From NCBI GenBank assembly GCA_038087875.1, contig CM075991.1:6200001-6264000 (forward strand): DNA of 64,000 nucleotides, written 5' to 3'. This stretch comes from Malacoraja senta. Taxonomy: Eukaryota. The translations under genes were made by a program, and so were the position numbers. Positions 1-64,000 of the stretch are shown one piece after another; position 1 is the stretch's first letter; each line of letters begins with the position of its first letter. The notes beneath the pieces were generated by a model that saw only the letters and a list, made by a program, of their open reading frames with translations, was not told the DNA's origin and did no database searches.

Positions 1-369
1 GCACCTCCCCTTCTCCTAATCTGACACCATTCAGATAATAATCTACCTTCCTGTTCTTGCCACCAAAGTGCATAACCTCACATTTATCCACATTATACTG
101 CATCTGCCATGCTTCTGCCCACTCATCCAACCTATCCAAGTCACCCTGCAGCCTCATAGCATCCTCATCGCAGCTCACACTGCTACCCAGCTTTGTGTCA
201 TCCGCAAACTTAGAGATGTTAAATTTAATTCCCTCGTCTAAATCGTTAATATATATTGTAAACAACTGGGGTCCCAGTACCGAGCCTTGCAGCACACCAC
301 TAGTCACTGCATGCCATTCTGAAAAGGACCCGTTAATTCCTACTCTTTGCTTCCAGTCTGCCAACCAGT
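1..369 (-). mobile_element. CR1-clade LINE RT fragment, cut by the duplication junction (also ~10914-11989)
   Basis: Minus frame encodes QGSVLGPQLFTIYINDLD...KFADDTKL (ORF 11616-12020). Confidence 0.93.
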
Positions 370-1666
370 CTGCCACAGAAGGTAGTAGAGGCCAATTCAC
401 TGGATGAATTTAAAAGTGTTAGATAGAGCTCTAGGGGCTGGCGAAATCAAGGGATATGGGGAGAAGGTAGGCATGGGTTACTGATTGTGGATGATTAGCC
501 ATGATCACAATGAAGGGCCAAATGGCCTCCTTCTGCACCTACTTTCTATGTTTCTATGTAAGGCTGTCAAAGGTTATGGGGAGAAGGCAGGAGAATGGGG
601 TTGAGGGGGGGTGCAGATCAGCCATGATTGAATGGTGGAGTAGACTTGATGGGCTGAATGGCCTAACTCTACTGTGTCTTATGATCTTATTACCAGATAC
701 TATCAATCTAAAGGAGCCATCAGAATAAAAAGGTGGTGCAAAGAGAATTTTCTTCTGACGGGGGAAGTTAAGAGTTGAAATATGCTGCTTCTTGGAACAC
801 ACTATCAAAAGCATTCCACAGGATCATTCTTAAAAGATGCACTTCTATTGGAGTCCTTACATCCCTTTCAGACATAGAGTGCTTTTGTAAAGCAGTCAGT
901 GTTACATACAAAAGTTGGCAGACAGTGAAACTCAGCAAGCTGGCACAAACTACACCATAATAGTGACAAGGCAATCTGCTTTTTTCTTCTGTAATGTTTA
1001 TCAAGGGATACTTATTAACAGGTATCACGGTATAACCCTTCTATTCCTCACAATATTGCCACAGAAAATGTTATGTCCATCTTTGGCATAAAATGTCATG
1101 ACAGGATTTGCACTGGAGTGTCAGAGGATGATTTTTCTGCTCGTTGTCTGGAGCGGGTCTCGAACCCACCACCTTCTGACTGCTAACAACCCACCTTCAG
1201 CAAACATCCAGAGATGGTGTCTGACCCGCAGAGTTACTCCAGCATTGCATCTATCTTGCCAAAGACAATTGGGTTTGCACTTGTGTAGCTGGCTAATGGG
1301 GAAGGGCTGCAGTGTGGAGGATAGATCATATAATTCTTTCAAAAGACCATATTGGGGGAGTTCAGAACCAGGGGTCCCACAGTTTAAGATCTGTGGAATT
1401 CTCTGCCACAGAAGGCAGTGGAGGCCAATTCACTGGATGTTTTCAAGTAAGAGTTAGATATAGCTCTTAGGGCTAACGGAATCAAGGGACATGGGGAGAA
1501 AACAGGAACGGGGTACTGATTTTAGATGATCAGCCATGATCATATTGAATGGCAGTGTTGGCTCGAAGGGTCAAAAGGCCTACTCCTGCACCTATTTTCT
1601 ATGTTTCTATGATACGCTGAATCGATCCTGTCATTCTTTTTAGGGGATTGAGTGTCCTACTGTTGG

Positions 1667-1701
<35 letters not shown>

Positions 1702-1970
1702 CACTCACACATAGAAACACAGAGGTCCCAAACATAGGATTGAATGCTTTCTCCACTGGAACTCATGCAGGATCTAAACACTCTTTTTCGGCCGCCACAA
1801 ATGCTACCCAACTCCACCGAGTTCCTCCAGCAGCTCGTATTTTGTTCCCTCTGGGACTAATCTCCGACATCTCTGCGCAACTTCTACCTAGCGTCTACTG
1901 CATGTCAGAATTTAATCATTCCCACCATTGGCAGCCATTCAATCATTCATCAGCCAAGCCTGGAATTCAG

Positions 1971-2480
1971 GGCAGCACTGTCTCGCAGCGCTAGAGATCC
2001 GGGTTCGATCCCCACCTCGGGCGTGTCTGCGCGGAGTTTGTACGTGCTCCCTGCGACCAGGTGGGTCTCCTCCGGGTGCTCTGGTTCCCTCCCACATCCC
2101 AAATACGTGCAGATTTGTAGGTCGACACAAAGCGCTGGAGTAACTCAGCAGGTCAGGCGGCACCACTGGGGAAAAACCTTGGATGACGACAGAGTCTGAA
2201 GAAGGGTCCTGACCCGAAATGTCACCGATCCTTTCTCTCCAGAGATGCTGCCTGACCCGCCGAGTTATTCCAGGACTTTGCGTCTATCTTTTAATATAAG
2301 CCAGCATCTGCAGCTCCTTGTTTCTACAGACTTGTAGGTGGAGTGGTGCTCCCCCAGGCGTGGAAGGGGTGTACGCGAAAGTGGGATAACATAGAACCAG
2401 TGGGAACGGGAGATCGATGGTCGGCACAAAGCCGGTGGGGCTGAAGGGCCTGTTTACATGCTGTATCTTTCAATAAAAAA
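1971..2480 (+). mobile_element. HE1/V-SINE interrupted by a Penelope-derived palindromic element (~2122-2328); copy at ~13593-14100
   Basis: tRNA-like head with B box ggttcgatccc, V-domain-like core and CR1-like tail. The insert has inverted arms around CTGAAGA-agggtcctgaccc-GAAA. Confidence 0.75.
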
Positions 2481-2881
2481 AATCAATGAATTCTCTCCTT
2501 AAATCTCTCTCCTTTGCTCAATGACACTCCTTATGTCAGCTAGACCTTGCCTCATGTGCCCTGTTACAGGGCAATGTGACAAATATTGCTTCCCTCACGC
2601 TCAGTACAGAACGCCACAGGAGATCCTTCTTCCCTGTGGCTATCAAACTGTACAACTCCTCCCCCCTTCTGTCGTGGAGTAGACCGACTCCCCACCCCTC
2701 CAATCTTTGCACATCCCCAATCCTTTCCACTCGTCACTTTAATTTCATGTTTCATGTATTTTGTGTTTTATAATTTCCCTCCTGGGATAAATAAAAGTTC
2801 TATCTTCTCGTACTCAGGCTGCTATCTAAATGGGTACAAGGTGCTACATGAATGCATGTTGACGCTTTGGTCGACTCTTAC

Positions 2882-2989
2882 CGGCACTGGGTAGAATGAA
2901 GCTGAGTGTTTCTCATCCTCGTACTTGCTATCGGATGCGCTCCCGGGCTCCATGCTGCCCTTGGTGGTTGTATTTCTGCCGTTTCCCAT
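2882..2989 (-). CDS. slc23a2: SVCT2 / solute carrier family 23 member 2, coding part of first coding exon (copy 1); whole exon 2882-3171
   Basis: Minus strand: acceptor ttttattttttatttgattttcag| before 3171, ATG at 2989, 36 codons MGNGRNTTTKGSMEPGSASDSKYEDEKHSASFYPVP, then phase-0 donor |GTAAGA (2881-2876). Matches the human SVCT2 N-terminus as recalled ([36 protein letters not shown]). Confidence 0.88.
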
Positions 2990-3372
2990 CGGTTTCCACA
3001 AGGAACAGAGGCGGAGGGGGTTGAGCGTCTGGTACGAAAATACACCAGGGAGTAGGCTGGGGGGGGGAGGTCAGTTTTCCCACACACCGGCCCCCAGGGA
3101 AGTCAGGTATCAATCAGACGCTCTGCTGACATGACTTGACAATCCAGACGAGTCTGCATACGTCACTAGGTCTGAAAATCAAATAAAAAATAAAACAGAA
3201 TACGTTTCAATTTGAGAATCTGGAACCTGCCTACCATGCAATTACAGACTGGCAAGATGACACTACGCCCAGGAATGATCTTAATAAATGCCATCATTTC
3301 ACCATACAATAGGCAAGGAAAGAAAATTCCATCTGTCAGTCTACAAAGCAATATTTCATACATCTCCGATCT

Positions 3373-3687
3373 GGGCAGCACTGTTTCAAGCAGTAGAGTT
3401 TCTGCCTTACAGCGGCAGAAGACCCAGGTTAGGTCCGAACTATGGGTGCTGTCTGTACAGAGTTCATACGTTCTCCCTGTCTCCACCTGGGTTTTCTAGG
3501 GGTGCACTGGTTTTCTCCCACACTCCAAAGACACACAGGCAAACGCAGGTTAATTAGCTTTGGTAAGTTGTAAAAATATTTGTCCATAGTGCGTGCGTAG
3601 GTTAGTGTACAGGGTGATCGCTGGTTGGCACGGACTCAGTGGGCTGAAGGGCCTGTTTCAAAGCTGTATCTCTAAAGTCTAAAGGTC
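3373..3687 (+). mobile_element. HE1/V-SINE (copy ~14995-15307)
   Basis: gggcagcac... head, ggtgctgtctgtacagagtt core, gggctgaagggcctgtttc...ctgtatctctaaa tail. Confidence 0.85.
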
Positions 3688-4582
3688 TGTTTAACAATAT
3701 CAATTCACATCACAGGCAGGTACGATAGTGGCGTTTACGAGGCTTTTAGATAGGAACATGGGTGTGCAGGGAATGGAGGAATATGGATTGTGTACAGGCA
3801 GATAAGTGTTGGCCGGGAAGGACATTGTGGGTCAAAGAGCCTGATCTTGAGCTGGACTGCTTCACATGGTGTGGTTTGAGTTCCCAGTTTCTACAGGATC
3901 ATGTACAGGCAGATGAGAGCAGTTTAACTCTCGGCATCATGTTCGACAAAAAGCATTGTGGGCCGAAGTGCACCTTCCCGTGTTGTAACTGTTGTCAAAG
4001 TTCAGCCTTCTTCCACATGCTGCCGGTAACAAAAGCAAACACGTTGCTTGAGCACTAACTACGTAATCTCAGTTACTCAGGCGCCATGAGTTTGCAAATT
4101 TAAGGTATTTGAAGTGAACAGTGGGATGATGAAGACAGTATCCTTCTCACGGAAAAGTGTGTGTGTGTGTGTGGTTAGCGAGAGATGAGAGAGAGAGAGA
4201 GAGAGAGAGTGGAGGGGACATGTCTGTATACGCGCGTTTAGAAAGGCTTATGGTGTTTAGATATGAGCCCTTGAAGTGCACACGAGAAGCCGCCATGAAA
4301 ATAAAGCCCACGCCACCCCTCCCCCCAAAACATATTTATAAAACATCCACACAGCCTCTACCGCCAATATATCTTGTGTAACACAATTTAACAGCAACGG
4401 GGACAAGCGCTGGATCTGACAACAGGAGAGAGGGATCAATGCATGTAAATAGAAGGGGGGGGGGAGAGTGGAGAGTCACTGCGATCCGTGGCATTGTCTT
4501 CTTAACCCCTTCCATCTTCACAGCCCGCTGTCATTCCCTCAATGCAGGGACATCATCCACATTTATGAAATCTGCTTTTCTC

Positions 4583-5050
4583 ATCTCCCCTTCCTTCTCC
4601 TCTCCTTCCTCTCTCTCCCTCTTCTTTCTCCCTCCCCTTCCTCTCCCCTCTTCTTTCTCCCTCCTCTCTCTCTCTCCTTCCTTCTCCCTCTCCTCTCTCT
4701 CCCTCCTCTCTCTCCTTCCTTCTCCCTCTCCTCTCTCTCTCTCTCTCCCTCCCCTCTCCCATCTTCTTTCTCCCTCCCCCTCTCTTCCTCCTCTCTCTCT
4801 CCCCTCTTCTCTCTCATTCTCTTTCTCCCTTCTCTCTCTCTCCCACCCCCCTCTCTCCCCCTCTTCTCTCTCATTCTCGCTCTCCCACCCCCCTCTATCA
4901 CCCTCTTCTCTCCCACTCCTCTCTTCTCTCTCATTCTCTCTCTCCCTTCTCTCTCCCACTCCCCTCTTCTCTCTCTCCCTTCTCTCTCTCCCCACCCCCC
5001 CCCCCCTCCCCCTCTCTACCTCCCTCTGTCCCTCTCCTTCCCGCTCTCGC
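4583..5050. repeat. Polypyrimidine (CT-rich) low-complexity tract (second copy ~16197-16666)
   Basis: ~470 bp that is almost entirely C/T on the + strand. Confidence 0.95.
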
Positions 5051-5334
5051 TTATAATTGCTGCGAGCCGTGGCCGGGGGAAGGAAGGCCAGAGAGGGGGA
5101 AGCTTGCGATGCAAATCCATCCACCTCCAGGCTCCGTCTGCAAAGCTCCCAGCGGAGGCCAACGCAACCTTCCAACAAGCGGGTGAAAGTGACATGAAAG
5201 CCGCACCGTGGAGCCTCTGCAATAACGGGAAAGGGGCAAAGCTTGCTCTGGTTGGTGCAAGCTGCATGGGGGGGTGGGTGGTGCAGCTGCGGCGGATGAA
5301 CCGGCTGGCCGTGCATGGAGAGAGAGCTCCTTAC

Positions 5335-5610
5335 CTTGCCAGCGATGCCTCTCACCGCTCCAGCAACCCCACTGCCGGCTGCTAACCGTGCCGGCTCCGC
5401 GCTCCACAACCCGGGCTTCTCAGCCACTGCTGTTCCTGCACTGTGTGCTGGTTTGCAGCCGGAAGACATCACCCGACCCAGCTCTGCTCAACGTCATTCA
5501 CAGGAGAACAGAACCAATTGAGCAGCCGCCTTCCAACGTGCACAGCCACTCACTTGGCAAAACAAAAAAAAGCGCCATCTGCAGTCACCCTCTGATGTGA
5601 ACAGCTAACC
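5335..5610 (-). other. Candidate non-coding upstream exon / CpG-rich promoter region of slc23a2 (second copy ~16948-17220)
   Basis: Non-repeat CpG-rich sequence ~2.2 kb upstream of the coding exon, with a strong donor AAG|GTAAGG at 5335/5334. The 5' boundary is not defined. Confidence 0.35.
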
Positions 5611-5954
5611 TGTTCATTGCACAGAAAGTCCTGGAGGCAGTCCTCTAGGATTCATGATTTTACGGAGAATTAAAAAAAATCCCCCTGTAGGAATAGGCAA
5701 CTCAAGCCACACTGTGTACACGCAGAACAGCACAACACAAGATTGGGCCCTGATCTTGTATCTCTATCTCCCTCTGCCCTGACTAACAGTCTGAAGCAGG
5801 GGATAGACACAAAATGCGTGGAGTAACTCAACGAGACCCTGCTTCAGACTCAGTTCAGATTTAGTCTGAAGCAGGGTCTCGACCCGAAACGCCCCCATTT
5901 CTTGTATCCAGAGATGCTGCCTGTCCCGCTGAGTTACTCCCAGCATGTAAAATT

Positions 5955-6583
5955 TTCAAGATTCAAGAGAGTTTATTGTCATGTGTCCCCTGATAGGACA
6001 ATGAAATTCTTGCTTTTGCTTCAGCACAACAGAACATAGTAGGCATTGACTACAAAACAGATCTAGTGTGTCCATATACCATTATGTAAATATATACACA
6101 CATTGAATAAAATAAACTAGGGGAACTGATGAAGTGCAAATAACAAGATAATGGGCTATTAATGTTCAGAGTTTTTGTCCGAGCCACGTTTAATAGCCTG
6201 ATGGCTGGTGGGGAAGTAGCTATTCCTGAACCTGGTCGTTGCAGTCTTCAGGCTCCTGTACCTTCCACCTGAAGGTAGCGGGGAGATGAAGTGTGTGGCC
6301 AGGATGGTGTGGGTCCTTGATGATACTGCCAGCCTTTTTTTGAGGCAGCGACTGCGATAGATCCCCCTCGATGGAATGGACGTCAGAGCCGATGATGGAC
6401 TGGGCAGTGTTTACTAGACTTTTTGTAGCCTTTTCCTCTCCAGGGCGCTCAAGTTACCGAACCAAGCCACGATACAACCGGTCAGCATGCTCTCTACTGT
6501 GCACCTGTAGAAGTTAGAGAGTCCGTCCTTGACAAACCGACTCTCCCGTAATCTCAGGAAGTAGAGGCGCTGATGTGCTTTCT
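5955..6583 (-). mobile_element. Rex1/Babar-like LINE 3' fragment (copy ~17565-18180)
   Basis: Minus frame LTGCIVAWFGN...RKRLQKVVNTAQSIIG...IYRSRCLKK (ORF 17822-18085); 3' tail with gacaataaa. Confidence 0.85.
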
Positions 6584-6647
6584 TAATAATTGCTAAATTT
6601 TGTGTTTATCTTCGGTTTAAAGCAGCATCTGCAGTTCTTTTCTACAC

Positions 6648-7128
6648 AAGCCGGTGCTGAACAACAGCGCGGCCGGTGCTTGAACAACATCGCGGAGTCC
6701 TGGGGCCCTTTACCGAGGGCCGCCAGCGTTGAATCTCCGCCCAGCATGGCCTGTGGACTTTGGGAGCCGCGGAACCCGGTAGGAGGTGGCCGACTCTGAT
6801 GTCCAGGCCGCTGAGGACCCCAGCCCCGACGTCGGACTTGCATCACCCCGGCGAGCGGGCCTGAACATCGGGCCCGCCCGTAGCGGCGACTGCGGTGGGC
6901 TCGGGGAGGCCCACGACCACGGGTGAACATTGGGGAACATTAGAGGAAGATGACTGACTTTGGGTGCCTTCCCTCACAGTGGCTAACTTTGATTCTGCTG
7001 TGTGGGGATGTTTTATGTTGAACTCTATCGTGTGTTGTGTTCTTTATTTTTATTGTATGGCTGTATGGTGACCACACATTTCACTGTGCCAACCGGCACA
7101 TGTGACAATAAATGTATCTTGTATCTTG
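6648..7128 (+). mobile_element. 5'-truncated GC-rich non-autonomous retroelement with Rex-like 3' tail (copy ~18245-18720)
   Basis: Similar to 21909-22726; ends with stem-loop + gacaataaa + (GTATCTT)n. Confidence 0.65.
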
Positions 7129-7594
7129 TAAGATCAGGCCCGTCTGCCCATAATGTTTGTGCCAAAATGTGCTCATGATCATTGGATATGTAGGGAATGG
7201 GGAGATATGGATCATGTGTAGGAAGAGAAGATTTAGTTTATCTTGGCTTCGTGTGTTGTACATGCACATTGTGGGCAGAAGGCCCTTTCCCTGTCCTACA
7301 AAACTTAAATCTTCAGGGGAATTAAAAACAATTCTGGAGGGTGAGAGGGAACAGAGTGTAACATGTACATGAAGCACCCTCTTACATGAACCAGCACATT
7401 ACCCCAGGGTAGAAAAGAGGTTAGATTAACTTGGCATCATGTTGGGTGCCGACATTGTGGGCCAAAGAGACTGTTACCATGCTGTACTTTTCTGTGTTCT
7501 TGATAAGATCCAAGTCAAAATTCGTCTCTCCTCTCCAGTGTAATCACATGTTCCTGTAATGTGACTAGATCTGTCCATTAGGCTTAAGCTGTGG

Positions 7595-8428
7595 CAAGAT
7601 ACAAGATACATTTATTTGTCACATGTACCAATTGTACAGTGAAATGTCGTGGTCGCCATACAGCCATACGAATAATAAAGAGCATAGAACACGATAGTCC
7701 CCACACAACGGAATCAACGTTTCCCACTGTGAGGGAAGGCTCCAATCATCCTCCTCTGTTGTTCACCCGTGGTCGGGGGGCTCCGAACCCCTCGCAGTCG
7801 CCGCTATGGGCGGCCCGATGTTCAGGCCCTCTCGCCGGGATGATGGAACTCCGACATCGGAAGACGGGAGAACCACCTCAACCGGCTTCGACATCCAAAT
7901 CGGCCACTTCCTACCGGAGTCCGCGGCTCCCGAAGTCCACAGGCCGCGCTGGGCGGAGATTCAACGCTGGCGGCCCTCGTCAAAGGGTCCAGGACTCCGC
8001 GATGTTGAAGTCAGCGCCGCCCGCGCTGGGTGCTCCGCAAACCACAGCTCCCCGATGTTGAAGCAGCAGGCCCAGCACTCCGGAGCTTCAAACGGCGATC
8101 CAGGTAGGTATTGCACGCTCCGCGGTGAATCCAGTGCTGCGCCGCCGCTGCTGAAGCTTTGGCCGGTCCCCGGCAGGAAAGGCCGCTCCAATCCAGTTGG
8201 TTGGTCGTGAGGAGGGGGGGCGAGGACGCGACTCGGAGAATAGTCGCATCCTCGCCAGGAAGTGACTGGGCAACGGTTTCCCCCTTACCCTACCCACCTC
8301 CCCCCACATTAGAAAAACAAAAGAAACCTCCAAAACCCACTTTTAAAACAGACTAAAAATTTAAAAAAGATAGAAAAAACAGACAGACTGGAGGCAGAGG
8401 CAGGCCATCATTGCGGCGCCCCTAGTGG
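7595..8428 (-). mobile_element. Full-length ~830 bp GC-rich non-autonomous retroelement (copies ~9805-10628, ~19185-20008)
   Basis: 5' ggggcgccgc..atggctgcc leader, T-rich block, GC-rich body, stem-loop/gacaataaa/(GTATCTT)n tail. No convincing protein. Confidence 0.7.
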
Positions 8429-8933
8429 TAGCAAGATAAGCATTGTAGACAACTGTAGCATAACCTCCATGCTGTTATGTTCAGTTTTGTTTATTGTCAC
8501 GGTTGTACCGAGGTACAGTGATAAGCTTTTGTTGCATGCTAACCAGTCAGCAAAAAGACAATACATGATTACAATCGATCCATTTACAGTGTATAGATAG
8601 ATGATAAGGAATAATGTTTAGTGCCAGGTATAGCCAGCAAAGTCCGATCATGGATAGTCCAAGGGTCATCAAAGAGGTGGATAGTAGTTCAGCACTGCTC
8701 TCTGGTTGTGGTAGGATAGAAACATAAAAAACAGAACATAGAAATACGTGCAGGAGTAGGTCATTTGGCCCTATGAGCCAGCACCTTCATTCAATATGAT
8801 CATGGCTGATCATCCAAATTCAGTACCCCCATTCCGGCTTTTCCCCCATATCCCTTGATTCCCTTAGCCCTAAGAGCTAAATTTCACTCTCTCTTGAAAA
8901 CATCCAGTTGAATTGGTCTGTGGCAGAGAATTC

Positions 8934-9133
8934 NNNNNNNNNNNNNNNNNNNNNNNNNNNNNNNNNNNNNNNNNNNNNNNNNNNNNNNNNNNNNNNNNNN
9001 NNNNNNNNNNNNNNNNNNNNNNNNNNNNNNNNNNNNNNNNNNNNNNNNNNNNNNNNNNNNNNNNNNNNNNNNNNNNNNNNNNNNNNNNNNNNNNNNNNNN
9101 NNNNNNNNNNNNNNNNNNNNNNNNNNNNNNNNN
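8934..9133. other. Assembly gap (200 N) with redundant flanks
   Basis: 200 N. Sequence after the gap (9134-11128) repeats sequence before it (6922-8933). Confidence 0.99.
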
Positions 9134-12100
9134 GGTGAACATTGGGGAACATTAGAGGAAGATGACTGACTTTTGGTGCCTTCCCTCACAGTGGCTAACT
9201 TTGATTCTGCTGTGTGGGGATGTTTTATGTTGAACTCTATCGTGTGTTGTGTTCTTTATTTTTTATTGTATGGCTGTATGGTGACCACACATTTCACTGT
9301 GCCAACCGGCACATGTGACAATAAATGTATCTTGTATCTTGTAAGATCAGGCCCGTCTGCCCATAATGTTTGTGCCAAATGTGCTCATGATCATTGGATA
9401 TGTAGGGAATGGGGAGATATGGATCATGTGTAGGAAGAGAAGATTTAGTTTATCTTGGCTTCGTGTTGTACATGCACATTGTGGGCAGAAGGCCCTTTCC
9501 CTGTCCTACAAAACTTAAATCTTCAGGGGAATTAAAAACATTCTGGAGGGTGAGAGGGAACAGAGTGTAACATGTACATGAAGCACCCTCTTACATGAAC
9601 CAGCACATTACCCCAGGTAGAAAAGAGGTTAGATTAACTTGGCATCATGTTGGGTGCCGACATTGTGGGCCAAAGAGACTGTTACCATGCTGTACTTTTC
9701 TGTGTTCTTTGATAAGATCCAAGTCAAAATTCGTCTCTCCTCTCCAGTGTAATCACATGTTTCCTGTAATGTGACTAGATCTGTCCATTAGGCTTAAGCT
9801 GTGGCAAGATACAAGATACATTTATTTGTCACATGTACCAATTGTACAGTGAAATGTGTGGTCGCCATACAGCCATACGAATAATAAAGAGCATAGAACA
9901 CGATAGTCCCCACACAACGGAATCAACGTTTCCCACTGTGAGGGAAGGCTCCAATCATCCTCCTCTGTTGTTCACCGTGGTCGGGGGCTCCGAACCCCTC
10001 GCAGTCGCCGCTATGGGCGGCCCGATGTTCAGGCCCTCTCGCCGGGATGATGGAACTCCGACATCGGAACGGGAGAACCACCTCAACGGCTTCGACATCC
10101 AAATCGGCCACTTCCTACCGGAGTCCGCGGCTCCCGAAGTCCACAGGCCGCGCTGGGCGGAGATTCAACGCTGGCGGCCCTCGTCAAAGGGTCCCAGGAC
10201 TCCGCGATGTTGAAGTCAGCGCCGCCCGCGCTGGGTGCTCCGCAAACCACAGCTCCCCGATGTTGAAGCAGCAGGCCCAGCACTCCGGAGCTTCAAACGG
10301 CGATCCAGGTAGGTATTGCACGCTCCGCGGTGAATCCAGTGCTGCGCCGCCGCTGCTGAAGCTTTGGCCGGTCCCCGGCAGGAAAGGCCGCTCCAATCCA
10401 GTTGGTTGGTCGTGAGGAGGGGGGCGAGGACGCGACTCGGAGAATAGTCGCATCCTCGCCAGGAAGTGACTGGGCAACGGTTTCCCCCTTACCCTACCCC
10501 CCTCCCCCACATAGAAAAACAAAAGAAACCTCCAAAACCCACTTTAAAACAGACTAAAAAATTTAAAAAAGATAGAAAAACAGACAGACTGGAGGCAGAG
10601 GCAGCCATCAATGCGGCGCCCCTAGTGGTAGCAAGATAAGCATTGTAACAACTGTAGCATAACCTCCATGCTGTTATGTTCAGTTTTGTTTATTGTCACG
10701 TGTACCGAGGTACAGTGATAAGCTTTTGTTGCATGCTAACCAGTCAGCAAAAAGACAATACATGATTACAATCGATCCATTTACAGTGTATAGATAGATG
10801 ATAAGGGATAATGTTTAGTGCCAGGTATAGCCAGCAAAGTCCGATCATGGATAGTCCAAGGGTCATCAAAGAGGTGGATAGTAGTTCAGCACTGCTCTCT
10901 GGTTGTGGTAGGATAGAAACATAAAAACAGAACATAGAAAATACGTGCAGGAGTAGGTCATTTGGCCCTATGAGCCAGCACCTTCATTCAATATGATCAT
11001 GGCTGATCATCCAAATTCAGTACCCCATTCCGGCTTTTCCCCCATATCCCTTGATTCCCTTAGCCCTAAGAGCTAAATTTCACTCTCTCTTGAAAACATC
11101 CAGTGAATTGGTCTGTGGCAGAGAATTCCACAGATTCACAACTCTCTGGGTTGAAAAGTTTTTCCTCATCTCAGTCCTAAATGGCCTACCCCTTATTCTA
11201 AACTGTGACCCTGGGTCATCGGGAACATTTTTCCTGCATCTACCCTGTCCAATTCTCTAAGAATTATATATGTTTTTATAGGATCCCCTACCATCCTTCT
11301 AAATTCCATTGAATACAAGTCCAGTCAACCCATTCTTCATTATACGTCAGTCCCGCCATCCTGGGAATTAACCTGGTAAACCTACGCTGCATTCCCTCAA
11401 TAGCAATAATGCCCTTCCTCAAATTAGGAGACCAAAATTGCACACAATACTCCAGGTGCGGTCCCTAACAGGGTCCTAAACAACTGCAGTAGGACCTCCT
11501 TGCTCCTAAATTCAAATCTTCTCGCAATGAAGGCCAACATGCCATTGGCTTTCATAACTGCCTGCTATACCTGCATGCTTACTTTCAGAGACTGATGTAA
11601 AAGCACACCCAGGTCTCATTGCACCTCCCCTTCTCCTAATCTGACACCATTCAGATAATAATCTACCTTCCTGTTCTTGCCACCAAAGTGCATAACCTCA
11701 CATTTATCCACATTATACTGCATCTGCCATGCTTCTGCCCACTCATCCAACCTATCCAAGTCACCCTGCAGCCTCATAGCATCCTCATCGCAGCTCACAC
11801 TGCTACCCAGCTTTGTGTCATCCGCAAACTTAGAGATGTTAAATTTAATTCCCTCGTCTAAATCGTTAATATATATTGTAAACAACTGGGGTCCCAGTAC
11901 CGAGCCTTGCAGCACACCACTAGTCACTGCATGCCATTCTGAAAAGGACCCGTTAATTCCTACTCTTTGCTTCCAGTCTGCCAACCAGTCTGCCACAGAA
12001 GGTAGTAGAGGCCAATTCACTGGATGAATTTAAAAGTGTTAGATAGAGCTCTAGGGGCTGGCGAAATCAAGGGATATGGGGAGAAGGTAGGCATGGGTTA

Positions 12101-13288
12101 CTGATTGTGGATGATTAGCCATGATCACAATGAAGGGCCAAATGGCCTCCTTCTGCACCTACTTTCTATGTTTCTATGTAAGGCTGTCAAAGGTTATGGG
12201 GAGAAGGCAGGAGAATGGGGTTGAGGGGGGGTGCAGATCAGCCATGATTGAATGGTGGAGTAGACTTGATGGGCTGAATGGCCTAACTCTACTGTGTCTT
12301 ATGATCTTATTACCAGATACTATCAATCTAAAGGAGCCATCAGAATAAAAAGGTGGTGCAAAGAGAATTTTCTTCTGACGGGGGAAGTTAAGAGTTGAAA
12401 TATGCTGCTTCCTTGGAACACACTATCAAAAGCATTCCACAGGATCATTCTTAAAAGATGCACTTCTATTGGAGTCCTTACATCCCTTTCAGACATAGAG
12501 TGCTTTTGTAAAGCAGTCAGTGTTACATACAAAAGTTGGCAGACAGTGAAACTCAGCAAGCTGGCACAAACTACACCATAATAGTGACAAGGCAATCTGC
12601 TTTTTTTCTTCTGTAATGTTTATCAAGGGATACTTATTAACAGGTATCACGGTATAACCCTTCTATTCCTCACAATATTGCCACAGAAAATGTTATGTCC
12701 ATCTTTGGCATAAAATGTCATGACAGGATTTGCACTGGAGTGTCAGAGGATGATTTTTCTGCTCGTTGTCTGGAGCGGGTCTCGAACCCACCACCTTCTG
12801 ACTGCTAACAACCCACCTTCAGCAAACATCCAGAGATGGTGTCTGACCCGCAGAGTTACTCCAGCATTGCATCTATCTTGCCAAAGACAATTGGGTTTGC
12901 ACTTGTGTAGCTGGCTAATGGGGAAGGGCTGCAGTGTGGAGGATAGATCATATAATTCTTTCAAAAGACCATATTGGGGGAGTTCAGAACCAGGGGTCCC
13001 ACAGTTTAAGATCTGTGGAATTCTCTGCCACAGAAGGCAGTGGAGGCCAATTCACTGGATGTTTTCAAGTAAGAGTTAGATATAGCTCTTAGGGCTAACG
13101 GAATCAAGGGACATGGGGAGAAAACAGGAACGGGGTACTGATTTTAGATGATCAGCCATGATCATATTGAATGGCAGTGTTGGCTCGAAGGGTCAAAAGG
13201 CCTACTCCTGCACCTATTTTCTATGTTTCTATGATACGCTGAATCGATCCTGTCATTCTTTTTAGGGGATTGAGTGTCCTACTGTTGG

Positions 13289-13323
<35 letters not shown>

Positions 13324-14503
13324 CACTCACACATAGAAACACAGAGGTCCCAAACATAGGATTGAATGCTTTCTCCACTGGAACTCATGCAGGATCTAAA
13401 CACTCTTTTTCGGCCGCCACAAATGCTACCCAACTCCACCGAGTTCCTCCAGCAGCTCGTATTTTGTTCCCTCTGGGACTAATCTCCGACATCTCTGCGC
13501 AACTTCTACCTAGCGTCTACTGCATGTCAGAATTTAATCATTCCCACCATTGGCAGCCATTCAATCATTCATCAGCCAAGCCTGGAATTCAGGGCAGCAC
13601 TGTCTCGCAGCGCTAGAGATCCGGGTTCGATCCCCACCTCGGGCGTGTCTGCGCGGAGTTTGTACGTGCTCCCTGCGACCAGGTGGGTCTCCTCCGGGTG
13701 CTCTGGTTCCCTCCCACATCCCAAATACGTGCAGATTTGTAGGTCGACACAAAGCGCTGGAGTAACTCAGCAGGTCAGGCGGCACCACTGGGGAAAAACC
13801 TTGGATGACGACAGAGTCTGAAGAAGGGTCCTGACCCGAAATGTCACCGATCCTTTCTCTCCAGAGATGCTGCCTGACCCGCCGAGTTATTCCAGGACTT
13901 TGCGTCTATCTTTTAATATAAGCCAGCATCTGCAGCTCCTTGTTTCTACAGACTTGTAGGTGGAGTGGTGCTCCCCCAGGCGTGGAAGGGGTGTACGCGA
14001 AAGTGGGATAACATAGAACCAGTGGGAACGGGAGATCGATGGTCGGCACAAAGCCGGTGGGGCTGAAGGGCCTGTTTACATGCTGTATCTTTCAATAAAA
14101 AAAATCAATGAATTCTCTCCTTAAATCTCTCTCCTTTGCTCAATGACACTCCTTATGTCAGCTAGACCTTGCCTCATGTGCCCTGTTACAGGGCAATGTG
14201 ACAAATATTGCTTCCCTCACGCTCAGTACAGAACGCCACAGGAGATCCTTCTTCCCTGTGGCTATCAAACTGTACAACTCCTCCCCCCTTCTGTCGTGGA
14301 GTAGACCGACTCCCCACCCCTCCAATCTTTGCACATCCCCAATCCTTTCCACTCGTCACTTTAATTTCATGTTTCATGTATTTTGTGTTTTATAATTTCC
14401 CTCCTGGGATAAATAAAAGTTCTATCTTCTCGTACTCAGGCTGCTATCTAAATGGGTACAAGGTGCTACATGAATGCATGTTGACGCTTTGGTCGACTCT
14501 TAC

Positions 14504-14611
14504 CGGCACTGGGTAGAATGAAGCTGAGTGTTTCTCATCCTCGTACTTGCTATCGGATGCGCTCCCGGGCTCCATGCTGCCCTTGGTGGTTGTATTTCTG
14601 CCGTTTCCCAT
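14504..14611 (-). CDS. slc23a2: SVCT2 first coding exon, copy 2; whole exon 14504-14793
   Basis: Identical to 2882-3171, with intact acceptor (14794-14795), ATG at 14611 and GTAAGA donor (14503-14498). Confidence 0.88.
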
Positions 14612-15793
14612 CGGTTTCCACAAGGAACAGAGGCGGAGGGGGTTGAGCGTCTGGTACGAAAATACACCAGGGAGTAGGCTGGGGGGGGGAGGTCAGTTTT
14701 CCCACACACCGGCCCCCAGGGAAGTCAGGTATCAATCAGACGCTCTGCTGACATGACTTGACAATCCAGACGAGTCTGCATACGTCACTAGGTCTGAAAA
14801 TCAAATAAAAAATAAAACAGAATACGTTTCAATTTGAGAATCTGGAACCTGCCTACCATGCAATTACAGACTGGCAAGATGACACTACGCCCAGGAATGA
14901 TCTTAATAAATGCCATCATTTCACCATACAATAGGCAAGGAAAGAAAATTCCATCTGTCAGTCTACAAAGCAATATTTCATACATCTCCGATCTGGGCAG
15001 CACTGTTTCAAGCAGTAGAGTTTCTGCCTTACAGCGGCAGAGACCCAGGTTAGGTCCGAACTATGGGTGCTGTCTGTACAGAGTTCATACGTTCTCCCTG
15101 TCTCCACCTGGGTTTTCTAGGGGTGCACTGGTTTTCTCCCACACTCCAAAGACACACAGGCAAACGCAGGTTAATTAGCTTTGGTAAGTTGTAAAAATAT
15201 TTGTCCATAGTGTGCGTAGGTTAGTGTACAGGGTGATCGCTGGTTGGCACGGACTCAGTGGGCTGAAGGGCCTGTTTCAAAGCTGTATCTCTAAAGTCTA
15301 AAGGTCTGTTTAACAATATCAATTCACATCACAGGCAGGTACGATAGTGGCGTTTACGAGGCTTTTAGATAGGAACATGGGTGTGCAGGGAATGGAGGAA
15401 TATGGATTGTGTACAGGCAGATAAGTGTTGGCCGGGAAGGACATTGTGGGTCAAAGAGCCTGATCTTGAGCTGGACTGCTTCACATGGTGTGGTTTGAGT
15501 TCCCAGTTTCTACAGGATCATGTACAGGCAGATGAGAGCAGTTTAACTCGGCATCATGTTCGACAAAAAGCATTGTGGGCCGAAGTGCACCTTCCCGTGT
15601 TGTAACTGTTGTCAAAGTTCAGCCTTCTTCCACATGCTGCCGGTAACAAAAGCAAACACGTTGCTTGAGCACTAACTACGTAATCTCAGTTACTCCAGGC
15701 GCCATGAGTTTGCAAATTTAAGGTATTTGAAGTGAACAGTGGGATGATGAAGACATATCCTTCTCACGGGAAAAGTGTGTGTGTGTGTGTGTT

Positions 15794-15829
<36 letters not shown>

Positions 15830-18800
15830 GGGGACATGTCTGTATACGCGCGTTTAGAAAGGCTTATGGTGTTTAGATATGAGCCCTTGAAGTGCACACG
15901 AGAAGCCGCCATGAAAATAAAGCCCACGCCACCCCTCCCCCCAAAACATATTTATAAAACATCCACACAGCCTCTACCGCCAATATATCTTGTGTAACAC
16001 AATTTAACAGCAAACGGGGAAAGCGCTGGATCTGACAACAGGAGAGAGGGATCAATGCATGTAAATAGAAGGGGGGGGGAGAGTGGAGGTCACTGCGATC
16101 CGTGGCATTGTCTTCTTAACCCCTTCCATCTTCACAGCCCGCTGTCATTCCCTCAATGCAGGGACATCATCCCCATTTATGAAATCTGCTTTTCTCATCT
16201 CCCCTTCCTTCTCCCTCTCCTTCCTTCTCTCTCCCCTCTTCTTTCTCCCTCCCCTTCTCTCTCCCCTCTTCTTTCTCCCTCCTCTCTCTCTCTCCTTCCT
16301 TCTCCCTCTCCTCTCTCTCCCTCCTCTCTCTCCTTCCTTCTCCCTCTCCTCTCTCTCTCTCTCTCCCTCCCCTCTCCCATCTTCTTTCTCCCTCCCCCCT
16401 CTCTTCCTCCTCTCTCTCTCCCCTCTTCTCTCTCATTCTCTTTCTCCCTTCTCTCTCTCTCCCACCCCCTCTCTCCCCCTCTTCTCTCTCATTCTCGCTC
16501 TCCCACCCCCCCTCTATCACCCTCTTCTCTCCCACTCCTCTCTTCTCTCTCATTCTCTCTCTCCCTTCTCTCTCCCACTCCCCTCTTCTCTCTCTCCCTT
16601 CTCTCTCTCCCACCCCCCCCCCCTCCCCCTCTCTACCTCCCTCTGTCCCTCTCCTTCCCGCTCTCTATAATTGCTGCGAGCCGTGGCCGGGGGAAGGAAG
16701 GCCAGAGAGGGGGAAGCTTGCGATGCAAATCCATCCACCTCCAGGCTCCCGTCTGCAAAGCTCCCAGCGGAGGCCAACGCAACCTTCCAACAAGCGGGTG
16801 AAAGTGACATGAAAGCCGCACCGTGGAGCCTCTGCAATAACGGGAAAGGGCAAAGCTTGCTCTGGTTGGTGCAAGCTGCATGGGGGGTGGGTGGTGCAGC
16901 TGCGGCGGATGAACCGGCTGGCCGTGCATGGAGAGAGAGCTCCTTACCTTGCCAGCGAGGCCTCTCACCGCTCCAGCAACCCCACTGCCGGCTGCTACCG
17001 TGCCGGCTCCGCGCTCCACAACCCGGGCTTCTCAGCCACTGCTGTTCCTGCACTGTGTGCTGGTTTGCAGCCGGAAGACATCACCCGACCCAGCTCTGCT
17101 CAACGTCATTCACAGGAGAACAGAACCAATTGCAGCCGCCTTCCAACGTGCACAGCCACTCACTTGGCAAAACAAAAAAAAGCGCCATCTGCAGTCACCC
17201 TCTGATGTGAACAGCTAACCTGTTCATTGCACAGAAAGTCCTGGAGGCAGTCCTCTAGGATTCATGATTTTACGGGAGAATTAAAAAAAATCCCCCTGTA
17301 GGAATAGGCAACTCAAGCCACACTGTGTACACGCAGAACAGCACAACACAAGATTGGGCCCTGATCTTGTATCTCTATCTCCCTCTGCCCTGACTAACAG
17401 TCTGAAGCAGGGGATAGACACAAAATGCTGGAGTAACTCAACGAGACCCTGCTTCAGACTCAGTTCAGATTTAGTCTGAAGCAGGGTCTCGACCCGAAAC
17501 GCCCCCCATTTCTTGTATCCAGAGATGCTGCCTGTCCCGCTGAGTTACTCCAGCATGTAAAATTTTCAAGATTCAAGAGAGTTTATTGTCATGTGTCCCT
17601 GATAGGACAATGAAATTCTTGCTTTGCTTCAGCACAACAGAACATAGTAGGCATTGACTACAAAACAGATCAGTGTGTCCATATACCATTATGTAAATAT
17701 ATACACACATGAATAAATAAACTAGGGGAACTGATGAAGTGCAAATAACAGATAATGGGCTATTAATGTTCAGAGTTTTGTCCGAGCCACGTTTAATAGC
17801 CTGATGGCTGTGGGGAAGTAGCTATTCCTGAACCTGGTCGTTGCAGTCTTCAGGCTCCTGTACCTTCCACCTGAAGGTAGCGGGGAGATGAGTGTGTGGC
17901 CAGGATGGTGTGGGTCCTTGATGATACTGCCAGCCTTTTTTGAGGCAGCGACTGCGATAGATCCCCTCGATGGAATGGACGTCAGAGCCGATGATGGACT
18001 GGGCAGTGTTTACTACTTTTTGTAGCCTTTTCCTCTCCAGGGCGCTCAAGTTACCGAACCAAGCCACGATACAACCGGTCAGCATGCTCTCTACTGTGCA
18101 CCTGTAGAAGTTAGAGAGTCCTCCTTGACAAACCGACTCTCCGTAATCTCAGGAAGTAGAGGCGCTGATGTGCTTTCTTAATAATTGCTAAATTTTGTGT
18201 TTATCTTCGGTTTAAAGCAGCATCTGCAGTTCTTTTCTACACAAGCCGGTGCTGAACAACAGCGCGGCCGGTGCTGAACAACATCGCGGAGTCCTGGGGC
18301 CCTTTACCGAGGGCCGCCAGCGTTGAATCTCCGCCCAGCATGGCCTGTGGACTTTGGGAGCCGCGGAACCCGGTAGGAGGTGGCCGACTCTGATGTCCAG
18401 GCCGCTGAGGACCCCAGCCCCGACGTCGGACTTGCATCACCCCGGCGAGCGGGCCTGAACATCGGGCCGCCCGTAGCGGCGACTGCGGTGGGCTCGGGGA
18501 GGCCCCGACCACGGGTGAACATTGGGGAACATTAGAGGAAGATGACTGACTTTGGTGCCTTCCCTCACAGTGGCTAACTTTGATTCTGCTGTGTGGGGAT
18601 GTTTTATGTTGAACTCTATCGTGTGTTGTGTTCTTTATTTTTTATTGTATGGCTGTATGGTGACCACACATTTCACTGTGCCAACCGGCACATGTGACAA
18701 TAAATGTATCTTGTATCTTGTAAGATCAGGCCCGTCTGCCCATAATGTTTGTGCCAAATGTGCTCATGATCATTGGATATGTAGGGAATGGGGAGATATG

Positions 18801-20295
18801 GATCATGTGTAGGAAGAGAAGATTTAGTTTATCTTGGCTTCGTGTTGTACATGCACATTGTGGGCAGAAGGCCCTTTCCCTGTCCTACAAAACTTAAATC
18901 TTCAGGGGAATTAAAAACAATTCTGGAGGGTGAGAGGGAACAGAGTGTAACATGTACATGAAGCACCCTCTTACATGAACCAGCACATTACCCCAGGTAG
19001 AAAAGAGGTTAGATTAACTTGGCATCATGTTGGGTGCCGACATTGTGGGCCAAAGAGACTGTTACCATGCTGTACTTTTCTGTGTTCTTTGATAAGATCC
19101 AAGTCAAAATTCGTCTCTCCTCTCCAGTGTAATCACATGTTCCTGTAATGTGACTAGATCTGTCCATTAGGCTTAAGCTGTGGCAAGATACAAGATACAT
19201 TTATTTGTCACATGTACCAATTGTACAGTGAAATGTGTGGTCGCCATACAGCCATACGAATAATAAAGAGCATAGAACACGATAGTCCCCACACAACGGA
19301 ATCAACGTTTCCCACTGTGAGGGAAGGCTCCAATCATCCTCCTCTGTTGTTCACCCGTGGTCGGGGGGCTCCGAACCCCTCGCAGTCGCCGCTATGGGCG
19401 GCCCGATGTTCAGGCCCTCTCGCCGGGATGATGGAACTCCGACATCGGAACGGGAGAACCACCTCAACGGCTTCGACATCCAAATCGGCCACTTCCTACC
19501 GGAGTCCGCGGCTCCCGAAGTCCACAGGCCGCGCTGGGCGGAGATTCAACGCTGGCGGCCCTCGTCAAAGGGTCCCAGGACTCCGCGATGTTGAAGTCAG
19601 CGCCGCCCGCGCTGGGTGCTCCGCAAACCACAGCTCCCCGATGTTGAAGCAGCAGGCCCAGCACTCCGGAGCTTCAAACGGCGATCCAGGTAGGTATTGC
19701 ACGCTCCGCGGTGAATCCAGTGCTGCGCCGCCGCTGCTGAAGCTTTGGCCGGTCCCCGGCAGGAAAGGCCGCTCCAATCCAGTTGGTTGGTCGTGAGGAG
19801 GGGGGCGAGGACGCGACTCGGAGAATAGTCGCATCCTCGCCAGGAAGTGACTGGGCAACGGTTTCCCCCTTACCCTACCCCCTCCCCCACATAGAAAAAC
19901 AAAAGAAACCTCCAAAACCCACTTTTAAAACAGACTAAAAATTTAAAAAAGATAGAAAAACAGACAGACTGGAGGCAGAGGCAGCCATCAATGCGGCGCC
20001 CCTAGTGGTAGCAAGATAAGCATTGTAACAACTGTAGCATAACCTCCATGCTGTTATGTTCAGTTTTGTTTATTGTCACGTGTACCGAGGTACAGTGATA
20101 AGCTTTTGTTGCATGCTAACCAGTCAGCAAAAAGACAATACATGATTACAATCGATCCATTTACAGTGTATAGATAGATGATAAGGGAATAATGTTTAGT
20201 GCCAGGTATAGCCAGCAAAGTCCGATCATGGATAGTCCAAGGGTCATCAAAGAGGTGGATAGTAGTTCAGCACTGCTCTCTGGTTGTGGTAGGAT

Positions 20296-23200
20296 AGAAA
20301 CATAAAAACAGAACATAGAAAATACGTGCAGGAGTAGGTCATTTGGCCCTATGAGCCAGCACCTTCATTCAATATGATCATGGCTGATCATCCAAATTCA
20401 GTACCCCATTCCGGCTTTTCCCCCATATCCCTTGATTCCCTTAGCCCTAAGAGCTAAATTTCACTCTCTCTTGAAAACATCCAGTGAATTGGTCTGTGGC
20501 AGAGAATTCCACAGATTCACAACTCTCTGGGTTGAAAAGTTTTTCCTCATCTCAGTCCTAAATGGCCTACCCCTTATTCTAAACTGTGACCCTGGGTCAT
20601 CGGGAACATTTTTCCTGCATCTACCCTGTCCAATTCTCTAAGAATTATATATGTTTTTATAGGATCCCCTACCATCCTTCTAAATTCCATTGAATACAAG
20701 TCCAGTCAACCCATTCTTCATTATACGTCAGTCCCGCCATCCTGGGAATTAACCTGGTAAACCTACGCTGCATTCCCTCAATAGCAATAATGCCCTTCCT
20801 CAAATTAGGAGACCAAAATTGCACACAATACTCCAGGTGCGGTCCCTAACAGGGTCCTAAACAACTGCAGTAGGACCTCCTTGCTCCTAAATTCAAATCT
20901 TCTCGCAATGAAGGCCAACATGCCATTGGCTTTCATAACTGCCTGCTATACCTGCATGCTTACTTTCAGAGACTGATGTAAAAGCACACCCAGGTCTCAT
21001 TGCACCTCCCCTTCTCCTAATCTGACACCATTCAGATAATAATCTACCTTCCTGTTCTTGCCACCAAAGTGCATAACCTCACATTTATCCACATTATACT
21101 GCATCTGCCATGCTTCTGCCCACTCATCCAACCTATCCAAGTCACCCTGCAGCCTCATAGCATCCTCATCGCAGCTCACACTGCTACCCAGCTTTGTGTC
21201 ATCCGCAAACTTAGAGATGTTAAATTTAATTCCCTCGTCTAAATCGTTAATATATATTGTAAACAACTGGGGTCCCAGTACCGAGCCTTGCAGCACACCA
21301 CTAGTCACTGCATGCCATTCTGAAAAGGACCCGTTAATTCCTACTCTTTGCTTCCAGTCTGCCAACCAGTACTCTATCCATGTCAATACCCTACCCCCAA
21401 TACCATGTAGTCTAATTTTGTACATTAATCTCTTGTGTGGGACCTTGTCAAATGCTTTTTGAAAGTCCAGATATACCACATCCACTGACTCTCCCTTATC
21501 CATTCTACTTGTTACATCCTTAAAAAATTTCAAAAGATTAGTCAAGCATGATTTCCCCTTCATAAATCCATGCGGACTTTGACCAATCCCGTCACTGCTT
21601 TCCAAATGCGCTGCTATAATATCTTTAATAGTCGACTCCAGCATCTTCCCCACTACCGATGTAAGGCTAACTGGTCTATAATTCCACCTCTCCCTCCTTT
21701 CTTAAAAAGTGGAGTTATATTGTCTACCCTCCAGTTCACGGGAACTGATTCAGAGTCGAGAGAACATTGGAAAATGATCACCAATACATCCATGATTTCT
21801 AGGGCCACCTCCTTGAGTACTCTGGGATACAGACCATCTGGCCCTGGGGATTTATCTGCCTTCAGTCCCAACAGTTTACCTAACACCATTTTCTAACTAA
21901 TGTGGATAAAGGGGAGCCATCCAGTTGGGTATGGCTGCCCTGCCTGCAGCTGTCCGTCCTTTCACTCCTTTATTTTTTTTTAGTATGTTAAAAGTGTTTT
22001 GTTTGGAGGTCTAGTCTTTTTATGTGGGGTGCGGGGGGGGGGGAGAAGGGGGAAACTGTATTTCTCAGTCCCTATCTGGTCGGAGAGGCGGCTTTCCTCC
22101 GCGCCGCATCTTCGCCCCTGTCCTCGCGGCCTACCATCGGGACTGGAGCGGCGTTTCCTGCCAGGACCAGCCAGAACCTCGGCTTTGGCGGCGGCACAGC
22201 GCTGGAGCGCCATCACGGAGCGGGCGATGCATTGCCCGGGTTACCATGCTGGAGCTCCAGAATGCTGAGTCCGCCGATTGGAACATGGCGGAGCTGCGGG
22301 TCTGTGGTGCTGACTTTAACATCGCGGAGCCTGGGATCTCTCGTCGAGATCGCCAGTGTTGGAGCTCCGACCAGCGAGGCCTGTTGGCTTCGGGAGCCGC
22401 GGTCTCCGGTAAGGAAGCGGCCGTTCCAGGTATTCCAAGCCGCTGAGAGGATTCTCCCGACGCCGGAGCACCATCATCTGGCGAGAGGGCCTGAAACATT
22501 GGGCCGCCGTAGCGGCGACTGCAGAGGCCTCAGTAGGCCCGACTAGGGGAGAACAAGAGGATGAGGACTGGACTTTGTGCCTTCCCCATTGTGGGGGGAT
22601 GTTTTATGTTTAATGTTAAATTCTTCTTTAATGTTGTGTTGTATTCTTATTAGTGTGCTGCAATGGCAACTCGAATTTCACTACACCAATTGGTGTATGT
22701 GACAATAAATGAACCTTTGAACCTTTGATACCCTTCAGTTCATCCTCCCACTAGATCCTCAGTTCCCTAGTATTTCCGGGAGATTGTTTGTGTCTTCCTT
22801 AGTGAAGACAGAACAAAAGTACTCGTATAATTCTTCTGCCATTTCCTTGTTTCCCATTATAAATTCACCTCTCTCTGACTGTAAGGGACCTACATTCGTC
22901 TTCACTAATCTTTTCCTTTTTACATGTAGAAACTTTTACAGTCAGTTTTTATATTCCCCGCAAGCTTTCTCTTATTTTCTTTTTTCCTCCTCTTAATTAA
23001 CCCCTTTGTCCTCCTCTGTTGAGTTCTAAATTTCTCTCAGTCCTCTGGTTTGCCGCTTCCTCTGGCCAATTTATATGCCTCTGCCTTGGCTTTTACACTG
23101 TCCTTGACTTCCCTCTTCAGCCACGGTTGAGCCGCCTTCCCAGTTTTATTTTTTCACCAGACAGGGATGAATTTCTGGAGTTCATCCATGCAGTCTTTAA

Positions 23201-24558
23201 ATCTTCGCCATTGCATCTCCACTGTCAACCCTTTAAGTATACCGTAATTCACCAGTCTATCTTAGCCAATTCCCATGTCATACCTTCAAAGTCTCCTTTA
23301 TTCAATTTCAGGACCCTAGTCTCTAAATTAACCGTGTCACTCTCCATCCTAACGCAGAATTCCCCTGTTGCCCAAGGGGCCTTGCACAACAAGATCGCTA
23401 ACTAATCCTTCCTCATTACACAATACCCAGTCTAGGATGCCCTGCCCTCTAACCAGTTCCTCTACATATTGATTTAAAAACCCCATCACTTCTGCATTCC
23501 AGGAAATCCTCCTCATCAGGGCTGCTATCAATTTGGTTGGCCCAATCTGTATGTAGATTAAAGTCACCCATGATAACCGCTGCACCTTTGCTACACACAT
23601 CCCTAATTTCCTGCTTGATGCTATCCCCAACCTCCCTACTGCTGTTTGGTGGTCTGTATACAACTCCAACAAGCGTTTTCTGCCCTTGGTTATTTCGCAA
23701 TTCTACCCATACCGATTCTACAGCATCCAAGCTAATGTCTCTACTTGCTATTGCATTAATCTCCTCTTTAATCAACAATACCACCCCACCTCCTCTTCCT
23801 TTCTGTCTATCCTTCCTGAATATCAAATCCCCCTGCATGTTTAGCTCCCAGCCTTGATCACCCTGGAGCCATGCCTCACTAATTCCAACTATATCATATC
23901 CCTTAACTACTAACTGCGAATTCAATTCATCCATTAGCTGCACGGATACACGTGTTCCCCCCCCCCCCCCCACCACTTTTTAGGTTAAGCCCACCCGTGT
24001 AGCATTAGCAAACCTGCCTGCCAGAATGTCTGTCCCCTTACAATTAAGGTGCAACCCGTCCCTTTTGTACAGGCCACCACTGCCCCAGAAGAGATTCCAG
24101 TGATCTAGAAATCTAAATCCCTGCCCCCTTGCACCAACTTCTCAGCCACTCATTCAGATCCCCAACTCCCTGTTCCTACCCTCACTAGCACGAGGTACTG
24201 GAAGCAACCCAGAGATAACCACCCTAGAAGTCCTGCTTTTCAGCCTCCTCCCTAGTTCTCTATACTCACGTTGCAGAACCTCCTTCCACTGCTTACCCAC
24301 GTCATTTGTGCCTTCATGCACAACTACATCCGGCTGCTGACCTTCCCTCTCAAGGATGTTCCGAAGTTGGTCTGAGACATCTTGGCACCAATGAGGCAAC
24401 ACACCATCTGAATCTCCTGTCCGCACCTCGGACAATGGATTCACCCACCATTATGGCCCTGTCTGACGTCGATCTCTTCTCAGTGCTAGGATTTGAGTCA
24501 CAGACCTGTCCCGCCGCTCTGGACTGGACTGGAAGCGTCGTCTGAGCCGACAGCTCCC
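20296..24558 (-). mobile_element. Near full-length degenerate CR1 (HER1-like) LINE: ORF1 SGNH-esterase-like, ORF2 APE endonuclease + RT
   Basis: ORF1 VVVHEGTNDV...VVISGLLP (24154-24444); EN GISEAW...GVVYRPP...MGDFN (23449-23976); RT KSPGPDG, LDFQKAFDKV, FADD (20997-21889); ATAGAAAC-like tail at ~20296. Frameshifted. Splits a Rex-like fragment (~20055-20295 / ~24559-24845). Confidence 0.95.
21909..22726 (+). mobile_element. ~820 bp GC-rich non-autonomous retroelement inserted in the CR1
   Basis: GATA on both sides (21905-08, 22727-30), and removal restores CR1 atgtggata|cccttcag. Has atggctgcc leader and tail gacaataaat(GAACCTTT)2. Confidence 0.8.
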
Positions 24559-25117
24559 AAGATAATTCAGTTGCCTGATAACAGCTGGGAAGAAACTGTC
24601 CCCGATTCTGGTGGGATGTGTTTTCACACTTCTATACATTTTGCCTGTGAGGAGAGGGGAGAAGAGGGAGTGGCCGGGGTGCAACTCATCCTTAATTATG
24701 CTGCTGGCCTTGCAGAGGCAGCGTGAGGTATAAATGGAGTCAATACAATGGGAGGTTGCTTCGTGTGATGGTCTGGGCTGCCCTCACAATTCGCTGCAAT
24801 TCCTTGCATTCTTGGATGGAGCTGTTCCCAAGCCAAGCTGTGATGCTGTTATATTCAAAGATTTGTCTAATAAAGAAAGGAATCTCCTGTGCCATTTCTT
24901 TATATTACCTCATCCATCTGCCCTGCAACCTTTAAGGATCTGAGATCATTTTCCTCTGTCCTTCATTAATTCTGTTCACTATTAATCTATAATTTGTCAT
25001 TTACGTAATTTGTCATTTCCTGAATATCGAATACCCCTAAATGTTTAGCTCCCAGCCTTGGTCACCCTGGAGCCATATCTCCATAATTCCACCTATATCA
25101 TATCCCTTAACTACTAA

Positions 25118-25390
25118 TGCCAGAGACATGGGTTCGATCCCAATTACGGGTGCTTGCCTGTATGGAGTTTGTATGTTCTCCCTGTGACTTTTCTCCGTGT
25201 GGCTTTTCTCCGAGATCTTTGGTTTCTTCCCACACTCCTGAGACGTACAGGTTTGTAGGTTAATTGGCTTAGTATAAATGTAAATTGTCCCTAGTGTGTG
25301 TAGGATAGTGTTAATGTGCAGGGATTGCTGGTCGGTGCAGACTCGATGAGCCGAAGGTCCTGTTTCCGTGCTGTATCGCTGAACTAAACT
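25118..25390 (+). mobile_element. HE1/V-SINE, 5'-truncated
   Basis: B box ggttcgatccc, conserved core, CR1-like tail. Confidence 0.85.
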
Positions 25391-25889
25391 ATTTCTCTCA
25401 TGAGAAAAATACTGAATTGTTGTAAAACTTTATGGGTTTAAAATACCCTCCAGGGAAGGAAATCTCCCGAAATTACCCTTCCTGGCCCATATGTTACCTG
25501 TCGATCCACCAATGCCCTTGACATTTCACTCCCTCTTCAATGCAAGAACAATCACGACCAAAGAACACATTTTAGCACGATCAGCAAAGTCCACATTAGG
25601 TAAAAAACGTATTACATTTTTTCCATGCATGGATTTGCTGCACATAAATTGGCTACCAAGTATAGAAAAGTGACCTCAAAAGTACTTAGTTGGTTGAAAT
25701 GTTATTCAAGGGCAACTTGAATTATCAAGGAATAATAGCAAATTATTATTATTATAGACATATCAATGTAAAGAAAAAGATTATAGTATGAATAGAACTA
25801 TCAAAATAATATGGATGAAATATTACAATAGTTTGGTTTAGTTTAGTTTAGTGTAGTTTAGTTTAGTATTGTAAACCAATATTAGTATA

Positions 25890-26492
25890 TTGTATAGGAG
25901 CAGGGAGGTTCTACTGCAGTTGTACAGGGCTTTGGTGAGACCACACCTGGAGTATTGCGTACCGTTTTGGTCTCCTAATCTGAGGAAAGACATTCTTGCC
26001 ATAGAGGGAGTACAGAGAAGGGTCACCAGACTGATTCCTGGGATGGCAGGACTTTCATATGAAGAAAGACTGGATAGACTCGGCTTGTACTCGCTAGAAT
26101 TTAGAAGATTGAGGGGGGATCTTAAAGAAACTTACAAAATTCTTAAGGGGTTGAACAAGCTAGATGCAGGAAGATTGTTCCCGATGTTGGGGAAGTCCAG
26201 AACAAGGGGTCATAGTTTAAGGATAAGGGGTAAGTCTTTTAGGACCGAGATGAGAAAAACATTTTTCACACACAGAGTACCACAGAAGGTAGTTGAGGCC
26301 AGTTCATTGGCTATATTTAAGAGGGAGTTAGATGTGGCCCTTGTTGCCAAAGGGATCAGGGGGTATGGAGAGAAGGCAGATACAGGATACTGAGTTGGAT
26401 GATCAGCCATGATCATATTGAATGGCGGTGCAGGCTCGAAGGGCCGAATGGCCTACTCCTGCTCCTATGTTTCTATGTTTCTATGTTTCTAT
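25890..26492 (+). mobile_element. CR1 LINE 3' fragment
   Basis: LYRALVRPHLEYC...RRLRGDL...RTRGHSL; tail (TTTCTATG)n. Confidence 0.95.
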
Positions 26493-28214
26493 AATGTTTG
26501 AATTTATACATATTTATATACTGAACATTTATATTTGCATTTATATAATTACATTTATATAATGAACAGGTTACCTGTTTACATTAGAGTTCCACCAGCA
26601 CTCTGTGTACATCAAAAAGTACCTCTGATTGTATTAGTATTGTAAAATATTTAATAAGGCTTTTTATTTGTTGAGTTCTATCCAGTCAGCAGAAAGACTT
26701 AACTTGATTACAAGCAAACCATCCACAGTGTACAGATACAGGATAAAGCGAATAACATCTAGTGCAAGATAAAGTCCAGTAAAATCCGATTAAAGCTAGT
26801 CGGCGGGTCTCCAATGAGGTAGGTAGTAGCTCAGGACCATTGATACAGGATGATTCAGTTGCCTGGGAAGAAACCGTCCCTGAATCTGGAGGTAAGCGTT
26901 TTCACACTACTGTGCCCATTGCCCGATGGGAAAAGAGGGAGAATAGTCCAATAGTTTCATGCGTCTTATTATTGAGATGACATTTTATTATTAAAACTTA
27001 ATTTAAAAAAAATCCGATGAACTGAGCAAGATGTCAAATATTAAATCATTATTTTAGTTGCAGTACGTTAGGTGGATAGAACAGGTGAACACGTCATTAC
27101 ATTCAGATGACGAATGAAAAGAATGCATTTAAAATGGAAAATAAAAGCTGATCAGACTGGAAGGATAAGAACCATTGCCTAAATGGATTGCATCCATGCA
27201 TTTTGAGAGAATCAAGTGAAGAGAAGGTAGAGGCATTATCAAATTTATTTCATAATTGATTAGAAAATGTCGTGATAATATATTGGCAAATAACACATTA
27301 TGGAGACACAAGAAATCGCAGAAGCTGAAATTTTGAGCATGAAACACAAAGTGCCAGAGAAACTCAGCAGGTCAGGCAGTATCTGTGGAGGGAATTGAAC
27401 AGGCAACGTTTTGGGTCTGAAGAAGGGGCCCGACCCCAAAAGTTGCCTGCCCATTTCCCAGATTCCAACTGATCTGCTGAGTTCCTCCTGTGTCTGCAGA
27501 ATGGTCTCAACCGTAATGTTGCCGCTTTATTTCTCTCCGCAGAGACTGCCAGGCTCACTGAGTTCCTCCAGCACTTTGTGTTTAATGAGCAAACGTAATT
27601 TGTCGTATAATATTTGATTTAAGTATTTGAATAGGTACGTGGATGGGAAAGGTTTAGAGGGAAATGGGCCAAACCCGCACAGGTAGAACTAGTGTATCTT
27701 GACTGGCATGGGCAAGTTGGGCCAAAGGGCGTGATTCCGTGCTATATGACCCTATGACTAGGTAATGGGGAAAGTTACTGAGCTAAAGGTCAGCGGGAAG
27801 ATGAGGGGAGGAGGGTTGTCTCCAAGCAGGATCAGAGTTAGTAGGAGGGTTGACAGTCAGATGGGTGGCAGGAGAATGGTGGGATATGGAGAGATGGGGT
27901 TGATCGGGGAGGGGTTAGGAAGACAGGAATGGGATCCATACATTAGGAAATGAATTTAGAGGATTGAGGATTGAGACCGTAGGGGTTGGAGAGTGAGAAT
28001 CAGCGGCAGGGACTGGGTGGACCTTGGAGAAAGGGAGCTCAGTAACAAGATCAGTCGGACCTGTTCCTTGGAGAGTGGAATTATATTACAGAGAGGGTTG
28101 GGTAATGAAGCCATGTGGGACAAGATAACAGACAAGAGAACTATGTGTGGGAGATAGCTAAATGTGAGAAACTGCTTAACCAAAGAGTAAAATATTTTAA
28201 TATAACACATTTTT

Positions 28215-28515
28215 GTTTAGTTTAGTTTAGAGATGCAGCGTGGAAACAGGCCCTTCGGCCCACCGAGCCAGCGATAACCAGTGAGCACCCCGTACACTAG
28301 CACTATGGAAAATTGACAGTTTTTACCGAAGCCAAGTTAGTCTACAAACCTGTACATCTTTGGAATGTGGGGTGAAACCGGAGCACCAGGGGCAAGCCCA
28401 AGCGGTCACTGGGAGAACATACAAACTCTGCACAGACAGCACCCGAGGTCAGGATCGAATCCGGGTCGCTGGCGCTGGAAGGGAGCAACTCTACCACAAT
28501 ACCACTGTGCCACCC
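28215..28515 (-). mobile_element. HE1/V-SINE
   Basis: Reverse-complement SINE with (TTTAG)n tail. Confidence 0.85.
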
Positions 28516-30230
28516 CTTAAAATAGGGACTGAACTATGTATTCATTGGTATAAGGTTGAGCGCAGTGGTCAGTTGAAAGAAAAATTGCAACCTGTAAAGA
28601 ATGTGTTGAAACATAATTATCTTTAAGAATTGGAGGGTGTGGAAGTCATGGGGTTGTGTTTGCATCAGATAAACAGCCAGGGGCTGAATGGATACATTGG
28701 ATCTACCAGAAAAATGGTATTGGTGTATGGTACTTGAAACATGTGGGGCGAGAGAGATGGAGAGGACAGAGGGGAGGGGGGGGGGGGGGGGGGTTGAAAC
28801 ATGCAAACGGCTGTGTGGCTGAGGCAAGCGATTTCTGTGGCAGAGTTCCAGACAATAAATTCTGTGGCAAGAGTTTCAGACAATAAATATGGGGACTTTT
28901 AAAGGAGCAGCTTTGTCTGCGGCACCGACAACGAGAGCGACGACCGGAATGCGCCTAGGTAGGCCCGACTCGCCCCACAGGCCTCCAAGGGGACTGTGGA
29001 TAAGCCAGGCAGCGAGGTCTGCCTGGGCCGAAGGAGCCTCAGCAGAGGTGTCGATGGGAGCCTCGGCAGCGGCAGCGTGAGCCTTGACGGCAGCAGGAGT
29101 CCCTGCGGTGGTGGAACTCGGCGGAACGGGAGCCTCGCTGGCAGTGGGGGACCCGGTTTGGCGGAGAAGGGGGGGGCACTCTAGTTTAGAATCCTTTGCC
29201 CAGGGGATAAGTCTGTGTTTGTTTGTTTGTTCATTTGCAGATGCAGACCAATTTCCCTCCGCGGATGAATAAAGTTTTATCGTATCGTATCGTATAGTCT
29301 TTGCGCTGACTGGTTAGCACGCAACCAAAACGATTTTCACTGTACCTCGGTACACATGACAATAAACTAAACTAGACTATTCAGCATGATACAGCATTTT
29401 GAAAAGAAAGGGGAAGGCACAGTCTGTGCAAAGGCACAATTACTCAATAAATTTATTGTACGTATAAGAAACATACTTCCACCTAGTTACGAGCATGTGT
29501 CTTATTAGGTTATATTTAGTACAAATTGATGCCTCTTACATGAATGAGATCTTAACTCACCCATGCAATGTGGAAACGTAATTGTCCCTGTAGTGGCCAA
29601 GGATAGAATGCCCAAGAAATATTGTTCCATGTTTCCCTGTCCCAACAGGAGCACTACATGGGGAATTATATCATCACGTTTTGACATGTGCAAGGATGAA
29701 TCATACTGACACCTAATGGCAAAATTCCAGAATGACGTGAAATAACTCAGAGATGTTGCGATTACGTTTGACTCTGAAGCAAATTGAGTTTCAAAATATT
29801 TCTGGAAGAAAAAGAATGAAACGCAATAGAATTTCCTACGCCTATTTTACCAAGCTTTCTATTTTGTTGCACATCTTGGCTTACAATACATTATGTGTAG
29901 GAAGGCACTGCAGATGCTGGTTTACACCGAAGATAGACACAAAATGCTGGAGTAACTCAGCGGCACAGCCAGCATCTCTGGATAGAAGGAATGGGTGACG
30001 TTTCAGGTCAAGACCCGTCTTTGGTCTTGTTTTCAAAATTATTACATTTCTGATGCAAGGAACGAATGTTAAAGCAGGTAGGGGTAAAGAAACTGCTCCA
30101 GATGGGAAAAGATGGCTTTTGGTACAATTTGGACTGACCAATTCCAGGAACCTTCTAGTTACAGTCAGGGTGGAACTGTCAACACTAGATGGATAGCTAT
30201 ATGGCGAGAGGTGGACAATTTAATGGAGAT

Positions 30231-31646
30231 ATAACCATATAACCATATAACAATTACAGCATGGAAACAGGCCATCTCTGCCCTTCAAGTCCATGCCGAA
30301 CACTTTTTCTCACCTAGTCCCATCTACCTGCACTCAGACCATAACCCTCCATTCCTTTCTTATCCATATACCCATCCAATCTATTTTTAAATGATAAAAT
30401 CAAACCTGCCTCCACCACTTCCACTGGAAGCTCATTCCACACAGCTACCACTCTCTGAGTAAAGAAGTTCTCCCTAATGTTACCCCTAAACTTCTGTCCC
30501 TTAATTCTCAAGTCATGCCCTCTTGTTTGAATCTTCCCTACTCTCAATGGGAAAAGCTTATCCACGTCAACTCTGTCTATCCCTCTCATCATTTTAAAGA
30601 CCTCTATCGTCCCCCCTTAACCTTCTGCGCTCCAAAGAATAAAGACCTAACTTGTTCAGCCTTTCTCTGTAATTTAGTTACTGAAACCCAGGCAACATTC
30701 TAATAAATCTCCTCTGTACTCTCTCTATTTTGTTGACATCCTTCCTATAATTAGGTGACCAAATTTGTACTCCATACTCCAGAATTGGCCTCACCAATGC
30801 CTTGTACAATTTTAACATTACATCCCAACTTCTATACTCAATGCTCTGATTTATAAAGGCCAGCACACCAAAAGCTTTGTTTACCACCCTATCTACATGA
30901 GATTCCACCTTCAGGGAACTATGCACAGTTATTCCTAGATCCCTCTGTTCAACTGCATTCCTCAATTCGCTACCATTTACCATGTATGTCCTATTTTGAT
31001 TTTTCCTGCCAAGATGTAGCACCTCACATTTATCAGCATTAAACTCCATCTGCCATCTTTCAGCCCACTCTTCCAAATGGCCTAAATCTCTCTGTAGACT
31101 TTGAAAATCTACTTCATAATCCACAACACCACCTATCTTAGTATCATCTGCATACTTACTAATCCAATTTTCCACACCATCATCCAGATCATTGATGTAC
31201 ATGACAAACAAAAGTGGACCCAACACAGACCACTGAGGCACCCCACTAGTCACCGGCCTCCAACCTGACAAACAGCCATCCACCATTACTCTCTGACATC
31301 TCCCATTCAGCCACTGTTGAATCCATCTTGCTACTCCACCATTAATACCCAACAATTGAATCTTCTTAACCAACCTTCCATGAGGAACCTTGTCAAAGGC
31401 CTTACTGAAGTCCATATAGACAACATCCACTGCTTTACCCTCATCAATTTCCGTAGTAACCTCTTCGAAAAATTCAAGAAGATTAGTCAAACATGACCTT
31501 CCAGGCACAAATCCATGTTGACTGTTCTTAATCAGACCCTGCTTATCCAGATGCTTATATATATTATCCCTAAGTATCGTTTCCATTAATTTGCCCACCA
31601 CTGACGTCAAACTAACAGGTCTATAATTGCTAGGTTTACTCTTAGA
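30231..31646 (-). mobile_element. CR1 LINE 3' portion (RT), nested in an older plus-strand CR1 3' fragment
   Basis: 310-aa open RT frame 30678-31610 (MDFSKAFDKV, YADD) plus 30314-30592; (ATATAACC)n tail. The host resumes at ~31647. Confidence 0.95.
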
Positions 31647-31809
31647 ATGTGTGGGACGAGTGTTTTTTTTAACACAGAGAGTGGTGGGGCCTGGAACGCA
31701 TTGGAGGAGTGGTGGAGGTGGCAGATACGATAATTTATTTTAAGAGACTTTTAGATAGGCGAATGGAAGTGCAGGGAATAGGGGGACATGGATCATGTGC
31801 AGGCAGATT

Positions 31810-32100
31810 TTGTTTAGTTTAGTTTAGAGATACAACTCGGAAACAGGCCCTTCCGCTTACCGAGTCCGCACCGACCAGCAATCCTCACACATTAACTCTA
31901 TCCTACACACACTAGGGACAATTTACACATCCACCAAGCCAATTAGCCTACGTCTTTGGAGTGTGGGAGGAAACCCACGCGGTCATGGGGAGAACATACA
32001 AACTCCGTACAGACAGCACCGATAGTCGGTATCAAACCCGGGTCTCCGGTGCTGCAAGCTCTGTAAGGCAGAAACTCTACCGCTGCACCACCGTGCCGTC
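31810..32100 (-). mobile_element. HE1/V-SINE
   Basis: Reverse-complement SINE, from head (caccgtgccg) to (TTTAG)n tail. Confidence 0.85.
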
Positions 32101-32136
32101 CAAACTGATGAGATCAGTTTAACGCCCCTGACTCTC

Positions 32137-32262
32137 AGTCTGATGAAAGGTCTCGACCCGAAATGTCACCCATTCCTCTCCAGAGATGCTGCCTGTCCTG
32201 AGTTACTCCAGCATTCTGTGTATGTCTTCAGTGTAAACCAGCATCTGCAGTTCCTTCCTACA
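32137..32262 (+). ncRNA. Penelope-derived element with minimal hammerhead ribozyme core
   Basis: CTGATGA-aaggtctcgaccc-GAAA-tGTC at 32140-32167, followed by the family's conserved tail. Confidence 0.55.
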
Positions 32263-34022
32263 TAGTTTCACTAGGCATCAAGTTTGCCACAAACGTTGTG
32301 GGCTGAAAGGGCCCTTTCCTGTGCTGTAGCGATCTATGTTTTAGCGAGTTGTACAGCACAGAAACAGGCCCTTCGGCCCACCTTGTCTACACTGACCATT
32401 AAATCCTTCTATACTAGTCCCATCTGCTCTCATTAGCCAAGGCATTCTATGCCTTAGCAATCCAAGCGTTTGTCCAAATGCTTCTTAAGTGTTGTGAGAG
32501 AACTTCCTCCATTACATCCACAGTCAGCACATTCAGATTCCCAAATCTTCCCTGAGATCCCGTTGAAAACTCTCACTTCTGACTTTAAAACTTTGCCTTC
32601 GTGTCTTAGACATCCCTGCTATGGGAAATAGATTTTTACTGCTGTTTTTAGGTCAGACAGGAGGTCTGTTGTGAACAGAGAATCTCATTATCTCACAGTC
32701 ATCCCTACATCAGGAAAGCTAATCAAATCATGAGAGAGAAATTATGCTATTTGAAGCCAGATTGTTGTCATTTATCAGACTGTGTGAATCATTCCTTAAA
32801 GGTAGCTTTCAATCCTGATTGCTTGCGTTAACGGTTAATTAGATTTCACTATATCAATAACAAGATTATAAAAGACATTTGGACAGGTACATGGATATGG
32901 GTTACGCACGGGCAAATGGGACCAGCTTAGATGGGGCATCTTGGTCAGCAATGACGAGTTGGCCCGAAGGGCCTGTTTCTGCGCCTGTATGCCTCCATCT
33001 TCCACCATGGAGAAGGGTGAAAGTTCATGTGATAGGAGAAGAATTAGGCCATTCGGCCCATCCAGTCTACTCTGCCATTCAATCATGGCTGATCTATCTC
33101 TCCCTCCTAATCCCATTCTCCTGCCTTCTCACCATAACCCCTGACACCCGTGCTAATCAAGAATCTATCTATCTCTGCCTGGGAAATATCCATTGATTTG
33201 ACCTCCACAGCCTTCTGTGGCAATGAATTCCATTATTGAGGATCATCATTGGAATTGGCATAGAGGATAACAGAAAACGTATCTTCTGTTTGTTGGATCA
33301 AACCAGGGAACATACTCTCATAAAATGGGTTATCAAACTTTAAGACTTTAGAAGAGATTTATTTATAGATTCAAATGTTTGCAATTCTCTATTTATATAG
33401 GACCGTAGCTGCTCATTTATTGTGTATGTTCAAACTTGCAATGTATAGAGTTCCAATACATCTCCATTGATAGTTCTGACTGAGAAAGGGTCCTGATCTG
33501 AAACGTCACCCATCCTTTTTTTTCCAGAGATGCTGCTTGACCCGCTGAGTTACTCCAGCACTTTGTGTCTATCTTCAGTACATACCAGCATCTCCAGTTC
33601 CTTCCTACACAACTCTAATGAACCGGGGGGTCTTACCTTCTGCGCCTTCAAGGTCGGCTATGGGAGTCGCCCTCAGGGCACAAAGGCTGAATGTCGCCGG
33701 GCAAGGAGAAGGACAATGGTCCGTGGGTGGAGGCAACAGCGGCAATGGGCCTTTGTGGCCAGATGCAGCTGGGACGGTAAAAATGGCATCAAAACATGGC
33801 AACTCCTGGATATGGATTCAGTTGGCTGGTTCTATGCATTCTGTACTTAATCTGGGATTGTATTTACGTTTGGCAATAATCTTACTGATCAGTATGTAAA
33901 TTTCACTGTAGCTTGGTGCATGTGATAATAAAGAACCTTTGAACCATTGATTGAATGATGTTGAATGGGGTTTGTGCAGGATCACACTCAATGCATGGTA
34001 GTGCAGCGTTGAAAGGGCTTTG

Positions 34023-34325
34023 GGGCACCACAGTGGCTCAGCGGTAGAGTTACTGCCTTACAGCGCCAGAAACCCTGGTTCGATCCTGACTACAGGTGCT
34101 GTCTGTACAAAGTTTGTACGCTCTCTCCTAGACCAGTGTGGATTTTCTCCCGAAGATCCGGTTTCCTCCCACACTATCAAGACGTACAGGTTTGTAGAGT
34201 AATTGGCTTGGTAAAAATTGTAAATTTTCCCTAGTGTGTGTAGGATAGTGTTAGTGTATGGGGATCGCTGGTCGGTGGGCCGAAGGGCTTGATTCCATGC
34301 TGTATCTCTAAACAAAACAAAACTA
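34023..34325 (+). mobile_element. HE1/V-SINE, full length
   Basis: A box gtggctcagcgg, B box ggttcgatcc, core and tail. Confidence 0.9.
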
Positions 34326-34499
34326 AGAAGAACACTTCCTTTAATGTAATCACACCACTTTCCTTTTGTATTTTAAGTTTAATTTAACAACTATTTGGTT
34401 CAATTGTTTAACCAAATTTGGAGGAAAACCGCATCTCCGACCAGGTAGGACTGGGGTTGGAACAGTTAAGATTGTTTTCACTGGAATGCTGGAGGTTAA

Positions 34500-35007
34500 A
34501 GGGGCTGTCCCACTTGGGCGACCTAATTGGCGAGTTTAGAAGAGTTTGAAAAAATTACATGTTGAAGACCTCCTTCGACCTCCTTCAACTATGTTGAAGA
34601 CTAGCTTCGACTAGCTACGACTAACTTCGGGAAAATTGGGCCCCGAATAGTGGAGAGTGAAGACGACCTCCTTCGACCTCCCTTCGACTATGATGAAGAC
34701 TATCTACGACTACCTTCGATTACCTTCGACTACCCTCGATTACCTACGACTAACATGCCGACCTATTACGACCTACTACGACTAAACCTACGAGCAAAAA
34801 AAGTATCGATTTTTTCCATGGCCACCTTTTTTTACTCGCGGGCATTTTTTAGTGAAAAAAACGCCGCGAGTACGCAGAGACCACTCTCGAGCATGAAGGA
34901 GAGTTACAAAGACCTCCTACGACCTTGTGTCAACCATGCTGCGAGTATGAGTCGAGGGCAAACTCGTCAGAACTCACGGATTAGGTCGCCCAAGTGGGAC
35001 AGGCCCT
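34500..35007. mobile_element. Harbinger-type MITE with internal CTWCGAC repeats, inserted in a CR1 3' fragment
   Basis: 28-bp TIRs AGGG(G/C)CTGTCCCACTTGGGCGACCTAAT; flanks TAA / TTA. Removal restores CR1 agg tta aga gga (RLRG). Confidence 0.88.
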
Positions 35008-35663
35008 TTAGAGGAAACCGGGAAGAAGGATATAAAATGATGAGAGGCATAGATAGGATAGACAATCAGAACCTTTTTCCCAGGCTGGAAATGTTTAAGA
35101 CTGGAGACCATAGCCTTAAGGTGAGCGGGGAAAGTTTAAAAGAGATGTGCGGATTAAGTTCTTTATACAGAGAATGGTGAGTCAGGAACACGTTGTCGCG
35201 GACAGCAGTGGAGGCTGTTAGGATAGTGGCATTTAAGAGGGTTTTAGACAGACACATGGATATGCAGAGAATGAAGAGTTTTGGATTACGTGCAGGTATA
35301 AGAGATCATGTTAACTTGTAGGAAGGAACTGATTTAAACCGAAGATAGACACAAAACACTGGAGTAACTCAGCGGGTCAGACAGCATCTCCGGAGAAAAG
35401 GAATAGGTGAAGTTTCGGCTCGAGACCCTTCTTCAGACTGAGTATCATGTTTGGCATAGACTTTGTGGGCTGGAAGGCCTGTTCCTGTGGTGTATTGTTC
35501 TATATTCTATGTTGTCTATATGACTTGAACACTTTTGGTTTGAGATACAGTGCGGAAACAGGCCTGCGGCCCACTGAGTCCACGCCGACCAGCAATCCTT
35601 GTACACGAGCACTATCCTACACATGAGAGACAATTCACAATTTACAGAAGCCAATTAACCTAC

Positions 35664-36168
35664 CTCTCCGTTGGATTGCAACCTTGTCGTGGTCGGGGAG
35701 CGTGTGTGTCTCAGTGACCCCTAGAGCCATGCCAGTGGGAGATTCGTCTCCTGTTAGGGTCTCCCATGCTGGACAGGTCGAAGGGTAGAGGCGAGACGAA
35801 GAGCGATCCACTGGTCCTCCAGGTTGGAGGTTGAGCACAGGGCTAACAACTCTGTCTCGTAGAACAAATATGTTACGGAAACAGCAACTGAAGGAATCAA
35901 CACTACTGGGCATGATGGACTTCCAGGGCTATCGACAGATGCTAGGATGAATGTCCAGACAGCATCCCAAGAATAGCCCTGCACTGGACACCGGAAGGGA
36001 AAAGGAAAAGAGGGAGACCCAAAACCACCTGGCGTAGAACTGTAGAGAAGGGAATGAAAACAATGGACTTGACCTGGGGTAGTGTCCAGATGCTAGCCCA
36101 GAACAGACAGGAGTGGAGGACCTTCGTTGCTGCCCTACATGCCAGGAGGCATATAGGCAGTAAGTAAG
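35664..36168 (+). mobile_element. Internally deleted (bipartite) RTE element inserted in a minus-strand SINE
   Basis: TSD TAACCTAC (35656-63 / 36169-76). RTE-like 5' UTR (ccttgtcgtgg, cctccaggttggaggttgagc) fused to the ORF end (ALHWTPEGKRKRGRPKTTWRRT); (TAAG)n tail. Confidence 0.85.
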
Positions 36169-36434
36169 TAACCTACAAACCTGCATATCTTTCGAGTGTG
36201 GGAGGAAATCGGAGCACCTGGAGAAAACCCACATGGCCACAGAAAAAACGTACAAACTCCATTAAGACAGCACCTGCAGTCAAGATTGAACCTGGGTTAC
36301 TGGTGCTGTAAGGCAGCAACTCTACCGCTGTGTCACTGTGCTGCCCACGTCTGCAGTTTAGTTTTTTTTTAAAGCACTGTGGCTGGGAAAAGACCAGGTA
36401 ATCAAGAGAAGCTCGATACGTTGGGTGTTTCTCT

Positions 36435-36810
36435 CAGCTTGGAGGCTGAGGGGTGATCTTATGGAGGTATATAAAATTACGAGGGGCACAGATAAGGTGA
36501 ACCGCCGCAATTTTCTTCCCCTGGGTAGGGGAGTCCAAAGCTACAGTATAACGCATAGGTTTGAGGTGGAAGAGGAAAGATTTAAAAGGTACATGAGGGG
36601 CAACTTTTTCACAGAGAGTGTGGTGCGTATATGGAACAACTTGCCAGAGGTTGTGGTAGAGGCGGATACAATTACAGCGTTCAATAGACACCTGGACAAG
36701 TACATAGATAGGGAAGGTGTGGAGGTGTATGGGCCAGGTGCAAGCCAATGGGACGGCATGGACGAGCTGGGCCGAAGGGCCTGTTTCCAAGCTGTGTGGT
36801 TCTATGATAC
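36435..36810 (+). mobile_element. CR1 LINE 3' fragment
   Basis: RLRGDLMEVYKI...GNFFT...WNNLP. Confidence 0.9.
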
Positions 36811-37316
36811 TAACTGTTCGACTAATGATCTAGAATTATTCAGTCAATGAATGAGAAATCTTGACTTCGGCATGGAAAGACGGGGCTTGCAAAGATGAAC
36901 TTGCTGGGGAGAGAGAGGCAGGCATATTCGGTGGGTACAGCTGGAAGCCATATGATTGGGAGCACGGCAAAATGAAGTTTAATTTTTAGTGTTAGTTTAG
37001 AGATACAGCATGGAAACAGGCCCTTCGGCCCACCGAGTCCGCGCCGATCAGCGATCTCCGCACACTAACACTGTCCTACGCATACTAGGGACAATTTACA
37101 ATTTTACTTCGGAGTCACTTGAGTGACTACGTGAAGAACCCGTCCAGCACGCATGCGCGACATTAGCCTTTACGCAGTGCAACAGCGACGAACGGGAGTA
37201 CAGGCGCTCCCGCTACAAGTTTTAAAAAGCGGACCATCAGGTAAGTACTTACTCTGAGGTCGTACTTAGGAAGCTTTGCTCTGCTTTGTGAATTTCAGGT
37301 TGAAGAAGCTGGAAAA

Positions 37317-38579
37317 ATGAGCAAAGCACGGCAAGGGAAAAAGACCGCCCCCCGTTCGACTCCAACAGAACAGGAGTGTCCCATCAGTGGGGGGCGAGAG
37401 GCGGCACCTGGACCGCACATGCTGCGGTCCACAATCATTGAGACTGAGCCGAGCCCAGTACCGCTAGCGCAGCCTGACCAACAGCAGCGGACTGGAGGTA
37501 AATCAAAATGAAAAACTGACCGGCCGGTGATATCTGATAACTCCGATGAGGAGGACTCTCTCCCTGAGAGTGCCAGAGGTAGCCGCCTGAGCCGCATGGA
37601 AATGCTGATGGAGCAAATGCTCCAGCGAGACTTGCTTCGGGAGCTGGAGCAGTCTCGCCAAGGGAATTCAGGCACTCCCACATCAGTGCCTTACAATGCA
37701 CTGGCCATCGCTTCCCCCTCAGCCGAGGGCAGCGTTGGCGACCAGGGCTGGGCTGGTCAGGAACAGGGGTCATTGGCCGAAGATATCGGGAGTACGCATG
37801 GGGTACAGGACCAGGAAGTGCTGCTGGGTGTGGTGAATCGCTACGTGGCTACACCATGAGCAGGGTGGCCATTGCAGCCAAAACTGGCGGCCAGCATTGA
37901 CTACCTGTCCCTCAAACCCCTACAAAAACAGGTAGTCAATGAGGCACTAGAACTCTACTCGCCTCCGGAGAACTGCAGTTCACTCAACGTACCGGCCGTC
38001 AACAGCCAAATCTGGGGGTATGTTGGACAGAGTATCCGGAACCAGGAGCTAAAATTACAGCGTATCCTTAAGCTCCTGACGACAGGTATAACATCCTATG
38101 CTCGTTCCGTGGATGGGGTGGATATGACCACCAACCAGCAAGACACTCTGGCTCTGCTGTGCAACACTCAATATGAGATAAACAACCTCCGCAAGGAGAT
38201 AATAAGACCTGCCCTCAATCCCAAATATGCAGGACTGTGCAAAACACAGGCCTCAGAGCCACAGATCCTGTTATTTGGAAAGGACTTGTCAAAACAAGTG
38301 AAAGACCTGGAGGAAGAGTCCAAAGCATTCGGCCTCATGAGGGCAGGCCCCGGAACGAGCAGACCCACACAACCCAGACGGCAGTACCCCACTGCGTCCA
38401 CCAGTCGACGTCAAACTTATGGGACTGGTGAAAGCTCAGGGTCCACATACCATCCCCGAAAGCCTTTTTTAGGCCAGGGCCCAGAGCGGACCCCATGGAA
38501 AATGCGCCACCCCAAACCAGCAGTACATCCAGCAGTACAACGACGGATGAAGAAACCGAAGAAAGGAACACTCCCATAA
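37317..38579 (+). pseudogene. DIRS gag-like ORF1 (~420 codons, two in-frame TGA stops)
   Basis: ORFs 37317-37511, 37527-37859 and 37872-38579 share one frame. Includes PENC..L.VPAVN and LLFGKDL motifs typical of DIRS ORF1. Confidence 0.8.
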
Positions 38580-39707
38580 CTATGGAGGTAGGTGGGTCTG
38601 GTTCCTACCAGCATATAAAAAGTGGGGGAACTGTACTAACAGGGGGGAGATTACACCTGTTCATTGAAGCATGGAGGTCTATCACGAATGATAGTTATAT
38701 ACTTAATAGTATTCGTGGATACAAAATAGAGTTCATTCAAGAAAATATGCCACCAGTTCAGCATGTACCCCAAAGGGTCTTTACCCTCTCAGTCAAAGAA
38801 AAACTAGAGGGTCAAGCAGAACTGGTGAGGTTACTTACAAAGGGTATCATTGAGAAATCCAAGTATGAACCTTTGGAATTTGTCTCAAATATATTTACCA
38901 AAAACAAAAAAGATGGTGGATGTCACATCATCATTGACTTAACCTCACTTAAGGCTCTGTCTCACGGGTTTGCGGTCATTGGCGGTGAAGCGCAGCGTCG
39001 CCGGATGAGGGGACCGCACATCAAAGCGCCGAGCCTATGCCGCGGGAGTGCTGCACAGATGCTGCGCGGGGGCCGAGTGATCTCAGTACGGCCGGTCCCA
39101 CGAGCTTGTGGTAAGTTAAAAAAAATTTAGCCTTACCGGAAGCTGTTGCTGCGCGTATGCCGGGTGACCACCGCACGGTCTATCCAACGAGCATGCGATC
39201 GCGGACTTACCGGAAGCGGGGGGGGGGTGCGCGGACGTCCATTTTGGGAGGAGTCTATAAGCTCGAGCCTGACGCCATTTTGAGCGGAGCCGTGAAGCTC
39301 GAGCCTGACGCCATTTTTTTGCAGGTAATCATAGTCGCTGGCTATCAAAAAGATATATAATTTTGAAATTCATGCTGGGAAAAGGTCTTTATTATTGAGA
39401 GTCTGAAACATTCTAACCACTATTAATATAATTGATGTATAGCCTGATTTTCTATACCAAGAGGTTTCTTAGAAACACAACTGTCCCATTATAGTATAAC
39501 TACCTGCACTGATTTAGACTACAGGTGGTTCTGCTATAATATGATAGTTTTGTTCCTAAAACACCTTGTGTTATAGAAATTTGCTTTATAAAAGACAATT
39601 TTATAAAGGGGGTTAGGGCCTAAGAATTGTAGACCAGCAATAACAAAGTTAGTAATAACAATAGGATGATTGTAAATAACAATAAATCGCTTGTCGACTT
39701 CAGTGGT

Positions 39708-40410
39708 CACCATCTCCCTAGTCAAGAAAGCACAGCAACGTCTCCACTTCCTTCGACGGATGAGGAGAGCCGACCTCCCTCCTTCTGCCCTCACAACTTT
39801 TTACAGGGGTGCCATTGAGAGCATTCTTACCAGCAGTCTCTCAGTCTGGTTTGGCAGTTGCTCTGCTGCTGACCAGAAGGCCCTACCGAGAGTGGTGAGG
39901 ACAGCGGAGAAGATCACTAGATCACCCCAACCACCAATCCAGGACTTATACCCATCTCGCTGTCGCAAGAGAGCAACCAATATCATCAAAGACACCACCC
40001 ACCCAGCACACAAACTGTTCACCCTCCTACCATCCGGCAAGCGCTACCGCAGCATGCGGAGCAAAACCACAAGATTCAAAAACAGCTTTTTCCCTCAGGC
40101 CATCAGACTACTCAACACACTCAAGAAAATTCCATGAACATTACACAAAGACCAACTGACTGCCAAATTAACTTTAACCCAATGTCTGCAGTATGCTATT
40201 TGCACTTTTCTATATTGCACCTTTTATTAATGAATATTTTATATAATGTATATGTCCATTGTCTATTTTTATTGGTATATTGTCTGTCTGTGTTATAAAT
40301 ATTACTTGCACATTGGAGTATGGGGAAACGCAATTTCAATCCTCTGTGTAACTACTTGTTGCATTATTTGAATTGACAATAAAGTTACTATTACTCTTAT
40401 TACTATTACA
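39708..40410 (+). mobile_element. Rex1/Babar LINE 3' fragment inside the Harbinger
   Basis: KKAQQRLHFLRR...FYRGAIESILT...LLPSGKRYRS...NSFFPQAIRLLN; tail gacaataaag(TTACTA)n. Confidence 0.92.
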
Positions 40411-40623
40411 CTCGTGGTTACAGTAGCAGCTGTGTTCTTAGAGACAATGAACATAGAACAGTATAACACAGGAACAGGCCCTTTGGCCCACGAAGTCCAT
40501 GCCAACTCTCCCCACGTAAACTGAGCCTACAGTGAAAGTGAAAATAACTTGTTCAGAATATTTGCACTTATTCTTATCTTAATTTTGCAGCAAACTTTAT
40601 TTGGACCTGTAAACTACTGCACA

Positions 40624-41265
40624 ATGGAAGAGATTGAGATTGCATTGCTGCTACACCAACAGACACTTCTCTTAGCAGCAGCCCTCATGGTTGCAGGTCA
40701 GCCGTGCAGCAGTTCATCAAAGAAGGTTATGAAGAAGAAGAAGAAGAAGCCCAGGAAGAGGTCTGTGTGGACGAGGTCTTTGTTCCGGATGAGACCTACT
40801 TTGGGCCAGTATGAGACCATGATGACGGATCTGCAGCGGGTAGATGATGCTGACTTTAGAAATTTCACCAGGATCCCCCCTGACCTGTTTCAGGAGCTCA
40901 AGACACGAGTCGGACCTCTACTGCAGAAAACGGACACCGTCATGCGGAAGTCACTGGAACCAGGACTGCGCCTAGCCATCACCCTCCGCTACCTTGCATC
41001 AGGGGATTCCTACAAGAGCCTCTCGTATAACTTCCGTGTGGCTCACAACACCATCAGCAGTGTAGTCCGAGAGACCTGTGACGCCATCAACAAAACATAT
41101 GATGAGATTATTGACTGCCCAACTACACCAGACGGGTGGAGGAGTGTGGCGCACGGCTTTCAAAGCAGATGGAACTTCCTGCACACATGTGGGGCTGTTG
41201 ATGGGAAGCATGTGGCCATCCGGTGTCCACCCAGATCTAACAAAAGTGCGATCTATGTATGTTGA
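40624..41265 (+). pseudogene. Harbinger (HARBI1-like) DDE transposase, 3'-truncated
   Basis: FRNFTR...T.MRKSL....RLAITLRYLASGDSY...FRVAHNTIS...GAVDGKHVAIRCPP. Similarity ends at ~41238, and the later catalytic D and E motifs are not found. Confidence 0.9.
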
Positions 41266-41773
41266 TGGATGGTTTTACATTGTGAAATTATTAATTCTGT
41301 GTTAATAGTAATACCTACATCACTTATTTTAAAATTGCCTGATCTTTAAAGCGTTTAAATGCCATTGTTTGATTTTCATGGCTTATAATGACACATTTTG
41401 CAATTCAATGCAGTTCAATGCCTGTTTGTGTTTTATTTCTCTAATAAATCAATGCTTTTGTATGTGAGATGCATTCCATCATTAGAGGTTGTTTCCATAT
41501 GAGAGATCTACGCCATGATTAACAGACACTTTTTTCCACAATACAATATTAAATTTAAACTTTATTGATTTAGTGAAAACAGTTAACATATTGAAAAACA
41601 AGAAATTATTTTTAAATATGCAACACAATTCCACAGAACATTGTTCGTTAGTGCAAGCAAACAAATAACGTAGTGAGAAACAACAGTGAATTAAACGTTA
41701 ATGTGCAACACACAAGCAGACACAACAGTGAATTTTGGGGGCAACCTCACTCCTTACGGCCCATGTCCACATG

Positions 41774-43570
41774 TCAATTATCCATATAAAAGTCTGAGAG
41801 TTCTGTGCCGGAGTTTGCGCTTTCTTCGGGACCCTCAAATTGCACATGGAAATCGCTTTCCCCTAGCCTATCCATGCCACGTGATGAATGATGTGGCGGT
41901 GGGGTGTGTCCACTGACATAGTGGGGGGGGGCTGCCATCCACAGGTATGCCATAGAACAGGATTCCATCCTTGCCTGTGGGCAAAACACATAAGCGTATC
42001 AATATGTATCAGTGCCAAACAAATCATATAAAACAAATCACAACCTTTCACAAGCTGTGTGTTAGAGAAAATCTTGAATCAGGCTGAAGACTCACAAATG
42101 TTTCACAGTGTACCTGGGGAGGATATTGTGGTGGCAGCATCATGGTTTGTTGCAGTGGCACTAATGGCATGGGCCTCATCGGACTCTGCAACACAAAGAA
42201 AATCGTAGTAAATGATTCATAGACAGCATTAAATTAAAACTTTTATAAATTCAATAAACTTTGATTAAAATATTTTACTGGCAGGGGAAGTCTGTGCGCC
42301 TTTGCCAAGGCCAATCCCTCAATGCTGTAGCGTTGCCAATTTTCCTCAGGGATCAAAAACATCTCCTCCCTCAGTAACATTGCGTACGCATGGACGATTC
42401 TTTCCTGCGACGTCCTTGGCTGTGACAAAACGTTGATCATGCCCGACGTTGTCTTTGCCTGTTCCATGATCTGCAACAAGAGAGTACAATCATGATAATT
42501 ATATTGTGGGATGCGATGGAGAAACGTGGACGTAGGGCGGAGTGAATGAGAGATTTGATGATGGTTAATCCAAAAGCACTTACATCCCTGAACATGTCCC
42601 GTTGAAGACCTTGAACAGGCACATCGCTATCTGACGCAGTTGTGCAGGCCCGCTTCCGTTTTGCGTGCTGCTGCAGTTCGACAGCAGTGCATGACCCGGA
42701 TGGTCCATCTGAGGGTCCCTCTAGCGGATCAGGCTCGCCCTCACTCGAGTCCGCGCACGTTGATACACCCACAGTACACTTGAAGAAAGTGAATGCGTAT
42801 CATAAATGTGCAAGGCCATCAGGACGTAGCAAGAAAAGTGAACACCAAGTTATCATTGTTAAAAATATTTTTGACTGACTTGCCAACAAATATTAATTGT
42901 CACATAATTTTCGTAATTATTCACCTTCCTGCAACTTTCCTTCTGCACTCTTACAATGTGGTCCCGCACGAACCCCCATTTGTGATATATCCACTGGTCT
43001 CTGTCAGTCAGTGTCCTACTGGCAGAGCCAGACTTGCCAAGACTTTGAGAAATTTTCCTGAACCGTGTCCTCTGATTCTTTAGCCATTGACACAGTTGGT
43101 CATCTGTGAAAACATAGAATAAATGAAGATAAGTGTTGAGCAACTTATAATATGAATTGGAACCTCAATTACAAACACAGAAATGTAGATAAACTACAAA
43201 TTATGTACTTACAAGAGCAGTCAGGGAACTCCGCCTTTTCTCCAATTATGACGTTGCGGAGACCCCCGTTCATAAAATCGCGGTGGGTTTTGTCATACAG
43301 CTCATGGTGGGCCTGATACCATTCCACCAGGTCCCCCTCTTGTTCCCGAGAAAAATTATATGGCTTTGAGCCGGACCTGTTCCACACCCATGCAGGGACA
43401 TAAGCTGGAGCAGGAGATGGGCCAGCAGATGGGGCAGGAGATGGGACAGGTAATGAAGCCGGGGCAGGGGCAGGAGCAGTGGCTGGACCCTCCAGTACCT
43501 GAATGTTTTCCATTATTACTTTTTTTCCTTTGTCCTGCATCGATCTTCTTACAATCCTTGTTCTCCTCAT
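41774..43570 (-). CDS. Harbinger accessory Myb/SANT-like (MADF) DNA-binding protein, six exons, 398 aa predicted
   Basis: Exons 43570-43213, 43103-42925, 42778-42584, 42470-42279, 42185-42114 and 41974-41774. All introns are GT-AG and phases are consistent (1197 nt, no internal stop). MADF-like LVEWYQAHHELYD...W.KNQRTRF...W; AATAAA at 41566-41561. The last two exons are less certain. Confidence 0.8.
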
Positions 43571-45647
43571 GTTTCTAATAAACTGTCAAGCACTCCGTTT
43601 GAAAAACGCGGTAAAATGCTACACTGTTGAAGTCTCAGATCTCGTGTGGTTTGGACGTGAACAGCTAAAAAAGGCGGGCCGACTGCGAAAGGACGTCGCG
43701 CGGCATCGGGTGATGACGACATCGCGCAACGCGACGCGCTACGCGATGACGTCATTTCGGATCGCGGGGCTGTGGCGGCGGTAGTGCTGATCGCGGCGCT
43801 GTGGCGGCACCCGTGCCGCACACGTGCCTCACTGGCGGAGGCTGTGGCGGTGAAAGTTCGACTCACGGCGCTCGTGCCGCACTGGCGGGGGCTGTGGCGG
43901 TGCCCGTGCCGCACTCGTGCCTCACCGGTGGCGGCTGTGTGGTAGGAAAATATTTTTAGACATTGCTGACTTTTTGTGAGCACTGTGCGGTGTTGGGACC
44001 AACGCCGCACGGCCCCGGCAGTGTGCGTTTGACCGAACCCGCGGTCTCTGGCGGTCCACGAGCGATAGATACTTTCTGTTTCACCGCCAATGACCGCAGA
44101 CTCGTGAGACAGGCCTTTAAATACCTTTGTTAAGTACATACATTTCAAAATGGAAACATTTGTAACTGCCAAACAACTGATTTCCAAAGGATACTTTATG
44201 GCAAGCATTGATTTAAAAGATGTCTACTATACAGTACCCATTCAAAAGGGTCATCGCAGATACCTGAAATTTACCTGGATGGGGCAACTATGGCAGTTTA
44301 AAGAGTTGCCAAATGGGTTAACATCAGCCCCAAGACCATTTACCAAGATATTAAAACCAGCCTTGGCAACATTAAGAAAACAGAGACATATTGTCATGGC
44401 ATATCTTGATGATATTCTAATAGTAGGCAAAACCATGGAGTTGGCTAAATCAGCTGTATTAGCTACCAAACAATTGTTTGAAACCCTGGGATTTGTCTTA
44501 CATCCAGATAAATCTAAGTTGACGCCATCCACAACTATGGACTATCTGGGATTCACAATTAACTCAGTCCACATGTCTGTAACGTTGCCAAAAGAAAAAG
44601 CAGCAGAATTGGCACAAACGTGTAACAATTTAATGGTTAGCGATCGACCGACCATCCGACAAGTGGCAAGAGTAATTGGCAAAATGGTAGCAGCATTTCC
44701 AGCTACACAATTTGGACCTCTGCACTATCAAAACCTACAAAGGGCAAAAGTACAGGCATTAAAACGACATGCAGGTCACTTTGACTGAACCATGAAATTA
44801 CCCATTGAAGCAATATCAGAGTTACAGTGGTGGATAGAGCACATTTGGCATAGTTCCAGCCCTATCATCATCAATAACCGAACGTTAACTATACAAACAG
44901 ATGCCAGTGCTCAAGGCTGGGGAACAACTAATACCATATCCAGCACAGGTGGTAGATGGACTAACCTAGACTCATCTTTACTACAAACACTGGGCATAAA
45001 TTATTTGGAAAGGTTGGGTGCGTTTTATGTTTTTAAAGCATATTCTATGAATATGCACCATTTGCATGTTCGTTTACAGATTGATAATACCACGGTGGTG
45101 GCCTATATTAACCATATGGGCGGAATAAAATCGATATCATGTGACAATTTGGTCAACAAAATCTGGCAATGATGTGTCGATAGACATATTTGGCTATCAG
45201 CAACACCAGGTCACGCAAATTCAATGATAACACCGAATGGATGTTAAATCGTAAAGCTTTTGCTAAAATTACAAAGCAATATGGCACACCAGATATCGAT
45301 CTCTTTGCATCCAGACTAAATCACCAGGTACCAATGTATGTCGCTTGGGAACCAGACCCTGAGGCAGCAGCGATAGATGCATTCGCGCTGAACTGGGGAA
45401 ACTATTTATTTTATGCTTTTCCCCCCTTCTGCCTCATCAGGAGGGTACTACGCAAAATACAGATGGACTCTGCTTCAGGTATTTTGATAGTACCCGACTG
45501 GCCTACACAGCCATGGTTCCCAGTGGTCCTCAACATGGTCATCGAAACTCCTATGACCTTTCCCAGTAGCCCAGACCTATTGACTCACCCGGTATCAGGC
45601 ATAAGTCATCCATGCCATGACAAAATTAACCTACTGGGTTGCAGATT

Positions 45648-46625
45648 ATGAAAAGACCACTGCTGGGCCTGGGATTGTCTGACAGGACCATCAACACGAT
45701 GACAGTGTCCCACCGTATGTTCACCAGGAAACAATACCTATCGAGCATCAGGAAGTGGGAAAGATACTGCTCGAATACTGGGACAACATACTCATCTACA
45801 ACCATAACCAATGTACTGGAGTTCCTGGCTGGCCTTCACCATAATGAAGGACTCAGCTACAGCGCCATCAATACTGCCAGAAGTGCGCTGTCAGCCTACT
45901 TAAAACAAGTACCAGGACAACTGGCCATAGGGTCTCACCCGCTGGTGATCAAACTCATGAGAGGTATATTCAACTCCAACCCCCCTAGACCTAGGTACAC
46001 CCAAATCTGTGATGTCAGTGTGGTCCTGACATACCTAAGGGGATGGTCACCAGCCAGGTCTCTCACCCTGGAACAGCTAACCCTGAAAACGGTCATGCTG
46101 ATGGCACTAGTCTCAGCACAAAGAGTCCAGTCCCTCCACTTACTGCGACTGGACAACATGGTTGTAACACCAGACCGGGTCTCATTCACCATTCAGGAGC
46201 TGTTAAAGCAGAGCAGGCCAGGAACTTCAGGCCTAGTTATGGATTTCCGGGCATACCCACCTGACCCACGGTTGTGTGTCATGACTCACTTACTCACTTA
46301 CATCAACACAACAAGAGATTCCCGAGGGAGAGAAAAAGCCTTATGGGTCAGCCACAAGAAACCTCATGGTCGGGTTTCGAGCCAAACCATCTCAAGATGG
46401 CTCAAGCAGGTACTGGGAGCTGCTGGAGTAGATACTGACGTATATACATCTCACTCCACCAGGGCAGCATCCACATCGGCGGCTAAAAGGATGGACGTGC
46501 CACTGGACCACATCCTGGCTACAGCGGGGTGGTCCATGGAGAAAACGTTCCAAACGTTCTACAACAAGCCGCTAGCAGAACCTGTGTTATTTGCAGAAAG
46601 AGTTTTAGAATCTGCAAATATATAA
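45648..46625 (+). CDS. DIRS tyrosine recombinase (open ORF)
   Basis: ALVSAQRV, SHSTRAAST, AGWS..TFQTFY catalytic-type motifs. The ATG overlaps the upstream TGA (ATGA, 45648-45651). Confidence 0.92.
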   Translation: MKRPLLGLGLSDRTINTMTVSHRMFTRKQYLSSIRKWERYCSNTGTTYSSTTITNVLEFLAGLHHNEGLSYSAINTARSALSAYLKQVPGQLAIGSHPLVIKLMRGIFNSNPPRPRYTQICDVSVVLTYLRGWSPARSLTLEQLTLKTVMLMALVSAQRVQSLHLLRLDNMVVTPDRVSFTIQELLKQSRPGTSGLVMDFRAYPPDPRLCVMTHLLTYINTTRDSRGREKALWVSHKKPHGRVSSQTISRWLKQVLGAAGVDTDVYTSHSTRAASTSAAKRMDVPLDHILATAGWSMEKTFQTFYNKPLAEPVLFAERVLESANI

Positions 46626-46791
46626 TTTAAGCTCGGGGGAGCATTTTTCTTTTGTTATTGTTTAATAAATACCATTATTGTTTACAAACAGATTCATGGT
46701 TGATTACGATAACATACTTCCTCCCTTGAATGACTTCGGCAGCGAGTGAAGTATGAACTGTTACACGGTTTGAAATCACAGAGCTTTAAAA

Positions 46792-46904
46792 TCTTCACGT
46801 AGTCACTCACGTGACTCCGAAGTAAAATAGTAGGATTAAACGAGAACTTACCAGTTTGAAGTTTGATCTGTATTTTATGAGGAGTTACGATGAGGGATTA
46901 CGTG
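46792..46904. repeat. DIRS internal complementary region (ICR)
   Basis: Left part is the reverse complement of ~37101-37137; right part is the reverse complement of ~51216-51294. Confidence 0.93.
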
Positions 46905-46984
46905 CCCTCCGCTCCCACCCTCAATTATAGTGATCAACTGGTATCTTAGTTCCCTTTTTCTTTACTATGTTTATTTCAATAGTA

Positions 46985-49900
46985 TAATTAGATAATGCTA
47001 AAGAGCCTACTATAGACAAACATAATAAAATAACAATAATGAAATTTAAATTAAACAAAATATTATCAGCAAATGTTATTAGATTATTTCAAATCACAAA
47101 ACAGGAAAATTTTGAATTTGGGGATAAACCACACAAGCTTCTGGCTCGTCAACTGAAAAAACGGGAAAGGACCACACGATTTTAAAGATTAAATCAGATA
47201 AAGGGGAATTGTTAACACTACCTAAGGATATTAATAAAAGATTCGCTCAATTTTATCAAAATTTATATACATCTAAAGCGGTAGCAGATAGTACCAAAGT
47301 TAGAGAGTTCCTGGACAATTGTAATCTCCCAAAACTCAATGTGAGTGAACAAGAGGAATTAGGTGCACAAGTCTCAACTAAGGAAATAGAAGAAACAATA
47401 AATACATTGAAGAATGGAAAAACTCCAGGACCAGATGGTTTTAGTAATGAATTTTATAAAAGATTTTATGAGATAGTTACACCACGACTACATAAAATGT
47501 ATACATATGCTTTTAAAGAACATACACTTCCAGAAACATTGGCGGAGTCAACGATTACACTTATACCTAAAAAAGGTAAAGATTTAGAAGATCCGGGTTC
47601 TTATAGAGCTATTGCGCTGTTAAATACAGATCAAAAAATATTAGCGAAAACATTAGCTAGAAGGCTAAGTAACTATGTTAGTAAATTAATAAATCCGGAT
47701 CAAACAGGGTTTATACCCAAGAGATACTCAAGCAATAACCTGAGAAGCCTGTTTAATATAATGCACTCACATAAAACCGAAGAGCAAGACTTATCAATTA
47801 TTTCACTGGACGCAGAAAAAGCATTTGATCAAGTGGAATGGGATTATATGGTTAAAGTATTGCAAAAATTTCAAGTGGGAGAGAATTTTATCGTTTGGGT
47901 AAAATTATTATATGGTAGGCCAACGGCCAGAATATTAACTAATAATATGTTGTCCTCGAAATTTCAGTTATCAAGGGGAAATAGACAGGGGTGTTCATTA
48001 TCACCTCTGCTATTTGCTCTTGTAATAGAACCGTTAGCGGAAAGTATTAGGATACATCCGAATATTCATGGGTACAATACAAAATATTCAAATAATAAGA
48101 TATCTATATATGCAGATGATGTACTATTATATATTACAAAATCACAAACTAGTATACCAAATCTATTAAATTTAATCGAGGAATTTGGATCCTTTTCAGG
48201 ATATAGAATAAATTGGAATAAAAGTGAAATTATGATGATTAAACCTCAAGAATCGACACACTTGTTAAAATTCCCTTTAAAAATCGCTTCAGAAAAATTT
48301 AAATATTTGGGAATTGAAATTACTGGAAAATATAAATCTCTATTTAATGCAAACTATATGCCCTTACTCAATAAACTAAACACACTGATTAAATTCTGGA
48401 AAACCCTCCCGATGTCTCTTATAGGCCGAATAAATGCTATAAAAATGATCTTTTGACCACAAATTTTATATCTATTCCAGTCAATATACTTACCAAAATT
48501 TTTTTTTTTTTAATTGGATGCTGATATTACAAACTTTATATGGGACTATAAATCCCACAGAATCCAAAGAAAACATTTGTGTAAACCTAAGGAATTTGGT
48601 GGATTATCACTCCCCAATTTTTTATATTATTATTGGGCCACAAATGTCAAAAATATGATTCACCTGTTGGACAATTCGGCCCAGCAGGTGGATTGGATAG
48701 TAATGGAGAGAGGACTGTTCCCCTTTTAACATAGGATCGATCCTTCTCTCACCAACAAAAATGAAGAATACAATATACAGTAAAAATCCAATTATTCATA
48801 GTACAATTAGAATTTGGAAACAAATAAAATTAACGTTAAAATTAAGAAATCTATCACTTCTTTCACCTATAATGAATAACCCTTCGTTTAAACCTTCTAT
48901 GATAGATAGAGCTTTTATAAATTGGGAAAGAGTAGGAATTAAAATGTTTGGAGATATGTATGATAATGGAAGTTTTATAACATTTCACCAATTACAACTT
49001 AAATATAACTTGAATAGTAATCAATATTTCAAATATTTTCAACTACGTGACTATTTGAAAAAGTATACACGAGAATATCAAAATATGTCTCCTGACCTAT
49101 TAGACGGGATAATGAATATAAAAGCGGAATCAGCTAATTTAATATCATACCTAATTCCATTTTAAATATAGAAATTCCATCATCGGACGGGATTAGAAGA
49201 GAATGGGAACAGGAACTTGCTATAAAAATCTCGAAAGAGAGTTGGGATAAACATCTATTATATGTGCATAAATGTTCGATTAACGTAAGACATACTCTGA
49301 TTCAATTTAAAATTTTACATAGATTATATTATTCAAAAGCTAAATTAAGTAAATTTTACCCAAATACCTCTGCTAACTGTGATAAATGCCTAGTCCAAGA
49401 ATCAAGTATAGCACATTCTCCTCTTCATCATCTACATCCTCCCCCTTGGTCATATACTCCGTCACTTCAACCTGGACTTCCACTGCTATGCTGATGACAC
49501 CCAGATCTATCTCAGCACCAAGTCCCCCTACCACCCCCCTCTCTGCCATATCAACTCCTGCCTATCAGCCATCAAATCTTGGATGCAACTCAACTTCCTT
49601 AAATTAAACAGTAGCAAAACAGAATTTCTCCTCATTGGCTCCAAATCAACACTCACTAAAATTAACAACCCCACTCTCACTATTGACGGCACCACTGTCT
49701 CCCCATCTCCTCAGGCCCGCAACCTTGGCGTGATCTTTGATTCAACCCTCTCCCTTGAGCCTCACATCCGCCATGTTGTCAAAACATCATTTTTTCACCT
49801 CCGCAACATTTCAAAAATCAGATCCTCTCTCACACCCCCCGCTGCTGAAAGACTCATCCATGCCTTCATCTCCTCCCGACTGGACTACTGTAACTCTCTT

Positions 49901-51146
49901 CTTTTCGGAATCAATTCCAGCAGCATCAACCGACTCCAACTGGTTCAAAATGCAGCTGCTCGATTCATTACCCACACCAAATCCTGGCACCACATCACCC
50001 CAGTTCTCAAAGAACTTCACTGGCTTCCCATTTCCCACCGGATCATCTACAAAATCCTGGTCCTCACCTACAAAGCCCTCAACAACCTGGCCCCCCCTTA
50101 TCTCATTGACCTCCTCTCCCCCTACCAACCCTCACGGTCCCTCAGATTCACATCAGCTGGTCTCCTCTCCACTCCGAAAGCAAACCTCTGCACTTTTGGA
50201 GGCAGAGCCTTCTCCAGGGCAGCTCCCAGGCTCTGGAATTCCCTCCCACAACCGGTCCGAAATTCTGAGTCCCTCACCATCTTCCAGTCTCGCCTCAAGA
50301 CCCATCTCTTCACCTCTGCATACCCTTAGTCCCATGTTCCCCTCCCCTTTGTCTTACTGCTCTATTTTGTTTTGTTTATTCCTGACTCTCAATTGTAAAG
50401 CGACTTTGAGTCCTGAAAAGCGCTATATAAAAATAAAATCTATTATTATTCTTTTGTTTTCTGTATAAAAATTCAAAGATTTTGGAATGAAATTTTTGAA
50501 ATTTTCACTAAATTATTTCAAATAAAACTGAAACTGAATGCAGAATTGATTATTTTTGGAACAATAGAAGCAAGTTTGGAGCTGACTGCGTTTCAAAGGA
50601 GTTTTCTTAGTTGTGGCTTAATAACAGCAAAACAACTGATACTGAAATTTTGGAGAAATGCTCCTACGCCAACAATAAAAATGTGGACTTCTAATATGTC
50701 GGAATTGTTACATCTAGAAGATATGAGATTCCTCCTAGCAGGTAAACAAGACCAATTCCAAAAGATTTGGTCTCCATATATCGACTTATTACAAACATAG
50801 GGTGGAACAAAATGTTGATAATAAATGGTTTTAGGACCTGGCGAGGGGTGAGTAAAGATAAGAAGTAGGTGCATCCCTTTCATATTGTCCTATCTTATTT
50901 TCTTTTTTCTCTTTTTTTCTTTTCTTCTTTAACTACTTCTTGTGGTTTAGGTTCACATGTGTGTTCCTGGACCACATTTTCATTCACTCACTGACTGTCT
51001 TTGCTAGCTCTTTCTATCCTTTCTTTCTATTAAAGTAGAAAAACAGAAGTGGTACAAGAACTGTATAAATTTACGTTATTGCAGATTACTGTAATGTAAA
51101 ATACTTCTAATAAAAATAATTGTTTTGTTTTTTATTAATAAAAAAT
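46985..51146 (+). mobile_element. L1-clade LINE (5'-truncated ORF2 + 3' UTR) inserted between the DIRS ICR and right ITR
   Basis: KTPGPDGF, YRAIALLNTDQKI, SLDAEKAFDQV, RQGCSLSPLLF, YADD (47209-48456); C-terminal CDKC..H...C; T-rich 3' UTR and AATAAA. Stop/frameshifts after 48456. Ends approximate. Confidence 0.92.
49420..50447 (+). mobile_element. L2-clade LINE 3' portion nested in the L1
   Basis: FHCYADDTQIY, LKLNSSKTE, RNLGVIFD, SRLDYCN, LHWLP, APRLWNSLP; (ATT)n tail. ATTCT at 49415-19 and 50448-52; removal restores L1 IAHSFVFC. Confidence 0.93.
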
Positions 51147-51804
51147 TATTGTGTTTCCTGTGATTCCACACCGCTGCTTTGAAGTATGTCGCGCATGCGT
51201 GCTGGACGGGTTCTTCACGTAATCCCTCATCGTAACTCCTCATAAAATACAGATCAAACTTCAAACTGGTAAGTTCTTGTTTAATCTTACTATTATACCA
51301 AGCCAATTAACTTACAAACCTCTGCATCTTTGGAGTGTAGGAGAAAACCCACGCAGGTGACAGGGAGAACGTAAAAACTACGTACAGACAAGCACCCGTA
51401 GTCGGGATCGAACCTGGGTCCCTGGCACTGTAAACTCTACTGCCGAGCCACCATGCTGCCCAGGCTCTATTTCTGCATTGTAATCAGGAGAGGAGCTCTG
51501 ATGCAATGTTCTGGTGACACGGGTTCAAGCAAAGTAGAACGGACTGCGGTAATAATCACCTTCTATTTCACTGGGAAAGGGAACATGTTCAATCAGTTTG
51601 ACTCATATGCCTCCAAGCCTAAGATGACTCACTGGCCTCTGAAATGGGCCTTCAAGTCACACAATTCTTCAGTGATCATGGACAAACAGTTCTTGCTGCA
51701 ACATACTGGAGGAATAAATAAAGCCAACGTCTAATCATGAAAGGGGCGTAGTACAAAAATAAATGAGTCTCTTGGGTTCACAAGCAATGACTCTTGATAG
51801 ATTC

Positions 51805-52285
51805 TTGACAGGGTGAAGGCCACGGACGGCAACAGAATCAACAAGCACACCAGGAAGGCTGGCTCCGTCCTGGAGGTAGCGTTGGATTCATTGCAGGTGG
51901 TCTTGGAGGGGAGGCTGCTCCTCAAACTGTGGAGCATCTTGGACAATACAGCTCATCCCCTCCATGACACACTGGTCAACCTGAGGAGCACCTTCAGCAA
52001 CAGACTGGTTCCACCAAGATGCAGCACAGAACGCCACAGGAGATCCTTTTTCCTTGAGGCTAATAACCTGTACAACTCCACCCCCTTCTGTCGTGGGGCA
52101 GACCGACTCCCCCCCCCCCCCCGGGGCCCCCTCCCCCCCTCGCGCCCCCAATCTTTGCACATCCCCAATCGTGGACTTTCTACTCGTCACTTTAATTTCA
52201 TGCTTCATGCATCTGGTTGTGTTTTATGACTGTGGGCAGACCAATTTCCCTCCTGGGATAAAATTAAGTTCTACCGTATCCTATT
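51805..52285 (+). mobile_element. Rex1/Babar-like LINE 3' fragment (same family at ~2598-2812)
   Basis: ILDNTAHPLH...RL..PRCSTERHRRSFF...LYN; tail aatttccctcctgggata. Confidence 0.8.
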
Positions 52286-54487
52286 GACACAGAAGCCTTG
52301 GAAAGGATATGGCAACCTGTCAATGAGACTGTTCCTTGCGTGGATGAGATACTGATGTGAATGCACCCTGTGGCGACCTCAGGCATCGGACCGTGATAAC
52401 CAGCCAACTGTGGTTTTACAACAGATGGAAGCAGAGCCCACTGGGATTCCGTATCACGACATGAGGAACATTATCAAGTGCTGTGCAGATTTTTGCCCTT
52501 GGCACTCGAGGTCCTTCTGCAGAATGAGTCCTTGTTGCGGGATCTAAAGGTTGATGCAACCTTGTGGGATGCAGTGAAGCAGAGTGAGCGACACTCGCCC
52601 CCCCCCCCCCCCCCCCACCTCACAGCTGACCCAGTTAAAATCATTCCTGTAGAAACTGCAAACTCAAGCCACACTAAGTAGACATAGAACAGTGCAGCAC
52701 AAGATCAGGCCCTTCTTTCCACAATATCCCACATTATTCCCTTCATCATGTATCTGTGGATGGCTCGATTGTAATCATGGAATATATTTCCGCTGACTGG
52801 TTAACACGCAACAAAAGCTTTTCATTGTACCTCGGTACATGTGACAATAAACTAAACTAATTAACTAACTAAGACCAACGTCTATCGGTCCGCCCGTAAT
52901 CTATATTCTGCCATTGCCTGCATATCCATGTGCCTATCCAAAAGCCTCTTAAATGCTACTGTTGTATCTGTCTCAACCACCACCAATGGCAGTGCGTTCC
53001 AGGCACTCACCACCCTATGTGTAAAAAATCTTGCTCAGCACATCTCCTTTAAACTTTGCTCCTAAACTTGGTTCTCTCACCTTAAAGATATATGTCTTAA
53101 CCTAAAAGTCTGTTTGGAGTTTGTACGTTCTTCATGTATTCACATGGGTTTCCTGCTCCAGTTTCCTCTCACATCCCAAAGACATGTGGGTTTGCAGATT
53201 AATTGGTTCCTGATAATTGGTGAATTGGTTCCCGATACAATTTTCTTCCATCCAACAAATTTTTCCCGTTAGCTGTCTAGGTTAAAAAGATTGGATGGTT
53301 AATATAGCGGATCGGAGGACCACACAGAAGTCTCAGTTAAAATGATTGATTCAAAGAAAAATCGAGGGGGTTTTCTTCACTGTTGAGGATGCAGGGACTG
53401 AAGCTGTAAGAATAATCTACAGTCACCACTTCAAATGGCAGCAATATCATCACTGAGGCATTGGAGATCCATAGAGACTCAACGAACATCACAAAACTTT
53501 CCTTTCTAGCTGGCTTTCTGTCAACAAAGGTGGTAGTGTGTATGAAATGCACTGCCAGAGGGAGCAGGTACAAAAAGCTGGGTTAACTCAGCAGCTCTGG
53601 AGAAAAGGAATCGGTCTACACATTTCGTTTACTGGAGGAGGTAGTTGAGGCAGGTGCAATCAAACGTTTAAGAAACATTTGGACAGGTACATGGATAGGA
53701 TAGGTTTAAAAGGATATGGGCTAAACACAGGTAGGTTGGAATGGTGTAGATGGGACATGTCAGTCAGTGTGGACAAGTTGGGTCAAAGTGCCTGTTTCCA
53801 TGCTGTACGACTCCATAACTAAGAATTTTGGCAGTCATACTAATCCAAGTCATTTAGAATCACAAAGTTATACCGCACTGATCTTTGGTCCAACTCCTCT
53901 GTGCTGATAGGAGTCAATCCCATTGCCTGCATTTGTCCCATATCCCTCTAAACCTTTCCGATCAACGCACCTGCCCAAGTGACTTTTAATTGTTCAAATT
54001 GTACCTGCCTCCACCACTTCCTCTCGCTGCTAGTTCCATATACCCACCACCCTCTGTGTGAAAAATGTGGCCATCAGTTCCTCTTTAAATCTTTCCCTCT
54101 CAAAAACACAGCATACGCTCAAGTTATAGACTCTCCTATCCTGGGAAAAATGACTGTCATTATTTACCCCAATCCATTTATATCAATAGTAAAAGGTTAT
54201 GGATCCAACACCAATCCCTGTGGCACACCACACATTACATCTTGCCAACCCTCTGATAACCATGGGGTGATACGGTGGCACAGCGGTAAGGTTGCTGCTT
54301 CATAGCGCCAGAGAGCCGGGGTTGATCCTACCCACAGGTGCTGTCTATATAGAGCTTGTACAGTATATTCTCCTTGTGACTGCGTGGGTTTTTTCTGGGT
54401 GGTTCGGTTTCCTCCCACATTCCAAAGAAATGTAGTTTGTAGGTTAGTTGGCTTCTATAAATTGTCCCCAGTGTGTGTAAGATGGTG

Positions 54488-54720
54488 GGTAGACAAAAGT
54501 GCTAAAGAAACTCAGCGGGTGAGGCAGCATCTATGGAGCGAAGGAAACAGGCAACGTTTCGGGCCGAAACCCTTCTTCAGAACGATGGGGGGGGGGGGGG
54601 CAGGGAGAAGAAAGGAAGAGGAGGAGCCCGAGGGCTGAGGGAGAGCTGAGAAGGGGAGGAGACAGCAAGGGCTACCGGAAATCGGAGAAGTCAATGTTTA
54701 TGCCGCTAGGGTGTAAACTA
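54488..54720 (-). mobile_element. Penelope-like element 3' end/pLTR with hammerhead core
   Basis: Minus strand 54719-54672 encodes SLHPSGINIDFSDFR*, resembling a Penelope ORF C-terminus. It is followed by a pyrimidine tract and CTGAAGA-A-GGGT-TTCG-GCCC-GAAAC-GTT (54580-54553). Confidence 0.8.
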
Positions 54721-55422
54721 TCGAAGGTAGACAAAAGTGCTGGAGAAGTGTGTAAGATAGTGTTAGTGTGCGGGGCGCGCTGGTCAGCGCGGAATCGGTG
54801 GGCCGAAAAGCCTGTTTCCGCGCTGTATCTCTAAACTGAACTAAACTAAACTCACGGTAGACAAAAATGCTGGAGAAACTCAGCGAAAGAAATAGGCAAA
54901 GTTTCGGGTCGAGACTCTTCTTCAGACTGTAGGTTAATTGGCTTCTGTTTCCTGGTGGTTGCCAGATTGGTCCAAATACCAATAACTTTTGAAAAAAAAT
55001 TCAATAGCACCATAATTAATCCAGAACAAAAGGTTTGCAAATCTTATTTAGAACACTCCCAAAGAAATATCATCAAAAAACTTTTTTTTTAAATCTGAGT
55101 CAATGCATATTTGAATTTTATAAACTCAGTAACAGATATGGAAATACAAAGGCTACTTTGAATTTTATAAAGCTGCAGAAATGGTTAATACCTAGCCAGA
55201 ACTACGGATGGACATCTCAGGATTTGCCCGTTGAGGTTTCTTTTGTCAAAGGAGTGAATAACCTGTATATCCAAATGTCGGAGATGCCTTTATGTATCTG
55301 AAGTAACCAGCTTCACAACAAATCTTTCTTGACCCGGACACATACTTTGTTAATACACATTAACGATGGCCTGGGTCACCTGAAATTGTTTGCATTCATT
55401 TGCACAGTATAATATGCAGCCA

Positions 55423-55965
55423 ATACCAACTATAAATATGTGGATTTCAAATATGTTCGAAACATTACACCTAGAAGAGATAAGACTCCTAGCAGGTAAA
55501 CCAGATCACTTCCACCTGACGTGGTCTGCATTTATAGAATTATTACAAACATAGGGTGCAAAAGTACTTTAAAAAAAAAAAAAATTGAGGTCAGGTAAGG
55601 GGGGATGATAGTTGAAGAGTTGGTATGTCCTATTTACGTGATGCTCAAAAAAAAACATTTGTTTCTCTTTTTTTCTCTTTCTCTTTTCTTTTCTTAGGGC
55701 CTATTTCTTAACTCTTTTTCTTTTTGTTTTTAATTTCGCTCTTATAGGGTCTTCGTCCTTTTTTGTTGTTACATTTTCTACACTTTTCTACACTTGCACT
55801 TTTTCCTTCACTTTCTTCTTTCTTTCAATCTTTTCCTTTTCTAGTGTAAAAAAATAAATAAAGGGAGTACATTAATTGTAAGAAGATATACATGACGAGT
55901 ATTAATGTATGTGGTTGTAATGTAATGTACTTCTAATAAATAAAAATTAAAAAAAAAAAATAATA
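55423..55965 (+). mobile_element. L1-clade 3' fragment with poly(A) and 14-bp TSD
   Basis: TSD ATAATATGCAGCCA (55409-22 / 55966-79); similar to 50660-51120. Confidence 0.88.
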
Positions 55966-56104
55966 ATAATATGCAGCCACCAGAAAATAGATAGCTTTTT
56001 CCCACATCGAAGAGTACCTCGAGTAAACCTCCCCACAGAATTCTGCCTAAAGTGGGCAGCACGGTGGCGCATATGCCTGATCCTTACTCAGATAGCAGTG
56101 GTAT

Positions 56105-56416
56105 TTAGTTTAGTATCATTTAGAGACACAGCAGGGAAGCAGGCCTCTCAACCCACCGAGGCCAAGTCGACCAGCAATCCTTTTACACCACGCTATCCTA
56201 CACCCTAGGGACAATTTACAATCTTTATGGAAGCCAATTGAGCTACAATCCTGAACGTCTTTGAAGTATGGGAGGAAAAAAGGAGCATCCAGGGAAAACC
56301 AAAGCAGTCACGGGTAGAACGTACAAACTTCGCCCATACAGCAGTGTAGGCAGGATCGAACCCGGGTCTCTGGCGCTGAAAGGCAGCAATTCTACCGTTG
56401 CATCACTGTGCTGCCG
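56105..56416 (-). mobile_element. HE1/V-SINE
   Basis: Reverse-complement SINE with B box and tail. Confidence 0.85.
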
Positions 56417-56557
56417 TCTTACCTTTCATGATGAAAAGTCCTTATAACACATTCCCTTTCTATAATTTGTTCCATGGAGGGCAACCTTACCTCCCTGATG
56501 TGTTCAGAGGAGTACAATCCTTCCTTGAATCATTTTTGGTAGATACTCCAGAGTAGA

Positions 56558-56980
56558 CGCTCTGGAGTTTAGAAGGATGAGAGGCCATCTCATTGAAACA
56601 TTATAAGATTGTTAAGGGCTTGGACACGCTAGAAGCTAGAAGCAGGAAACATGTTCCCGATGTTGGGGGAGTCAGAACCAGGGGCCACAGTTTAAGAATA
56701 AGGAGTAAGCCATTTAGAACGGACACGAGGAAACACTTTTTCTCACAGAGAGTGGCGAGTCGGTGGAATTCTCTGCCTCAGAGGGCGGTGGAGGCAGGTT
56801 CTCTGGATACCTTCAAGAGAGAGCCAGATAGGGCTCTTAAAAATAGCGGAGTCAGGGGATATGGGGAGAAGGCAGGAACGGGGTACTGATTGGGGATGAT
56901 CAGCCATGATCACATTGAATGGCGGTGCTGGCTCGAAGGGCTGAATGGCCTACTCCTGCACCTATGGTCTATTGTCTATA
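56558..56980 (+). mobile_element. CR1 LINE 3' fragment
   Basis: RTRGHSLRIR...HFFSQRV...WNSLPQ; conserved 3' UTR. Confidence 0.92.
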
Positions 56981-57488
56981 ACTTCCACACCCTCTGCAAG
57001 ACCTTAACATCTCTCCTAACGTATGGCATTGAGAACCGTTGTGGCTAAATCAATGATTGTGCAAAGGAGCTGAGGTTCTGCAACTCATTTGGAAAATGAT
57101 CAGACGTAGCCTCCATTTATTTCTCTCTCTCTCTCTCTCTCCCTCTCTGGATGCTATCTCAATCAATGGATACGGTTGATGTAGGAAAGGGGTGCTGAGA
57201 TTCATGTTGATCCATGATCATATTAAATGGAGTAGCATGCATGAGCAGCCAAATAATTTATCTTGCTCTAATTTCTTATGTTCCCTCTTTCTCCCCTCTC
57301 AGTCCCCCTTGCTCTTTCTCACTCTCCCCTCTCCCACTCCCCCAAGTTATCTCATTCACTCTCACAGCCACCACTCTCCCTTTCCCTCCCTGCGCCTCTC
57401 TTCTATTCCCACTCCGTCACCCGGCTTTTTCTCTCTTACTTGGAAGCAAAGAACTGCAACTGCTGGTTAATACACAAAAGGACACAAC

Positions 57489-58500
57489 ATCATAATCATA
57501 ATAATCATAATCGTAATTTATTAGCCAAGTATGTTTTGCAACATACGAGAAATTTGGTTTGCCATACAGTCATAACAAAAAAGCAACAAGACACACAATT
57601 GACATAAACATCCACCACAGCGGCTCCTCCACATTCCCCACTGTAGGTAGGCCCCCCCCCCCCCTCGGTCATGACTGACCATGGGTGATGCATCCTAGTT
57701 TGCAGGTGATGTGTGGTCGGGTGCAAGCCTGGGCGATGTCATATGGAGGACAGGCTGTTGCCCATGCAGCACATCCCCCCTCTCCACGTCGCTGATCGAT
57801 CCAAAGGAACAGCAGCGCCGTCGCAGGAGCTGCCAGAGCGAGGTTGTAGACAACGACGAACTGCCTTACGGGCTCCAACTCCAGATTTTTCTTGTGGTTT
57901 ACTCCAGGAGCCTTTTCCATGACTGGATATGGCCACAAGGCAGTGGAGGTTATAAATCAGAGTTTTCCCTCTCCTAGATGGACCACCTTCCCAGGCTGAC
58001 GAGCCCCACTGTGATGGAAGGCAATAAAGTCTTATCTTCTTTCCTCCTTTCCTCCCCGCGGTCGGGGGAGTCGAACCATCCACAGCCGGTGATCGAGCTC
58101 CCTCGTCGGGGTGGTCTAAGCTCCCCCATCAGGGCAGTCGAAACTCCTGCGGGTTGTAGTTCCCGAAATCGGTCCCTAACCAGGGACAGCGAGCTTCACG
58201 ATGTTAAAGTCCGCAGCTCCCGCAGGTTGGAGCACCAAAGGGATTGCCTGCTCCGAGATGTTAAAGTCCGCAGGCTCGGCGGTTTGGAACTCTGGAAGTC
58301 CCAGCTAGAGGCCGCCAACTCCACGATGTTCGGCTGCAGTGCAGACGGAGATACGACACGGAAAAATTCCCATCTCCGCCGAGGAAAGTGATAAGAAAAG
58401 TTTCCACCACACCCTACATAATACAAAACTAAAGATAAACTAAAACATACATTTTACAACAAAACTAAAAACACAAAGAAGGAAAAGATGAAGACAGACC
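57489..58500 (-). mobile_element. GC-rich non-autonomous retroelement variant carrying an RTE-derived insert
   Basis: (CATAAT)n tail, ttccccactgtgatggaaggc block and gatgttaaagtc blocks shared with 7595-8428. Confidence 0.6.
57645..58003 (-). mobile_element. Bipartite RTE-derived non-autonomous element
   Basis: TSD CCCCACTGT (57636-44 / 58004-12). RTE-like 5' UTR (ggagagggaaaactctgattt..acctccactgccttg); the 3' ~45 nt match the RTE end at 60795-60840. Confidence 0.8.
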
Positions 58501-58630
58501 GTGGTATATCAGGAAAAGGTCCACACATCTCGTCTGCCAGAGGAGGTAATTGAGGCAGGTACTATCCTACATTTAAGAAACATTTAGACAGGTACATGGA
58601 TAGGATAGGATTAGAGGGATATAGGATTAA

Positions 58631-58810
58631 TGGGTCTGCCCAACTTGGGCATCATTTGCGCGTCACGCAGATGGCGCGCGAAGATTTTGTACATCCGAAA
58701 ATCCTGGGGCACCGCGTGCGACCGCTCGTCACTGCCTACGTCACCACGCACCATGCGCGCGTCGTGACGCGTAAATTACGCGCAGATGACGCCCAAGTGG
58801 GACAGGCCCT
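58631..58810. mobile_element. Harbinger-type MITE (180 bp) in a CR1 tail
   Basis: Imperfect TIRs ..gggtctgcccaacttgggc / gcccaagtgggacaggccct; flanks TAA / TCA. Confidence 0.82.
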
Positions 58811-60219
58811 TCAACCACATACAGTGTAGATGGGACGTCAGTAAGCAAATTGGGTTAAAGGGCCTGTTTCCAAGTTGTACGACTCTGTAGCTCTACAAAT
58901 TTTAGCAGTCATAATGAACAACTTAGAATTTGCCTGTTGGGGTTTCTGTGGTCATAGGAGTGAATAACCTGTATATCCCAATGTCGGAGATGCCTTTATG
59001 TGTCTGAAGTAATCGACTTTCTTTCGGGACCCGGACAGAAATGAGCACCCACGCAGTCACAGGGAGAACGTACAGACTCCGCACAGACAGCACCCGTAGT
59101 GAGGATCGAACCCGGGTTTCTGGCACAGGCAGCAACTCTAACGCTGCACCACCGTGCCGCCCCCTTTAGGCAGAATTCTAAGGTGCTCTTCAATGTGGGG
59201 AAAAAACAATTCGTTATCATTATATTATATCGCTGCATATTATACTGTGCGGCTGAAATGAATATGAACGATTTCAGATGACCCAGTCCATCGTTAGTAA
59301 AATAGAACATAGTACACACATCACAGGAACAGGCCCTTCAGCCCACAATGTTTGTGCAGAGCATGATGCAAGTCCAACTGATCTCCTCTGCCTGCATGTG
59401 AACCATATCTCTCTATTCCCTGCACCTCCATGTCCCTAAAAGCCTCTTACACTGCACTATCGTATCTGCTTCCACCAATGAAATTCTTACTTACAGTTGC
59501 ATGACAGGTATGTAAACATGTTCTAGGAAAGAACTGCAAATGCTGGTTTAAACCTGCGATAGACACAAAAAGCTGGAGTAACTCAGTGGGACAGGCAGCA
59601 TCTCTGGACAGAAGGAATGGGTGACGTTTTGGGTTGAGATCCTTGTTCTATGTACACATTGTACTCAGTCAATACCATATGTTACTCAGATTAGATTTTT
59701 TTTTTTTTAAATTCCAGATTTAGTTATTAGTTAAATTTCAATTCCCAGCTGCCAGGGTGGAATGTGCACACATATCTCTGTATGCTCCACCGAAAACATT
59801 CCGTGCCAGTCCAGTGCCTTTATCACGGTGAAACCACATACCAGATAAGTTGTTTCCAACAAGGTACATAACTCAGGCTCGTCATTCTTTGGTAAGACTT
59901 AGCCAAAAATAAAAGTTGATGTGTCTTGGGATACGATGCTAGGAGCCTCTTAACCAACAGAGATTCAAGTCCAGTCAAATAAGGACCGCTGCTTTACTGT
60001 TCCACTCAGCTGGGGCACTGGAATATCAACTGATCATTCCTTGACATTCCTTCACAGACAGCCTGTGTAGATGGAATAAATACTGGTTAGGAAACCTATG
60101 TGAACACTCAGAGGCTCAGCTTCTACCTGGTGAGACGCAGGAGGAGCCCAGCCAGGACTCACTCCACAGAGCCCAGTCCCTCCACACACTAGAGTCCTCC
60201 AACCCCTGCAGAGTAGATA

Positions 60220-60395
60220 TTAAGATGGCTGATCCGTGGGCGGTTGCTGCTGGGACGCAAGTCGGGGCCTGATCAACCCCGGCTGGGTCGCCTGGGCGAG
60301 GGGTGTCTGATGTTGTGAGACCCGAAACACCCGATGACCGCAGGTCACATCACCGAGGATGCGTCCCAGCGCATCTAGAAGATGCATATTTTTCA
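60220..60395 (-). mobile_element. Possible Vingi/ingi-like LINE 5'-UTR fragment
   Basis: Recalled similarity of catcctcggtgatgtgacctgcggtcatcgggtgtttcgggtct...; not verified. Confidence 0.3.
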
Positions 60396-60791
60396 CACTG
60401 TTTGTTGTTAGGCGACTTGGCGGCAACATCCATGACCAATTTACAGGTTAGTAAAGGGCAGCACGGTGATGCAACGGTAGAGTCACTGCCTGACAACGCC
60501 AAAGACCCGGGTTCGATCGTGCCTGTACAGAGTTTGTACATTGATTCTCCCTGTGACTGCCTGGGTTTTCCTTGAGCCTTCTCCCCAGAACCCCCGACAC
60601 CCGTGAAGACCGTGAGGTCAGTACCCATGTTCTCCAGGAATCAAAATGTAAATTCTGAAATTTATTAAAGATGGTGCTTTGCCAGTGACATAAAATTAAT
60701 TCAAAAAAACAATTATTTCCTCCTTTGGGTGTGAAGTGAAAAATTTCAAGCCTTCAAGTAAGATATGATGGAGTTGATATCTGCTGCCATC

Positions 60792-61741
60792 CCGTAGGCC
60801 CCCCTCGGTCATGACTGACCATGGGTGATGCATCCTAGTTGTAGGCTGCTTGCTCCAAACCTCGGCTGGAGCAGCGTCGCTTGTGGCTGAAGAGACCAAT
60901 GCAGGCGTGACAGTCTCTGTGGCAAAGGTCACATTTGTGTGTGTGGTCTCTGGTTTGTTGAAGTTGCTGCGCCCCTTTCTGCCCGCCCGCTCGTCTGCCG
61001 CTGCGTTCAACAGTTTCTCTTCCCCCGTTTTGAGATGTTGGTTCAGGGTACCTCTACACCTCATGCGGTCAGCTGCAAGGCTCTCCCAGGACTCCACGTC
61101 GATGTCGAGCGCCTTCATATCTCTCTTGCAGACATCCTTGTAACGTAGCTGGGGGGCGGCTGATGGTTCTCCTCCCAGATGTCAGCTCTCCATAAGAGGA
61201 TGTCTTGTGGAATACGACCGTCCTCCATGCGGTGGACATGGCCCAGCCACCGCAGTCTGCACTGCCTGAGTAGAGTGTACATACTGGGAAGGCCAGCACG
61301 AGACAGGATCTTGGCGTTGGACACTCTGTCTTGCCAGGATACGGCAGATGCTTCTCAGGTGGAAGGTGTCGAGTCTTCTCTCCTGGTTAAGAAGGAACTG
61401 CAGATGCTGGAAAATTGAAGGTAGACAAAAGTGCTGGAGAAACTTAGTGGGTGCAGCTGCATCTATGGAGCGAAGGAAATAGGCAACGTTTAGGGCCGAA
61501 ACGTTGCCTGAGTCTTCTCTCCTGCCTGGCATATGTAGTCCATGTCACACTGCCATATTGCAGCATGCTGATGACACAGGCGTTGTAGACTGCTATCTTT
61601 GTCATCACTATCAGCTTTGGGTTGGTCCACATTCGAGTTGTGAGGCGAGCGAGAGTTGTAGCTGCCTTCTCGATCCTCTTATCAATCTCTGAGTCCAAGG
61701 AGAGGTTGTCGGTGATGGTGGAGCCGAGATATGATATGATA
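60792..61741 (-). mobile_element. RTE-clade LINE 3' portion with 38-bp TSD; Penelope-derived insert at 61386-61509
   Basis: RLRWLGHVHRMEDGRIP, KIAVYNACVIS.L.YG. TSD 60754-91 / 61742-79 (3 mismatches). The insert is flanked by a perfect 15-bp GAGTCTTCTCTCCTG. Confidence 0.92.
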
Positions 61742-62334
61742 TCAAGTAAGATATGATGGTGTTAACATCTGCTGCCATCATGTGGTCAGAAAATGTATTG
61801 CTGGAAGATTCAGGCCCTTCCACAACACTGCACAACCAACACAACTTTACAATGAAACCAGGAGTGTAGCCAGTGCTATTTAAGTTATTGTGCCAGCAAT
61901 CATGTTTGCTTTTATTTCTATGTAATTGAGTTTTAAAACAATCTTTGTAACTTAAATATATAATTATATGAATAATTTGATAAAATTATGTAGTTCAACT
62001 AAATTACTAATTAAAAAAAACTAACACTGAATATAGCATTTAATACAGTTCTTTAAGTAGGTTTTTACACATGCACAATGTGGAAGTTTACTAGATTTCA
62101 ATGTTGAAGTGATTTAGATTACACTGTATTTCTTTATTTTGAATCCGATGTAAAGATGCAAAGATTAGAAAAGAGGCAGGTGGGACTAGTGTAGATGGGA
62201 CATGTTGGTCGTCGTGGGCAAGTTGGGCCGAAGGGCCCGTTTCCATGCTGTATGACTCTATTATTTTTTATCTCCATCTCTGGAGCATTCAACAGATTGC
62301 TGACCATGGGAAAAGCGTTAAGTTTGAAGAGGAA

Positions 62335-62663
62335 TAGCCCTGTCCCACGGTGCGAGTTCATTCAAGTGCTCTCCCGAGTTTTAAAAAAATCAAACTCGTG
62401 GTAAGCACAGAGAATGAACGTAGCGGGTACGTCGGAGCTCGGGGACGTCTCTTACCAGCTCGTACCGCTAACAGCAGGTACTCGGGAAGACTCGCTAAAG
62501 GCAGGTAAGCACGGGAAGACTCGTGAAGATTTTTCAACACGTTGAAAAATGTCCATGAGAGCCCCGAGTACCGACGAGTGGCCATTACCGTAAATCTCCG
62601 AGTTCGAATCAGGGCAAACTCGGGAGAACTCTTGGAATGAACTCGCACCGTGGGACAGGGCTT
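62335..62663. mobile_element. Harbinger-type MITE (329 bp)
   Basis: ~47-bp imperfect TIRs agccctgtcccacggtgcgagttcattc...; flanks GAA / TTA. Confidence 0.85.
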
Positions 62664-63170
62664 TTAGGCCAACAAAACCGTTGGTGATTTCGGCTTGTGC
62701 CTTGTTAATGCTCACAGCAAAACTAAGTTGAGCAGGTAACTTAAGTCACTTGAATTGAAAAGGTCGATCAGGTTTAAGTTTACTATTATTATTACCTTCG
62801 TGTGTACTGAGGTACGGTGCAAAGCTTTGTTTTGCACGCTTTCCAATCAAATTAAATAATACTTTACGTAAATACAATCAGGCCAAACTCAAGTACAATA
62901 CGCAGAACAAAGAGAAAGATACAGAGTGCAGAATATAGTTCCATAAATAATGCTGGATTTACAGCTGGAAAGCAGATTTAAAAGGGTGATTGTATTAGAT
63001 GGTCGTACATCTTCCTCTGGGACCAACATGCAAAGAGTCGGCAACCATTTGTAATTCAAATGGTGTTGAGAAAACAGCTTGCATTAATTAGGTCATGAAG
63101 TGATGTAACAATTTGGCCCAGGTTTTTCATCAAAATAATTCTGTTGAGTCATTATGTATAATTTCCCCAT

Positions 63171-64000
63171 AAAAAAAAAAAAAAAATTAAATATTTTAAT
63201 TTTATTAGAAGTACAATTGTATACAATCATATTTTCAGAATACATTTTATGTACAGCTTCATCTTTTTTTAAATTATAATAAAGAATAAGAAAAATAAAT
63301 TAGATAATAAAGTATAGAAAAACGTGAGATATATAGTGTGTGAAGAAGAAAAGAGAATGAAAGAAGAAAGTTAAAGAGTAGAAAATAGGAAAAAGAGTAA
63401 AAAAAAAAAAAAAAAAAGAAGTAAGGAGAACATTATTTATAATCTTGACCATCCCTCGCCCAGTCCCGAGACAGTTAGCTTTTACAATTGTGTTGCACCA
63501 TATGATTCCAAAAAGACGACAAATGGAGACCAACTCGTTATGAATTGGTCAGATTTATCTATTAGGAGGAATTGCATTTCCTCAAGTTGTGTGGTGTCCA
63601 ACATGCTTGCAATCCACATTTTGAGCGTTGGTATTGGTGTATTTTTCCAAAATTTAAGTATTAATTTTTTTGCAATTATTAAACCATAATTAAAAAATAA
63701 ATCTTGAGATGAATTCAATTTATTCCCATCTTCCATTACTCCAAATATAATCAATTCATTATTAGGTTCCATTCTTATCTTAAGTAATTTTGTAAATATT
63801 TCAAAAATATCACTCCAGAATCTATAAAGTTTTATGCAGGAAACAAAAGAGTGTGTTATAGTTGCGTTTTGGGTTAAACACTTATCGCAAATGGGGGATA
63901 TATTTGGATAGAATTTATTCAATCTTGTTTTTGAATAATATAATCTATGTAAAATTTTAAATTGAATTAGATTATGTCTTGCATTAATCGAACATTTGTG
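63171..64000 (-). mobile_element. L1-clade LINE 3' portion (runs off window)
   Basis: ORF 63482-63922 CDKC...HSFVSC...IAKKLILKFWK, same family as 46985-51146. Confidence 0.92.

Follow-up and report, generated by a model that had tools for sequence, protein, structure and literature searches.

Several described systems offer close comparisons for the locus examined here. In genome assemblies, false duplications carry two marks, a gap between the duplicates and sequence errors, according to the sections of Ko et al. (2022; PMC9516828) drawn on here. The homotype class of that study resembles the present locus in that gap-separated duplicates differ by error-like indels rather than by alleles; it differs in that each contig here contains a defined head-to-tail junction at a distance from the gap. 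Among genuine rearrangements, non-recurrent microhomology-mediated copy-number variants (FoSTeS, serial replication slippage and MMBIR; PMC3597517, cited from an excerpt) likewise have breakpoints that fall in repeats without long homology, and a short repeated motif marks the join, as it does here. That excerpt concerns human deletions.

Human SLC23A2 possesses two alternative first exons, 1a and 1b, each with its own promoter, and the gene is essential in mice (both from the cited portion of PMC3332055). By analogy with exons 1a and 1b, a non-coding exon is expected upstream of the coding sequence in the skate, where a candidate donor is found at 16948. Among the listed titles and abstract openings on slc23a2 in skates, none describes this duplication, and the consulted part of 10.1101/287870 treats slc23 family membership rather than this locus.

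In the 64-kb stretch of DNA analysed here (the window), the first coding exon of slc23a2 appears twice, on either side of a run of 200 N. By sequence, the locus bears the hallmarks both of a true intragenic tandem duplication of 5' exons and of a false duplication at a gap. From the assembled sequence, we consider it probable that two or more units arose by tandem duplication very recently and were badly joined in the assembly. The 9,381-bp head-to-tail duplication would span the first coding exon together with a probable upstream non-coding exon, and the assembly would have broken inside it and left the two contig ends unmerged.

The slc23a2 first coding exon

The exon and the candidate element upstream of it occupy the following positions.

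2882-3171, minus strand: left visible copy of the slc23a2 first coding exon (182 nt of UTR and 108 nt of coding sequence; ATG at 2989)
14504-14793, minus strand: right visible copy of the slc23a2 first coding exon (ATG at 14611, preceded by further ATGs at 14781 and 14754)
16948-17294, minus strand: candidate upstream non-coding exon or promoter, ending at donor AAG/GTAAGG at 16948 (5335 in the left copy)

The minus-strand exons at 2882-3171 and 14504-14793 are identical over 290 nt, and each follows a pyrimidine-rich AG acceptor, ends at a GTAAGA donor and has its ATG 108 nt ahead of that donor, in agreement with the initial annotation, which had described two identical 290-nt exons with intact splice sites and start codon. 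The coding part comprises 36 codons and reaches the donor in phase 0. A protein search with a 40-residue query, which included four codons upstream of the ATG, passed three of six candidates (E 6.6e-12 to 1.5e-8), two of them named SLC23A2 and derived from batoids. The 36-residue peptide, for which the initial annotation had proposed a homology check, indeed matches the SLC23A2 N-terminus: 35 of 36 residues (97%) are identical to the Amblyraja radiata (thorny skate) model XP_032869905.1 (P0006), and identity is 92% to Leucoraja erinacea XP_055518172.1 and 83% to Rhinoraja longicauda XP_078285304.1. The orthologues run on at residue 37, in register with the phase-0 donor after codon 36, and the full-length A. 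radiata SLC23A2 protein bears the permease family PF00860. On these sequence matches, the slc23a2 first coding exon is genuine, and the DNA comes from a skate closely related to A. radiata. This assembly departs from the skate orthologues in presenting the exon twice.

Codon 3 (14603-14605 and 2981-2983) encodes Asn in both visible copies; the corresponding residue is Ile in the A. radiata and L. erinacea models and Thr in that of R. longicauda. In a further full-length relative (P0007), an N-terminal extension aligns in frame from 14668, and if that record represents an RNA contig, as we infer, the part of the exon from 14668 would be transcribed in a related skate. A tblastn search for other slc23a2 exons within the window found none beyond the first coding exon; the remaining exons have to be situated further left, outside the window. 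A search of solved structures with the 36-residue peptide returned zero matches and is uninformative.

The minus-strand donor at 16948 scores highest among the 988 minus-strand GT sites in 11990-30751, and the segment that carries it has no paralogue in 11990-64000. In the region of about 5.0-5.6 kb, for which a promoter had been suggested, this strong donor was found and nothing more. Possible acceptors lie further upstream of the candidate exon, for example at 17162. On the minus strand, 16791-16806 and its counterpart 5176-5191, about 140 nt downstream of the candidate donor, match part of a human SVCT2 exon 1a E-box probe at 14 of 16 positions (0.04 expected). This match was rejected as promoter evidence and is at most a weak lead, having been noticed visually and selected post hoc among three probes; of the E-box core and CCAAT box of the human exon 1a probes, neither is kept at this one similar skate site.

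Repeat unit, assembly gap and contig ends

The repeat unit is 9,381 bp long (11990-21370), and its parts are arranged around the gap as follows.

1-369, plus strand: unit tail in the left contig, holding LINE reverse-transcriptase fragment only, 100% identical to 21002-21370
370-8933, plus strand: left-contig portion of the unit, comprising its first 8,564 bp and bounded by the gap, with errors abundant towards the gap; matches 11990-20509
8934-9133, no strand: assembly gap of 200 N, with the same 2.0 kb of sequence on each side (6922-8933 = 9134-11128)
9134-11989, plus strand: closing 2,856 bp of the unit, with which the right contig opens; matches 18514-21370
11973-11995, plus strand: head-to-tail junction 11989/11990 with the 11-nt direct repeat CCAGTCTGCCA; the same join occurs at 369/370
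11990-21370, plus strand: sole complete 9,381-bp unit, running rightward into unique sequence and carrying the majority letter in the zone covered three times
11990-12186, plus strand: LINE 3'-end fragment, which we take to be of CR1 type, truncated by the left breakpoint; other copies in the window match it at 70-76%
20997-21701, minus strand: LINE reverse-transcriptase fragment holding the right breakpoint 21370/21371, with an open frame through the breakpoint (Pfam RVT_1, E=1.3e-30)

Self-BLAST aligns 1-8933 with 11621-20509 at 99.0% (4 mismatches, 72 gap openings), 9134-11989 with 18514-21370 at 99.7% (0 mismatches, 9 gap openings), 6922-8933 with 9134-11128 at 98.4% (4 mismatches, 26 gap openings) and 1-369 with 21002-21370 at 100%. 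The left copy lacks the final 817 bp of a full unit, and only one complete unit lies within the window. Of the left-most unit, 369 bp are visible, all of them repeat sequence; the remainder falls outside the window. The unit size of a proposed 9.38-kb tandem duplication thus stands, whereas the picture of a clean tandem pair gives way to a 200-N gap, which the initial annotation leaves unmentioned, an incomplete left copy and exons spaced 11,622 bp apart rather than 9,381.

Paralogues elsewhere in the window account for about 53% of the unit, and by sequence its content is that of an ordinary repeat-rich intron; its non-repeat segments include 12294-12827, 14425-14992 and 16669-17294. A repeat of roughly 460 bp occurs within it as an inverted pair (18260-18720 and 19184-19614, 79%), and the start of the right contig falls inside the counterpart of the first member. 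Among frames of at least 90 codons, none in 21371-64000, rightward of the unit, was recognised as a host protein-coding exon. That region contains a tyrosine-recombinase retroelement (37097-46832), presumably DIRS-like, with 41-nt inverted ends (37097-37137 and 46792-46832, 95%), an RVT_1 match at 44108-44785 and, at 45630-46622, a frame of phage-integrase type. Its reverse-transcriptase region is split by a 5.17-kb insertion (38949-44120) with 41-nt inverted ends (88%) and a 246-codon frame at 40525-41265, which has no Pfam match and which we take to resemble a Harbinger-type transposase. A long LINE reverse-transcriptase frame (47128-50800; 442 codons, RVT_1 E=2e-41) seems to be broken in its downstream part by another element with an RT, at 49412-50329.

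The differences between copies have the character of consensus errors. Left and right contigs differ at 76 sites in 8.9 kb, comprising 3 substitutions and 73 indels; the copies are identical in the exon and not outside it. One-base events make up 65 of the 73 indels, and the left contig carries extra bases in 54 and missing bases in 19 (binomial p=5e-5). Only two of the 76 differences fall in 1-3400, against 74 in 3401-8933 (p=2e-13, for a boundary picked once the list had been inspected). Compared with 18514-21370, the opening stretch of the right contig shows no substitutions and nine one-base indels, all of them within 9134-10807 (p=0.008). Where three versions of the sequence can be compared, a tally from pairwise counts assigns 24 differences to the left end, nine to the right-contig start and none to the full unit, although about three neighbouring sites could instead be errors of the full unit. 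A retroelement frame that is open for 108 codons in the full unit is shortened in the left copy to 77. Among older repeat pairs of the window, one finds the opposite balance of mismatches to gaps (self-BLAST columns, for example 133 to 10 and 52 to 16).

Consensus built from noisy long reads at low depth produces insertion-biased error. Both gap-facing contig ends look like such low-quality consensus, and the pattern suggests that the differences are sequencing errors rather than alleles. Given the gap and the errors at the contig ends, at least 2.0 kb of flanking sequence was written twice by the assembly, and the doubly written sequence possibly extends to 11.4 kb; the suspicion that one visible copy may be an assembly duplicate thus agrees with the 200-N gap and the error pattern. 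A word search of sequencing runs with 12300-17400 as query listed 24 runs, none of them RNA; 23 contained some of the words and one contained half or more. Runs from the same study shared 0.81 (X1) and 0.42 (X2); X1 may be the source of the assembly, and small shares are no evidence.

The head-to-tail junction and the number of units

The repeat junction that had been placed at 369/370 is identical to the join at 11989/11990. It brings together the middle of an antisense LINE reverse-transcriptase fragment, whose open frame continues past 21370, and a sense LINE 3'-end fragment, and it creates the 11-nt direct repeat CCAGTCTGCCA at 11973-11983 and 11985-11995. A repeat of this length was reached in 0.3% of 20,000 random joins, by a statistic defined after the junction was seen. 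The flanks are clean: 1-789 matches the right contig without differences, as do the 1,182 bp ahead of the junction (10808-11989) when compared with 20189-21370. Homology between the breakpoints was sought between 11990-12300 and 20901-21900, and none was found (best match 17 nt, E 0.45). Non-allelic homologous recombination between the LINEs was rejected, long same-orientation homology being absent at the breakpoints. We judge from the sequence that the junction is probably biological and that it most likely arose by template switching at short microhomologies. The microhomology is read from paralogous repeat copies, the original left flank lying outside the window. Because the copies show no reliable substitutions, the event would be very recent.

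Under a two-unit duplication, the contigs would overlap by 11.4 kb (2,856 + 8,564 bp), both junctions would be one and the same, the two visible exons would be a single physical exon whose partner lies left of the window, and 11,620 nt of the window would be redundant. Under three or more units, the overlap would be 2.0 kb, 2,195 nt would be redundant and the visible exons would be distinct. Within the duplication reading, we give the two-unit version a little over half the weight. The left contig stops 817 bp early, before any new junction or unique sequence, as would be expected of an unresolved repeat.

The duplication reading is drawn from the assembly, and both contigs could have inherited the junction from the same few reads. 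The locus might be single-copy, with a chimeric library molecule or a rare extrachromosomal circle, either of which could give the same junction, absorbed by both contigs. The gap between the duplicates is a hallmark of false duplication, and the pattern fits the homotype class in the account of PMC9516828 used here; convincing substitutions are lacking (3 of 76 and 0 of 9 differences) and the indels are error-like. The skate protein models examined also have a single N-terminus, which is expected under every reading since the doubled exon gives a stop. In both contigs, however, the junction falls where the sequence is cleanest, and it bears a repeat that resembles microhomology. Plain unmerged overlap creates no such head-to-tail junction, and since the breakpoints share no homology that could seed a mis-join, an overlap assembler would have had no basis for inventing it. 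We therefore regard a pure artefact as unlikely.

It is improbable that the junction is real but the duplication involves the unit tail only, with at least 2.86 kb of tail preceding the unit, a single-copy exon and a second appearance of that exon produced by contig overlap. The pre-junction sequence visible on the left (369 bp) and on the right (2,856 bp) is without the exon in both cases, which speaks for such an arrangement. A simple head-to-tail duplication, however, is one event, whereas the version with two breakpoints would need a second, unseen junction.

Predicted transcripts and consequences for slc23a2

Should both exons of a tandem duplication be spliced together, the reading frame would run through 36 codons into ACC TAG, giving a 37-codon uORF; the arithmetic put forward in the initial annotation is reproduced from the sequence. 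The stop lies 284 nt before the next exon junction. In HeLa reporters, decay is triggered by stops at least 50 nt upstream of a junction complex, and reinitiation gives no robust protection from nonsense-mediated decay (PMC10187673, in the extract used here). By that rule the exon-repeated mRNA is more likely to be destroyed than gently dampened. Of the earlier proposal that the repeat dampens translation rather than lengthening the protein, the second half survives, since the exon-exon and the exon-upstream exon-exon paths both stop early and a lengthened protein was rejected; gentle dampening gives way to predicted decay. The repeated path also stops early if the candidate upstream exon is taken as an internal exon (148-nt candidate).

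Exon-repeated transcripts would thus terminate after 37 codons and then be degraded or poorly translated, and transcripts that skip one copy or start at a promoter in the downstream unit would be normal. If the 16948 donor ends a first exon, the downstream unit would constitute a complete transcription unit that yields normal mRNA. The native exon already contains two out-of-frame upstream ATGs (18 and 9 codons), and its best in-frame Kozak context is at Met13. The net effect of the duplication on the gene would probably be small. RNA-seq reads joining the exon end to its own start, proposed earlier as a test, are unspecific: back-spliced circular RNA looks alike, and such a read cannot distinguish exon duplication from back-splicing (PMC6797608, as excerpted).

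It is very doubtful that a real array of three or more promoter and first-exon units differs from skate to skate and sets vitamin C uptake through copy number; in such an array each extra upstream unit would feed exon-repeated, decay-bound transcripts and would interfere with the last intact unit. Also very doubtful is a functional regulatory array whose promoter and first-exon copies are kept, or vary among individuals, to tune vitamin C uptake: the unit does hold, 2.2 kb upstream of the exon, the site closest to the donor consensus and a segment free of repeats, and uORFs reduce mRNA stability via nonsense-mediated decay (PMC10187673, same extract), but an event whose copies lack reliable substitutions is too young for retention to show, and the paralogue-rich unit resembles ordinary intron. 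The regulatory copy-number variant envisaged in the initial annotation finds no support in any result; upstream ATGs are already native to the exon, and a promoter within the unit would leave an intact downstream transcription unit.

The locus matters mainly for curation: at least 2.2 kb and perhaps 11.6 kb of the window is redundant, and annotation could register an exon gain that is false. The duplication, if confirmed, would be an ordinary intragenic copy-number variant of slc23a2, a known kind of variant, which would deserve wider attention only if animals differed in copy number and transporter expression followed it.
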